Virus record (IMG/VR): IMGVR_UViG_2617271113_000004 | Location: 32,001 to 96,000 of that record | Length of the DNA: 64,000 nucleotides | Source of the DNA: a virus | Taxonomy: Duplodnaviria > Caudoviricetes | Reading direction: 5' to 3' (one strand) | Shown here: piece after piece, positions 1 to 64,000 of the stretch | Layout of the letters: each line of letters starts with the position of its first letter | Position numbering within the stretch: position 1 is the stretch's first letter | The notes under the pieces: model-generated | Database searches by the model: none | What the model saw: only the letters and a program-made list of their open reading frames with translations | Told to the model about the DNA's origin: nothing | Program-made: the position numbers and the translations under genes

Positions 1-121
1 TCCGGAGCCACCCACTTAGGTGATGTGTAATCGTTTGGAATGATGGATACCTTCCATGAAACATGTAGTGTTTAATTATCTTTTCGATTGCCCTATTCAT
101 CTGTATTCTACCGATACCCAT
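1..121 (-). CDS. 5' part of a structural protein gene running off the left edge (MGIGRIQMNRAIEKIIKHYMFHGRYPSFQ...)
   Basis: ATG overlaps the stop of the 1468-aa gene (TAATG), AAGGAG RBS upstream, frame open to the window edge. Confidence 0.7.
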   Translation of the reverse strand, partial: MGIGRIQMNRAIEKIIKHYMFHGRYPSFQTITHHLSGWLR

Positions 122-3100
122 TATACTTCTCCTTTATTATATAAGTCTGTGAAGTGTACAGTTAATTCTTGTGTTGTTATATTCCCAGCTTCATCATTGG
201 CTTGTATCTGAATGACTTGTGAGCTATCAGGGATATAAGAAATGATAGAAATAATTTTGTCAGCTAAATCTTGTAATTCTTCATGAAAAGCTGCATTTGT
301 TATATCTAAAGAAATCCCTTCTGTATCATTTATTAAGGTTATATAATCTGGCTCACTGTCAATTTCTTTCTCCCAAATAACACTTACATGAATTTTTCGT
401 TGTAACATGTCATCTTTTAAACCTTGTGTTATGTTCTCAGTAATATTGGTATCAGTTACCATAATAATATGTTTTTGTGCATCATCTCTCAGTTGGTCAT
501 ATAATGATGCGGCTCCATAAATTTCATCAGTAATTTGACGAAATGCTAAGTTCTCCCAACCTCCACCATTGATTACTAAATCTTGAATTGAAAAAGTATC
601 AGCTGACGTCATATTACCTCTTTGCTGTTTTTCATTGAAAGCACTTCCTATAAATCCAATATGAACATCTAGCCCTCTATTTTGTAAATTACTTAAAAAG
701 AGATCCATATTGTTTTTTACATTTGTGATGTTATCTTCCATGCTTCCAGAGGTATCTATAACAAATATCATATCTACTTTGTTACTAATCTCTTCCTCAT
801 ATTCGACTGGATCTGGCACTTGAATTGGTAGACGATGATCGATGATCAATTCTTTTTCCCTATTGGTTGCTTCTTCGGTAAATTCGGTACTTAAACTTCG
901 AATCACCCAGTTTCCTAAGGCTGTTTCATCTGACACGCTTCCTACCAATGGCAAGTTGTTATCGATTAGATCTTGGTAATAAAAAGGGTTCGGGACTTCA
1001 TTTAAATTAATTATAGGAGAAATGATGTCAAAGAATGGTGCATTCTCATGATCATCAATTGTGTTTGATACCGTACATAGTTGGTTCATAATATCTCGAG
1101 AAAACTCGACCACTATAGCTGCTTTGCTACTATCTAGAGAAGGAGCAAAACCATTTGGAAGTCCGTCTGATTGAAGCCAATCTACTATATGTTCAGCTTT
1201 TTTATAACCAATTAATTGAGAGCTATTCGTTGTGTAATTTGTCTCAATTACTATTTTGGTCGACCATTCTGTTCTTACCGTGTCATATCTATCTCTTATG
1301 AGTATTCCAATAGCGCTAACATATAATGACTCACTTGTTTCGTTAATAACGCCAATAGCAACTCCATGATGTTCTTGATACCAACCTATAATTGCTTCTA
1401 TATTTATGTCGCCTATTTTAAACAAATAGTTAGGTCGATCGAGTTCCACCTGTTTTATTTCAAATGTCTTCGTAACTTGGTTATAGTACTGAATAAAAAT
1501 TTTCCTGATTTCTATACACTCATGAATGTGTTCCTGATCAGGATCTATGATAGGATCATTTGGCTTTATATCCAGTAATGGATGATAATCCAAATCAATA
1601 GGACAACTATTTTCTTCCCATCCAGAATTAATACTAAAAGTTAGCCAATCATTGATGCGGTTGAGAGTAGGAGCAGAGATATAATCACCATTAGCGATAT
1701 CATTTATCCATTCTGTTGGCTTGTCATCTGGTGAGCCTATCATTAAATGACTATTAAATACTCCATCTGTTTGTTGTGTGATTTTAGAAGACCACTGTAC
1801 TTGCTGCTCATTGCTTTTATTTAAATAACGTATTCCAACTGAATGTAAAACAAAAGCCCGATTTCCATCGTGATAACCATTAGATATCATTACTGTAGGA
1901 CCTGACATTTCAGTATTCCATCCGACTGTTACTAAAGTTCCTTCTCCATTATCAAATTCATAAGGTAAAATATCTTTAGCCAACTCTATTTCCTGTACTT
2001 CATTATGATACTCATTGTAATAATGCACTATAACTGACAAGAGTTCATAACAAGAGATTGTCTCATCTTCTTCGCATTCCTCAATTGTTGCAGAAAACAT
2101 TTCTGTATCTCTTGATTTTTCATCTTCTGCTATGATTTGAAACGTAACAATATCTCCTATTGCTAATCCTAGCTCAATAATTCTTGAATAAGGAATAACC
2201 CAATTAAATATTCGCTGATTACTGGTGGCTACATTTGCCAAAGAATGAAAGCTTATATCCTCATTGCTTTCAATTGTTGCAATATCAATAAACGTACCAT
2301 TGATCCATAGTTCTATACCGGTAATAGGATTGGAACTAGATGCAACTCCGCTTATATAAATAGATTTATCTAAACAAATAGTATCTGGCTCATTTTCAAT
2401 TAATAAAGTGACTGGCTCATAGTCATCTTCAGGATCATATCCTCCTCCAGGAGGTATCCCTAGATCATTATCTTCATTCTCTTCGTTATCATCCTCTTCA
2501 TCTGGAATAATAGGAGGTTTGGGTTTCTGAGGAGGCAATGTTTCGTAATCTCCTTCAATATATTCTTTCTCATACACACCTGCTTCAATATCTTCTTCTG
2601 TTGGCTTTGTTTCAACTTGAAAGCGAAACCCTTGGACTGTTGAACTATTATAACTTGTCTTTATATCACTGGCAGTATAATTGATATTACTCATCGTTGT
2701 CATGTTATCTTCTTCATCAGTAGGTCGTTCAATTATAATTTTTAACCTAAGAGAGAATATTTGATTAGTTGTTTCTATATAACCTTCATGTCCTTCGACT
2801 GCTTCTTCTTCCAATCCTACTTGTTGTATTGTGTATAGTTTAGGTGGGTTGTTTTCTAGACTTTCATGTTCAATTGGTGTAATTGGATGCCACTGTTTCC
2901 CATCATCAATAGACACAAAGTACGTAATCCAATTATATTTAATTAGACTATTTTCTGATAATAGATCACCAATTGTTTCGTTAGCAGATACTGAAATTCG
3001 TTCAATTGGTTTATCAAAGTAATAAGGTTTTGTAACTAGTTCGCCCTTTTCTTCATATTCACAAGATAATATTTCTATATCACGAATGCCTATGCAATAT

Positions 3101-4527
3101 CTCCAACCTTCCAGTCTTTCAATTCCTGAATCGACTGTACTATCATCTGCAATAGACATAAGATCATTAGTTATTTTTTCAAGCTCATATCCCTTACTTT
3201 CTGATTTTTTCATCGGATAAAAAGCAGTTGTTTCTGTTTCACTCACATCAATTTGAATCCCAAGACTCTCTAAATTGATTAATGGTCCTTCAATTCTTGG
3301 AGCGTATTCAGCTTTATCTTTATGTTGGATTGTCTCAAAAACATAGTCATTACTATTACTGATATTCATTTTCTTTTCATAAAAGATATGTCCAATATCG
3401 GTGTAGTATTTATGCTTTTGTTCAAATAACACAGATATTACTTTTGCTTTTATTGGATCAAAACGAAAGGAGTAATCCGTATCTTGCTTTTTCTTATTCA
3501 GAACAGAAACAGGTGCCATTGTGTCATTAGATACTAAAATATTTTTTACTATTGCAGCTTGTGATCCATAATTAGGAGGTGTATACATTTGTAAATTAAT
3601 TTGATTAATAATCTCTTCTTCCTCTAATACAATTTGTAAATGCAAACGAAGTACTCCATCATCAGGATCTTCAGCAAATGTTAATCGTTTATTGCCACTT
3701 ACAACATACTCCCAACCAAGGTTCTGTGTTATTTTTCGTTTTTCATGATCTCGCAGGTTAATTCGTTCATATTCAAACCATGTATTTGCATCTCCATCTA
3801 AAGCGGCAGCATAGTTTCCATGATTATCGTTTTTTCCTACAAACTCATATCCACTTGTACCAGTAAGATAATCATCGGATACCATGGTAACTTCATTATT
3901 GTTCCCAGGAAACCCATTGGAATCAGATCCTAAGATAAAATCATTGTGCTTTTGATTTCCAGGAACAATTGTAATCTTTGCATTTTCAGCTACATTATTT
4001 GCATCGCCTTTCACTGGTAAAGACACACCAGTAGTAGAGATTTCTAATGGAATTCCTGAAATTCGGTCATAATCTATTTTAAATCCATTTAGAAAATCAT
4101 CTCTTCCAAAGCGGATCATACCGTTATTCCCATAACCTGCATACATTTCCAAATCTTTTAGTTTATCGTATACTTTTTCATATTCTTTATTAATGATATC
4201 TTGCTGCATTACGTTATGGTTGAAGTCTGAGTAGAGGCTTCTTCCTAAAATATCAACTTCTTGAAATAATGTCTCTAAATCGGCTTTTATTTCTTTCATC
4301 ATCTCGTTATAATCTTCACTCCAAGGAGGCCCATCTTCATAAGCGTATCTAGGAATAAGATTCGGAGACCCCATTTGTGTGAAAAAATCTTGAAAAGATT
4401 GAAATACCGTTTGAACCAATTGTGGTTCCGTATTTATTTGTCCTGAATTGAATTTTTCCATTGCTTTTTCAAATTGGTATCTTGATTGTAAATATAATAA
4501 TTTTGACTCGTTATTAACTTGATCCAT
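121..4527 (-). CDS. Large virion structural/adhesin protein with a duplicated internal domain and a C-terminal vWA domain
   Basis: 1468 aa; vWA MIDAS motif DMIFVIDTSGSM with a later MVTD; N-terminal region resembles the 830-aa neighbour; acidic Pro-rich linker. Confidence 0.7.
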   Translation of the reverse strand: MDQVNNESKLLYLQSRYQFEKAMEKFNSGQINTEPQLVQTVFQSFQDFFTQMGSPNLIPRYAYEDGPPWSEDYNEMMKEIKADLETLFQEVDILGRSLYSDFNHNVMQQDIINKEYEKVYDKLKDLEMYAGYGNNGMIRFGRDDFLNGFKIDYDRISGIPLEISTTGVSLPVKGDANNVAENAKITIVPGNQKHNDFILGSDSNGFPGNNNEVTMVSDDYLTGTSGYEFVGKNDNHGNYAAALDGDANTWFEYERINLRDHEKRKITQNLGWEYVVSGNKRLTFAEDPDDGVLRLHLQIVLEEEEIINQINLQMYTPPNYGSQAAIVKNILVSNDTMAPVSVLNKKKQDTDYSFRFDPIKAKVISVLFEQKHKYYTDIGHIFYEKKMNISNSNDYVFETIQHKDKAEYAPRIEGPLINLESLGIQIDVSETETTAFYPMKKSESKGYELEKITNDLMSIADDSTVDSGIERLEGWRYCIGIRDIEILSCEYEEKGELVTKPYYFDKPIERISVSANETIGDLLSENSLIKYNWITYFVSIDDGKQWHPITPIEHESLENNPPKLYTIQQVGLEEEAVEGHEGYIETTNQIFSLRLKIIIERPTDEEDNMTTMSNINYTASDIKTSYNSSTVQGFRFQVETKPTEEDIEAGVYEKEYIEGDYETLPPQKPKPPIIPDEEDDNEENEDNDLGIPPGGGYDPEDDYEPVTLLIENEPDTICLDKSIYISGVASSSNPITGIELWINGTFIDIATIESNEDISFHSLANVATSNQRIFNWVIPYSRIIELGLAIGDIVTFQIIAEDEKSRDTEMFSATIEECEEDETISCYELLSVIVHYYNEYHNEVQEIELAKDILPYEFDNGEGTLVTVGWNTEMSGPTVMISNGYHDGNRAFVLHSVGIRYLNKSNEQQVQWSSKITQQTDGVFNSHLMIGSPDDKPTEWINDIANGDYISAPTLNRINDWLTFSINSGWEENSCPIDLDYHPLLDIKPNDPIIDPDQEHIHECIEIRKIFIQYYNQVTKTFEIKQVELDRPNYLFKIGDINIEAIIGWYQEHHGVAIGVINETSESLYVSAIGILIRDRYDTVRTEWSTKIVIETNYTTNSSQLIGYKKAEHIVDWLQSDGLPNGFAPSLDSSKAAIVVEFSRDIMNQLCTVSNTIDDHENAPFFDIISPIINLNEVPNPFYYQDLIDNNLPLVGSVSDETALGNWVIRSLSTEFTEEATNREKELIIDHRLPIQVPDPVEYEEEISNKVDMIFVIDTSGSMEDNITNVKNNMDLFLSNLQNRGLDVHIGFIGSAFNEKQQRGNMTSADTFSIQDLVINGGGWENLAFRQITDEIYGAASLYDQLRDDAQKHIIMVTDTNITENITQGLKDDMLQRKIHVSVIWEKEIDSEPDYITLINDTEGISLDITNAAFHEELQDLADKIISIISYIPDSSQVIQIQANDEAGNITTQELTVHFTDLYNKGEV

Positions 4528-4541
4528 ACTCTCCCTCTATT

Positions 4542-7034
4542 CTATCGATTCTGATCAAATGAACTGTGCTTTATCGTGTAGTTGAATAGTGCCGGGGTAA
4601 CACTTTCATATCCTGCATGATTTCTACGCAAAATCGCTTTCAGCCTTATACTTGTTGAAATATAGTAATAGTCAACAGTTATATTTTTTAACTGAGTTCC
4701 ATCACTTGGATGACCGAATATAATTTGATTATTGATATGAGCATATGCTTTACCGTTATTTTCATTTAATCTCTGACTATCATAGCTGTTGATTGTATAA
4801 TCAGTGATATTTTTATATTCTTCTCCTTGAACCCTGACTATTAACGGATAAGTAAAGCTATTGGCATTTAATACTTCTTTATTATCAGTGTACTTACCAG
4901 TATTGTTATTGTAGTTATATAGAAAGTCTCTATGCAAATAAGGTATATTTGTCAGTGTTATATCATTATGTTGATCAACCTTATCAAAGTATTCACCAGT
5001 CTCTCCTTTATCATTTAAAAACTGGGTTGGCGTTAACTCTGCATCTTTTAGAAAGTCTACTAGGTAAGCTGATTCATGTGGCTTATAATCTACAGTATAA
5101 ACACTCGTTGGAGAATAATAACCATTTTTAATTCCTACCTTCATGGAGCTATCGCATAGGATATACATGCTTTGATCCATTGGCACTCCATTACGTTTAA
5201 TTACAATTGTATCCTTTGAAATAAAAGGAAAACGGAAACTGAAATTAACTGTAGTGCCTTGCATTAACTCTGAACACGGTTCAATATTGTCATCTCCAAA
5301 TAATAATTCACCTTCTACATATGCATGGTTAGACGGCAGTATAGCTTTCCAATCAGCAGGGATAGGGTTTCTTTTATCTGTAACATAATATTCGATATCA
5401 GTTATTTTTGAACTATTTATAATTGGCTTGTCTGTCTTCGGATCAACTTCATCTGGTGCAACAGAAACATAATGGTGTTTCTCATCAGTTGATAAAGCAA
5501 GCTTACCGGTATTGCTTGATATAGGAAGCGGCTCACTTATATAAATAGATTGTCTATGATATTTCCTACCAAATACACTTATGTCATAGGCTCCATATAC
5601 ATAAGACACTTTATTAATCGGCTTCCATTTTTTGTCCAAATCAGGGCTTCTCTCGTCTGTTACTGAGCGTTTCTCGCCAGTTTTGTCTAATGCATATAAA
5701 GCTAGTAATAAAGGATTTTTATAATCTCCTATACGAACAATTTCTAATGCCTTTTTCGCTGCATCTAACAAATTATCCTGCCTAAATATTTCGGCCCATT
5801 CTTTTAGCTTATCCAGATATACATTCCAGCCACTTACCTCATTTTTTCTATCAAATGAAGCTATAGTCTCTCCTTCTTCTGCATAATCCTTAATTAAATC
5901 TTCATTTGATGCTAAACTATCCCATAGCTTCGTTTCATTAAGTTCGTCTTCATCAATCATATAGTTCTCTTTTGTATAATTTTCTTGCCTAACCAATATA
6001 CGAATCATTGATATTTCAACTGAAGGAAACTGAAAGACCATTCGATCCACTGATTTTTGACTTCTCTGGTGAAGTGTAGGATGATTAGGTGATATCAATT
6101 CATACATTTGGCCAGTCCTATTCTTATTTTCATAGCCATGTATGCTAACCACCTCTAATGGATAAGAAGCAAAGGGATCAAACCGAACTTCTGAAACAGT
6201 TGAAATACCATTCAGCATTATCTCAAGCTCACATAATGCACCATCTTTAGGGTAATCATGATAATCATGACTCCAAATATCTTCAATATCCTGCGTAATG
6301 ATATCTTCTACTAGTACTGACTCTGCCCAGAATGTATTGGCAGATCCGTCTATCGCATTGCCAATGGGATATTTCGTTTCTTCTGATTGCAATCCGATTC
6401 GATTTCTTATTTTTATATCCGCTAATTTTCTACCATAATTTGTTTTTAATTGATCTAATGATTGAATGCCTGCCAACTGAATTGAATTGCCGACATTCTC
6501 TGCATCATATATTGACGACCTTGTTTCTCCGAATCGATCTTTTCTAAAAACAGAAAGGAGGTCTTGCTTACTTTCTGTCCATTTTGGAGAATGAAACTCT
6601 TCATGAATGCTTTCAGTTACGTCTTTGTCCTGTGTTAACATTAGCTGATATTGCTTTACATTCGTTCGCATATCAGTGATCTTTTTCCTTATCTCTGATA
6701 AAGATGATTTTGTAAGTTGATGATGACTTCCTAGTAATCTCTCAATTTCATTGGAAGATTCAAATATGGTTGCTAAATCAAAAGCAATTGATTCTAGATT
6801 TGCATTATAATCTTTTGAATTCGTTCGATCTTGCTGTTGAATAGCCTCAAATGTAGGTGTTCCGTCTCTTTCATCCAACTCTTTAATTAAGCGTTCCATT
6901 TCCTTTTTAAATTCATCGTCAGAACGAATCAAACCGTTTGCTTGTTTTCTCTCTAGTAGTACTAATAATTGCCGTCTTTGTGACGTGGGCATTGTTATTA
7001 GAAAGTCATTTAAAAATTTACTCACTACGTTCAC
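4542..7034 (-). CDS. Virion structural protein (baseplate/fibre-associated), paralogous to the N-terminal part of the 1468-aa protein
   Basis: 830-aa ORF; shared S(E/K)DYN..DL..(L/I)F, (L/I)DG.ANT and later YY/F(V)..W..I.P motifs; true start may be the GTG at 7025. Confidence 0.6.
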   Translation of the reverse strand: MNVVSKFLNDFLITMPTSQRRQLLVLLERKQANGLIRSDDEFKKEMERLIKELDERDGTPTFEAIQQQDRTNSKDYNANLESIAFDLATIFESSNEIERLLGSHHQLTKSSLSEIRKKITDMRTNVKQYQLMLTQDKDVTESIHEEFHSPKWTESKQDLLSVFRKDRFGETRSSIYDAENVGNSIQLAGIQSLDQLKTNYGRKLADIKIRNRIGLQSEETKYPIGNAIDGSANTFWAESVLVEDIITQDIEDIWSHDYHDYPKDGALCELEIMLNGISTVSEVRFDPFASYPLEVVSIHGYENKNRTGQMYELISPNHPTLHQRSQKSVDRMVFQFPSVEISMIRILVRQENYTKENYMIDEDELNETKLWDSLASNEDLIKDYAEEGETIASFDRKNEVSGWNVYLDKLKEWAEIFRQDNLLDAAKKALEIVRIGDYKNPLLLALYALDKTGEKRSVTDERSPDLDKKWKPINKVSYVYGAYDISVFGRKYHRQSIYISEPLPISSNTGKLALSTDEKHHYVSVAPDEVDPKTDKPIINSSKITDIEYYVTDKRNPIPADWKAILPSNHAYVEGELLFGDDNIEPCSELMQGTTVNFSFRFPFISKDTIVIKRNGVPMDQSMYILCDSSMKVGIKNGYYSPTSVYTVDYKPHESAYLVDFLKDAELTPTQFLNDKGETGEYFDKVDQHNDITLTNIPYLHRDFLYNYNNNTGKYTDNKEVLNANSFTYPLIVRVQGEEYKNITDYTINSYDSQRLNENNGKAYAHINNQIIFGHPSDGTQLKNITVDYYYISTSIRLKAILRRNHAGYESVTPALFNYTIKHSSFDQNR

Positions 7035-7060
7035 CTCACGTTTCTTTATGTAAAGAGATA

Positions 7061-7075
7061 AGGCAGCTGAGCTGC
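7061..7075 (-). terminator. Short GC-rich hairpin after the 352-aa gene (possible weak terminator or processing stem)
   Basis: ggcagc-tga-gctgcc inverted repeat in the spacer; U-tract is poor. Confidence 0.3.
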
Positions 7076-7076
7076 C

Positions 7077-8126
7077 CTATTTGGGAATAATTCCTCGATC
7101 CCCATCAAAAGGTACATATTTTTTTTGTTCTTCATCCCATTTTTCGAGCTCAAAATGACTCAAATTCTTATGATCGTTATAAGAAAAAAACGCATGTGCT
7201 TTTCCATCTATTATCTCAATGTACAACCCTTTTGGTGTTATTTGTTCTTGAATAATTTCTTTATGGTTTTGCATGATTGAGAAGTCTACTGTCCAATCCT
7301 GCCCCTGCATTGCTTGAATATCTGATAGTATATCCTGTTGTTCTTTCTGGAATGTAAGAAGATCTTGCATGTTTTGACTATTCTTCTGAACTAGCGTGTC
7401 AATCATGTAAAACATAATATCATGTGGAACATCCTTCAAAGCCATTTCCACTGGAAAATAAAGCTTAATAACCTCAAGGGGCAAATAGTTTAATGATACG
7501 ATTCCTTCTTTGGTAATAGTTCCATGAATAATTTCTCCTGCAGGATGCAATATTGGATTTTTATTCTGGTCTAACACGGTGACTTCTCCAGAAACAAATG
7601 CAGCACCCTCTAATAAAGGAATCTGAATTTCTCTTGATGTTACTTCTTGTAATTCATATACATAAGGAATAATAAGATCCTTATCACTAATATCTTTTCC
7701 TTCTAGCGCAATGTCAGTAATTTTTTGAAGTCGATAATCTAATTTTAATCCATCTTTAATAATGCCATCCACTTCACTTACTGCATTATCAATTTCTTTA
7801 TTAATACGAGGGTCCGAGCTCGATCTGCCTTCCGTGTCTTTAGCAATCTCTACCATTTCTTCTTTCAAATTATCAATTAGCTTCTTTAAACGCTGTCCTC
7901 TACTTGCAACAATATCGAATGTAGCAGTTCCTATTTCTGCTAAGGCTTCATCAGCTTTCACAAGTGCAGTTGTTGATCTTGTTGTATTTGACCCAACTTT
8001 ACTGATACTATTTAAGATGCTTCCTTTTGACTCACTCCAGTCTTCAATTTCCCTGTTAGCAGACATAAGTCTTGCTTCTAATTCGTTCACAAAAGGAATC
8101 AATTCCCTTTCTGAATAAACCGGCAT
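7077..8126 (-). CDS. Hypothetical structural protein with coiled-coil N-terminal half
   Basis: 352-aa ORF in operon; GAGGTG RBS favours the ATG at 8126 (MPVYSERE). Confidence 0.55.
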   Translation of the reverse strand: MPVYSERELIPFVNELEARLMSANREIEDWSESKGSILNSISKVGSNTTRSTTALVKADEALAEIGTATFDIVASRGQRLKKLIDNLKEEMVEIAKDTEGRSSSDPRINKEIDNAVSEVDGIIKDGLKLDYRLQKITDIALEGKDISDKDLIIPYVYELQEVTSREIQIPLLEGAAFVSGEVTVLDQNKNPILHPAGEIIHGTITKEGIVSLNYLPLEVIKLYFPVEMALKDVPHDIMFYMIDTLVQKNSQNMQDLLTFQKEQQDILSDIQAMQGQDWTVDFSIMQNHKEIIQEQITPKGLYIEIIDGKAHAFFSYNDHKNLSHFELEKWDEEQKKYVPFDGDRGIIPK

Positions 8127-8153
8127 TTTCTTCACCTCGTTACTATTTTATCA

Positions 8154-8167
8154 TGAAAAGCATTACA
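8154..8167. promoter_or_regulatory. Palindromic operator-like site, copy 1 (TGAAAAGCATTACA)
   Basis: Matches three other intergenic copies; lies in the short spacer upstream of the 352-aa gene. Confidence 0.55.
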
Positions 8168-8174
8168 TTTCATT

Positions 8175-11100
8175 TTATATTTCAAAAATTTCTGTATTTT
8201 GTAAATCTAATTCATCTGGAAATGATGTTTTTTTGAGCTCCTCAGGATCGTAAAACTCAATAATTGGTAACACTCCGAAAGCTTTGTGTTTATTTACAGC
8301 TTCGTGTATTTCTTTTTCATAAAACCCTGAAGGATTGTCTTTAGTTTTTAATAGGGTTTTTGGTAAACGTATAATAATTATTCCGTTTTCTTGATAAGCC
8401 TGGCCATCAAAATATCCAATATCCCAATGGTGCAGCGACTCTTTATTTACTTCTTCAATTATCTTTCTGGATAAAGCTTCATCTAGACCTCCACCTCTGG
8501 TTCTTGTATCTAATATAACAGAATCCTTTATTTTACTATTAGGTTGTAGAATCACTTTCCCTAATCGAAACATACTCGCATCGTATTTAAAGTCCTTATC
8601 ATCGAACCAAAATGATTGATCGGTGTGCCGTATTACCTGACTATTTTGAGTCCCGTTTATTACATCGCCATTTTTATCCTGAATTAATACAGGTCGAATG
8701 TAAATATGCATCGGTTTTACAAGTAACTCATTTGAAGTGGCTTCTCTTTTCTCATATGAATCAATTTCATGATCGAGTGGAATCCATTCAAGAAAACCGT
8801 TCGTATTGATTGTGTGTGTATGACCAGGACTTGGATTTAAATCTAAATGAAAGAAATAATCTGCCAGTATCTTTTCTCCTAAAATTGGGTCAATAGATAC
8901 AATGGAATTTATAGAAATAATATCATTATATTCCATACTTCTTTGATCAGGATGTTTTTGGTCATAAACATAATTAATTGTAGAATTGAATGGAGCCTCT
9001 CCAATAATTTGATGTGAGATATTAGGCGTTAATTCCAATTGGTGTTGCTTAAATTCCTCGACAAAAGATACCCACTCTTCTCCAAATAGCTCTGTTGGTT
9101 TTAATATATGGTTTATCTCGTATTCTTCTTGGTATCTGCCAGTAACATAGGTTTCCTCTAATTTCTGTGTTACTGGGCCAAATGTTTTTTCATCGGTTAT
9201 AATAATCTCATTTTCGATTGTTGATGCATTTCCTAGAACTGCTTCAATATATTGATTCATAATATCTTTATATCCATTGTCATTTTCAAATAGATATTTA
9301 GATTGATTACAGGTTATGAGGACTTTTTGATCTCCGTTCTCGTATAATGCAATGATGACATGCTCTCTTGCTTCATCTATCCAAGCAATTGGAGTAACCA
9401 TTGAATTAGAAATAACAAGCTCACAATCTCCTTCAATCTCTATCGAGTTTTCGGTCCCATTGTAACTTTCAAAAATAGGGTGTACTGTATTCACTTCAAT
9501 AGAAGCATCATTTGTAGAGTAATCTCCGATATGGTTTACTGAGACACCAAATTCATTTAAGGTGCGATTAGCGTTTTCTGCACGAACCGATTCGTTTTCT
9601 TCTAATATAGGAACAATATAAATACCATCACCTAAGTTACTAAAGAAATAGGTATTTATGTCTTCAAATACAGACTCATTTGGTTGAGTAACCCCGTCAG
9701 TGATTTGATTTAAGTATCTTCCAGCCAATAAAAGATCTACAGGATTATTTATAATGCTTTGTTGCTCTCTATAGAAATCCCATCTATATGGAAGTCTGTT
9801 AGCTACGCCATTTATACCTTGAGTGTCAGAATACACATCATTCATATTAAAGCCAGACGTTAAACCAAAAACCGTTCTAGTTTCAGGTTCAATTATTTCA
9901 ATTTCTCTTCTTTCACCCTTTGCATAAACTTCAAAAGTCACTTCTGATGCCATGGGAACTTCCGTTGGTATTACTTCATATTCTATTTCTCTTTTATGAA
10001 AACCTCTGTAAGTGTACCAATATTCTTCATAAGCATACCTGATAATAACCTTATCTTGCTCTCTTATTCGATCGATGAGATATATAATACCTTTGGCAGC
10101 ATCAATATCTTTAACTCGTAATACTCTAGCTTGATTATTCCTAAAAGCAGTTACTTCAATGTAGCTTATTTCTTGCTCTGATTTAAGACAGATTGGATAA
10201 TACTTAGTTTTTATTGCAAATTCATCTAATATAATAGGTGTTTCTCTCTCGACCAATGTGGTTGGACGATTATAGAATTCTTGATTAGTATATTCAGGAA
10301 CGGCATATTGTAACGTGACTTCCTCGATGTCATCTGGTTCTTTGGGTGCGTAGTTTAATAGCACTGGATATGTTTTATAAATGGAAGGTGTACGCTCTTG
10401 TGGCTCAAAATAGGGTAACTGCAGTTTCTTTTCAAACCTTCCATTTTTTATTCTTAGGTACCAGTTCTCAACTTCTAAATCCGCATCCTCTACTTTAGGC
10501 ATATCTATGTCCAATTTTTTACTATCATCTATTTTAATAGCAAATAAAGGAGATGCTTGTAAATCTTCATAATGAGTCCAAGCAACCAGATCAACATCTG
10601 CTGCCAACTTTGTCTCATCGACAAAAGAAAATACTTGTATCGGTCCCTCTCCCGTTATAGAAACACTTACCTCTCCGCTATTTCCCGTAACAGTACCAAC
10701 ATAAGATATTGGCGTATAAGAGTCAGTATTATAACCGGAACCAGCAATACGATTCTTAACATCTTGATCACAAAACTTTCGAGTATTCTCAGCCATAATT
10801 GCTCTTGGTCTTCCAGTATAATTCAAATTTGGAATAGATCCAGTTACAGTTTTTAATTCACTTGTTTGGATATTGAGGAACTCAACGTTTTGACTATAAT
10901 TAAAGACACCAAAAGCTCCTTTATTCCATTTCGTTTCGATTTGATATGCACGTTTCCAATCTTCCTCTGCAATAGTCCCAGTTTGAAAATAGAGGTTTGT
11001 TGTTTTCCCATGTGACTCAACCCGAATATTATTTTGCCAGTTCCGAATGTGTCCCTGATTCGTAATTGTAGACTTTTCAGCAACAACACTTTTTTTACCA

Positions 11101-13886
11101 TTTTCAACTTTATAAACACGCTGGTGATAAAGTCTCCACCCTCGTTTTGTCAGATAATCCTGATCAGAACTAGCCTGTGGCCTTCGAAAGATATCCCATT
11201 CATGAAGTGATGCTGGTTGAACATCTTCTATCCGAGTCGAGACCTCAGCTGTCCCGTTCCTATCTCCTTCAATAGCATAAAAGTAAAAGTTTTCTTCGTC
11301 TTGAACTCTAAATAGAACGCCAACTAAATCATCGTCAGTTCCAACAGTTTTAAATGAAAAATCTGTAACATGATTTTCTACATCTAGATGCATCTTATTA
11401 TATGCACCAACAAATGCACTTTGGTTTTCATCATCTTTTAAAACTCCATTTTCTATCTTCCAAGAAGCAATACCTGGTGTCTTTTCTATCATGACTGCCC
11501 CTACAGCGTTTCGAGCGAAAAGTTCTTGCATCTTAGTTTTCTTATTAACTGGTACTGCCACTTCATAATCAATTTTAAATTCAACTGGTAAATAGTCATG
11601 ATATAATCCTGACATTCGAAGTCGATTTACTCCTAATTCATCTTTAAACTGATCTACAGGATAGCGAATTAATCCATCTTGTTGCTGTCGAAATCTATAA
11701 TTTATCCGATGGTCTTGATCAATCATTGAATTGCCTTTTAGTTCTCCTCTTTCTATTCGAAGTAGCACTTCATGTATTGGCACATCATTAGGAAGTTGTA
11801 ATTGCTCCATAATATTCCCTTCCCCTAACAATTCTTCAATCTTTTTAATACCATCTAGCTTATGAATAGGTTCTGGTTCAATTGTGATTGACCTATCTAA
11901 AGGGATAATAGGTGGCTTATCAGCAGAGACAAGAATGGTTTCTCCATCATCATCTAAAGTGACAGAGACGTTTTCTCCCTTTGTTATTACTGGCATATTC
12001 CAAGCAAAAGATTCAACAAATTCTGGAACTTTCTCTGTAGGCAATTTTGTAGGACTTGCAGTAATTGTAAAATTCCCATCAGCATGATAATTAACATGCC
12101 CGCTGCCATGAACATCTAGATTATTATCAGATGTCTCCCATAGCTCTATATCAGTTCCACCAGCTTTAGGATTTGTTGTGTGGCCCCATACATATCCATA
12201 ACCCGCTTCATCAATATCTAGAAAGATATCACCTTTATCACTTTTAGCAGTATAAGATTTCACTTCATAAGATGCATTATTGTATTTGTCTATATAATTT
12301 TTTATGAATGGCTCCAACATTGATCCAACTCTTTGATTTATAATACGTATTTGATTATGACTATCAAATGTTACTGGGTGCTGGTCTGTTGAGATATCAA
12401 CTCTTTCAACTTGTTCCCCACTTTCATCCTTTATAACTACATCTCCAACTACCCACCAGTTTCCTGTATATAACGTAGGTATTCCGATGATACCCGAACC
12501 TGTTACTTTAAATTCAAAATCCCATTGTGTCTTTTGTCTTTCTGCTATTACACTTACCTTATGATTAATAGGCAGACTTCTGAGTTTTACATTAGGATGT
12601 TTTGCACTAGTCCATTCATCAGGCTTTACATTATCTGCTTTAGCAGCAGCAAAGTCATTTAGTCTTTCTTGAATTAATGTTTCAACATTTTCATTATCAA
12701 TTGCTTCGACAGTGGTATACATTAGATTTCCCTTGGCATCTAGGATTTCATAAGTAGCTTCTTGAGGAATGGAAGGAGTTCCGATTGGTTGTGATAGCTC
12801 AATCATATCTTTTACATTTAATTTTCTTTCTCCATAAGGCATCCCTATTTGCTTCCATTCTTGGGTGTATTCTCTTTTCTCATGATTCAATAATGCATTT
12901 GGATTTACAACCCAATCGTTGATATATCCTACTGTTGCTATTTGATCCTTTCCTGTAGGATCTTTATATCTTGCAATAACTTTATAATTAAACATGTTTT
13001 TCTTTCTTGGATCAAACTCGGCTTTTTGAGTAACAAATACTTCGTATCCATCATTCGCTGGTTTTTCTTCAAGATAATAGTACTCGTCATTTGCGTCTGA
13101 TTGGTCTAATATTTTTCTTTCTACTGGCTGAAAAGCGCTATTCCCATTTACAATGCGAAGCTTTCCACCCTCAATTAATTGTTTGGTTCTACCATATGCC
13201 TCTATCGTATTATCTGCGTTACTGTAAAGCTCTAACTCGTTTGTTGAACTTTGCACTGCATTTTCTGGAACTACTTTGTCAATATGATTATATCTTACTT
13301 TAAACGTATCAATTTCATTTGTATTCTCATGCAGATATATTTTCACCCAATGAATATGTGGATTATCTTCCATAGCCATTACATAGATATCGTGTTTAAT
13401 GTCATCAATTGGATTACCATTTTCATCTACAATTTTGATTTGGTCTCCCCTGTATTTCACAACTTTATTAGGCTCACCCTGCTTACTATCATAATGGTAT
13501 TTAATTTCAAATTTATAAAACAAAGCCTCATCAGTGGAATGCTTATTACTTTTAAACTGTCTTGTAACGTTAATATCCCTTGATGGGAATAAGTCATATG
13601 GCGGTTTCTCTTGGATTGAATCTAATCCAGTATATGTAGATACATATACTAGCTTTCCTTCTTCATCTGGCGCTGCTAAGGAAACTTTTTGTTCTTGAGG
13701 TATTACATTTTCAGGGATAGAAGACGTATTTATAATCGATATATTTTCATTGTGATCTAACCTAGGTGTATGAATATATCCAAGATTAACGTCTCCTTCT
13801 GGAACCTCTCCACCTAAACGCATCGTATATGTGTTATCTTCTAATTTTTCATCATAAGCATGCGTTTGTTTTTCTTTATCTGACAT
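8175..13886 (-). CDS. Giant structural/adhesin protein with a thrombospondin-C-like (lectin-fold) module
   Basis: About 1900 aa; GTDDDLVGVLFRVQDEENFYFY resembles the TSP C-terminal Ca-binding motif; GGAGG RBS favours the ATG at 13886. Confidence 0.6.
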   Translation of the reverse strand: MSDKEKQTHAYDEKLEDNTYTMRLGGEVPEGDVNLGYIHTPRLDHNENISIINTSSIPENVIPQEQKVSLAAPDEEGKLVYVSTYTGLDSIQEKPPYDLFPSRDINVTRQFKSNKHSTDEALFYKFEIKYHYDSKQGEPNKVVKYRGDQIKIVDENGNPIDDIKHDIYVMAMEDNPHIHWVKIYLHENTNEIDTFKVRYNHIDKVVPENAVQSSTNELELYSNADNTIEAYGRTKQLIEGGKLRIVNGNSAFQPVERKILDQSDANDEYYYLEEKPANDGYEVFVTQKAEFDPRKKNMFNYKVIARYKDPTGKDQIATVGYINDWVVNPNALLNHEKREYTQEWKQIGMPYGERKLNVKDMIELSQPIGTPSIPQEATYEILDAKGNLMYTTVEAIDNENVETLIQERLNDFAAAKADNVKPDEWTSAKHPNVKLRSLPINHKVSVIAERQKTQWDFEFKVTGSGIIGIPTLYTGNWWVVGDVVIKDESGEQVERVDISTDQHPVTFDSHNQIRIINQRVGSMLEPFIKNYIDKYNNASYEVKSYTAKSDKGDIFLDIDEAGYGYVWGHTTNPKAGGTDIELWETSDNNLDVHGSGHVNYHADGNFTITASPTKLPTEKVPEFVESFAWNMPVITKGENVSVTLDDDGETILVSADKPPIIPLDRSITIEPEPIHKLDGIKKIEELLGEGNIMEQLQLPNDVPIHEVLLRIERGELKGNSMIDQDHRINYRFRQQQDGLIRYPVDQFKDELGVNRLRMSGLYHDYLPVEFKIDYEVAVPVNKKTKMQELFARNAVGAVMIEKTPGIASWKIENGVLKDDENQSAFVGAYNKMHLDVENHVTDFSFKTVGTDDDLVGVLFRVQDEENFYFYAIEGDRNGTAEVSTRIEDVQPASLHEWDIFRRPQASSDQDYLTKRGWRLYHQRVYKVENGKKSVVAEKSTITNQGHIRNWQNNIRVESHGKTTNLYFQTGTIAEEDWKRAYQIETKWNKGAFGVFNYSQNVEFLNIQTSELKTVTGSIPNLNYTGRPRAIMAENTRKFCDQDVKNRIAGSGYNTDSYTPISYVGTVTGNSGEVSVSITGEGPIQVFSFVDETKLAADVDLVAWTHYEDLQASPLFAIKIDDSKKLDIDMPKVEDADLEVENWYLRIKNGRFEKKLQLPYFEPQERTPSIYKTYPVLLNYAPKEPDDIEEVTLQYAVPEYTNQEFYNRPTTLVERETPIILDEFAIKTKYYPICLKSEQEISYIEVTAFRNNQARVLRVKDIDAAKGIIYLIDRIREQDKVIIRYAYEEYWYTYRGFHKREIEYEVIPTEVPMASEVTFEVYAKGERREIEIIEPETRTVFGLTSGFNMNDVYSDTQGINGVANRLPYRWDFYREQQSIINNPVDLLLAGRYLNQITDGVTQPNESVFEDINTYFFSNLGDGIYIVPILEENESVRAENANRTLNEFGVSVNHIGDYSTNDASIEVNTVHPIFESYNGTENSIEIEGDCELVISNSMVTPIAWIDEAREHVIIALYENGDQKVLITCNQSKYLFENDNGYKDIMNQYIEAVLGNASTIENEIIITDEKTFGPVTQKLEETYVTGRYQEEYEINHILKPTELFGEEWVSFVEEFKQHQLELTPNISHQIIGEAPFNSTINYVYDQKHPDQRSMEYNDIISINSIVSIDPILGEKILADYFFHLDLNPSPGHTHTINTNGFLEWIPLDHEIDSYEKREATSNELLVKPMHIYIRPVLIQDKNGDVINGTQNSQVIRHTDQSFWFDDKDFKYDASMFRLGKVILQPNSKIKDSVILDTRTRGGGLDEALSRKIIEEVNKESLHHWDIGYFDGQAYQENGIIIIRLPKTLLKTKDNPSGFYEKEIHEAVNKHKAFGVLPIIEFYDPEELKKTSFPDELDLQNTEIFEI

Positions 13887-13927
13887 ATTGTAATCCTCCA
13901 ATCTATTTATATGTACATTGGAGGGAA

Positions 13928-16900
13928 TTACCCTCCAATGACTTTTAAATATAAATCTGTTTTAGCATGCTCTTCTCCCATGTCATAAGTAGCTGTAACA
14001 TAGATGATTCCATTTTTCTCAATTTGACCGCTAAGAATGATCATCCCCTGACCATATTGGTCAGTAGTGATTGTTTCTGAATGACTCACCTGATTGGTAT
14101 CCATATAAGAGACTGTTACATTTGAATTTTTAATCACAGACCATTCATGATTGCGAAGTGTAATATAAATACCCACTTCATCTTCACTATTCCCTAATAA
14201 AGTCGACTTTCCTGCTTTAAGTTCGATAAAAGCTCTTTGTTTAATATTGTCTTCAAAGAAGTTTAATAAAATGCTGTTCTCAATGCTTTCACATTCTACT
14301 CTGTAGGTAGAAAACAACTCGTTAGAAACAGGAGGAATGTCCATATAGTAATACTCTCCGGATTCATTCGTGAAACCATTATATATACGAGTGCCATCTC
14401 TAAATATAGTAAATGCTTTATTAGGAATTGGATTATGATTTTTGTCATATACCCTTACTGTTAGTAATACCTTTTCTGTTCCGCTAGTATCTAAACTATT
14501 TGGTGATATATTAAGATTAATACTTTTAGCATTTCTATCAACTTTATTTGTTAAATAGAAGAACCCTTTATGATTATGATTGAGCAAAGGATTGGTCATT
14601 ACATTTGTCTTATAAAACGGACTTGCTTCATGTCCTTCATACTTAATTTTTACTTCATTTAATTCTTGATAATTATGAAAGACAACTGCTGCTTGGTCCT
14701 TACTCACATTCTGGTTTTCAATCACATAAAAGCTGTCTTGAATTTTATAAGACACTTCTATCTTATCTTTAGCAAGCATCTTTTCCTTGAAACAAATACA
14801 GGATTTCTCTTGATCCCACTCATAATCATCAATCGCTTGATCATTGACACTAACAGTTAGTGTTGAGTTATCTATATCTTGGTATTTTAAGTAATAGTTT
14901 TTAGAACCATTCCCTTTAATTATTTCCTTATTTTTTAAGGAAATATGATTATACTCGTTATAGAAATTTACTTTACGTAGCAGTCTTCCATCTAACGTTT
15001 CAATAATGATAGGGCTCCCTTGTTTAGGTCTTGGGGAAATTAGTAGCTCTTCTTCTTGGACTACTTTATTAAGCTCTATCTCCCTAGCAAATAGATAATG
15101 TTCTCTTTCTTGGAAATAATAGTATCCATTGTGAATTTTAGGGCTCCAAGGCATTGGCATTTCTTCCTTTATTTCTGCCTTTATGTTATATCCTAAATAA
15201 GGTGAGATGTTAGACGAAGAAAGCTTTTCATAACGACCACTTGGGGTTTTCCAACTTAATTGGATCAAGGCACTATCTTCTAAGTCTGCATAATTTAATT
15301 TAGTTGGATACCATTTGCCACCTTCTAGATAGAATGTATCTGTATATTCGTTATAGGTATTACGATCCCATTTATCAATAATAAGTTGGTGATTCACCCA
15401 CATTCTTACAGCATCACTTACTTGAATAGAAAATTCATAAAAACCTGTTTCAGGAGCAAATAAGTAACCATCCCAGCTAATAGCAAAATAATTATTCGGA
15501 TTAGCTTCTGGTAATGTTATTGGTTCGATACTAGGTTCATCCTTATTATCGATTGGTTTATTCTCTGGTGGAGGCGGAGGAGGATTATGACCTCGGACAG
15601 TTGCGTATACCTCTGACTCACCTATCTGTGTTATTGTTTGCCCTGTTTCCTGCTGGTTCTTGAAATAAGTTTGGTAATCACTACTGTCATTTCGAATAAA
15701 GTATTCTACTTCTAATTCATCTACCTGTAGATTGTGACCTTCTACAAAGATACTTAATGGCTCATATAACAAGGTCTGAACTCTATCTGATATGTGAACT
15801 TCGATATTTGGATTATCCTCTATCACAGGTCGCTCTATTTCATAGCTCATTATTTGACTGAATGAAGGCTCCTCATTCGGAGTGATACGCTGGTATTTTT
15901 GCAACCAAAAATCCCAGAAATAGGTATATGGCTGTGAGCGAGTAACAGGACCCCAAGCTCCTTTTAAAAAGGGGTTGTCTACATCTGTTAAATCAAATTG
16001 AAGGACTCCATTTGTCCATACCTTAATTTGACTGCCTTTTGTACTAATTTCAATTTCATTAATTTCATTGGCATCTGGGGTCCATGTCAGATTATTATGA
16101 GCCAACATAACTTTATCGTATGTTAGTTTACTTACTCCAGCTTCCTCAGGATTTAAGCAAGTGTTTTTAAAGACTGCCATACCTTTTACATCAACGCCTC
16201 CGCCATCCCACTCAAATGAATAAAAATTCTGGGTGGTGTCATCAAACTTAAATATAGCTCCATACATATCATCGTCACCATCTCGCACTTGAACTTTAAA
16301 TCCAAATCTATAATCTGTACGGTTCAAATCAGATGGATTGTACCATCCTGACCTTAGATTTTGATTTTTCAGGTTAGTAACTTCTTGATAGTTTTCTTCT
16401 GGTGGACCATGCCAATCTCCTGGGCCATTCAATCCTTCTTGCTCTATTGGGTCTTCATCCCATTGAACCCATTCACCTGTGAAATTAGAAATATCAATTA
16501 TTTCTTGAATAGGGTAAACTACTTCCATGTCGAGATGAAAGCGGAAATGTAGATTAGGATTTAATGCCATCATTGAAATAGATGTTCTTTGTTGTTCCAT
16601 AAATTCATGAAGAGGAGATCCATTTCCCCAATCAAACCATATTTCTGGATCAATTCGTGTCCCTTTTAATTCTCCAAGGTAATTTTTAGCGTCAGGATTA
16701 AACTGGTCTTCTGATATATATGATTGAACATGCAGCCAATCATATTTATTTAGACTGCTATAAATCCTTAACCGATTACTATCAATGTCATATTGACTTT
16801 TGTTTAAAAGAATCCCATTGTGATAAACATGAATGTCTTTTCCAGTAGGTTTGTTTAAAACAAATTCTCTCTCTACCGAACCTAGACTATAATGAATATG

Positions 16901-19900
16901 AACCATCCCTGGTTGGATGGCATTACCGTGTAAGATAATCTTATCATTATATTGCGTCCATCCATTCTCACTATCATTTGGAAGTTCTATATCATCTCTA
17001 ATAACCGATATAATTTGAAATCCGTCATGATCAATATCCACTTCAACTTCATCCATGTAATCTTTAATTTGATAGCTTTGAATCATTTCTTGATAGTCAC
17101 CAATGGCTTGCATACTTTCAGCGATAATATGTGAGAGCAAAGGATATTGATAATAGTACCCATTCCATCCACTTCCTTCACCTCTCACTTCTTCTGTCCA
17201 TACATCTACAAATGGATTTGTACTAATAACTTCAAATTTATCAATAATTGTATCAGCCATATCATAATAGGGATCTTCTTTTGGATCAATTTCAATTGGG
17301 TCTTCAATTGTTAATGTTTCATTTGAAGAAATAGTAAATTCTGTATTGCATTCTTTCCATTCACTATACCAGTCTGTGTACCACACATATGCATCCATAT
17401 GATCAGAGAAAAAATCAACTGTCTTCTTATCCTCTGAAAGATTCCAGTTTATTCGCTCATCATTTACTTCTATATAAGGTCCGGTAAGTGAAACTAAATG
17501 ATCTGGAATATAAACAACATCAGTTGGTACATCTATCATATCTGCCTTCCCCAGGCCATCTTTAAAGAATGGTCTTCTCCCATTAACTTTTCCGTATCCA
17601 ATGTATTTGCCAGATATCCACGGCACCAATCGAGGTCGATCCTCACAATGAATTTCCACTTGGTCAGCAATTTGTTTTGTCTTAATAAGCGGTCGTCCAT
17701 TAATAATGTTTATTGGTTCTGTTGTAATGTTGGTATTTTCATTTTCAAAATTACTTTTAAACCCCATCCAGACTTCATTAGTAGCATTAGGCTTTATTTG
17801 GATAAGGAGGAATTCTACATCCTCATAACCATGATACATTACCTCCCCAGTGTTAGGTTCGATGTAATGCTCTGGCATAGGTGGGATATCTACAAATTTA
17901 TGTTCTCTATTTGTTACAATTCCTTCGTTCTTGATATCTGCTGGATATGTTCCCTGATACCATTCTGTAGTACGCATATAAACCTTTTCATTCTTTAACT
18001 CGATTTCATCGTAGTCATCATTAATCGTTTGTGGAACCACGGATAAATGATAAGTGGCCCATTGTAGACCATCAAATTCTTCACGGCAATCAATTGATTG
18101 ATACCATCCTTGATAAGCATAAACTTTATCAGTGAAGTCTTTCGTTGTTTCAATAACTTCTGGATTCCTCTCCCACATTGTAAAACGTTCACCTTCTAAA
18201 TCCCAATCATCTAATGGATTGGATGGAACATTAATCTGTACATTAGACCGTTCATAAATCAATATTGGATTTTTATCCAGATACCTTTGTAAATCTACCC
18301 CAAATATCTCATCTGCTGTTCGAAAAACTACATTTGCGGTAGATGGTGAAATTTGTTCTGGTGTAATAAAAGCAGTACCTTTTTTTATAATTTTATGTTT
18401 TCTGATTTGCCCAGCATCTGGAGGATTGTATGTTTTAACTGTTACTGGCCCATTTGCTGAAGCACTCATGGCTCCCTTAGATGAATCCCTAACTATTCTT
18501 GTTACTGAATTTACTTCGTAGTCGGGATTAGAAAGTCCTGTTTGAGCTCTTGCTGCAGCCCTAGCTTCACTATTTACATAAGAAGCTCCAGAGCTCGCAA
18601 GCTTTTTAGAACCAGGGTCTTTATATTTATACCACCCACTTTCAGGCTTTCTACCTGAAATGTCATCCCATCGAGTAACAGCTATCTTTTCGAATTGTAC
18701 AGATTGAGAAAAAGTTGCTAACCCGACACTTCCCTTTGAAAAGCTGCTACTTACATTAAATTGGGCTGCTAACCTATAGTTATTTTCACTATATCTACCT
18801 GATTTGTAACTTTGAGTGTAGATTTTTACTTGATTACCTGTGCACCTTACTTTTACACTATTTTTCCAGTTCATATTAAACCAGTCCTGTTTCCAACCAG
18901 CGCCATTACCTCTATAATTAATCTTTACTTCCCGCATTACACCATTGGTTACTTTATATACTTTATAATGCTGTTTCCCCCAACCATAATTATTGCTAAT
19001 ATTACGGTACTTAGACATTTGACTAGAAGATAATTTCATCCCACTATAATAATTGCCAACTCCAATTGTTGCTAGATTTGTACTAACAGTATATCTAGAG
19101 TATTTATTTTCAGCTTTTGTATGAGAATAGCCCCCAGTTAAATTACCAGTTAGCATATTGTATCCATTATAGCTTTTGGGTTTCCATGAACTTACACAGG
19201 TTTCATCGCCTTCCCATAAAAAAATATAGAAATCTTTATTATTTCGATCTGCACGAAAGATAAAGCCAAGCACATCATTATCGGCACCAGGCATGGATAC
19301 TAATCTGTTTGATGAGGTCACCACTTTAGCGTAAGGGTCACTTCTCAGACCTGTAGATTTAATTGCTTTGAATTCGTATTCAGCTTCATAATCCGTCCAG
19401 TTATAGAACTCTTTAGCTATAATACCACTAGCATGTGAACGGTTATCTATTTCCTTTACATAGTTTCCAGATTTATTCCAAACAGATCGTGGACCGGGCC
19501 CTATAAAGTTTCCGTTTCTACTAGTAAAAAGATCAGCTGCTCCAGACACTGCTTCAACAGCAGCTTTCCCTCTCCAGTTTACTGCATATTCCAACGTTTC
19601 TTGCTTTACTCTAGATTCTACATTTAGCTGCGCTTCCCAATCTCTATTTGTTGGTTGTGGATCCTTTTGCTTTACAGAATATTTCATGGTTTTACCAGGG
19701 TAAGCATCTACTCGATGATCATAGGCTTGTTCATTATCCGTAACCAGTTCTTCACCTTCATAATGAATTCCATATTCAAAAGGTATCTCTGGGTAGATAG
19801 TTGTTTGATGTTTTTTTCTACCTCTATGTCTTGCTGCATATTTGAATGGTATCGTTAGCTCTTCCGATTCCGGGGTTTTTAAGAAGAGATCATCATTATC

Positions 19901-20104
19901 TCCAATACCAGAATGAAAGGCATTAACCTTTTCGATTTCTTCCTTTCCTTCTGTTTGTATTTCTGTAAGATGCCCCCGAGGAGGAATGTATTCTGCCATT
20001 TCGTTGTCTTCTGTCCACGGATCGATTTGATAATCTTCATCATTGCGCTCGATTTCGTCTGTTTCTTCTACGTTAATTGGATCTGGGTTTATATTCTCTT
20101 CCAT
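13928..20104 (-). CDS. Giant structural/adhesin protein: two TSP-C-like modules, a PA14 domain and C-terminal Ig-like (Big_1-type) domains
   Basis: 2058 aa; ADNDVLGFIFR and GDDDMYGAIFKF motifs; PA14 signature YFAISWDGYLFAPETGFYEFSIQVSDAVRMWVN; Ig-like LTVRVYDKNHNPIPN...TNESG and TDQYGQG. Confidence 0.7.
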   Translation of the reverse strand: MEENINPDPINVEETDEIERNDEDYQIDPWTEDNEMAEYIPPRGHLTEIQTEGKEEIEKVNAFHSGIGDNDDLFLKTPESEELTIPFKYAARHRGRKKHQTTIYPEIPFEYGIHYEGEELVTDNEQAYDHRVDAYPGKTMKYSVKQKDPQPTNRDWEAQLNVESRVKQETLEYAVNWRGKAAVEAVSGAADLFTSRNGNFIGPGPRSVWNKSGNYVKEIDNRSHASGIIAKEFYNWTDYEAEYEFKAIKSTGLRSDPYAKVVTSSNRLVSMPGADNDVLGFIFRADRNNKDFYIFLWEGDETCVSSWKPKSYNGYNMLTGNLTGGYSHTKAENKYSRYTVSTNLATIGVGNYYSGMKLSSSQMSKYRNISNNYGWGKQHYKVYKVTNGVMREVKINYRGNGAGWKQDWFNMNWKNSVKVRCTGNQVKIYTQSYKSGRYSENNYRLAAQFNVSSSFSKGSVGLATFSQSVQFEKIAVTRWDDISGRKPESGWYKYKDPGSKKLASSGASYVNSEARAAARAQTGLSNPDYEVNSVTRIVRDSSKGAMSASANGPVTVKTYNPPDAGQIRKHKIIKKGTAFITPEQISPSTANVVFRTADEIFGVDLQRYLDKNPILIYERSNVQINVPSNPLDDWDLEGERFTMWERNPEVIETTKDFTDKVYAYQGWYQSIDCREEFDGLQWATYHLSVVPQTINDDYDEIELKNEKVYMRTTEWYQGTYPADIKNEGIVTNREHKFVDIPPMPEHYIEPNTGEVMYHGYEDVEFLLIQIKPNATNEVWMGFKSNFENENTNITTEPINIINGRPLIKTKQIADQVEIHCEDRPRLVPWISGKYIGYGKVNGRRPFFKDGLGKADMIDVPTDVVYIPDHLVSLTGPYIEVNDERINWNLSEDKKTVDFFSDHMDAYVWYTDWYSEWKECNTEFTISSNETLTIEDPIEIDPKEDPYYDMADTIIDKFEVISTNPFVDVWTEEVRGEGSGWNGYYYQYPLLSHIIAESMQAIGDYQEMIQSYQIKDYMDEVEVDIDHDGFQIISVIRDDIELPNDSENGWTQYNDKIILHGNAIQPGMVHIHYSLGSVEREFVLNKPTGKDIHVYHNGILLNKSQYDIDSNRLRIYSSLNKYDWLHVQSYISEDQFNPDAKNYLGELKGTRIDPEIWFDWGNGSPLHEFMEQQRTSISMMALNPNLHFRFHLDMEVVYPIQEIIDISNFTGEWVQWDEDPIEQEGLNGPGDWHGPPEENYQEVTNLKNQNLRSGWYNPSDLNRTDYRFGFKVQVRDGDDDMYGAIFKFDDTTQNFYSFEWDGGGVDVKGMAVFKNTCLNPEEAGVSKLTYDKVMLAHNNLTWTPDANEINEIEISTKGSQIKVWTNGVLQFDLTDVDNPFLKGAWGPVTRSQPYTYFWDFWLQKYQRITPNEEPSFSQIMSYEIERPVIEDNPNIEVHISDRVQTLLYEPLSIFVEGHNLQVDELEVEYFIRNDSSDYQTYFKNQQETGQTITQIGESEVYATVRGHNPPPPPPENKPIDNKDEPSIEPITLPEANPNNYFAISWDGYLFAPETGFYEFSIQVSDAVRMWVNHQLIIDKWDRNTYNEYTDTFYLEGGKWYPTKLNYADLEDSALIQLSWKTPSGRYEKLSSSNISPYLGYNIKAEIKEEMPMPWSPKIHNGYYYFQEREHYLFAREIELNKVVQEEELLISPRPKQGSPIIIETLDGRLLRKVNFYNEYNHISLKNKEIIKGNGSKNYYLKYQDIDNSTLTVSVNDQAIDDYEWDQEKSCICFKEKMLAKDKIEVSYKIQDSFYVIENQNVSKDQAAVVFHNYQELNEVKIKYEGHEASPFYKTNVMTNPLLNHNHKGFFYLTNKVDRNAKSINLNISPNSLDTSGTEKVLLTVRVYDKNHNPIPNKAFTIFRDGTRIYNGFTNESGEYYYMDIPPVSNELFSTYRVECESIENSILLNFFEDNIKQRAFIELKAGKSTLLGNSEDEVGIYITLRNHEWSVIKNSNVTVSYMDTNQVSHSETITTDQYGQGMIILSGQIEKNGIIYVTATYDMGEEHAKTDLYLKVIGG

Positions 20105-21612
20105 ATCGCACTATCCTCCCATCGGTTATGTGTAAATGAATAGTTCTTCCAATTTTCTGTGTCTGTATCCCACATATTTGGAATATAACCTACGCCACTT
20201 AATTCCTTAGAAACTGTATCCCAGTATCCCTCACCCCATTTAAACTTATTCCACATAATAGGTGCAACAGTGTTAATGTAAGCTACCCAATCAATCATTC
20301 GTTCTGTTGCCTGACCGTTATCTTTAAACATTAAATAATGTAATTCTGGATTAGATGTATCGTGGAATTCATACTTCTCTATTCCCGCAATTAAACTAAC
20401 TGTATGGTTTCTCCCTTGATTCAATGGATAGATAAGGATATGATTACCATTTAATATTTCAAACTGATCTGACTCTAGTGGCTGATAATCCACTTTGATT
20501 GAATTAAGATCAACTAACCATCCACTTTTGTTGTAAATTAAGAAGGGATTCGAATCATCCAGCCAATTTTCATTATGAGTTATTAAATTCAGCTCTCTAG
20601 CTATCCCGCTTGAAAGCCCATCTTTTGAAGTATTGGCTGGATAACGAAAAACATCTAATAATCTATTTTTAAAAGCAGTGTTCGTTTCTAGATAATTTCG
20701 CTTTAAATTAAGTAGAAGACCGAATTCATCTAGTGTATTCCAAATATGATAAGGTTTGGGAGTCGCCTTAAATTCAGATACTCCATCTTTATTTTTAACA
20801 ATCCCTCTTATTTGATCGTAGCTATCTTGGCAATAAAATTTCCTTTCCCGGTAATCAATAATCCCACCTTCATTTGCATCGTTATAGAAAAATTCATGAA
20901 TGCTTTCTAATATTGGTAGTAAATAGGTTTTATTATCCTTCTGATAAAAGATACGGATATCATCATTCTGATTTATTTTTGGAAGGGAATAGGTATATAT
21001 CCAATCAAGCATTTTTGTTTCTGCACTTACTAAATGCTTCTGCTCATCAATCCAATTCAACCAGTCTTCTACTTCTTCTAGATGGATCCCAAAAAAGTTA
21101 AGAAATTGTTGTCCGATACTTTCTTTTGATTTACGGATTCTCGTCCATTGCGGATATTCATTTGCAAGTGATTGTGTGAATGTTGAATACCAATATTTAT
21201 TAATACATATTCCGAATATCCCATTAACATCTGTTTCAAATTCAAAGCTCATCTGTTCCGTATTGTTTATGGAATCAATTTCATTCCATTCATGGGTTTC
21301 AGGGTCATAAAAACAAATAATAGCATACTTAGCTTCTATTGCTGTTAACCTATTAGAATAAGGTATGGTGATTTTAATACTAGGATCTGTTTCATTTGTA
21401 CTTAATTCAAATTGCAGATCGGTTAAACGGTAATCTGTGTACCACTCACCATTATTATGAATGATTGGCTTATCGTTTAACCCATAATTATCTTGCTTTA
21501 CAGTCAAATCTAATGGGCCATTAGCAATCAAATCCACATTCGCAGAATGACCAGTTTTATTATATTTTGTTGCATATACCTGCGATGATCTTTGCGACTC
21601 TAATAGTGTCAT
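20089..21612 (-). CDS. Putative baseplate wedge-like structural protein
   Basis: About 510 aa; LDEFGLLLNLKR..ETNTAFKNRL resembles the LD..G....R...E.D..YR.RL motif of myophage wedge proteins; 3' end overlaps the next gene. Confidence 0.5.
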   Translation of the reverse strand: MTLLESQRSSQVYATKYNKTGHSANVDLIANGPLDLTVKQDNYGLNDKPIIHNNGEWYTDYRLTDLQFELSTNETDPSIKITIPYSNRLTAIEAKYAIICFYDPETHEWNEIDSINNTEQMSFEFETDVNGIFGICINKYWYSTFTQSLANEYPQWTRIRKSKESIGQQFLNFFGIHLEEVEDWLNWIDEQKHLVSAETKMLDWIYTYSLPKINQNDDIRIFYQKDNKTYLLPILESIHEFFYNDANEGGIIDYRERKFYCQDSYDQIRGIVKNKDGVSEFKATPKPYHIWNTLDEFGLLLNLKRNYLETNTAFKNRLLDVFRYPANTSKDGLSSGIARELNLITHNENWLDDSNPFLIYNKSGWLVDLNSIKVDYQPLESDQFEILNGNHILIYPLNQGRNHTVSLIAGIEKYEFHDTSNPELHYLMFKDNGQATERMIDWVAYINTVAPIMWNKFKWGEGYWDTVSKELSGVGYIPNMWDTDTENWKNYSFTHNRWEDSAIWKRI

Positions 21613-21635
21613 TTCCAAATTCACTCCGTCCGAAT

Positions 21636-21657
21636 TGTAATGCCTTTCAATATTATA
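21636..21657 (-). promoter_or_regulatory. Extended -10 promoter (TGnTATAAT) with palindromic operator copy 2 immediately downstream
   Basis: Minus strand reads TGTTATAAT-at-TGAAAGGCATTACA upstream of the RBS of the 511-aa gene. Confidence 0.6.
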
Positions 21658-21663
21658 ACATTA

Positions 21664-21698
21664 AAAAGCGTACTTGACGATATTACAAATACGCTTTT
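21664..21698. terminator. Inverted repeat at the left boundary of the inserted cassette
   Basis: aaaagcgta...tacgctttt stem with A/T tails on both sides. Confidence 0.45.
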
Positions 21699-21902
21699 CT
21701 TTATAAATTATAAGGAATTATCTATTGCTGTTACAACATGTAGTAGGCTAGTTCACAACTGTTGCAACTTCATATTCTGTAAAATTTGCATCCCCAGTTT
21801 CTAATGGTTGTTTATAGCTATCATGTATTTTAGAACGATGTACACGATATCCTCCTAAGTTTTCTTTTAGTTTTGGAATCTGCACGATCATGAACATCAT
21901 TC

Positions 21903-21950
21903 AAAATAAAAGGGTTTCAATCTTCGTTTTTCGATGATTGAAACCCTTTA
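21903..21950 (-). terminator. Rho-independent terminator of the 160-aa gene
   Basis: aaagggtttcaatc...gattgaaaccctt long stem just past the stop codon, U-rich tail on the minus strand. Confidence 0.75.
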
Positions 21951-21961
21951 CTCGCATCAAT

Positions 21962-22444
21962 TTAAATTAGTAGCATTACTCCCGCTGCAATTGCGTCGCC
22001 AATTGGAACATAGTATGTTTTTGAAACACCCATATTGTCAAGTGACTGTTGAATAATTCCACTTAAACGTTTTTGTGAATAATCTTCTAAGTCACTAATT
22101 TTTTTCTGAGCATCGTCAATTCCATCAGCGATTTTATCACTGTTTTTAGAGAGATATCTTGCTTGGTCTGCATCAAGGAACTTTACGATTTTTGATAGTC
22201 CAGAACCACCATATCTAACTGCAAGTTCAGCAATTTGCATTGCACCTTTAATTATCCAACCAGTTTTACCAGCAGCTTCAACTTCTCCATCATCAACATT
22301 TGAAGGCTCATCCTGTATGTAATTATCAGATACAACCGGCTCCTTCATATTATTGGATTTTTCAGCAGCGAAACTTGCGCTTGGTACTAGAAAAGAAACC
22401 AGTAGCATAAGCGCCATGAAACTAATAAACGATTTCCTTAACAT
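21962..22444 (-). CDS. Secreted helical protein (Sec signal, acidic pro-region); bacteriocin-like candidate
   Basis: MLRKSFISFMALMLLVSFLVPSASFA signal peptide; strong GGGAGAGGG RBS; amphipathic mature part. Confidence 0.6.
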   Translation of the reverse strand: MLRKSFISFMALMLLVSFLVPSASFAAEKSNNMKEPVVSDNYIQDEPSNVDDGEVEAAGKTGWIIKGAMQIAELAVRYGGSGLSKIVKFLDADQARYLSKNSDKIADGIDDAQKKISDLEDYSQKRLSGIIQQSLDNMGVSKTYYVPIGDAIAAGVMLLI

Positions 22445-22545
22445 AATTCCCTCTCCCTTTTTTGGTAATTTTTTACTATAAGCAATTATAGAATACTAAA
22501 TGTCTAATACTTTGTAAATAGTTTCATAGTAAAATATTTACTTTT

Positions 22546-23703
22546 TTAATTACTGAACTTGATAGCCTTTTGAACATCAATTAAGCCTTTTCCATATAAA
22601 TGAGGATTTCCTAACGGCTTTGTTGACTTAACTAGTATCTTCCTTATTTCTTCAATATTCAATTTTGGATTATTCTGTAGCACTAAAGCAGCTACACCGC
22701 TAACATGAGGAGCAGACATGGATGTGCCATTCGCTAAGAAATATAATCCACTTTGGACTGTAGTATAAACTAGTTCACCAGGAGCAGATATATCAATTCG
22801 CTTCCCAGTGCTAGAATGGACGTATCTTTCACCATTTTTATTTATTGCTGCTACTGAAATAACCTCATCATAAGCAGCCGGGTAAGTAACAGTATCGTCC
22901 TTTTTAGTACCTCCCATGTTACCTGAGGATGCTACGAGCAGGATATCATTCTCGTTTGCTTTTTTAATGGCTTTTCTAAGAATATCTGTTTCCACATTTG
23001 TTTGTAGACTGAAGTTTACTATATTCATTTTATTTTCAATTGCCCACTCTATTCCTGTTACGACATCACTTATAAGACCTTTTCCATCATTCTTTAAAAC
23101 TTTGATAGAATAGAGATCCGCATCTGATGCAACTCCTAGTAGTCCATAAGAATTATCCAAGGCCCCTATAATTCCTGCTACTTTAGTACCGTGGCCATAA
23201 CCATCAAAGTAGTTCTCGCTATTATCCAATATATTTATTCCACCACTTACTTTTAAATCTTTATGTGGATTAATACCAGAATCTATAATTCCAACCCTAA
23301 TTCCTTTTCCGCTTATTCCAAGTTGATGGGCAGCTGTAGAACCAATATAATCTATGTTCCATGGCACTAATTGTTCTTGCGGGTCAATATCAATTGAGCC
23401 CCAATCAATATCTTCATAACCACTAATTTCCACCTCTACATTAGGTTCAACACTAACAACTTCATCTGCTTCCTCAATTACTTCTACACTACCTTTGGGT
23501 AATTCTACTAATAGTGATGGTGATATGGTGTATTCTTTAATTATTTCACCATTATGGTCTGTAATAATACCTTCATTCACCTCTGTTTTAAAAGTAACGA
23601 AATATTGGTCTCCTTCACCATCTACAGCTGCATCGACTTCTTGGAAATTTACGACCAAAAATAGAATAGATAGAAAGACTGAAATTATAATTCTTTTGTT
23701 CAT
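22546..23703 (-). CDS. Secreted subtilisin-family (S8) serine protease with I9-type propeptide
   Basis: Catalytic triad motifs IIDSGI, GHGTKVAG, GTSMSAPHVSG; SSGN oxyanion region; signal peptide. Confidence 0.95.
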   Translation of the reverse strand: MNKRIIISVFLSILFLVVNFQEVDAAVDGEGDQYFVTFKTEVNEGIITDHNGEIIKEYTISPSLLVELPKGSVEVIEEADEVVSVEPNVEVEISGYEDIDWGSIDIDPQEQLVPWNIDYIGSTAAHQLGISGKGIRVGIIDSGINPHKDLKVSGGINILDNSENYFDGYGHGTKVAGIIGALDNSYGLLGVASDADLYSIKVLKNDGKGLISDVVTGIEWAIENKMNIVNFSLQTNVETDILRKAIKKANENDILLVASSGNMGGTKKDDTVTYPAAYDEVISVAAINKNGERYVHSSTGKRIDISAPGELVYTTVQSGLYFLANGTSMSAPHVSGVAALVLQNNPKLNIEEIRKILVKSTKPLGNPHLYGKGLIDVQKAIKFSN

Positions 23704-23812
23704 CTAATTACATTCCCTTCCAAAAATATGGTAAAATATAGTATATCACATCGCAAAATAGTGTGGTGCTGGACTTGTGACATATTTATATAATTTACAG
23801 GAGGATTTGTAT

Positions 23813-24070
23813 ATGTTTGAAAAGAAGTTAGCTGATGAAGAATCTGTAAATCATTATGACAATGTACTCAACTGTGTAAATGAAATGAAAGAGGAAGAAG
23901 CTAAAGCATTCTTGAAACAAGTTTATGCAAGGATTGATATTGCTCTAAATGGTAACGGAGAATATGATAGCCAAAAGTTCTTAAAAGATTTGGATGGTAA
24001 GTTCAAAGAACTTGTAGAAGTTACAAAAAAGGAAAAAGAAAAGAAGAAAGAAAAAAATCAAGCCGAGTAA
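23813..24070 (+). CDS. Small charged helical hypothetical protein, the only credible plus-strand gene
   Basis: AGGAGG RBS before the ATG at 23813; TATAAT at 23789-23794; occupies otherwise empty space; downstream terminator. Confidence 0.7.
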   Translation: MFEKKLADEESVNHYDNVLNCVNEMKEEEAKAFLKQVYARIDIALNGNGEYDSQKFLKDLDGKFKELVEVTKKEKEKKKEKNQAE

Positions 24071-24123
24071 TATGTTTGGCCCGAGATTACAGCTTGATGA
24101 AAAGCCATAAATGCTTGTATAGT

Positions 24124-24150
24124 AAGGTTGCCATGAATAGGCAACCTTTT
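24124..24150. terminator. Probable bidirectional terminator between convergent genes
   Basis: aaggttgcc-atgaata-ggcaacctt stem followed by a T-run. Confidence 0.7.
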
Positions 24151-24186
24151 ACTTTAATTTAATGAAGCAAGCATTGAATCAATCCT

Positions 24187-24639
24187 TTAAGCATGACCAG
24201 TTACACCCTTTTTTCTTTGTATATGATCCTCCCGGTTTCCTAGTATTTTTATAGCAGCTGTTTCTGCATATTCCATATAATTAAATAGCCATTTTTCCAT
24301 AGATATGTTTTCATTATAAATCTCATGTAAATCTAAAACCTTTTGTAATCCAGCTTCTATTTTTTTATCTTCAGCTGTCATTGCAACGCCATTAACTTGT
24401 TTTGAAATCAAACGAATGAATGCAAACAAAACAAATTCTACAGCAGATACTCCTTTACTTAGATTTATTTTTTCTTCTGCAATTTCAAACAAGATTCTAT
24501 TGACTTCATTTTGTTGTGTTAAATTTAACTGCTCATAATTGTTTTTATTAATTTCTCCTGATAGAATCCTATCTTCAAGCTGTTGCATCTTTTTGTCGTC
24601 ATCTGAAATAAGACTAATTCTTTCTCTTGTCATTTTCAT
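24187..24639 (-). CDS. Hypothetical helical protein, possible fibre assembly chaperone
   Basis: 150 aa; AAGGAGG RBS; directly follows the three fibre paralogs; function inferred from position only. Confidence 0.45.
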   Translation of the reverse strand: MKMTRERISLISDDDKKMQQLEDRILSGEINKNNYEQLNLTQQNEVNRILFEIAEEKINLSKGVSAVEFVLFAFIRLISKQVNGVAMTAEDKKIEAGLQKVLDLHEIYNENISMEKWLFNYMEYAETAAIKILGNREDHIQRKKGVTGHA

Positions 24640-24645
24640 CCCTCC

Positions 24646-25788
24646 TTATGACCATGTAATAGCGTAGCTTGATAATTTAGCTCCTTTTGGTATTTCCACT
24701 TTTAAACAAAGCTTGTTATCAATTTGGTCTGAATCAGAAAAGTAGAATAGTGTGTTAGGTTTAATTTTTTCCCACGTCTCCCCTCCATTTCGAGAGATAT
24801 AATATTTTATCTTTGTTGAAATTGAATCAACAATAAATTCTATTTCCGAGAGTATTATTCCCCAACTTCCATTCCGTGTTAATTCAAATCGAACAAATCT
24901 ATTACTTAGCAACAATTCATATTCACGCATTGTTTCATATGGTGTGTTATCATCATGAGTGTTCGTCACCCATGGAACAACTTCTTCATAATTAATATCA
25001 TCATCTGAAACAAGTATCCTATAATTGGAAGAAGCATCATTTCTTGCTCTTGGATATACCCTAATAGTTTCAATAACTGGATTTCCGATTGACTGAAAAT
25101 CAAATATTAGTGATTGACTGCCTTTTGAATCTGCTAACCAATAACTGTGTGGATCAGAATGAAATATACTACCATCCGATATACTTATCGTACCATTAAA
25201 TAAATGACTTAAAGCGTAGTATTCAGGATGATCTTTATATTCATATTTTTTAGCAGAAGATTTTACTGTCACTCCATTGGGTGCAATATATTTAAAGCTA
25301 TTATCCTCCCCATTGCTTAAGTCTAAAATACTTGGAGGTTCTGGTTCTATTGCATCAATTGATAAAACTGCCTTATCTATATGTGCATCTGTTTCTTCTA
25401 TGGTTGTAACAATTGTTGCGAAATTATCTTCTTGATTATCTTCAGTTGTAACGGTACCTAGATTTGTATCATGTTTGTAGTGTTTGCTCTTTACAGAGTC
25501 AATTCCACTTAAATCTAGTAAATCATCAAAGATCATATTATGCATATGATACTTTTTACTTTGAGCAATTGCATTTAATTTAGCATTAGCTTTCATTATA
25601 TTTACAGCATTATTAATAATTAATTTATCAGCTTGTCTTGTTACGTTTTGGATAGATTTATCGATTTTATCTATTCGTTCTTTCATAGTTAAGAAAGATC
25701 CTGTAATTCCTTCTCCTAATATTTCATTACGAGTTACTTTTTCTTGTTTGTCTGCTTTGCTTGATGTTCCATATGAAAGAATATCCAT
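24646..25788 (-). CDS. Tail fibre/receptor-binding paralog 3 with one discoidin (F5/8-C-like) domain
   Basis: MDILSY N-terminus shared with paralogs (start 25788); LFNG..SYW..YRILVSDD..RFVRF..SEIEF discoidin pattern. Confidence 0.65.
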   Translation of the reverse strand: MDILSYGTSSKADKQEKVTRNEILGEGITGSFLTMKERIDKIDKSIQNVTRQADKLIINNAVNIMKANAKLNAIAQSKKYHMHNMIFDDLLDLSGIDSVKSKHYKHDTNLGTVTTEDNQEDNFATIVTTIEETDAHIDKAVLSIDAIEPEPPSILDLSNGEDNSFKYIAPNGVTVKSSAKKYEYKDHPEYYALSHLFNGTISISDGSIFHSDPHSYWLADSKGSQSLIFDFQSIGNPVIETIRVYPRARNDASSNYRILVSDDDINYEEVVPWVTNTHDDNTPYETMREYELLLSNRFVRFELTRNGSWGIILSEIEFIVDSISTKIKYYISRNGGETWEKIKPNTLFYFSDSDQIDNKLCLKVEIPKGAKLSSYAITWS

Positions 25789-25823
25789 TATAATCACCAA
25801 CTATTCTCTTTTATTCTTACTAG

Positions 25824-27779
25824 TTATATCCAGGCATAGCTTAAACCGTGTAACTCTTGACCACTCTCAAGAATTATTTTTACTCTTAATTCACTTCCTT
25901 CTGGTTGATTTGATAAATAAGTAAGTTCATCTTCTTTAGTTTCAACCCAATTAAGTCCATTATTTCTTGAAACAAGAATAGCTTGCTTTTGGAATTCATG
26001 CTTATACAGTAGTTTAATACGATCTATGTTAGGTGTTCCTAAGTTATTCTCTCCACTTTTCAGAATGACTTTTAACCGTACATAACGACATTTTTCCGTT
26101 TCAGATTTACCTCCAGAATCAACTATTTTGTATTCTGAATAGTTGATTCCATCTAATGAAGTGGATATCAATAAATCAATTTTACTAGAAGAGTTTTTAT
26201 AACCATAAAATTGCAACTCTGCAATAGTAGGGAAGTCTATTCTTTCAGCATCTAACACATAAACTCTGTATGCCTTATAACTTTTAGAATTATTTAAAGT
26301 AAAATATCTTGTTTCTCCACCAAACCAGTTTTCTTCATTGTGGAAAGTTTGTATATCTTCCCATATTCCATCATTACCATCTGTTGTATCAAAAGAACCT
26401 TGAACTCTAAAAGCTGATGGTGTTCTTTCTGGAAACCCAGTTGCTCTAGCACTTATGGAGATTTGTTTTACTAATTGAGGATAATTAAAACAAAATCCAA
26501 CGTAATTATTTAATCTTTCAGTATTCCAAAAATCCGAAACGTTATTGTTAAAAGCTCTCCATGCCATTCTTGGATAATCTCCATAGTCATAATAATCACT
26601 TGCAAAAGCAAAGCCTTCTGCTGATTCATTCTGCTCTAGCACTGGTACTAAATTATCACTATACCCTGAAAAAAGTTCAGAAATTGTACTAACTCGTCCT
26701 AGGTCAATAATATTAGATTCATAAGTTCCTTCATTGTAGTATCTATCTAGATAATTTTCTTCTATAAATTCTAATTCGGCTATTGTTGGGTAATCAGTTC
26801 TTTGTGCATCTAGAATTAGAATACGGTAAGATATATAATCTTCTTCGTTATTTAATTGATATATTCTTTTTTCCCCTATGGCCCAATTCAATTCTTCAGA
26901 GAACTGTGCTATTTCAACCCAATTGCCATCTGTTCCATTTGTAGTATCCTTAGATGCTTCTATCCTGAAAGAAGTTGGTGTTCTGGACGGTAAAGTATCG
27001 TTTCTTGCTGTTAGACTAATTTGTTTTATAACTTTTGGAGATTCAAATATATATCCTACAAAATTACCTAAGCTTGTTGTGTTCCAAAAGTCTGAAGCAA
27101 CGCCATTAAAAGCTTGATAAGGATAATTGGATGCATAATAAGTACTTGCAAACACTAATCCTTCAGGTGCTGTTTCTGAAATCATCATTGGCACTGCATT
27201 TTTATAACCGTCCATTACTTGTTCACCAGTTGCTTCTAACTTAAGCTGTCCATTTAAATAGACTGTATTTGTAAAAGTACCCTTTGCTAAATCTACCTCT
27301 CTTTGCATGATACCAGGCTCACTAGTTTCTTTTGAGACCATAACCATTTCAGGAATGCCTTCTGTATCTTCTTTTATGGTGACAATTTCAGCATTATTTC
27401 CCTCTTCAGCAATTCTAATTAAATTATTGTCCTTGTCGTAGAAATAATTAATGGATAAGCTGGAGTCTATACCACTTTCATCTGCAAAATCATCTACAAT
27501 TAAATCTTTTAACTTGTATCGTTGGAGATTAAGCAGTGAATTTACTTTTAAATTATATTTATTTAAGTTTATAGAAGTCTGTATAGACACATCTGATACA
27601 CGGTTTACTAGTTCCACTCCAGGATCTTTTTCTTCTAATGCAGTTATTCGATTATCTACATTTTCATATTTATCTTTGATATCTTTATCTTGCTCAGTGC
27701 CGTTCATACCCAACTTGTCTTGTGTTAACTTAATTTCTCTCTTTGCTTTAGCAGCCTTTTGATAGCTAATTATATCCAT
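25824..27779 (-). CDS. Tail fibre/receptor-binding paralog 2 with two tandem discoidin-like domains
   Basis: Two near-identical units AFN..SDFWNT...KQIS..AR..P.RTP..FR...DTT.G.DG.W...PTIAEL.F. Confidence 0.7.
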   Translation of the reverse strand: MDIISYQKAAKAKREIKLTQDKLGMNGTEQDKDIKDKYENVDNRITALEEKDPGVELVNRVSDVSIQTSINLNKYNLKVNSLLNLQRYKLKDLIVDDFADESGIDSSLSINYFYDKDNNLIRIAEEGNNAEIVTIKEDTEGIPEMVMVSKETSEPGIMQREVDLAKGTFTNTVYLNGQLKLEATGEQVMDGYKNAVPMMISETAPEGLVFASTYYASNYPYQAFNGVASDFWNTTSLGNFVGYIFESPKVIKQISLTARNDTLPSRTPTSFRIEASKDTTNGTDGNWVEIAQFSEELNWAIGEKRIYQLNNEEDYISYRILILDAQRTDYPTIAELEFIEENYLDRYYNEGTYESNIIDLGRVSTISELFSGYSDNLVPVLEQNESAEGFAFASDYYDYGDYPRMAWRAFNNNVSDFWNTERLNNYVGFCFNYPQLVKQISISARATGFPERTPSAFRVQGSFDTTDGNDGIWEDIQTFHNEENWFGGETRYFTLNNSKSYKAYRVYVLDAERIDFPTIAELQFYGYKNSSSKIDLLISTSLDGINYSEYKIVDSGGKSETEKCRYVRLKVILKSGENNLGTPNIDRIKLLYKHEFQKQAILVSRNNGLNWVETKEDELTYLSNQPEGSELRVKIILESGQELHGLSYAWI

Positions 27780-27794
27780 CGTCTACCTCCTAAT

Positions 27795-27817
27795 TGAAAG
27801 GCATTACAATTATTATA
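27795..27817 (-). promoter_or_regulatory. -10 box (TATAAT) with palindromic operator copy 3 downstream
   Basis: Plus strand TGAAAGGCATTACA at 27795-27808 and ATTATA at 27812-27817, upstream of the GGAGG RBS of the 651-aa gene. Confidence 0.6.
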
Positions 27818-27846
27818 CATTGTATTTAAAATAGATGGAAGGGCGA

Positions 27847-29283
27847 TTACGCCCAACCGAATGATATAGCAGATACTTTAGAAGAAGTATTCGGTAACGA
27901 GATCTTTATTTGTAATTCTGTATTTGCCTCTAATGCAATATTTATTATAGTATCTTCTTTTATTTCTTCCCAATTATTTCCTAAGTCTATCGAATATGTC
28001 AGTATGACATCCTTTGTTCCATCAGATATTACCCATAAATAGCTCTTTGAATTTTTTATTAATTCAGGAGTTAAAATTACTTCTCCTTGACCACTATACA
28101 ACTTATTAGTTTCATCGTAAGTTCCAGTTGCTTCTTCTACTTCACTTGTATCTTCGAATGTATCAATCACTAAATCATGTAATCTATATTTCTCAGATAG
28201 CATCAGTGAATTAGCTTTGAAATTTAATTTAGAAAGATTAACAACATTGGTTTCCTCTAATTCTTTCATCCTTCCTTCAATGGTCAATTCATCGTAGTTT
28301 ATCTTTATAGAATCTATTACTGGTGTTTCTACTGCAACGTCTTGGACAGTCTCTTCAGTTGGAAATATAACTTCTGAAGATAAAATAGCTTTTAATTTCA
28401 AAAATCTCGCTTGAACTGGATTATCAATATCTATAGAAGCAAAATCAGTAAAAGAGATTCCGTCTTGTGAAGTAGCAACTTTTACTTCAATATTTGTAGT
28501 TTCACTTAATTGATTTGTGATATCAACTAAACTTGTCTTATTCCAACCTACTCCCAAATCAATTACAGTTGAAGTCCATGAACCTTGGGGGACATAAGTT
28601 TTAGTTTCTTCAAGTTCATAAAATTCTATTTCATTTACAGTTATTCGATTACCCTCTCTTATACTTGACCAAGTAATACGATAATATTGATATTCTTTAG
28701 GCTCCTCAATAATAAATTCTATTTCTTTTTTAGTTTCATCAGTTTCATGATAAATAGTCTCATAGACAGATTCATCATTACTTCCTTCTATTATCCATTC
28801 TTTAGGTTTGCCATATCCGCTATAGATAAACTTCATCTTTGATATGAGGTGTGGTTGGTTGAAGTTTAGTTGAAACCACCCTGGAAACCTAGTGGAAATA
28901 CTTGAATTAGTACTTGTAGAGTAATTGCCATCAAACATTCTATTTTGAAAATGAAAGTATTCTAAACTTGAACTAAATGTAATGCTAAATGTCGTATCTA
29001 GATTTTTTAGTAAAAGATTATTATTTGAAGGGGCAAAAATCTTACCAATTTCTTTTAATTGCAATTTATTATCTAATGGTTCCAAATTGTTAAAAACGCC
29101 ATGTTTAAAATCAATATTATAACTGTTTCCTACGAGCAATTTATCTGATTGTCCTTCAATCCAATCTAATCGATGATCCACTGTTTTAAATCGACACTCA
29201 GCTTTATTCCCGATTATCTGTTCATTAAGATAGTCTATATCCTTCAATGCATTTACAGCTTTACTTAATGATATTACATCCAT
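27847..29283 (-). CDS. Tail fibre/receptor-binding paralog 1 with one discoidin-like domain
   Basis: MDVISLSKA N-terminus; MFDGN..WFQLNF..PKEWIIEGSND..YQYYRI..NEIEFY. Confidence 0.65.
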   Translation of the reverse strand: MDVISLSKAVNALKDIDYLNEQIIGNKAECRFKTVDHRLDWIEGQSDKLLVGNSYNIDFKHGVFNNLEPLDNKLQLKEIGKIFAPSNNNLLLKNLDTTFSITFSSSLEYFHFQNRMFDGNYSTSTNSSISTRFPGWFQLNFNQPHLISKMKFIYSGYGKPKEWIIEGSNDESVYETIYHETDETKKEIEFIIEEPKEYQYYRITWSSIREGNRITVNEIEFYELEETKTYVPQGSWTSTVIDLGVGWNKTSLVDITNQLSETTNIEVKVATSQDGISFTDFASIDIDNPVQARFLKLKAILSSEVIFPTEETVQDVAVETPVIDSIKINYDELTIEGRMKELEETNVVNLSKLNFKANSLMLSEKYRLHDLVIDTFEDTSEVEEATGTYDETNKLYSGQGEVILTPELIKNSKSYLWVISDGTKDVILTYSIDLGNNWEEIKEDTIINIALEANTELQIKISLPNTSSKVSAISFGWA

Positions 29284-29295
29284 ATGATCACCCTC

Positions 29296-29787
29296 TTATT
29301 CACTAGGCTCTTCTGGGCTAATAAGAGTCTCTGTTTGAATTCCAGTTATATCTCCATTTGTATAGGAGTATGTTTTTGTTACTTGCACATTTTTTCCATT
29401 TCCATTACTGAATGTTTTTACTGAATTGATAAGTTCTCCACTTCCATCATCCTTGTAATTATAGGTAACTGTAAAAACCCGATCTCCTGAAGATTCGTGT
29501 TTAATTACATTTCCATTCTCATAAGTAAATACTTCACTGTAATTACCTGTTTCTAACTCATCTTCAAGTTCAGCTACCCTTTGGGATATTGGCTTTCCAC
29601 TATCTAAATAAGCTTGTTTTAAATCGCTAATAACTTCAGCCTCTGCATTACCCATCATTGATGTATCAATATTTAATAACTTTTCACTTAAAGTAATAGC
29701 GTCACCTTGGATAACTTTCAGTTGATTAATTAATGTTTGTAAAGTAACATCTAAATCCTTTTGCAGTATTTTTGTAGGGCGACTCAT
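29296..29787 (-). CDS. Hypothetical baseplate/fibre-attachment protein
   Basis: 163 aa; coiled N-terminal half, YD-like hairpins (FTYENGNVI, YSYTNGDIT) in the C-terminal half. Confidence 0.45.
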   Translation of the reverse strand: MSRPTKILQKDLDVTLQTLINQLKVIQGDAITLSEKLLNIDTSMMGNAEAEVISDLKQAYLDSGKPISQRVAELEDELETGNYSEVFTYENGNVIKHESSGDRVFTVTYNYKDDGSGELINSVKTFSNGNGKNVQVTKTYSYTNGDITGIQTETLISPEEPSE

Positions 29788-29811
29788 GTTTCAAACCTCC
29801 AATTAATTTAA

Positions 29812-30654
29812 TTATAGAATCTCGATTAACCGTGGTCGAATCCGTTCTTCTTCAGAAATCACATGATTAGTTAGAAGTGCTGGTGTATCATTCAAATAAA
29901 AGTACTTAACCTTAAAATCTACAATATTGTCGTCCAAATTCATTACTTTTTGAACAAAATCATTATAAATAAAGTCTTGATCTATTGAAAAGTTACCAAA
30001 ATAATTATTCAACTCACTCTTTACATTTAGGCGTATGCCTTCACTATCTCTTGTGCCTTCTTTCAATATAAGCTGTAGTTCTATCTCTAAATAGATTTCA
30101 TCAGGTAGGATTACATAAGGCTTCACTCCAAAGGCTTTTACTTGCTGCAAAACACTTTCCATGTTCTGTTTAACTGTTTCTGAGTCAAATCCATTTAAAG
30201 TAGTAAGAATAAAGCTAAATGTCCCTGTCCCATGTGTATATTCCTTCCCAAAAATAGACTGAACTCCTGGTATAGATAAACATGCGAGTCTTACAGCCTC
30301 CTCATTAGAAGAGACAGCTGCACTTACTTGTTTTGATAGCTCTATTCTATATGTGTCATCATCAATTAGCTTTTCTTCTTCGACACCTGTATCTTGATTT
30401 ATGATAATTTCTGTTCGCCTCGGATAATTAAACATCTCGCCCATTAACTCTAAATGCGTTCCAATAGCCCTGCTTAAATAACCATTGTTAAGCACTTCCT
30501 CAGCAAATTCATAAAGACTCTCAAATTCTCCACTCAATGATTCTGTTATAGATCGTGCAATACTTCCTGCATTAAAATTGGTAATAGGCGTATTTGTGAC
30601 AATAACATCCAGAGCATCTTTAATAATCTCTTCTTTACTTCTTTTAACTAGCAT
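29812..30654 (-). CDS. Baseplate J/gp47-like wedge protein (compact)
   Basis: TNFNAGSIARSITE, LSRAIGTHLELMG, DDDTYR, SIPGV, VKAFGVK motifs typical of baseplate J; canonical position. Confidence 0.8.
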   Translation of the reverse strand: MLVKRSKEEIIKDALDVIVTNTPITNFNAGSIARSITESLSGEFESLYEFAEEVLNNGYLSRAIGTHLELMGEMFNYPRRTEIIINQDTGVEEEKLIDDDTYRIELSKQVSAAVSSNEEAVRLACLSIPGVQSIFGKEYTHGTGTFSFILTTLNGFDSETVKQNMESVLQQVKAFGVKPYVILPDEIYLEIELQLILKEGTRDSEGIRLNVKSELNNYFGNFSIDQDFIYNDFVQKVMNLDDNIVDFKVKYFYLNDTPALLTNHVISEEERIRPRLIEIL

Positions 30655-30671
30655 GAAACACACCTCTCTTT

Positions 30672-31307
30672 CTAAATAGTTTGCGGTGATTTAACAATAA
30701 TAGGATCATCGGCATCACTATCTACAACTGTGTAAAAATCAATTTGATCAATACTTGTAGGAACAGCTTTCACAGTAATGTCCTCTCTCATGAAACGACC
30801 ATCATAAGTTAATGTCTCATGTATAGATTCTTCTCCACGTATTCCTGTTGCTTTTGTATTAGGCTCTCCTTCTAACAACTCCATATCTGCTCCTATATTC
30901 TCGTGAGATCGCCAATCCCCTTTTTGAGTTCTTATTCTATTCATTGCATCTTGTTCCGCAGATTCATAATTCGTTGTTAATCCCAAATCAACTCCACCCG
31001 CATTGTCAGGTTCTCCTAATATAAGATCTCCTTCAATAACGGCATATATCTGATATTCATATAGATTATCTACAGGAGGTTTGCTATCTTGGTAATGCAT
31101 TACATTTTGATCTAATGTAACAACTAACTCCCATCCTTCCACAGATACATCTTTACGATAAATTGCATATCCACCAATTTCATTTTGTAACTCCCATGTA
31201 AGGTAATATCCCGCATCGTTGGGGGTAATATCAATAAAGTCCATTTTTTCTTTTCCGTAAAAGGACATATCAATTTCTTTATATTTCCCCATATACCTAT
31301 TCACCAT
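30672..31307 (-). CDS. gp25/gpW-like baseplate protein with an N-terminal FN3-like domain
   Basis: EQDAMNRIRTQKGDWRSHENIGADME is gp25-like; LTW..GYAIYRK..YQD..YEYQIYAV is FN3-like. Confidence 0.65.
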   Translation of the reverse strand: MVNRYMGKYKEIDMSFYGKEKMDFIDITPNDAGYYLTWELQNEIGGYAIYRKDVSVEGWELVVTLDQNVMHYQDSKPPVDNLYEYQIYAVIEGDLILGEPDNAGGVDLGLTTNYESAEQDAMNRIRTQKGDWRSHENIGADMELLEGEPNTKATGIRGEESIHETLTYDGRFMREDITVKAVPTSIDQIDFYTVVDSDADDPIIVKSPQTI

Positions 31308-31641
31308 CTTCCGTTAGTTTGTCTAACACCGTTTTATACTCACCCTGTATAAAGTTTAGCTTTTGATTGTAACTAATCTCTTCTTTTTTCTGATAAAACA
31401 TCTTAAGATTCGGCGCAAAAATAGAAAAGCTTTGGGTTTTTGGATCCATCCTAAAACCTAATCCATAATCAGCAAAAGCTTCTACTCTCCCATCTTCTCT
31501 AGCTAATACTCCTGTCCCACTTGTAGGATTAATTAATCCAATATCTTTTCCTTTTGCTTCTGTGCTTTGAATAAATAAATTATCCACGTTATTTTCAAGT
31601 TCCATATCCATATTTAAAAGTTTTTCTTTCCATGAAGACAT
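31297..31641 (-). CDS. Small baseplate protein, possibly the beta-stranded part of a split spike
   Basis: 114 aa between the spike OB gene and the gp25-like gene; short beta-strand pattern GVLAREDGRVEAFA..GFRMDP..SFSIFA. Confidence 0.4.
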   Translation of the reverse strand: MSSWKEKLLNMDMELENNVDNLFIQSTEAKGKDIGLINPTSGTGVLAREDGRVEAFADYGLGFRMDPKTQSFSIFAPNLKMFYQKKEEISYNQKLNFIQGEYKTVLDKLTEDGE

Positions 31642-31647
31642 GACCTA

Positions 31648-32064
31648 TTAACCCCCCGTCATAAAACTAAATACATTAGCTACCGCAAATTTGAAGGTAT
31701 TTGAAGCAACTTCCCATTGTGTCGGTTCTCGATAGAAACCAGTTATTACAGGTTGTGAGCTATCTCCATCTATAAATTGAACCCAAACCCGATCACCTTT
31801 AACTAAACCATTAGAGATAATTCCCTGCGAGTAAACCATACAAGGAACTCTTTTGAGTACTTGGTCTTTTTTCCCCATATTCACTTTTATATCTGCTGTA
31901 TGTCGTTCTGTATCTTTTACTGGATTAGTTAACCCGTGCTCATCACACGTACATTGTAGTGATTCAGGATGATACCTTAAAACATGACCGATGAGGCCAG
32001 AAGTCTTTCGTTCTAAAGAACGACCGGCCGCATCCTTTGCAATAGTTGTTTTTATTTCACTCAT
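31648..32064 (-). CDS. Baseplate spike N-terminal OB-fold protein (gpV/gp5-like)
   Basis: LVKGDRVWVQFIDGDSSQPVITG matches the gpV/gp5 OB-fold motif. Confidence 0.7.
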   Translation of the reverse strand: MSEIKTTIAKDAAGRSLERKTSGLIGHVLRYHPESLQCTCDEHGLTNPVKDTERHTADIKVNMGKKDQVLKRVPCMVYSQGIISNGLVKGDRVWVQFIDGDSSQPVITGFYREPTQWEVASNTFKFAVANVFSFMTGG

Positions 32065-32076
32065 AGTCAACCCCCT

Positions 32077-35000
32077 CTATGCTTTTTTAGGAAATGATAA
32101 ATGTAGATGGTTATGGTGGTTTCCTGGTTCATAAATGAATTGTATCTTAGGATACTTTTTCTTCATTTGCTGAATGATGAACCAGTCCCCGAAAATGATG
32201 CCATCAAATCCTGCTTTCACACAGCTTTCCACCAATTTAATTGCATTGGTTTTATCTTTACCTGAAGGAAATCCTAATTTACCTCCTGATAATCTTCTCA
32301 TTGTGTTTGGTGTATCAATATCGACTCCATATCCTGTTCCATGCCAGTTGGGATCATTAGCACGGTAAGCACTTGTTACTACAATCTTCTCCCCTGTTTT
32401 AGACTTATAATCTTTGGCAACAGCATTCAGTAAGTCGTAAGTTCCTTTTCTCATAAGACTAGTTCCACCAACAATTGTAATATTAAAGGATCTACCAGTT
32501 TGATTCTTAGACTCAACAAGCTTTGATCTAGCTTGACTTGAACTTAAATGGTATTTGTCTTTACCTTTTGAACCAGTTACATCTGGAGCATCATCAGTAC
32601 CCCCTTTTGGATACTCATAATAACGCATAATGTGTTCAACATACTTCTTATCTCCATATCGGTTCCAACCTAATTCTGCTGCTTTCTTATCAGAGAATTT
32701 ATTTGTTAATTCCTGTGTCCACTTACCGCCATTATTATTAACATAGTCGATGAACCCACCGCCAAAATTATATGATTGTAACGCTAAAGCTACATCCCCA
32801 TTTGCCTTATTCATCATTTGCCCAAAGTATTTTACCCCTTGTTGTAAGCTTCTTTCTAACCCTATAGAATTTCGAGGTAAGCCTAGACTCTCAGAAGCTT
32901 GAAATACATCAGGGTATCGATTATAATTCCCTCCAGTTTCTTGCATACATTTGGCTTTTAGTATTTCTGCGTACTCTGGTTTTCCTTGTTTCTTGGCTTC
33001 TGCCTCTATTTTTGGTCCTAACGTTTTAAAGTGGGAAGATAGATTAACAGCTTTTCCATTTAAAGGGATACTAGAGGAACCATCCCATTGTTCACTATCA
33101 GAATTATCTCTTGTAAATAAATCAAAGAGATTAGAGAGAATGCTATCTGCTTCTTTCAACTTTTGCTCCAAGTGACTATAATCTGGCCTGTTGTTTTCTG
33201 CCCGTCGATTTTCTAAGAACTCCGCTCTCCCACTTATTTCTTCTTTTGCTGCTTCTACATCACGTTTGTAATACTCTTCAATTTTGCCATTGTCTTCATA
33301 GGTGTTAGGTCTATCAAAGATACTTTTTATTAATTCATCTGTTGTAAAAGTTTTCTCTGAAGTTGTAGGAGATGTAGCAAAAGATTGAATTTGACCGGGT
33401 AATTCTCCATTGACTGTTCGATCTTCCACACCTATAAGTCCAAGCAAAAAGTCTGGGATACCGTCAAATACCTTGTTTGCTTCTTTGGGCTCCCCTACTA
33501 CTGATCCTTTGTTTCCATTTATACCAGCAGTAAAATTAACTCCTTCTTTCTTTAACGGAACAATTAGAACAGCTTGTCGGTTCATTAGAAACCTCTCAGT
33601 TAATTCCCCAACTGTGGAAGATATCACACCAACTGCTGCTGTTTCTATAGCAAATGTAATAATCCCCGCTGGCCCTAATAAAGCATGTTTTCCTTTCCAT
33701 AATCCTTTTGCTACACCAGCTAGTTGTTTTCCACCTTTTAGAAGTCCAGAAGTACCTTTTGCCCCCTTCAACATTGCAGAACTAGCTTTTCCTTTGATAT
33801 TAGCCATCTTTCTAGAATCAAAATCTCTCAATAGTTTAGATTGACTAAACAAATTTCCCCCTTTATTGAACACTTTCTCTATATCTTTCTCATTTAAACC
33901 ATCTAATGATTTGGTCAATGAATTGAATAATCCGTTAGCTTTCCAACGTTTTAAGTCAGCTTGAATGTCAGCTTTCGGTAAATTAGATACAGACTTTTTA
34001 ACAGTTTCGGTTGCTTTTCCAGCATTCTTCTTATAATAATCTTCCGCTTTACTTACACCTTTAAAGCTTCTGACCTTTTGTTGCATCTTCCCTGCCCGCT
34101 TGGCTGTACTTGACCATAATGCATTTAGAATAGGTAAAGACCCTGTATATCCTCTACTTGCAAGAATTGCTCTAATATGCATTCTAGCCATTGCATATGC
34201 TCCAATGGTTGTCGCCCGCATGAGTAAATCAAAAATCGATTTATCCGCATTGAAGCAGACTGCATCAGGTTTAATCATACTGATAAAACCTACATCATGG
34301 TTCATAATATGAATGGATTCTTTAACATCTGCAGGACCGCTCATATTTGAATAATAATCTTGTATAATCATTGTGTCGTAAGGTTTTACAGTAGGATCGC
34401 CCATCACCGTGAGATATCCATCGTACATATCTTTTACATAATCTCGTAGACCAGCTGCAGTAATTTTTAATGCAACACCTTCATCGAAGAACCATTTAGC
34501 TGGTTTATTTAACGCATCTCCTATAAAAGGTATCTTGTCTATTGCCCAAACACCTTTAGCATTTAAAGTCGTGTCTATATTTACTGTCTTCTGCTTTTCT
34601 GGCCATATGTCTGTATCTACATAAACAGGAGAAGTTGTGGAAATTTTACCTTCATTCATGTATGTTCCAACTGCTACAGTATACATATTTTCTTCAGTTG
34701 CTTTTATCTGATTGTGAATAATCGAAGTATAGCTGTCGTAAATATGCATCTGTTTAAAGGATTTTTTTAAGGTTCCTTTAATCGATTCACCTTCAAGATC
34801 TATATCATAATCATGACTTATAGGGAAATATGGCTTTCCAAGAAATATTGTATTTCTAAGGCCGAATGGGTGAACTGCAGTAATCATGTCTTGACCAACA
34901 GCTGCTGTAATATTAAGTACATCCCATACTGTTTTATCGAATAAGTTAATGTTTATATTTACTTCATCTGAATCACCCATACCAAGCCCATCTTGAATTT

Positions 35001-38000
35001 TTCTATACCATTTATCTTGCTCAGCATTTAATAATCCTGTTGTTTGATAAACATTCATATTAATTTCTGCTGTTTCCCTGCCTTCCATAACCCCTAGGCT
35101 AAATAAGTCTTGAAAATCTTGAACCCCTTGAGGTAAACCAGTTTCACCAAAATGCATAATTCCTAATGCATGATCTTGATATTCTCTATTGCTCAAAGAT
35201 GCGGATATATTTGACCAGAAACCTTTCGAATCTGTAAGTAACTCATCTACAATTTCAGTAGGTTCTTTTTTAGAACTCAAAAATCCACTTGTATCATCTT
35301 CAGGATCTATATCCATCATTGCATTTAATTTATTCGTTAATTCGATTCCGTCATCTTGAGCAATCATTGTCATAGTTGCACCGTTATTTTGAAGACTTGT
35401 AATGGTTCCGTTCATGATTGTAGGTAAATTTGCAGCGTTTGAACCATACCCCATGCGCATATGAACTCTTACACCAGTTCTTAAATAAATACTTTTATAA
35501 TAATTTGGATCTCTGTGTCTACTGCGTTCCGTTTCCTTAGCAACTGCCCCAGGCATCATAGCTGCCAAGAATAAGTCTCCAAAGCTAGAGTGTGTAATGT
35601 CTTGCGCTTTCTCGTGATCGTCTAATGATCCAAACACGTTGCTTAATTCACACACTAAGGTGCTAGAAGCTTGTTTTCTACTGTTATTGTAGGTAATATC
35701 AGTAACCGCTCTATAATGAAAATACTGATCTGACATTTTAGCAGTACCTATAAACTGACCTTCATCTATAAATGTCATGAAAAATGTTGGGAAAGCACGT
35801 ACTAATCTACCCCTTCGATCATGCTTTAACATATCCGTCATCATACTTGCTTCAGATATTTTACTTCCGTTATCCGCATAGGATTCCTCATCAGATCTAG
35901 ATAACTGATCAATAACTGTTTTATCATAATCATCTACGATTACAGCTTTATAATCTTTAATAGGTAATTTATCATACTTTGATTGAATAGTTTCGTAATC
36001 CCATGATTCCGTGTTATCCAAAGTGTTTATCATGTTATTAATTTGATTTACTAGACGCTTATTTGGAGCTTTATTATTTTTTAACAAAGCAGTTAGTTCC
36101 CGTTTAAAGTCTAGGTAAAGTAACACCGTACAAATAAACTGTACTTTCTCTGCGTCTTCAGCTGATGAAGGAGACAAATCAAATAGATCGTATACACGGT
36201 CAATGTTGTATTCCCCATCGTTCATAATCGCCTCTGATGATCCCCAGTAGTAAGAGAAATAACGCATCCCTAAATCTACGTTGTACTCTATACTGTTGCG
36301 TATGTGTTTCTTTTGATCTGACTCCCCATATTTACCCCTAACTCTCATTACTCCTATATACTTAGGGTTGGATTGATATTTATAATTCAGGTTTTCATCT
36401 TGCATAATAACCTGTCCTTTACTTCCTACTTTGACACCATCTAGTTCTTGATTTAAACCGGCATTATAAAAATGTCTCATATTTGGATCAAACGATTGAA
36501 CAAATGCTGTAGGATACTTTCCCTTTATGCCATACACAGAAGCAGACTTTCTGATCAACGCTTCCATGTTATCCTTGGTTAAATTATCGTTATCAACTTC
36601 TTTAGAAATATCTGCACTTGGTGATATATTAGGCATCTTTTCTTCAGAAAGACTCTTTGTTTCATCCCTCTTTTGAGTAGCAACTTCGTCTAAGGAATAA
36701 CCACTATCATCTAAAGTAGCAGTTCCTCCAGTAGCATCGTATAAATCAATCTGACCTGCGCCTTCTAAAACAGATCTATTTAATATCTGTGCAAAGTCTC
36801 TTTCGGTATCATAGTTTATAAAGAAGTCAGGGTCTACAAAGAGTCCATCATTTGTGTTAATTACACTAAATCCAGCTTGCTGCACTTCATCATATGTGGG
36901 TAATTCTAAATCTGGATATAATTCCGCTGCTTTGAAAGTTTCAAGAACCCATGCATTATAAATTGCTTGATCATTAGCATCATTACTCACCCCTACTGCA
37001 TTTTTAATCTTCTTAAAACCACTAGTAATATTTTTGATAAATGGTGGAATGCCATTCACTAAATCAATATCCCAGTTTAAATCTAATGTCATTGCATTTA
37101 TTTCATGCATTTTCTTTTCTGCTCGATTGTATGCCATTAATGTAAGATTAACATCATATACACCAGGCATCCCATCAACAGTATCTACAGTCATATCATC
37201 AATAACTACATTTGTGACTCCATATAACTTTGCTATTTGATGATTGAATTGCAGAAACCCATTAGCAACTTCTTTATGATATTCACGAGTTAGATACGAT
37301 GTCCGACGAACTAAGTTCTCTAAACTAGCTATAGCTTCCATATCTGTGCACTGGAAGCGTGCAACCATTACAGTATCTTGTGAACCTAAGTATTGATGAG
37401 TTGGGGACTGATGCATCTGTAATTGATTTGATGTAATCGAATTTTCGAAACTAATGCTGAAGTCTTCCAGATGCATGTTACCTAAAGACCATGATTCATA
37501 ATGTAAATCATACTCATACATTGCTTTGCTATATAAATCATCATACGCCTCATTGAACTCTTCTTCCTTAGCATTATCACCAAATTTGACTCCGCCATCT
37601 TTACTTACTTTTACTTTCAGCCAATCATCAAAACTTAAGTCATTCTTATCGCTAGTCCATTCTTTTATAAGTTCTTTCTTTTGTTTATTCCACTCTCGAA
37701 TTGCCTGAAGATCGTCTTCTGCTGCAATTTTAAATATATAATCATTTGTTAATTCATCTGTTAACGGTTCAAAATAAGTTAAAACACGTTCTGCATCTGC
37801 ACCTTCACCTTTAGTCATTGATTTATATAAGGCAGACGCAACAGGGTCTTTAACTGTTGTTTTATTTAAATGCCTTTCATAATACCACCTGAACATTGGC
37901 CAATGAAACATTTCATCAAAACTTCTTTCACTCGTTCCATATATATAAGTAGCAGGTTCAAAAGCATAACATTGTATAATAGCTTGTAATGTATTAGGAA

Positions 38001-38370
38001 AACCTGGTGTTGTTTGAACAGTTACATTTTGAATTGTTATAGCTTCTATTTGATGAGCTTCGTTTAAATACGTGTTCTCAATTGGCAAGAATGGACACTT
38101 CTTACTTTGAGCTAAAATCGGTCTCAATTCAAAATTGATGGAATCTTCATTGGGAAAGAAAAGAGTTAGTGTAATTATTCGATCAAAGTATCCAGACTCC
38201 TTAGGAAGGCTATTTCTACCTCTCATCACAGATACTTTCTGATGTTTCATTTGTCTGTGTACGCTTATACTGGTTGGAGGTGTTAAAAACTGCGTATCTC
38301 CAATTCGCATAAAATGATCACCGAGATGCCCATAACGGACGTCCCGATCATCAAATGCGGTTATTGCCAT
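32077..38370 (-). CDS. Baseplate hub / tail-associated lysin with lysozyme-like and M15-type peptidase domains
   Basis: MQETGG..DVFQASES..QGVKYF..ALQSYNFGGGF..YGDKKYV (CwlT-type lysozyme-like); VTSAYR..HGTGYGVDI..HLHLS (M15 Zn peptidase); hub-like RTGVRVHMRMGYGSN..NGTIT. Confidence 0.8.
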   Translation of the reverse strand: MAITAFDDRDVRYGHLGDHFMRIGDTQFLTPPTSISVHRQMKHQKVSVMRGRNSLPKESGYFDRIITLTLFFPNEDSINFELRPILAQSKKCPFLPIENTYLNEAHQIEAITIQNVTVQTTPGFPNTLQAIIQCYAFEPATYIYGTSERSFDEMFHWPMFRWYYERHLNKTTVKDPVASALYKSMTKGEGADAERVLTYFEPLTDELTNDYIFKIAAEDDLQAIREWNKQKKELIKEWTSDKNDLSFDDWLKVKVSKDGGVKFGDNAKEEEFNEAYDDLYSKAMYEYDLHYESWSLGNMHLEDFSISFENSITSNQLQMHQSPTHQYLGSQDTVMVARFQCTDMEAIASLENLVRRTSYLTREYHKEVANGFLQFNHQIAKLYGVTNVVIDDMTVDTVDGMPGVYDVNLTLMAYNRAEKKMHEINAMTLDLNWDIDLVNGIPPFIKNITSGFKKIKNAVGVSNDANDQAIYNAWVLETFKAAELYPDLELPTYDEVQQAGFSVINTNDGLFVDPDFFINYDTERDFAQILNRSVLEGAGQIDLYDATGGTATLDDSGYSLDEVATQKRDETKSLSEEKMPNISPSADISKEVDNDNLTKDNMEALIRKSASVYGIKGKYPTAFVQSFDPNMRHFYNAGLNQELDGVKVGSKGQVIMQDENLNYKYQSNPKYIGVMRVRGKYGESDQKKHIRNSIEYNVDLGMRYFSYYWGSSEAIMNDGEYNIDRVYDLFDLSPSSAEDAEKVQFICTVLLYLDFKRELTALLKNNKAPNKRLVNQINNMINTLDNTESWDYETIQSKYDKLPIKDYKAVIVDDYDKTVIDQLSRSDEESYADNGSKISEASMMTDMLKHDRRGRLVRAFPTFFMTFIDEGQFIGTAKMSDQYFHYRAVTDITYNNSRKQASSTLVCELSNVFGSLDDHEKAQDITHSSFGDLFLAAMMPGAVAKETERSRHRDPNYYKSIYLRTGVRVHMRMGYGSNAANLPTIMNGTITSLQNNGATMTMIAQDDGIELTNKLNAMMDIDPEDDTSGFLSSKKEPTEIVDELLTDSKGFWSNISASLSNREYQDHALGIMHFGETGLPQGVQDFQDLFSLGVMEGRETAEINMNVYQTTGLLNAEQDKWYRKIQDGLGMGDSDEVNININLFDKTVWDVLNITAAVGQDMITAVHPFGLRNTIFLGKPYFPISHDYDIDLEGESIKGTLKKSFKQMHIYDSYTSIIHNQIKATEENMYTVAVGTYMNEGKISTTSPVYVDTDIWPEKQKTVNIDTTLNAKGVWAIDKIPFIGDALNKPAKWFFDEGVALKITAAGLRDYVKDMYDGYLTVMGDPTVKPYDTMIIQDYYSNMSGPADVKESIHIMNHDVGFISMIKPDAVCFNADKSIFDLLMRATTIGAYAMARMHIRAILASRGYTGSLPILNALWSSTAKRAGKMQQKVRSFKGVSKAEDYYKKNAGKATETVKKSVSNLPKADIQADLKRWKANGLFNSLTKSLDGLNEKDIEKVFNKGGNLFSQSKLLRDFDSRKMANIKGKASSAMLKGAKGTSGLLKGGKQLAGVAKGLWKGKHALLGPAGIITFAIETAAVGVISSTVGELTERFLMNRQAVLIVPLKKEGVNFTAGINGNKGSVVGEPKEANKVFDGIPDFLLGLIGVEDRTVNGELPGQIQSFATSPTTSEKTFTTDELIKSIFDRPNTYEDNGKIEEYYKRDVEAAKEEISGRAEFLENRRAENNRPDYSHLEQKLKEADSILSNLFDLFTRDNSDSEQWDGSSSIPLNGKAVNLSSHFKTLGPKIEAEAKKQGKPEYAEILKAKCMQETGGNYNRYPDVFQASESLGLPRNSIGLERSLQQGVKYFGQMMNKANGDVALALQSYNFGGGFIDYVNNNGGKWTQELTNKFSDKKAAELGWNRYGDKKYVEHIMRYYEYPKGGTDDAPDVTGSKGKDKYHLSSSQARSKLVESKNQTGRSFNITIVGGTSLMRKGTYDLLNAVAKDYKSKTGEKIVVTSAYRANDPNWHGTGYGVDIDTPNTMRRLSGGKLGFPSGKDKTNAIKLVESCVKAGFDGIIFGDWFIIQQMKKKYPKIQFIYEPGNHHNHLHLSFPKKA

Positions 38371-38382
38371 AAACATAACCTC

Positions 38383-41300
38383 CTATATACTTTCTTCTAC
38401 TTTATCTCGGTACCAAATTCTATTAAGTTGGTTTGTATTATCTGAGTAATTTATAGATATACGAGACTGCGATGGGCTCATATTAGAGTTTGTAATACCT
38501 TCATTTACAAGATGGGAAAGCTGATCTTGAGTAACAGAATTTCCTTTTGCTTGAATTTGTATGTCAGCATTTTGCGTCCCTTGAAAGGCATTACTTTCCA
38601 TATTTAATGCTGGCTGTGGTTGATTTATTTCATAATGGCCATCAGTTTCAGTCGGATCATTTATCGGTTCACTGTGTCTAAGAATATTGTATCCTCCTAG
38701 TGCTCCAAGTGCAAGACCTGATCCAATAACTCCCCACCTTAATTTCTTATTTTCACTCATTGCTTCAAAGAATTCTTGAACTTTCCTCCCAATACTTTCA
38801 GATACATTCCCAGTTAGATCGTTAGCATATTCTCCTGTTGCACCCGCTAAAGTCGTAGAACGTGGTTCTCTTCTTTTTGCTTCCATTGATTCGTAAGGAT
38901 TTACTCTTGAATGGACATTCCCTTCCAAATCTATATATTCTTTTGAAGCATCTACGCCTAACATCTGATGGATCATATTTAAATACGTATTCCCCATTGT
39001 ACGCTGCTCATTTGGTGCAGAACCATTAATAATATCTGTAATGTTTTTCAGGCCTATTTCTGGATCTAAACCACTACTAGTTCCAAATTTATATGATTTA
39101 TTATACAATCCATTCTCCATATTGCCTTTAACTTTATCTATTGCAGAGAATGCTTTTTCCATCATTTCTGTATCAAAATCGTCAGCAAAATATCTTTGCT
39201 GGATTTCCCTTGTCTTGGACCAATTGCCTCGATAAATAGAATTAACCAATTCGATGGCAGGTGCCCTTCCTTCTTCTACAGTTAAACCGTGTTTAGATGA
39301 TATCGGTTTTTGCTCTAAATCTTGACCAAAATCCAAGACAGCTCGTTGTTCTGATGATCCATGATCAAGATATTCAAAGGCCATTTGTCGTAAAGTAAGA
39401 TTTAAATTAGAAGCCTGACCAATTACTCGTTTACCGATCTTCGATGCAAGTTCTTCCTGAGTATTAGGTTGAAAAGGAGCAAAGCGATCTTGCCCTTTCA
39501 ATATATAATTAGGATCATAACTCCTAGCTGATCTAGAATCTTTATTTATCTGCTTTTCATAAGCTTTTTGTCTTCTTGCTTCTTGCTCATTGTATCTGGA
39601 TTCCCATTCTTTTTGAACCTCTTTGTCCTTCATAACTACAATATTATCATAGTCACCATCTGAATCAGCTTTCATTAAATCAGACATCCATGAAGTTGTT
39701 CGGAATTCTCCTGATTTAACATCATCACTCATTCTTAATTTTGCTATCTGCATGGCATTGCTGTGGAATGTTGGATAACGTGTGTTCATTACGAATAAGT
39801 CACCATCAATCTCCCCGGAAGCACGTTTAGCCAGATCCTCATAAACACCCATTGCTTTTGCATCGTCGGGAGATATAAATGTAAACTCCCCATCTAAATC
39901 CATCGAAACTTTAGGATCCATCAATTTAAAAAGTCCATTTCCAGAAGTATTCATCCCAGCACGTAATACTTCTTTTCCTGTTTGTCCTTTAGAAGAAGTA
40001 ACATCTTTTGTAGCTTGTCTAAAATAATCATCTACCGATGCTTGAAGGCTATCCATAGCTGTGTTTCTTGCTTCTATACTTCCAGCCCGCTGTACATCGT
40101 CTGCTCGCTTATAAATATCCCCAATCTTCTTCTGTAAATCACGTAAGAAGACTTTTCCATTCGTTTCTTCTCTATTTGTAAAAGGTATAAATATATTATC
40201 AATAGCTACTCGTTCACTTGTATTTCCATTCAAATTCAAGGCTACTTTTCTACTATTCCCATTTGGAGCTTCTACACTTGGCAACTTCAACCAATACCCA
40301 TGTGCATTATCTCCACCTGTTAATGCATGTATATAATCTTTGTCAAACACCGTTTTCTTGTAGGTGTTCATATCAGCATCAATACTAGGTAAAGAACGAA
40401 AGTTTTCAACTTCTAACTCGGGTGCATTGTTAAGTAATTGGTTCTGATTGTCCACCGCCCCAGTTATTGAAGCAATGATATTTTTAGTTTCTTGTAGTCT
40501 AGTTTTATTTGAAGCTTGTGACATCATCGTTTCATACACTTTATTATACGTATTATCTAATTTAAGGTCTTTTAGTACTCCCATTTCACGATGACCCCAA
40601 TTTACTCCACCATGTTCGAAACCAATGTCTGTTCTAGCATATCTTTTTATCACATTGCCATTTTTATCATGCTCTAACCGTAATACTTTTCGGCCCTGCT
40701 CATCTGTCATCGTACTATAATTACTTACTTTACTTGCACGTGCTTCTAATATTGCTGTGTCAAATTCCAATTCCGTTTTATCATTAATTCCTAATGAGTT
40801 GAAGATTCGATTGAAACGTTGAGCAGGTATCGGTTTATTTCCTTCTTGGATAAACATTTGGGTTTCATCGTCCCATTTTAAGTTAACTTTGGAAGCCATT
40901 CGAATAGTTCTATCAAATTGTTTTTGTAGTTCCATTCTTTCCAATGCTCGACTGCTTGCCTTATCATTAGGGTGTGTTTCTGTATTGGCTTTAATAAGCT
41001 CGCTACTTATTTCTTGAGCGTGGTTAGCTAATAACTTAGCTTTACCAGATAGATACATACCAAAGTCTCTGTGTTTTTGTATATTAGCATTTAAAACCAT
41101 ACTTACAGAATCATCTCCAGTAATGGCTGACATCAAGTCCCTGCTAATTGAAACATCAGTTGCTTTTTCACCCTCTACGATATATTTAAATACATCCTCT
41201 TCCCAAGACACACCGATCCTTCCATTCTGCTGTATGACAGTAGCATCGTGTTTACCGTTGTACGTTATGGGTCTTTCATTTCCTTCTACTATTTCAGTTC

Positions 41301-48100: not shown

Positions 48101-50997
48101 TTAGGAGCAAATTCGATAATACGATCTCCTCGATAAGCTGTTCGAGAACCAATTGCCCACCATCGACCTTTACGGATTTCTTCTGTACCGTGAAGAAGAT
48201 CATCATAGGTTTCTTCTACGGTCATAGTGTCTTCTTCGCTTAATGGTGCAGCACCAGTCAATCCATTTAACAGATGGCCAGGTCCAACTTCCCCTATTCC
48301 TGGTATATGAATTTCCGGCATAGCTTCAAAATGCTCTATTCCTGGCTTTAACATTCTTTCTCTACGCAACTCATCAGTGGATCCAAAAGTCTCTCGTAAT
48401 TCAGCATCTTCGATTCGTTGATTAGCTTTATAATTTTCCCAACGTTCTTCGATACCAGCCCCAGTGTGTTTATCTAATAAATAATCTGTGTACTGATACC
48501 CTTCCGCTGCTCCAACAATTGGAAGCCCTCTTTTCAGCAACAGAGAACTCCAGATTTGTAACGGGCTTCCCATAGAAGCATCTGACAAACCTAAACCTAA
48601 ACTACCTAAAGCTTCTTGAATACGATATACAGGATAATACGACCCAAATATGGATAGAGTAGTTACATCTTCTGGATTTCTTCTTCCTGTTCGAAAGCTA
48701 CTTTGTTTTAATAAGTCAGCAATTCCTTCACCGCTACCTAGGTTTTTAAATATATTTGCTTTGTTTACTGCAATATATTCATTTGCAATTTGATTTGTAT
48801 GTTGAGCATTTGTATTCTTATGAAGAAGTGGATTTATTTTCTTCGCCATTTGACTTAAACTACTTTGAAAGCTTTTACTTGCATCGTCATTTTCAAGCAA
48901 AAGTCCATTAACATCCTCAAAGATTCGTTCATAATTCCCATTAACATGTCTACCAGCTTGCTCAAACATTTGCTGGTTAATTAGCCATTCGGCTTCTTGT
49001 AGATCCTTTTTTAAAATTGCTCCAGATTTTTGACTATCTTTTAACTTTTTCCTTAATTGATGTTGAACTTCTTTTGACCTCAATAGTCCATTTGGTTTCA
49101 CTTCGGTTATTTGCCTGATTAATTCTTTACCAACTTCTTGGTTTATTTCATCCATTCCTGTTTTAATTTGTATCGTACCACCCATAATCATACTTGTTTG
49201 ACCATGAGGAATGGTTTTGCCAAGTACTTCATCTGGGTTTCTTTCAAAGTTCCGATACAATTGATTAAATGCAAAACTTGTATCAATATTTTCGTCTTGG
49301 CCTAAATGTTTAAATAGACGAATCATGTCATCGTCTCTGGAGAAATTAATATTCATTTCATTAATTTTATTAAGCAGAGAAGTAGGTAGATCACTTTTAA
49401 TCTCATTAAAAACTCTTGATGATAAGCCTTTTGAATTTTGATCAAGAAAACGTTGCATGTCATGATATTGACTTGGCGAATCAATACCATGTTGCAGTGC
49501 TTTGTTTATTTTTCTTCGATCCCAATCCTTATCCCAAAATTTTGAGAATACACTAAAACCTTCAACAGCTATTGGATCTTTTTCCTGACCACCGATATCT
49601 AATAATTTAGCTAACTTGCTATTGGATGCATCCATACCCATAATAGATCTAGATCCATCTGTCATGGTTCCACTCATTTGTCTGGAAATTGTTGATATTG
49701 TTCCAAATCGGGCTGATGTCAAATACATATCTCTTTCAGGATTTAGAACTTCAAGTGGTTTATTACTCGTAATAGCCTGGTGATCAAATAAACGCATAAA
49801 TTTTCCGTTTGAAAAAATAACATCTTCAGTTAGTGGCTCATTTGCTTTCAAACCTAGATGACCATTTAGCATAGGTTGAACGGTACCACGTTTAAAAATC
49901 CTAAAGCTAGATTGCTCTCTGGCTGATCGAATATTTATGATATCCCTTAAGTGCATTAATCCACCTGGAAGAGTGTGAGACCACCATTCCATTGCGTCCC
50001 GTTTCACTTGATCTAACGGCTTATAATCTGTTAATCCAGTTGCTTTTCCATCTTTCAAATTGACATATAAATTATTATCGAATATAGCGTCCTTGAAATC
50101 CTTATTGTATCCTAATACACTATCAATTTGTGATTTTACATCCTCTGGCAAGATTGCTTTTTGACTCTTGTGTAGATCTAATACATCCTGGATGGTTGCC
50201 TGTTTAAGGTTAGATCCAATAATCGTTTGTTTTATTGTACCATTAGCTTTAGTAATACTTTCTATGTCTTTGGAAGTAGCAGCTCTTAACTTTTCTTGTA
50301 TTCCCTCTATCCATTCTTTTCCCTGTTGAGACGTTTTAGAGAAATCTTTACTTTTGTTTTTTAACCGAATATCGTTAACTAAATCAATAACACCTTTATC
50401 TTGAATTCCTTCTTGGTTTAATAAATGTCGGATATCAGAGTTACTTCCTTTTCGGAGAACACCATTATATCCACGGCCAATGCCTCTTTCAATTTGATCT
50501 GCTGTATCTTTCGTTATATTATTTGATTTTCGTACCTCTTGCATTACCGATTGAAGTCGAAGTCCTTCACTCATATATTCAGGTACATCATTTTCAATCA
50601 ATTGTTGTCGTTGTCTAAGATAACGAGTCATATCAAATTCTCTACTAGACAGTAGGCTCTTCTCTTGCTTGTCTTTGAGAGACAAAAGATCCTCTTTTTT
50701 GTTTTGATATGTATCTCTTGACTTCTTTAAACGATCTAAGCTAAAGTTTTTCGCAAACGACCCTTCTTCATTCATCGTCTCTCTAAAGGCTTGTCGGGAA
50801 GCGGATACTTCTCTATTTAAGAATCTAGAAAGTTGGCGCATTGCTCCTGATCTATGCCCAATCGCTAATGCACCAACTGCTGCAACAGCACCTAAACCAG
50901 CCTTTTGATATAAAGGCATCTCTTCATTTTCAGAAGTCAAATAACGGCGGTATTCATGATTAGAATTTTGGTAATCTTCTACTCTTAACTCTTCCAT
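45178..50997 (-). CDS. Tape-measure/ejection-like giant protein with hydrophobic helices and a degenerate thermonuclease-like domain
   Basis: 1939 aa, first gene after the tail chaperones; Gly/Ala-rich hydrophobic segments; VTVTRFLDDYTF..IRLAGVDS..DTYGTMRAVV..LNKQIIDAG. Confidence 0.6.
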   Translation of the reverse strand: MEELRVEDYQNSNHEYRRYLTSENEEMPLYQKAGLGAVAAVGALAIGHRSGAMRQLSRFLNREVSASRQAFRETMNEEGSFAKNFSLDRLKKSRDTYQNKKEDLLSLKDKQEKSLLSSREFDMTRYLRQRQQLIENDVPEYMSEGLRLQSVMQEVRKSNNITKDTADQIERGIGRGYNGVLRKGSNSDIRHLLNQEGIQDKGVIDLVNDIRLKNKSKDFSKTSQQGKEWIEGIQEKLRAATSKDIESITKANGTIKQTIIGSNLKQATIQDVLDLHKSQKAILPEDVKSQIDSVLGYNKDFKDAIFDNNLYVNLKDGKATGLTDYKPLDQVKRDAMEWWSHTLPGGLMHLRDIINIRSAREQSSFRIFKRGTVQPMLNGHLGLKANEPLTEDVIFSNGKFMRLFDHQAITSNKPLEVLNPERDMYLTSARFGTISTISRQMSGTMTDGSRSIMGMDASNSKLAKLLDIGGQEKDPIAVEGFSVFSKFWDKDWDRRKINKALQHGIDSPSQYHDMQRFLDQNSKGLSSRVFNEIKSDLPTSLLNKINEMNINFSRDDDMIRLFKHLGQDENIDTSFAFNQLYRNFERNPDEVLGKTIPHGQTSMIMGGTIQIKTGMDEINQEVGKELIRQITEVKPNGLLRSKEVQHQLRKKLKDSQKSGAILKKDLQEAEWLINQQMFEQAGRHVNGNYERIFEDVNGLLLENDDASKSFQSSLSQMAKKINPLLHKNTNAQHTNQIANEYIAVNKANIFKNLGSGEGIADLLKQSSFRTGRRNPEDVTTLSIFGSYYPVYRIQEALGSLGLGLSDASMGSPLQIWSSLLLKRGLPIVGAAEGYQYTDYLLDKHTGAGIEERWENYKANQRIEDAELRETFGSTDELRRERMLKPGIEHFEAMPEIHIPGIGEVGPGHLLNGLTGAAPLSEEDTMTVEETYDDLLHGTEEIRKGRWWAIGSRTAYRGDRIIEFAPNSYRKAHSDWEYSEVTSSAEEKYAHSLFPTFENPLGALSFLIGTRDPYWWEKKHYYDRPYMLTGDLFNSNTPFLGDIGNMTIGQLIKPTREMHKEYWGDPEVVQEEFDLLGERPVEPVTTRISPSGRIEYNVDASPEDYGARSSYYIARRRYDEDSDPTGDMIIGDPTTGKTIYLPRRLNDKYVDLNSAFIAAEQNDQRSVETEPRGMFAPSYEYQQQVDKNKINELQDPRSFEWRGQELASNWLEPHGVYNWIFMDEILGRDPYVGKTVVAKSDEAYNASDAFWESELGSLGGSLSEIGRRFIRRDSGQLDKYNPIPNTMPDWLPGGNYFINFQTGDPYSLIPHGEYRLPGEAYEKLNRLHPDETGTYGAFDKFKILADVAPWSDEYKFWKDYVTEYVEDDQLRKQAAQIKRQVSRRKQKYEFQEYLYKDAELEKEKVTVTRFLDDYTFLTEEYGDQPIRLAGVDSRANAEGVLEEYIDVGDRITIGIDADENKRISSDTYGTMRAVVFQGINSLNKQIIDAGQMKELESDFSSPGVWARFSPEEIAKGSRWESIAHFDSALNTKFLQVRTALEEYERDQIYGQDWSTWENFGITDYGIPAIHKMAGKDNPLLAGLSGAMFGGVVGRIFLGGGNRTKAGAIIGGITGLTANAFAKLYQYRNDERWIPERRRTEQDINEYFDILKYMKYAGLYEKAKEELDHLGYDADEFLRNVEEKEQRTKEARRELEEQKKQLYIEQPRNWEEKKKKINIELKKIEEQWDEIQLPTPVAQALYYKEQRDTTLYGIDPHEDRMKVMQSLPYKDKWFFNEFVDANAADRKKILELVPENQRRIYKTIWGMEAEEKKPLSYYANKYAIPDADWEGWSPEYSLDDIKVKTVMEEGIDLTDFNYWNDDIEAAALTPDLPNDYNEPEFLGYQSVEKNLRDVLQGQGLHNVQVIVKPSNGNETHTRINYQQDRSKEIEDEFRYNMDAYL

Positions 50998-51008
50998 AGC
51001 ATTCCCAC

Positions 51009-51767
51009 CTATTCAAAATCCCCTTTAAGTTCTTCTTCTGCTTTAAACCAAGAAAGTTCAGGAATTATATCTAATTCCTCATTAGGATTATAATTTATAT
51101 ATCTTCCGTTCTTTGCTTCATTTTCTTCTAGCATAGCTATCACTTCAGCTTCACTTAACTCTCCATTTTCTCCCTTCTCCTTTGAAAGTGATTGGCTAGT
51201 ATCAGTTTCATTAGTGAAGTTATATTGATAATTCTGCTGAGCAGGATTTTGTTCTTCTTGAGTAAACTGAAGTGGTACTCCTTTTAACTCTTTTAAAATG
51301 TACTCTGCTCTTGAAAGATAATACATACTCTTATTAATTGGCCAATTCGATATTTCTTCAATAGACAAAGAAGGGAAGGCTTCATGAATAATACAATCTA
51401 CCTGAAAATCAAAATGAAGCATCTCTTCACGATAGTGTTGCAGAAGCACTTCTGCCTGTCCTTCCATTAAATTAGATGTCTGGATAATATTGTTTGATAA
51501 GGATTCAGCTACTCCGGCAGGTCCTGAAGAAAAGTCATATTTAGGATGTAATACACAAAGATTACACACATGCTCTTGAAGTTTAGTAATATCGTCTTGA
51601 AAATTTATTAGAGCTTGATTATACTCTTGACGACCTATTTCTCTATATATAAAATTTAAATCCAATTCTTTTTCTTCATCACCGATATTAATCTCATAAA
51701 TATTAGCGTATTTTTCTTTCCACTCATGTACTAGACTTTCTTTTACTTGCAATCTCATTATTATCAT
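51009..51767 (-). CDS. Tail assembly chaperone-like protein 2 (paralog with C-terminal extension)
   Basis: EWKEKYANIY, YREIGRQEY, GPAGV match the 154-aa neighbour; position between tube and tape-measure slot. Confidence 0.55.
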   Translation of the reverse strand: MIIMRLQVKESLVHEWKEKYANIYEINIGDEEKELDLNFIYREIGRQEYNQALINFQDDITKLQEHVCNLCVLHPKYDFSSGPAGVAESLSNNIIQTSNLMEGQAEVLLQHYREEMLHFDFQVDCIIHEAFPSLSIEEISNWPINKSMYYLSRAEYILKELKGVPLQFTQEEQNPAQQNYQYNFTNETDTSQSLSKEKGENGELSEAEVIAMLEENEAKNGRYINYNPNEELDIIPELSWFKAEEELKGDFE

Positions 51768-51775
51768 CCCAATTT

Positions 51776-52240
51776 TTACAATTGTATTGGAGCACTTTGT
51801 GCAAAGAAGCCAGATTTACTCATAATCATTTCATTCAAAACTGTAGGTAAACCAGCGTTTCCTTTTGTTAGCTTGGAAACGGAAAAGTTTCTAGGAAATA
51901 TAACACATTTGTCAGTTATAATCTCTTCTTTATCAAAGGCAGTATAATCTTGGTTTAATGCTACTTCTCGATATTCAGCTCTATTTAATTGTCTAAACAT
52001 ATATATGTCAGAATCAAAAGGAACAAAATAAATATTTCCATACTTATCCTTCCACTCTTCAACTTCTTGTCTGGTAGGCCCTTTTGGAACTACTTCTTGC
52101 GCCCACTCTTCTTTTGAAAATTCTTCACCACGCTCGGTGATAATTACATCTTCTTTCTTCTTTTGTACTGCTTCCTCTAAATTTTCTTGTTCTTCTTTAT
52201 CTTCTGAGAACATCTCTAGTTGTTTATCCTGATTTTCCAT
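51776..52240 (-). CDS. Tail assembly chaperone-like protein 1
   Basis: EWKDKYGNIY, FRQLNRAEY, GNAGL; small and acidic; canonical position. Confidence 0.6.
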   Translation of the reverse strand: MENQDKQLEMFSEDKEEQENLEEAVQKKKEDVIITERGEEFSKEEWAQEVVPKGPTRQEVEEWKDKYGNIYFVPFDSDIYMFRQLNRAEYREVALNQDYTAFDKEEIITDKCVIFPRNFSVSKLTKGNAGLPTVLNEMIMSKSGFFAQSAPIQL

Positions 52241-52264
52241 TATAATCGCTCCTCATTTTAATAT

Positions 52265-52291
52265 TGTAATGCATTACATAATACTATTATA
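52265..52291 (-). promoter_or_regulatory. Perfect palindrome TGTAATGCATTACA (operator copy 4) downstream of a TATAAT box
   Basis: Palindrome at 52265-52278; ATTATA at 52286-52291; GAGGAG RBS of the chaperone gene downstream. Confidence 0.65.
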
Positions 52292-52298
52292 TTAGTTT

Positions 52299-53075
52299 TT
52301 AAAGTGTATTGGAAGACCCATTTAAGTCCTGTGCCATAAAAGAATAAACTTCTTGAATAGGAGCACCTTGATCTGCTGTAGCTACTCTCTTTTGCACTCC
52401 AGTTATCTGAACCCCATTGACAGTTTCAACTGTTAAATTAGGCTTTATTGATTGATCTTTAGAAGAATAAAATTGATTATTTCTATAAGACTCTTCAACT
52501 GCTCCATAGTTAATTCTTAGATTAAATCCATAGGGATTATTTCGTTGAAAATATGGCGCATAAGCATCTGTCAATAGGTGGTCTTCACCTTCTGTTTCTT
52601 CTCCCCAAATTGCACGTTCATATTCTTCTGCAATTTGCTCAAAGCTTTCTTTTCCATATAGACGAAGAATCTCATCTAGTTTATATTTTTCATAATGTTC
52701 TATATTAATTCCTTTAGAATTTGACACAGAAGTTAATGTATGTTGAATAGCTTCTGCATGCTGTAATACTTGCTGTAAATAGCTAACAGATTTAAAGTTC
52801 ATGCTAAAAGCTCCCATAATCTGTCTTCTCCCTCTTACCACTTCATCGTAAGTGTAGCTATTATATCCATAGATAGGCAAAATTTCTTCTTTTAAAGAGA
52901 ACTCTAGGCTTGTTATTTCGTCTACCCATATATCTCCGAAATAAATGTGCATATCTGCTCCGGAAAAATATTCTTGACTATATAGTTGATATTCAACTCT
53001 AGTGTCCTTTCTGTTGTAATTATCACGCTGTGGCATTAAAGTTCTTTTACTCAACCCGCTTCCTTGAATAATCAT
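52299..53075 (-). CDS. Tail tube-like paralog 3
   Basis: FSGADM..EITSLEFSLKEEILPIYGY..RGRRQIMGAF, shared with the two upstream genes. Confidence 0.6.
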   Translation of the reverse strand: MIIQGSGLSKRTLMPQRDNYNRKDTRVEYQLYSQEYFSGADMHIYFGDIWVDEITSLEFSLKEEILPIYGYNSYTYDEVVRGRRQIMGAFSMNFKSVSYLQQVLQHAEAIQHTLTSVSNSKGINIEHYEKYKLDEILRLYGKESFEQIAEEYERAIWGEETEGEDHLLTDAYAPYFQRNNPYGFNLRINYGAVEESYRNNQFYSSKDQSIKPNLTVETVNGVQITGVQKRVATADQGAPIQEVYSFMAQDLNGSSNTL

Positions 53076-53088
53076 AATTTAGACTCCT

Positions 53089-53955
53089 CTATATTTGTTT
53101 TGTCATTGGATCAATATCCAATGCATAGAATTCATATACATTTTGTGTCATCATATCATTTATACTCATAACCATTCCTTCGGTATATGTACTAACACCA
53201 TAAATAGTTAGTGTAGATCTACTTCCGAATTCATTTGCCATGGTTAAATTAATATCGAATAATGGCATTTCATCCATAAGCATTTTGTGTCCTTGTTCTT
53301 TTAGCTCCTCTATACATCGATAAACTGCACTTTGATCAAATACAACAAATGTTAGGATTCCAGTAATTGTACGCATTCCTCTTGTGTATCCTTTAGAAGT
53401 GACTCTACCTAAACCTCTAACTGGTACCTTTTCTCTTAAAATAGAATATGAAACATTAGACAACTCTCCAAATACAACTGGACTTCTTCCTGGTATTGTT
53501 ATGCTAGCTACCATGTCAGAACCAGAGTAACTATTGTTTGAATAATTATCTTGAAATTGGCTTCTTTGATTATTTGAATTAGATGGAAACTTGCTTTCTA
53601 CCGTTCCCTTATTATTATTTTGATGAAGCGGACTATCATCAATTATAATTCCATCTTTATCTAATTCATTTTTTAAATTGTCTAATTGTCTACCATACTC
53701 AAAAGACTCATTATCTGTCATTTCATTTCCATAGTTATTCTGAAGGTAATTTAATACTTTATAAGACCTTGCTTTTCCCATTGTATAACTTATAGAAGCA
53801 AATACTTCTGATATCGTCCACTTCCAACCTTGTTTCTTCATCTCTCGAAGGATGTAGTTTAATCTAAGTTCTAGTTGATGTTTAGCTATACCACTTTCTA
53901 TATATATGCTATTTTCTTTTATCAGTTTTAACATAGCTTGGATAAGTAGCTCCAT
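53089..53955 (-). CDS. Tail tube-like paralog 2 with an unrelated N-terminal extension
   Basis: YSGSDM..GELSNVSYSILREKVP..RGMRTITGILTF..PLFDINLTMANEFG. Confidence 0.6.
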   Translation of the reverse strand: MELLIQAMLKLIKENSIYIESGIAKHQLELRLNYILREMKKQGWKWTISEVFASISYTMGKARSYKVLNYLQNNYGNEMTDNESFEYGRQLDNLKNELDKDGIIIDDSPLHQNNNKGTVESKFPSNSNNQRSQFQDNYSNNSYSGSDMVASITIPGRSPVVFGELSNVSYSILREKVPVRGLGRVTSKGYTRGMRTITGILTFVVFDQSAVYRCIEELKEQGHKMLMDEMPLFDINLTMANEFGSRSTLTIYGVSTYTEGMVMSINDMMTQNVYEFYALDIDPMTKQI

Positions 53956-53971
53956 TTGCAATACCCCTTTT

Positions 53972-54002
53972 AAAAAAAGGAACAGCTGATTATGCTGTTC
54001 CT
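53972..54002 (-). terminator. Rho-independent terminator after the main tube gene
   Basis: aggaacagc-tgattat-gctgttcct stem with an A7 run on the plus strand (U-tract on the minus strand). Confidence 0.75.
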
Positions 54003-54018
54003 CTTCTGTTTTATTCTT

Positions 54019-54732
54019 TTATGCTAAAAGATCTCCACCAGATGTTCGAGCACTTGAGCGCCCTTCATATCTTAAGTTATCTTTTCTTTTAATTCCTTTA
54101 ATCTTCCGAGCAACAAAGGAATAAGCTTTTGCTGTTACGACATCATCAATGGAGAACCCAGACCCTTCATTTAATAACTGAATCCCATGAATTTCCATTC
54201 CTGATCTATTACCAAATTCGTTTGCCATTGTAATTGTAATATTGAAAGGCATTAACTGATCTGCATATTCAGGTTCATAAAATCCTGTTAAATTATCTGG
54301 ATTAAAATCTCCAGCTGAACCATAACCTAAGTTTGTCATTTGTTCATCCCAAGTTGTAATTCCATAGGTATCTGCACCATCAGCACTTCTTGATTTCAAG
54401 CCACTTAGAATTTGATCTTGAATACTGCCAGCATTTGCACGAAATGTTTGGTACTTCATAAGTGCTGGTGCATTTCCACCATAGTCTTTTCGCATTTCTT
54501 CTAATAAGGCATCTCGGTCAAATGTTACAAATACTAATGATCCAGAAATTCCTCGTTTACCTCTCGAGAAAGATCGAGGGTCTGCGCTACTCATTGTATA
54601 TATTGGAGCAACTTCTCTAGAAATACTGTAATTAAGTGCTTGAAGTTCTCCAATTACACGTCCATTGAAAGTAGCTGCAATATCTGCTCCACTGTAGGAA
54701 CTAAATGTTTTAGTATATTCTTCAGTATTCAT
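54019..54732 (-). CDS. Major tail tube protein (probable)
   Basis: Immediately after the sheath gene and followed by a terminator; YSGADI..GELQALNYSISRE..RGKRGISGSLVF; GAGGAG RBS favours the ATG at 54732. Confidence 0.7.
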   Translation of the reverse strand: MNTEEYTKTFSSYSGADIAATFNGRVIGELQALNYSISREVAPIYTMSSADPRSFSRGKRGISGSLVFVTFDRDALLEEMRKDYGGNAPALMKYQTFRANAGSIQDQILSGLKSRSADGADTYGITTWDEQMTNLGYGSAGDFNPDNLTGFYEPEYADQLMPFNITITMANEFGNRSGMEIHGIQLLNEGSGFSIDDVVTAKAYSFVARKIKGIKRKDNLRYEGRSSARTSGGDLLA

Positions 54733-54771
54733 TTCCACTTCACTCCTCAATTGGATTAAAAATCATATAAA

Positions 54772-54796
54772 TAGGGGAGGGATATCCCTCCTCCTA
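54772..54796 (-). other. GC-rich stem-loop between sheath and tube genes (mRNA stabiliser or partial terminator)
   Basis: taggggaggga-ta-tccctcctccta imperfect inverted repeat. Confidence 0.5.
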
Positions 54797-54801
54797 GCTG
54801 T

Positions 54802-57645
54802 TTACAAGCTTTGGCGTAATGCTACAGAAGTGTGGATTCGTCTAGTTTCAAATTCAGGAACTAATTCTAATGTTATAAATGCATTACCAAGTACTTTTTC
54901 TCTTGAGCTAGTATAGATAGAGAATTTAAAGTCTTGTAATACTCCTCTTTCTTTTAGAGTATCTAAACCAGCTTGAATTTCTGTTGCAAGAGAATTTCGC
55001 TGTGCTAATCCATTCGGAAGTCCAATAAACGGTTCTGACTTCGTTCTAATTAACTGAACAGTTGCATGTGTAATGTTTACTGTTGAAAGTCTTTCATAAT
55101 CAGAATTCGGCTGTCCTGCAGTTACACCGTCTTTTACTTTAAATTGTCTAGATCCATTAGGTGTGACTCTTTCTTCAAATGTTACAAATCTAGCACCGGC
55201 AAGTTGATTATGCTGCGCTTCTGAGAGGTTGTAACGCATTCCTTGAATAGAGATCTCTTTATTTGTGGTAGACACTTCTGGATTTAGCAATGAGTTCAAG
55301 GCTGCATAAATCACTGCTCCACTTGCTACATAACTTCCTAGTTTCTCATTTACCAAACCAACTTCAGGACCAAACACTACGTTAACGTAATGACCGATAT
55401 CAATAGGTTCATTTTCTTCATTCAAGACAACATCATGTGTTCCTTCGTTGTACATGAAGTGATTATTTATATCAGAAGCCATTAGCTGGTCTATATGGTC
55501 TTGAATCCCTAGTAAACTAGCATTTTTCACAGGAGTCATTCCAATAAAACCAATTGTTTCCCAAACTTTTGCTGTTGCAACAGCACAGTGTTGAGCTAAT
55601 TGAGTTGCAAAGTTTTTATCTGGATCTTCTACCATAATAATAGATCCGTTTGGCTCGTAAGTTTCACGGCCAATTAGAGTATCTGCATTCGCCTCTACTA
55701 AAACAATGGAATCTACAGGATAGTTTTCAAGCTTACTATATATGCCTTGAACCACTAGCTTTACTTCATCCAGAGTTCCTGGTACAATCTCATAAATTCC
55801 ACCTAAAACATCATACAATTCTTTCATGCTCTTCAAATCATCTACATTAAAGAATCCATTAGAGCCCAACCATAGATATCTTGCAGGATCATCAGGAAGT
55901 TTATTCTCATCAATGTGTAAGTCATACTCTTCAGTTACTTCATTAAACTTCTGGCCAAGGAATACTTGCCCATCTGTTGGAACTAAACCTTTAACAGAAG
56001 CACTTCCTCCTTCAGGTACACTTAACCGAACAATATTATTATTCGCATCATTGTTTACATAATTAGCAAATTCATTAATTGTACGAATACCCTTCAAGTC
56101 TCTGGTTCTATATTCAAGAACTTCATCTCTTATAGACAAACGTTTATCAGTTGGTTTTATAATATAAATGATCTTTTCATTACCTGATGGATCATTGGCT
56201 GTTACATCACTACGGATATCAATTGAAACGCCTTGCAATGAGTCTGGATCTAGAATGTCTTTAAGACCACCATATGTTTCACCTGCATACAAACCTTCAA
56301 CTACCAATTTAGGATTAACATCCGTTGATTCTGTCGTTTTATAAGAAGATTTTAATTTAATTCCTACAGGAACTGCACCAGCAGTAATGACTACTTTCGC
56401 TTTATCTGAAGGAGATTCTGGGTAAACCATTGAAAAATCCCCATTAGGGTTTTCAGTAGATTTTGGAGTTAATTCGTATTGGTTGTCTCCAATCTCATAA
56501 AATACTTTAAAATCCTCTTGTTTAGGCAAATAATTTAAAACATAAGTTTTATCTTCACCTGGTACTGTATGTTCATTTGTTGCAGTTATTGCTGCCTCAT
56601 CATAGTAGAAATAATCTGCTGATACTTCAGCTGAAGAGTTAAGAGGATCATAAGTACCATTTTCTACTTCTGTTTGATAAGCGTCAGTAAACCGAATACC
56701 ACCCTGTTCATATTCTAGAGAAGTGTACTCATCCTTTAATGGATCAACTATGGAGTCATCTTCCCTACCTGGTCTCCACAACCATTCACCTTTAGAATTC
56801 AACTGAGGAACACCTACTCCATTAACATACACATTAATTGTATGTCCTGCTGCTACATCATCTGAAAAGAATCGATGTTGACTTGAGAAGTAATTCGTTT
56901 TTGTAGGATCTTGAGTCAATGAACCACTTGGATCTGAACGTAATACTTCATAATAGGTTCTCTTATTAAAATTGAACGCAACTTCTATTTTATGTCCAGG
57001 TCGAAATACATTTGGTTTAAAAAATATAGTTTCTTCACCGATTGTGTCATCAACATTTAAGACTGTATTTCCAATAGCAGTTGCTCCAGTGTATTCTTTA
57101 ACAAGTGTTCCATCTTGCTTTTTCTCTCTAATATAAGAAACTGGAGTACTGGATAATCTTCCAGCATCCTCTACTTCAATTGCTTTTGAAAAGGCAATAT
57201 TACCTGCACTAACGCCAAGTACTTGTTCTAATGCTCGCTCAATATCTTGCACGGATAATTCAGTTTTTGCTCGGCTGCCACTAATTCGCATTAAACGAAC
57301 ATCCTCATTACCTGCTGCTAGAGCTTCATACATTGAACGAATTAAGTTTCCTTGATGAGGAACCTTTACAGTTTTAGTGATTTTCTCACCAGTGTTAGGA
57401 TTTAAATCGCCAGTTTCAATTTCTTCTTTCTTTTGCATCCCACCAAATAATCTTTCAGCGGCTTTCGGACCACCAATAGCTTGCACAGATACAGGCTCAC
57501 CAACTGGCCCATCAATAGCAGTACCTAAAATCAGCAATGATTTAGTACTTGCATTAATATTTTGCTGACCAGAGTATAAGTTTCCGTTTTCATATTCAAC
57601 TTTAACTCCAGGCAAATTTTCATACTTGTCAAATTGGCTTGGCAT
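54802..57645 (-). CDS. Contractile tail sheath protein with large inserted domains
   Basis: LPGVKVE..ILGTAIDGPVGEPV N-terminus; C-terminal sheath region YERLSTVNI..FIGLPN..GVLQDF..ITLELVPEFE. Confidence 0.85.
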   Translation of the reverse strand: MPSQFDKYENLPGVKVEYENGNLYSGQQNINASTKSLLILGTAIDGPVGEPVSVQAIGGPKAAERLFGGMQKKEEIETGDLNPNTGEKITKTVKVPHQGNLIRSMYEALAAGNEDVRLMRISGSRAKTELSVQDIERALEQVLGVSAGNIAFSKAIEVEDAGRLSSTPVSYIREKKQDGTLVKEYTGATAIGNTVLNVDDTIGEETIFFKPNVFRPGHKIEVAFNFNKRTYYEVLRSDPSGSLTQDPTKTNYFSSQHRFFSDDVAAGHTINVYVNGVGVPQLNSKGEWLWRPGREDDSIVDPLKDEYTSLEYEQGGIRFTDAYQTEVENGTYDPLNSSAEVSADYFYYDEAAITATNEHTVPGEDKTYVLNYLPKQEDFKVFYEIGDNQYELTPKSTENPNGDFSMVYPESPSDKAKVVITAGAVPVGIKLKSSYKTTESTDVNPKLVVEGLYAGETYGGLKDILDPDSLQGVSIDIRSDVTANDPSGNEKIIYIIKPTDKRLSIRDEVLEYRTRDLKGIRTINEFANYVNNDANNNIVRLSVPEGGSASVKGLVPTDGQVFLGQKFNEVTEEYDLHIDENKLPDDPARYLWLGSNGFFNVDDLKSMKELYDVLGGIYEIVPGTLDEVKLVVQGIYSKLENYPVDSIVLVEANADTLIGRETYEPNGSIIMVEDPDKNFATQLAQHCAVATAKVWETIGFIGMTPVKNASLLGIQDHIDQLMASDINNHFMYNEGTHDVVLNEENEPIDIGHYVNVVFGPEVGLVNEKLGSYVASGAVIYAALNSLLNPEVSTTNKEISIQGMRYNLSEAQHNQLAGARFVTFEERVTPNGSRQFKVKDGVTAGQPNSDYERLSTVNITHATVQLIRTKSEPFIGLPNGLAQRNSLATEIQAGLDTLKERGVLQDFKFSIYTSSREKVLGNAFITLELVPEFETRRIHTSVALRQSL

Positions 57646-58262
57646 TAGGATTCCTCCTCATTATTTTCATTGTTATATATACCAGCTTGAATAGCTAGTT
57701 GTTCAATTTGATTTAGGAAATGATAAGTAATATTCTCGAAATGCATTTCATAAATTAATGGTCGTTTAGCATAAGAAGCATTAAATTCTGTATAATTCTC
57801 ATCTTCTTCTTGTTTAAAAAAGAATATTTGCTGAATTCCTTTCTTCTTAAAGAAACTACTATATTGAAGAATAAAGGATTCAAATTCTTCCATTATACGA
57901 TCTGCTTCTTCATCACTCTTAGAGTAAATATCAAAACCTACCATCACTCTCTGTACTTGTCCCTTAGTTTCTATAAATTCATTAGAGCGTAAATCATGTC
58001 TAGTCAATGACCTGTGCCTTGGTCCAAACTTTTCTTTAAATTCTTCGAGAGGCATTCTCTCTTTAGTTCTATAAGTAATAATACTTCGACTGTTCTCTGC
58101 GTCATCTTTCACAAAGTTGCGCTTAATTACGCTGTCCTTGCCAGCAGCTTCCCAAAGCTTTTTTAACACATCAATAAATCCAAGAAAGTTAATGCCACTT
58201 TCTGATCTTAATCGATCCGATTCATAAGGATCTGACTTATTGCTAAAACTAGAATATTCCAA
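57645..58262 (-). CDS. Tail completion/terminator-like protein
   Basis: 205 aa just before the sheath; VGFDIYSKSDEEADRIMEEFE resembles tail-terminator folds. Confidence 0.5.
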   Translation of the reverse strand: MEYSSFSNKSDPYESDRLRSESGINFLGFIDVLKKLWEAAGKDSVIKRNFVKDDAENSRSIITYRTKERMPLEEFKEKFGPRHRSLTRHDLRSNEFIETKGQVQRVMVGFDIYSKSDEEADRIMEEFESFILQYSSFFKKKGIQQIFFFKQEEDENYTEFNASYAKRPLIYEMHFENITYHFLNQIEQLAIQAGIYNNENNEEES

Positions 58263-58270
58263 AATACCAC

Positions 58271-59299
58271 CTACCTCATAACTCTTATTTGTGAGTGTGC
58301 AGTAATTCGATTTACAGAAAAAATCGGTACGACATCCAAATTGATATAAATTCTTCCCTCAAATCCATTTTCCATGATGGCATACTCACCGTTCTTAAGC
58401 CTTCCAAGAGTTATATATTCTTCAATCTTAGCCTCAATTATTTCTTGTATCTTTCTAATTTGGGATTCAGATTGTATGTTTCCAATAAAATATTGAAAGG
58501 TATTACTTAACTCCTGTATTAAATATTGAACGATCCTAAAATTTGATATATGCTTATGAACACTTCCAGAAGTACTAACAGCACATGTTGCATTGGAGCA
58601 AATGATACCGTTCTTTATACTTTCTCGAAATGTAACTACACCAATATTCTGAAATAAAATCAACTCTTCCTTATTCCAAACTTTTTCTAGTTTAATATTT
58701 AAGGTTTTATTCACCGGGCTTACACCTGGTTCAATTGACACAATCAAAGCTGCGTAAATTACTGCTGACGAATGATTTAAAGCCTGATCAGAAACTAACG
58801 AAATATATTTCCCCATTTCATGTATGTCAGTTATATCCTCGAAAGTAAGGTGTTGGATTACTTCTCTCAAAAATTGAATATCTTCGGCAGTGTCTATATC
58901 TAAGAATCCATGGATTAAATCACCCTGCAATTCTTTATCAGTCGCAAATTCGATAAAGGCGTCAATTTCCGATTGATCTTTATAATTAAATTCGTCTAGA
59001 TAAATAAGATCAAAGGAATACGACTGCAAACATCTATAAACTGTTGAATAATCATTATCACGCATTCTCACAAAGATAACTGCAATAGAATCATCTACTT
59101 TCATTGCATCTTTATATCGCTCTATTAAAGGACCAGAACGGAATATACTCTCGGCTAATTTTAAATTATATATCAAGGTAGGTTCATATAATGGTCCTTC
59201 ATATGATTCTGCAGCTATAATTAATCGTTTACCAACATCTATCCCATGATAATTATCAATTAATGGTAATCGATTATACTCAATTGTAGGAGATAGCAT
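58271..59299 (-). CDS. Minimal tail-sheath paralog
   Basis: EGPLYEP, AVIYAAL, SPVNKTL, HISNFRIV, FIGN, INLDVVPIF align in order with the 947-aa sheath; start likely the ATG at 59299. Confidence 0.65.
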   Translation of the reverse strand: MLSPTIEYNRLPLIDNYHGIDVGKRLIIAAESYEGPLYEPTLIYNLKLAESIFRSGPLIERYKDAMKVDDSIAVIFVRMRDNDYSTVYRCLQSYSFDLIYLDEFNYKDQSEIDAFIEFATDKELQGDLIHGFLDIDTAEDIQFLREVIQHLTFEDITDIHEMGKYISLVSDQALNHSSAVIYAALIVSIEPGVSPVNKTLNIKLEKVWNKEELILFQNIGVVTFRESIKNGIICSNATCAVSTSGSVHKHISNFRIVQYLIQELSNTFQYFIGNIQSESQIRKIQEIIEAKIEEYITLGRLKNGEYAIMENGFEGRIYINLDVVPIFSVNRITAHSQIRVMR

Positions 59300-59762
59300 T
59301 TTGATCACTCTCTCTAACAGGTTCAAAATATGAATATATTTGATAGAACTCTGTTCTTCCTTTGTTTCCTCTTTGCGGGTCCGCTATGCTAATTACGTTT
59401 TTCTCTAGTATGGATAAAGGTACACCATTTTTCCATTCAGCTTCTATTAGGAGATCGCCTTCTTTTGGATTGATATCATGTTCTAAATAATAAACATAAG
59501 CTTTTGCAGATAGGTTGCCAATCTCAAAATTCTTTCTAGCTCTTACCAGAGATTCCGGAACCGATGATATTGTCCGCCTTGTTCTAACTTTTTCAATGTT
59601 TGTTACAAACCCCGTTCCAAAGCAATTCGGACAATCAGTTCTGGATTGCCCTCCACTTCGTTCAGAGTAACATTCGCAGCGAAATCGTTTGTCTCTGCGA
59701 ATATAGATAGCATCATATCCATATTTATCTAATACATTCCTTAAATCTTTACGAATATCCAT
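59280..59762 (-). CDS. Head-closure/neck-like protein with a Cys cluster
   Basis: CEC...CPNCFGTG; PKEGDLLIE; position in the neck region. Confidence 0.5.
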   Translation of the reverse strand: MDIRKDLRNVLDKYGYDAIYIRRDKRFRCECYSERSGGQSRTDCPNCFGTGFVTNIEKVRTRRTISSVPESLVRARKNFEIGNLSAKAYVYYLEHDINPKEGDLLIEAEWKNGVPLSILEKNVISIADPQRGNKGRTEFYQIYSYFEPVRESDQNAISYN

Positions 59763-60898
59763 TAGATGTCCCTACTTTCAGGAGCTTGTACGCCTCCTCT
59801 GCTAGTTGCAGAAATAGGGTTACTATAGCCTCTTGCATTACGACCCATCAAAGCATCTTTCCAGAATTTTAATTCTTGCTCATTCTCTTTTATTAATCGT
59901 TGTAACACAATTACTTCTGGAGGTTCATCACTACCACTTGAAGAGCCAGTTGATTCTGTGCTTTTCTTCGTTACCTCAAAATCACCTAATACAAAACTGT
60001 CATTAGAACCCTCGACTGAGGTAATAGTTGTACTATCATCATCTTCTTCTCTTGTATAAATCATTTTAATAATCAATTGATTTAGAAGTTGATTTGCAGC
60101 CTGGTAAACTGAATATTTAGAAGCAGGAAAAAAAGTGTTATCTCTTTCAGTTAATAGTTGAAAACCTGTAAGATTTGCACTGGCTGTCATACGTAAGAGT
60201 TGATGAACTTTCTGTCCAGCATTGCGTAATGCTATATAAATGTCTTCCATTTTGAAGTAAAAAAATATATCTTTTAATATCGATTTTACTTCTAATGGAC
60301 TTGCATATAATGGTGAATAAGAGGAGCTAAAATTTAAAGCGTAATTACCTCCTAGCTTTTCGCCAGTATTTACCGATTGAATTTGATTTGTAACATAAAT
60401 GATATATGTGTGATTTGGTTTTAATCCCTCGTCTAAAGTTATGTGTACTTTATTTTCTTCTACCTTTAATGTTGTTGATATTTGGAAATCGAAAGGCAAT
60501 ACATATTTTGTGTTTTTAGCATATGGCTCCGTTTGATCCGTTTCAGAACTTTCCATATTAGCACTAGATTCAAATGTATTTACAATAATATTGTTTTTAA
60601 CTGAAAACATTTCTGTTTCTTCATAAGAATTTCCATTTACCAATACTTTATAAATAATGAAATACACATCTTCTGAAAGGCCATTCAACTTATACTCATA
60701 TTGATACGAATATCCATTATTCAATGTATTAAGTGTAACACTATCAACTACTACTGCGCTATCTCCGATTCCACGCTGTATGATAGCTGTAACTGGTTGA
60801 TCTACACTCAGCACATTATCTCCTGTATCTTTTGTTACTATTTCTAATAATATTGTGGAATTGCTCGCTATTTCACCAATATTCTTCAACACCATCAC
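59762..60898 (-). CDS. Neck/head-tail adaptor-like protein with Ig-like domains
   Basis: 378 aa; LKPNHTYIIYV Ig-like motif; PLYASPLEV..SFVLGDFEV adaptor-like pattern. Confidence 0.45.
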   Translation of the reverse strand: MMVLKNIGEIASNSTILLEIVTKDTGDNVLSVDQPVTAIIQRGIGDSAVVVDSVTLNTLNNGYSYQYEYKLNGLSEDVYFIIYKVLVNGNSYEETEMFSVKNNIIVNTFESSANMESSETDQTEPYAKNTKYVLPFDFQISTTLKVEENKVHITLDEGLKPNHTYIIYVTNQIQSVNTGEKLGGNYALNFSSSYSPLYASPLEVKSILKDIFFYFKMEDIYIALRNAGQKVHQLLRMTASANLTGFQLLTERDNTFFPASKYSVYQAANQLLNQLIIKMIYTREEDDDSTTITSVEGSNDSFVLGDFEVTKKSTESTGSSSGSDEPPEVIVLQRLIKENEQELKFWKDALMGRNARGYSNPISATSRGGVQAPESRDI

Positions 60899-60918
60899 CT
60901 ACCTTAAATTCATTCCAT

Positions 60919-61821
60919 TTAATTTTTTTCTTCGATGACATAAATACTTTTTGAAGAAACTGTATTTGGGTCGATTGACTGATTAAATTCAACTATAATA
61001 TCTTCTATTTCTTGAATGTTCCTTGAGTCATTCGCTGGTGTACTGTTTATTATTTCAAGATTATCGATTGAAGCATTTTTAGTTTCGAATGCAAAATGTT
61101 GTTGAAGTGCTTCTATAGCGGAAGATTTACTTACCAATTTACTTTTCGTGCTTAATTTAACACCTTGATTATCTTTAGTTATCTTTTCTGTTACTTGTTT
61201 TTGACCATTATAATAGTATCGTATAGTAGGGCTATAATGACTTTTTCTACCATCTGCATCTACTGATCTAATACGTGCATAGTATCTTCCTTTATTATAA
61301 TTTATATGAGGAGTAACACTCGTTTCATATATTGGAGTAGTAGAATTTGGCCAAATTAAGTTTTGAAAGTTGGTTGTATTAGATATTTCTAATTCATAAT
61401 AAGCAGCATCTATTGAAGGTTTCCAATTAAAAGTTATATCATCACTGATTTCTACTAAATCACTTGGTGCCGTTAATATCGGTGGATTAATCTTTTCAGT
61501 CTGATTAGTATAAAATTCACAAATATACGTTTCTGCTAACTTAATTCCAGTAATATCCTCAATTCCATTGGTACCACCTAATAATTGAACTTGATAATGG
61601 GAATTTGGTTTCATATTTTGTAATGGTTTGATGGTTAAACGTTTGTTATTATATTTAAATTCAATACCTTCACTAACCTCTTCTGTGGAATTAAAAAGAA
61701 TAATCTTTTCAGATGTTAGTCTCTTTTTGTTTATATCTAAAAAGAAGAAGATATCAATCTGTTGATCCAATGAAACATTATCGGATAAATGATATGGAAA
61801 CGTCCTACTAACAAAATTCAT
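60919..61821 (-). CDS. Ig-like (Big_5-type) and FN3-like domain virion protein
   Basis: LTIKPLQNMKPNSHYQV, FNWKP..YYELEIS..YYARIRSVD, STPANDSRN..IVEFNQSIDP; GGAGGAGG RBS favours the ATG at 61821. Confidence 0.7.
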   Translation of the reverse strand: MNFVSRTFPYHLSDNVSLDQQIDIFFFLDINKKRLTSEKIILFNSTEEVSEGIEFKYNNKRLTIKPLQNMKPNSHYQVQLLGGTNGIEDITGIKLAETYICEFYTNQTEKINPPILTAPSDLVEISDDITFNWKPSIDAAYYELEISNTTNFQNLIWPNSTTPIYETSVTPHINYNKGRYYARIRSVDADGRKSHYSPTIRYYYNGQKQVTEKITKDNQGVKLSTKSKLVSKSSAIEALQQHFAFETKNASIDNLEIINSTPANDSRNIQEIEDIIVEFNQSIDPNTVSSKSIYVIEEKN

Positions 61822-61841
61822 TTTTCCACCTCCTCCTTTGC

Positions 61842-62147
61842 TCAATAATGCTTATAATTAGCACTTATAACAGATTTTTCTTGTGGAATTTGCTCAGACG
61901 AAAATATAATGTTTTTGTTAGAGATGTTAAGCGTATAGTCTATATTTTTACGCATGAACATGCCATCTTTAAATATCTGTAAGCTTTCAGGTAATGGTTG
62001 ATGTAGCAGTGTGAAGACTTTATTAGTTCCATTTAATTCTCCTGCTGGTGTTTCATCGTAAGAAAACTTAGCACCAGAGAAGTCAGGCATTACACCTAAC
62101 TTCTTTCTAAATGCAGGATAACCAGGATAAGATCGAACGATGGCCAT
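61842..62147 (-). CDS. Small beta-rich virion protein
   Basis: ETPAGELNGTNKVFTL..LQIFKDG..DYTL pattern, similar to modules in other structural ORFs here; GGGGAG RBS. Confidence 0.55.
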   Translation of the reverse strand: MAIVRSYPGYPAFRKKLGVMPDFSGAKFSYDETPAGELNGTNKVFTLLHQPLPESLQIFKDGMFMRKNIDYTLNISNKNIIFSSEQIPQEKSVISANYKHY

Positions 62148-62161
62148 ATAGTACTCCCCCT

Positions 62162-62671
62162 TTATTTGAACAGAACAGCAAAATCATAAACTTCTGGCCG
62201 AGTAGTTCCTGAATATCGACAATCTACTTGTAGCTGAAAATATTTTGTTAAAGGCATATAAACTGGTGCATCTACATCTATTTTTATCCAACTATTTGTA
62301 GGACTTGTTCTATAATAAAAATCAACATAACTATTGCTATCAGGATTATTTTCATATTCAGACAAGATATAAAATTCTTCTGTAGCAACTGGAAGCTCCA
62401 TAAAATTCGTTATCCATTGATCTTGATTGATTGAAAATCTTAATGAGTTTAATTCTGCTGTACTCGAAGAATCTCTATGGTTATTGTTAATGAAAGGTTC
62501 TGCAAAATAATAATTGTAGGGAGATACAAGCATAAGCATGTCGTATCTCTCTTTAGTTGTTTTTGTTTTTACAAACTCAGCAATGTTTCGTTGCATATTA
62601 TTTAAATGAAAATCATGAAGTATTTGCCCATCTAAAAAAGTAATGCGTTCCATATGTTTTGGTACATCCAT
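62162..62671 (-). CDS. Hypothetical structural protein
   Basis: 169 aa in operon, RBS present; FLDGQILHDFHLNNMQ is a phage structural-type N-terminus. Confidence 0.5.
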   Translation of the reverse strand: MDVPKHMERITFLDGQILHDFHLNNMQRNIAEFVKTKTTKERYDMLMLVSPYNYYFAEPFINNNHRDSSSTAELNSLRFSINQDQWITNFMELPVATEEFYILSEYENNPDSNSYVDFYYRTSPTNSWIKIDVDAPVYMPLTKYFQLQVDCRYSGTTRPEVYDFAVLFK

Positions 62672-62686
62672 AATAGTAACCCCCTT

Positions 62687-64000
62687 TTAGAATGTGACCG
62701 ACCAAGTAATTCGCATACCAGTATTTGCATCTTTTGTAACAGGACCTATACCTGATATGTTAAACATTTTACTAGTTGAAGCCTCTTTCTCATCAAACAT
62801 GGCTACTTGGTATATTTCATGAGCTTCTTTGTTAAAGAAGTAAGTGATTACAACATTATCGCCACTTACAACACTATCTACATCGACTCTTTTTCCGTCT
62901 GCTTGTACATTAAATATTTCAGCATTTCCGTTTCTAGTTACTGAACTAACCTCAAATGATCCTTCTTTCGTTTTTGAAATAGCATTACTCAAAATAAAAG
63001 TTGATTCACCAGAAGATGTGAACGTTTCTGTTTTTTCTGTTCTTACAGCTCCTGGAACTCCTTTTGGAAAGTCAGCTATAAATTTTACTACGGTACCAGA
63101 ATTTACTTTATACTCAATTGTTAATTGCCCTGGCGTATGCACTGGGACACCATTACTTGGGTTTGAACTAAATTGCATAATTCCTGCATTTGCGTTCATC
63201 ATCCAAACATCACCAGATCCAATTCTCATACCACGATCTTGGATATTATAGGATACCACTTCATTTGTATTAGCATCTTCATGAACAACTCGAACTAACT
63301 CAACAATCGGAGCTGTACTCAACTGATAATTAAGATGCAAGTTATTATCTTGAACTTTTACTTCAACCTGATATTCATTACCATCCATAGGAATTTCAGT
63401 AAATTCAACTGTTGCAGCATTGGCATCTTTGATTGCAATATCATCCCCTACAACAAGGTCTTGATCTACTTCTTCACCTTCACCAGCTAATTTTTTTGCT
63501 GATATGATTTCTAAGAGTTTCTTTCCATTAACATCCAATGGATACACAACATCAATATTTGTGTCTCCATCCTTATCTCCAGATACAAAATTAGCAGTAA
63601 TATTCTTAGTGGCCATTGGTATTGTAGGCAATACCTCCAATTCTGGCTTACCTTCTTCAATAACAGAAGGATATAATACAGGCATTCTTGCATTTTCAAA
63701 CTCATTATCCATTCTAATTAAGGCCTTGTCCATTTGAGAGAATGAAACTGGCTGGTGCTCAGGATGGCTCTCCGGTTTACCGCCTAGCCCCATAAATCCA
63801 AGACCATACTGCTTCAAGTAGCTATAAGAAACCTCTACATTGGATTTAGATGTTTGAAAGCTAATTTCTCCAGTTGAATAGTTTATTGCATATTGTTTAT
63901 TAGTATCGTTAGGTACATTTGCTCTAGTCCATTTTTCTCCATTTATAGAGACACTTTCTGTTCCTTCAATTAATTTACTCTGTTTACCCTGGAGTCCTTG
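62687..64000 (-). CDS. Beta-rich structural protein, 5'-truncated by the window edge
   Basis: The frame of the 376-aa ORF stays open for 61 more codons to base 64000 (QGLQGKQSKLIEGTESVSING...), so the TTG at 63817 is not the true start. Confidence 0.65.
   Translation of the reverse strand, partial: QGLQGKQSKLIEGTESVSINGEKWTRANVPNDTNKQYAINYSTGEISFQTSKSNVEVSYSYLKQYGLGFMGLGGKPESHPEHQPVSFSQMDKALIRMDNEFENARMPVLYPSVIEEGKPELEVLPTIPMATKNITANFVSGDKDGDTNIDVVYPLDVNGKKLLEIISAKKLAGEGEEVDQDLVVGDDIAIKDANAATVEFTEIPMDGNEYQVEVKVQDNNLHLNYQLSTAPIVELVRVVHEDANTNEVVSYNIQDRGMRIGSGDVWMMNANAGIMQFSSNPSNGVPVHTPGQLTIEYKVNSGTVVKFIADFPKGVPGAVRTEKTETFTSSGESTFILSNAISKTKEGSFEVSSVTRNGNAEIFNVQADGKRVDVDSVVSGDNVVITYFFNKEAHEIYQVAMFDEKEASTSKMFNISGIGPVTKDANTGMRITWSVTF

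Follow-up and report, generated by a model that had tools for sequence, protein, structure and literature searches.

An exonuclease-RNA polymerase encoded in the tape-measure slot of a 0305phi8-36-like jumbo phage is probably delivered through the tail

The gene found at the expected tape-measure position of a 0305phi8-36-like jumbo phage or prophage encodes a protein, here called P0002, that combines a DEDDh exonuclease of the proofreading type with a two-barrel RNA polymerase core. The catalytic residues of both parts are all conserved. Because an exonuclease and an RNA polymerase core are encoded where a tape measure is expected, this phage probably uses its tail to inject a transcription enzyme of its own. 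Our main reading, to which we assign a rough probability of 0.6, is that the middle gene of the block corresponding to gp145-gp146-gp147 encodes a virion RNA polymerase that is loaded into the tail, ejected, and used to start transcription.

The three genes of this block lie in a stretch of 64,000 nucleotides (the window, meaning the whole stretch that was analyzed), which belongs to a jumbo myovirus or prophage, 191 kb in size, that resembles 0305phi8-36 and has a Bacillales-type host. The genes of the tail run that matter here are given below by their positions in the window.

51776-52240, minus strand: tail assembly chaperone of 154 aa, similar to gp143 of 0305phi8-36 (tblastn against the gp143 region of locus L009, E=2.6e-20)
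51009-51767, minus strand: tail assembly chaperone of 252 aa, similar to gp144 of 0305phi8-36 (tblastn against the gp144 region of locus L009, E=1.5e-18)
45178-50997, minus strand: P0001, 1939 aa, ORF with an ATG start
38383-45162, minus strand: P0002, 2259 aa, ORF with a GTG start
32077-38376, minus strand: P0003, 2099 aa, ORF with an ATG start
31648-32070, minus strand: 140-aa ORF, weak candidate for a gpV/gp5-like spike OB-fold (phrog_430 E=4e-4; PF04717 E=0.008, below cut-off)
29812-30663, strand not given: Baseplate_J ORF (domain match)

The earlier note, which was made from the sequence of the window, had described three giant back-to-back genes that follow chaperone genes and are separated by less than 20 bp. 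Both statements hold, as the three ORFs are arranged in this manner and the preceding 154-aa and 252-aa ORFs are homologues of gp143 and gp144. The spacers measure 11 bp between the upstream gene and P0001, 15 bp between P0001 and P0002, and 6 bp at each of the P0002/P0003 and P0003/next-gene junctions. The C-terminal portion of the 154-aa ORF is similar to the N-terminus of the 252-aa ORF (blastp E=3e-10), and the same paralogy is present between gp143 and gp144 of 0305phi8-36, which are annotated in that record as "hypothetical tail chaperonins." A sheath gene, three tube paralogues, and the two chaperone genes are located upstream of the trio, whereas the spike candidate and then baseplate wedge genes, including Baseplate_J, are located downstream. 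The expectation that one tape measure gene should occupy this location was refined, in that the three-gene block is that of gp145/gp146/gp147 in 0305phi8-36. This block is ancestral to the 0305phi8-36 lineage of jumbo contractile-tailed phages.

P0002 consists, in order, of the DEDDh exonuclease, a stretch of ~870 aa, the two-barrel RNA polymerase core, a hydrophobic helix, and a conserved terminal domain. Its features are located as follows.

44053-44880, minus strand: exonuclease domain, approximately residues 95-370 (motif conservation and profile match)
41164-41187, minus strand: codons K1326 to K1333, containing two lysines of the N-terminal barrel, both invariant in 39/39 sequences
39073-41442, minus strand: two-barrel RNA polymerase catalytic core, residues 1241-2030, ~800 aa (AF2 model and fold matches)
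39652-39666, minus strand: codons of the metal-binding triad D1833-S-D1835-G-D1837, invariant in 39/39 sequences
38386-38865, minus strand: C-terminal module, residues 2100-2259 (~150 aa), common to 0305phi8-36 gp146 and other proteins

An AF2 model of the core, built from an alignment of 39 sequences that are 19-62% identical to P0002, has a pLDDT of 88.6 and a pTM of 0.84. Comparisons using VIA-align and Foldseek place two double-psi beta-barrels in the single catalytic core of this model. Foldseek returned at least 500 matches from the PDB at E<=1e-3, and all 49 of the matches listed are RNA polymerase entries (E 4.8e-7 to 5.6e-6). Likewise, when the model was compared to 48,161 chains by VIA-align, 20 chains reached a Z of at least 8, and those ranked 1-15 are all RNA polymerases. 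The best match is QDE-1 (Z 13.7, 292 aligned, rmsd 4.0), which covers both barrels and model residues 12-798, and RDR2 stands beside it among the closest structural neighbours. Other scores include those of Pol I (11.2), Pol II (10.7), P74 gp62 (10.6, model residues 9-801), and P23-45 gp96 (8.0), and isolated DPBB proteins superpose on model residues 510-615 (Z 7.9). P74 gp62 bears no fuller name in the title of its entry, and we take it to be the P74-26 counterpart of P23-45 gp64.

The residues that characterize two-barrel cores are described in PMC2919709 as Rpb1 D479/D481/D483 and R446/P448 together with Rpb2 K979/K987. In P0002, the metal-binding triad is preceded by R1795-Y-P1797, which is part of an N-x-R-Y-P-T-F-H motif and is also invariant in 39/39 sequences. 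In comparisons with the 39-sequence profile, the triad segment aligns to NADFDGD in the largest subunit of Pol V (E=6.1e-4) and, at E values of 0.07-0.6, to the largest-subunit chains Rpb1, Rpo1N, the ASFV RPB1 homologue, and PHIKZ055; R1795-Y-P1797 is aligned as well. The two invariant lysines fall within beta-strands 97-100 and 103-110 of the model and are candidate counterparts of Rpb2 K979/K987. Template-dependent RNA synthesis is the predicted activity of the core.

Exonucleases of the DEDDh type have three successive motifs, namely D-x-E (Exo I), N-x(2-3)-[FY]-D (Exo II), and H-x4-D (Exo III). The corresponding residues of P0002 are D107-x-E109, N281..F285-D286, and H360-x4-D365, and they are invariant in 9/9 sequences and at least 90% conserved among the 39. 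The 39-sequence profile matches the exonuclease domain of family-B DNA polymerases (E=1.3e-5). Among nine members searched with Pfam models, RNase_H_2 was found in seven, RNase_T in two, and DNA_pol_B_exo2 in two, with all matches below or near the cut-offs; for RNase_H_2, P0002 scores 17.8 bits against a cut-off of 22, and the best member has E=9e-5. The label "exonuclease-RNAP" previously given to this protein is therefore upheld for the polymerase by the AF2 model, Foldseek, VIA-align, and the triad, and for the exonuclease by the motif set and the profile match. An intact DEDDh exonuclease joined to an RNA polymerase is unusual and raises the question of proofreading or of template or transcript processing. 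To our knowledge, there is no established role for a 3'-5' exonuclease in a virion polymerase.

This enzyme combination is relevant to an alternative in which P0002 is ejected but has a job other than early expression, such as making RNA primers or DNA:RNA hybrids at the genome end that enters, serving as a translocation motor that pulls DNA in, or attacking host nucleic acids with its exonuclease, in which case the polymerase would be accessory. The intact exonuclease fused to the polymerase favors such a role, as does the fact that QDE-1 and RDR2 act in RNA silencing and use single-stranded templates. Hardies et al. also raised the idea that a phage RNA polymerase might take part in injection (PMC2147016). 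However, the sole characterized tail-associated two-barrel polymerase is P23-45 gp96, a tape-measure-fused virion RNA polymerase that is described as transcribing pre-early genes (PMC10770324). Furthermore, the genome examined here carries a gene for DNA polymerase III alpha, and primases have been reported in 0305phi8-36. We consider this alternative unlikely, but still worth keeping in view.

The connection between P0002 and the virion begins with the C-terminal module, which is composed of a Gly-rich hydrophobic helix, a Pro-rich linker, and the conserved terminal domain. The C-terminal hydrophobic helix reported earlier for P0002 is present where it had been placed (LRWGVIGSGLALGALGGYNIL, residues 2141-2161, window 38680-38742), but it is Gly-rich and only moderately hydrophobic. 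No 19-residue Kyte-Doolittle window of P0002 was found at the threshold of 1.3, and LRWGVIGSGLALGALGGYNIL scores ~1.2 by hand sum. The module has matches in 0305phi8-36 gp146 (HMM domain E=1.2e-9), Moorella MTATph1 CDS31 (1.1e-12), Edson, and KLEB27-3. Judged by sequence comparison, it is common to whatever protein fills the tape-measure slot, and we propose that it is a tail-loading or anchoring module.

The records for gp145 and gp146 of 0305phi8-36 both state "identified as virion protein by mass spectrometry." The resemblance of gp146 to P0002 is confined to the last ~150 aa; the D-x-D-x-D motif is absent from gp146, no polymerase region is detectable in it, and its match to the Exo I region is marginal (domain E=0.0033). 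Among full-length homologues of P0002, KLEB27-3 gp034 is labelled "structural protein" and WH1 gp095 is labelled "virion structural protein," and we found no publication behind either label. The module common to gp146 and the structural labels of these homologues indirectly suggest that P0002 is associated with the virion.

A survey of trio synteny in other elements, as proposed in the earlier note, revealed that P0001-P0002-P0003 is complete in six of nine other distinct loci. These are an Oceanobacillus profundus contig (L012), three IMG/VR loci (L014, L015, and L016), KLEB27-3, and Edson; an IMG/VR copy of the Oceanobacillus contig (L013) was left out of the nine. The trio at another locus (L017) is cut by the contig end, and in 0305phi8-36 and Moorella MTATph1 the flanks of the trio are kept while the middle gene is different or interrupted. 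Fold matches were also obtained to an uncultured siphovirus (in its "minor tail protein"), to a Microcystis phage, and to Acinetobacter phage ME3, in which the gene in the slot, ME3_36, carries R-E-P...D-H-D-Q-D. These matches may point to an arrangement that is widespread and ancient among long-tailed phages.

The same observations bear on the possibility that P0002 is a non-virion enzyme, such as a polymerase for late genes or a protein of repair or replication, that is encoded in the tail operon and never packaged. This would suit a protein in which globular enzymatic domains account for at least ~1100 of 2259 residues. We nevertheless judge it improbable because the slot between the chaperones and the hub is conserved in every relative examined, the C-terminal module is common to a virion protein verified by mass spectrometry, the homologues are annotated as structural, and a separate YonO-like polymerase is already present for intracellular transcription. 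It is very improbable that P0002 is a structural tape measure or plug whose polymerase-like and exonuclease-like domains are catalytically dead relics: its positional counterpart in 0305phi8-36 was assigned as the tape measure from a tail-length correlation (PMC2147016), and the lack of D-x-D-x-D in gp146 shows that the slot can work without a polymerase, but in a family with an identity of only 21% per column elsewhere, all seven diagnostic polymerase residues are invariant in 39/39 sequences and conservation of the five exonuclease residues is at least 90%, a pattern that indicates selection on catalysis.

If P0002 is a virion polymerase, as we prefer, its gene is expected to be expressed with those of its structural neighbours. 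Consistent with the previous statement that no promoter or terminator is evident between the trio genes, a scan of the short trio spacers for sigma-70-like and terminator-like sites found none. The numbers of predicted sites were 69 for sigma-70-like sites (79.0 +/- 8.5 in shuffles) and 10 for terminator-like sites (9.3 +/- 3.2 in shuffles). A different element lies ahead of the first chaperone gene.

52265-52278, no strand assigned: one of the exact copies of the TGTAATGCATTACA palindrome, lying 25 nt upstream of the gene for the 154-aa chaperone

There are seven exact copies of TGTAATGCATTACA in the 191-kb genome, and six of these occupy spacers, with a start codon 18-42 nt downstream. When two or fewer mismatches are permitted, the window contains 5 sites compared to 0.60 expected, and 5 sites were reached in 0/100 shuffles. 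We regard this copy of the palindrome as a candidate promoter or operator, specific to the phage, at the head of the run formed by the chaperone genes and the trio. Given its position before the first chaperone gene, chaperones and trio are probably transcribed together under one phage-specific control site.

The two partners of P0002 have their own relevant features. P0001 is homologous to gp145, a virion structural protein of 0305phi8-36. The hydrophobic helices attributed to this 1939-aa protein correspond to two segments in a 19-residue Kyte-Doolittle analysis, at residues 29-47 (window 50857-50913, score 1.31) and residues 1578-1596 (window 46210-46266, score 1.68), and the well-conserved part of the protein spans approximately residues 760-1560. 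Searches of P0001 against Pfam, PHROG, NCBIfam, and PDB sequences yielded no match. P0001 may be an ejected or channel protein, or a ruler. Two segments of P0003 are of interest.

33622-33678, minus strand: hydrophobic segment of P0003, residues 1567-1585 (Kyte-Doolittle 1.71)
32617-33018, minus strand: lysozyme-like domain of P0003, residues 1787-1920 (PF13702 E=8.5e-32; PDB 4fdy E=2.7e-23)

The designation of P0003 as a "hub-lysin" is supported by this lysozyme-like domain and by homology to the 0305phi8-36 hub gp147 (tblastn to ORF147 "baseplate hub protein," E=3e-55). A match to phrog_20474 extends across residues 12-2024. The C-terminus carries an H-x6-D...H-x-H pattern that we presume to represent a peptidase, and no peptidase model matched it. 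Although gp147 is described as a gp27-like hub (PMC2147016), a search for a direct match of P0003 to T4 gp27 or P2 gpD yielded none.

A six-frame search of the genome with PF05183 produced a sole match, which reveals a second two-barrel polymerase gene, of a non-virion type, in the same genome as P0002.

C1:119870-123376, strand not given: YonO/RdRP-like RNA polymerase gene, 1168 aa (PF05183 E=1.2e-10)

The YonO-like and P0002 families co-occur in all five IMG/VR records tested (G000-G004). The YonO-like family was detected in neither KLEB27-3 nor Edson (0/2), and therefore a cascade of two polymerases may not be general. Counting of k-mers near the YonO-like gene revealed no second promoter motif of an early type.

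Together, these data allow us to propose how P0002 might operate, and we infer its packaging, ejection, membrane docking, use of template and promoter, and exonuclease role in this context. P0002 would be made late, alongside the tail chaperones, P0001, and the hub-lysin, and would be loaded into the tail, either in the tube lumen or at the hub, via its C-terminal module. By our reasoning, a folded core of ~800 aa should not fit the tail-tube lumen, and so the protein would need to be kept unfolded or in another place. Once the sheath had contracted and the lysozyme-like and peptidase-like domains of the hub had digested the wall, P0002 would be expelled ahead of the DNA, and the Gly-rich helices of the three proteins could help form, or dock to, a membrane passage. 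P0002 would transcribe the first genes to enter, plausibly including that for the YonO/RdRP-like polymerase, which would subsequently take over as in Thermus phage P23-45.

A broader reading can be offered more tentatively, at somewhat less than even odds. The "tape-measure slot" might be a cargo-loading position defined by the ~150-aa module, which would load into the contractile tail anything that is fused upstream of it. In most members the cargo might be an exonuclease-RNA polymerase that is injected before the DNA and starts a host-independent cascade of two polymerases. As part of this reading, the coupling of an exonuclease to a single-chain two-barrel RNA polymerase would constitute a previously undescribed enzyme. 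In the "tape measure" slot annotated in 2007 for the 0305phi8-36 lineage, no more than the last ~60 residues could be aligned from one relative to another. This slot holds an enzyme in KLEB27-3, Edson, the Oceanobacillus contig, and the IMG/VR loci, which bears on that annotation.

Experimental knowledge of two-barrel RNA polymerases that are delivered by the tail comes from one lineage of Thermus siphoviruses. If members of the P0002 family act in the same manner, this strategy is also used by jumbo phages and prophages of Bacillales with contractile tails, and there are hints of it in phages of Acinetobacter and of cyanobacteria; it would then represent a general solution for host-independent early transcription. 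In addition, the conserved C-terminal module could provide a handle on the loading and expulsion of large folded proteins in a phage tail.

The closest known system is that of P23-45 (PMC10770324), in which, as here, the tail module has a two-barrel RNA polymerase gene at its tape-measure position, a hydrophobic "membrane" segment is present in that module together with domains of cell-wall hydrolases, and a second, non-virion two-barrel polymerase (gp64) has its gene at another place in the genome. There are also clear differences. P23-45 is a siphovirus of Thermus, whereas P0002 belongs to a contractile-tailed jumbo phage of Firmicutes. The gp96 polymerase is reported to form the N-terminus of a 5002-aa tape measure, but the polymerase described here makes up part of the C-terminal half of P0002, a protein of its own with 2259 aa. 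P0002 is fused to a DEDDh exonuclease, and the word "exonuclease" occurs 0 times in the P23-45 paper (PMC10770324). The presumed peptidase and the lysozyme-like domain are carried here by the neighbouring hub P0003, unlike in P23-45. Moreover, the clamp of an RNA polymerase (3qqc_A) superposes on residues 325-501 of the P0002 model (Z 7.3), but gp96 is described as having no clamp. A specific kinship with gp96 was considered and rejected: its structure (8h2m_A, Z 8.0) ranks 21st, behind QDE-1 and cellular, poxviral, and jumbo-phage polymerases, and thus gp96 is no nearer to the P0002 model than cellular polymerases are. Likewise, gp96 does not appear as a sequence match among the 39-sequence profile matches listed.

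The system of 0305phi8-36 (EF583821, PMC2147016) has the same block and gene order, including the two split chaperones. Its gp146 is a "hypothetical tape measure protein" whose C-terminus is homologous to the last ~150 aa of P0002. In that phage, the YonO-like orf99 was the one polymerase recognized, and no P0002-type core is detectable in gp146. The crAss-like phage phi14:2 encodes gp66 (bioRxiv 10.1101/2020.03.07.982082), which like P0002 is a giant (~2200 aa) single-chain two-barrel polymerase. The gene for gp66 is described as lying beside those for the large virion proteins g065 and g067 and as being expressed with virion genes, and the protein is packaged and injected. In contrast, phi14:2 is a podovirus-like crassvirus of Bacteroidetes, gp66 is head or tail cargo, and its available description includes no exonuclease. 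No sequence relation between gp66 and P0002 was detected, and the PDB entry of gp66 is absent among the structural matches listed.

YonO/RdRP (PF05183) and QDE-1 are, like P0002, single-chain two-barrel enzymes. P0002 differs from the YonO family in that it has no match to PF05183 at E<=0.01 and no significant sequence relation to the YonO-like family of its own genome (hhalign E=0.17, metal-binding segment only). Finally, the virion RNA polymerase of N4-like phages (Schitoviridae) is described as giant, virion-delivered, and ejected with partner proteins, as we propose for P0002. The N4-like enzyme has a T7-like single-subunit fold rather than a two-barrel fold and is packaged in the head.

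The source record is a 191,052-bp genome with a GC content of 34% that IMG/VR classifies as a provirus and as 97% complete. It is laid out as a long structural arm on the minus strand and another arm on the plus strand, and all window ORFs of sizeable length are on the minus strand. Besides its structural genes, it has genes for an SNF2-type helicase, the alpha subunit of DNA polymerase III, and an RdRP/YonO-like polymerase of family PF05183, and this combined content places it in the lineage of the Bacillus jumbo phage 0305phi8-36 (PMC2147016). The earlier note had described three consecutive giant genes separated by less than 20 bp, and these are present as follows:

45178-50997, minus strand, ORF of 1939 aa (P0001)
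38383-45162, minus strand, ORF of 2259 aa (P0002)
32077-38376, minus strand, ORF of 2099 aa (P0003)

The spacers measure 11, 15, 6, and 6 bp. The trio does follow the tail chaperones, as the two upstream ORFs of 154 and 252 aa have homologues in gp143 and gp144 of 0305phi8-36 (“hypothetical tail chaperonins”). The C-terminus of the 154-aa protein and the N-terminus of the 252-aa protein are paralogous (E=3e-10), a relationship also described for the 0305phi8-36 chaperones in the genome paper (PMC2147016). A 947-aa sheath gene and three tube-like paralogues are likewise found upstream, and a weak gpV-like ORF and Baseplate_J/wedge genes are found downstream. The spacer that separates the sheath gene from the first tube-like gene contains a GC-rich hairpin with a T-rich tail after it (54776-54791, minus strand); this element may be an attenuating terminator. 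Further giant or enzymatic tail-distal genes are located at 13928-20104, 8175-13901, 121-4527, and 22546-23703. In that order, their products are a protein of 2058 aa that has PA14 and Big_1 domains, a weak paralogue of this protein with 1908 aa, a VWA-domain protein of 1468 aa, and a subtilase of 385 aa. They recall the fibre proteins of 0305phi8-36. A megablast search of the 18.9-kb trio region against 50,697 phage records returned zero matches.

The absence of an evident promoter or terminator was borne out by comparison with shuffled sequences, relative to which neither promoter-like sites (69 versus 79.0 +/- 8.5) nor terminator-like sites (10 versus 9.3 +/- 3.2) were enriched, and the short spacers of the trio contain zero consensus sites of either type. 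The palindrome TGTAATGCATTACA occurs as seven exact copies in the 191-kb genome and at 27 sites when up to two mismatches are allowed. Six of the seven exact copies are in spacers, 18-42 nt 5' of start codons, and these are distributed over both arms. With up to two mismatches, the window has 5 sites versus 0.60 expected:

52265-52278, exact TGTAATGCATTACA copy preceding the first chaperone gene
31091-31104, TGTAATGCATTACA site
27795-27808, TGTAATGCATTACA site
21636-21649, TGTAATGCATTACA site
8154-8167, TGTAATGCATTACA site

This palindrome may be a phage-specific promoter element or the operator of a regulator. Under both readings, its presence in front of the first chaperone gene favours joint regulation of the trio and the tail genes over an early promoter specific to the trio.

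Single-sequence searches with P0002 (Pfam, PHROGs, NCBIfam, and PDB sequences) were blank except for a sub-threshold RNase_H_2 match. A word-indexed search recovered eight full-length relatives with 34-56% identity, and the resulting 9-sequence profile gave only weak matches in the PDB to family-B polymerase exonucleases (E>=0.12). Across the nine family members, Pfam matches were all weak and included RNase_H_2 (7/9), RNase_T (2/9), DNA_pol_B_exo2 (2/9), and RNA_pol_Rpb1_2 (1/9). A search of the ESM Atlas with the unassigned middle region (residues 400-1229) gave zero usable matches. An exhaustive phmmer search with residues 1000-2140 against 1.84 billion representatives yielded 41 proteins at E<=0.001, comprising 32 with lengths of 1873-2729 aa and nine fragments of 115-623 aa.

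The mean column identity of the 39-sequence alignment is just 21%, and residues K1326, K1333, T1335, K1363, E1526, T1604, R1795, P1797, D1833, D1835, D1837, G1915, and I1954 are invariant, with the exonuclease residues conserved at 90% or more. The N-x-R-Y-P-T-F-H ... A-D-S-D-G-D segment of P0002 mirrors the R-x-P ... N-A-D-F-D-G-D segment of cellular RNA polymerase largest subunits, and K1326 and K1333 are candidate counterparts of the lysines expected in the second barrel (reference residues from PMC2919709 and PMC7824862). When compared with the PDB, the 39-sequence profile matched a family-B DNA polymerase exonuclease domain (E=1.3e-5, profile positions 260-331) and, in the largest subunit of RNA polymerase V, the catalytic segment (E=6.1e-4). 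Other largest-subunit chains of RNA polymerases (Rpb1, Rpo1N, the ASFV RPB1 homologue, and PHIKZ055) align there at E values of 0.07-0.6.

An initial structure model, built for residues 1000-2140 from nine sequences, was poor (pLDDT 56.2, pTM 0.32) and was set aside. Foldseek gave no match at E<=0.001 with this model, although 48 of the 50 listed entries were RNA polymerases and two were TnpB or Cas proteins, and the top VIA-align Z score was 7.8. A model of residues 1230-2030 from the 39-sequence alignment was far better (pLDDT 88.6, pTM 0.84). With this core model, Foldseek returned at least 500 PDB matches at E<=0.001, and all 49 of those listed are RNA polymerases, including the phiKZ non-virion enzyme. 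Among 48,161 representative chains, VIA-align gave 20 matches at Z>=8, with ranks 1-15 occupied exclusively by RNA polymerases. The match to QDE-1 (Z 13.7, 292 residues aligned, rmsd 4.0) spans model residues 12-798 and thus covers both barrels. Other Z scores were 11.2 for Pol I, 10.7 for Pol II, 10.6 for both archaeal A' and P74 gp62, 10.5 for vaccinia, 10.0 for RDR2, 9.4 and 9.3 for the non-virion enzymes of AR9 and phiKZ, and 8.0 for P23-45 gp96. A second structural look at the model agreed with this ranking. Separately, the best fold match in BFVD is an unnamed entry (A0A7R7G2L5_2, E=1.3e-22), and other matches include one protein from Microcystis phage MaMV-DC (E=2.7e-8) and one annotated “Minor tail protein” from the uncultured Siphoviridae sp. 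ctnpt50 (E=1.2e-15, TMq 0.47).

Given the invariant motifs and the profile and structure matches, we regard the predicted two-barrel polymerase core of P0002 as established at the level of fold and motif. The label “exonuclease-RNAP” assigned earlier is supported by the DEDDh motifs together with this core. No convincing role for the exonuclease could be derived. We considered that it might cut back the incoming DNA end so that a template becomes accessible, and dropped this idea because, by our reasoning, the strand left by a 3'-5' exonuclease would direct transcription toward the end, hence outward rather than inward.

We consider P0002 to be best explained, by analogy, as a tail-delivered virion polymerase like gp96 of Thermus phage P23-45, which is an RNA polymerase fused to the tape measure. 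Its packaging, ejection, membrane docking, and choice of template are steps that we infer. The flanking proteins have counterparts in 0305phi8-36: P0001 is a homologue of ORF145, annotated [quoted passage not shown], and P0003 is a homologue of ORF147, annotated “baseplate hub protein”. In 0305phi8-36, the gene between these two is ORF146, whose 2537-aa product is annotated “hypothetical tape measure protein” and, according to its record note, was likewise detected in virions. This product, gp146, lacks the D-x-D-x-D motif, and its significant match to the P0002-family HMM is limited to the final ~150 residues (domain E=1.2e-9). The main argument against tail delivery is that the sole proteomically verified relative has the C-terminal module in common with P0002 and nothing more.

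In an alignment from six phages, this C-terminal region shows a hydrophobic helix rich in glycine, then a Pro-rich linker and a terminal domain that is conserved. The shared region echoes a 2007 remark that no more than the final 60 residues of orf146 were alignable to the proteins in the same position in BtI1 and BwK1 (PMC2147016). A hydropathy scan confirmed the hydrophobic segments. The Gly-rich P0002 helix (residues 2141-2161, window positions 38680-38742) falls just under the Kyte-Doolittle threshold of 1.3.

In the survey of synteny proposed earlier, the trio is whole and collinear in three contigs from IMG/VR and in one from Oceanobacillus; another IMG/VR contig is truncated at its end. 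In the genome collection, the P0002 gene has its nearest relative in Oceanobacillus profundus DSM 18246, on a contig of 194,705 bp. P0002 evolves faster than its neighbours, with 56% versus 69% and 64% identity in this relative and 30-35% versus 42-45% in the next. KLEB27-3 gp034 (“structural protein”) and its Edson counterpart are full-length members that are found in this same slot and carry the N-R-Y-P-T ... K-A-D-x-D-G-D signature. WH1 gp095 (“virion structural protein”) occupies the corresponding position relative to the WH1 homologues of P0001 and P0003, and its tblastn match is confined to P0002 residues 80-719. In Moorella phage MTATph1 (L010 12513-19869), a transposase gene splits the slot gene into pieces, with a 1309-aa first piece that has an exonuclease-like stretch and a 313-aa last piece that has the C-terminal module. 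Our literature search found no paper on KLEB27-3, WH1, Edson, or MTATph1.

Two other arrangements were observed. In KLEB27-3 (L001 12620-19773), the P0001 homologue is in two parts, gp031 (1340 aa) and gp033 (677 aa), with the 211-aa gp032 between them. In Acinetobacter phage vB_AbaM_ME3 (L018 17725-22536), the 1603-aa “hypothetical” protein ME3_36 occupies the same slot, flanked by a gp145-like protein and the hub. It has R-E-P ... G-G-D-H-D-Q-D at residue 1217, and its residues 1480-1500 form a hydrophobic helix. The BFVD fold matches of the P0002 core also include two ME3 proteins (E=5.8e-10 and 8.5e-5), and these features together suggest that the arrangement may extend to Gram-negative jumbo phages.

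P0003 merits its former label of “hub-lysin”, being a gp147 hub homologue with a PF13702 lysozyme-like domain at residues 1787-1920. It matches phrog_20474 end to end and has a hydrophobic segment at residues 1567-1585. Its conserved C-terminal H-x6-D...H-x-H pattern presumably resembles that of LAS-type peptidases, and no model matched. Some members of its family, but not P0003 itself, have an N-terminal thermonuclease-like domain (PDB profile matches, E=5e-4). The published gp147 analysis is the source both for the gp27-like character of the family and for a thermonuclease-like N-terminus in the BtI1 hub homologue (PMC2147016).

P0001 has no recognisable domain: comparisons with Pfam, PHROGs, NCBIfam, and the PDB (single sequence and 9-sequence profile) gave no match, and the ESM Atlas gave zero usable matches. 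Its conserved part covers approximately residues 760-1560, a pattern unlike that of fast-evolving tape measures. Any one of P0001, P0002, and P0003 could be the tail-length ruler.

The genome encodes its second polymerase outside the window, a 1168-aa YonO/RdRP-like protein (C1:119870-123376; PF05183, E=1.7e-8). Its gene is near the start of the plus-strand arm amid long spacers and small ORFs, as is typical for early regions. When k-mers were counted in 18 of the long spacers near this gene, there was no second shared motif that might mark early promoters. P0002 is not a member of PF05183, and hhalign comparison of the P0002 family with the YonO-like polymerase gave E=0.23 (single sequence) and E=0.17 (16-sequence profile). 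Because the metal-binding segment alone was aligned, we claim no specific kinship between the two polymerases. The YonO-like family accompanies the P0002 family in 5/5 related IMG/VR records and was not detected in KLEB27-3 and Edson (0/2). In the available text of a jumbo-phage survey, the YonO-like enzyme is the sole polymerase mentioned for 0305phi8-36 (PMC7824862).

A literature search combining tape measures with two-barrel polymerases recovered the P23-45 work only, and Supplementary Data 3 and 4 of that paper (23 polymerase families; two-polymerase genomes) may already include the P0002 family (PMC10770324). In P23-45, a two-barrel polymerase forms the N-terminal part of the tape measure and transcribes the pre-early genes, among them the one that encodes a second, non-virion polymerase (PMC10770324). 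The same principle would apply here, including the second polymerase elsewhere in the genome. Three differences separate the two systems. First, the phage described here is a contractile jumbo phage of Firmicutes. Second, its polymerase belongs to a protein of its own, in which the exonuclease is N-terminal and the polymerase C-terminal. Third, gp96 is without specific kinship to P0002.
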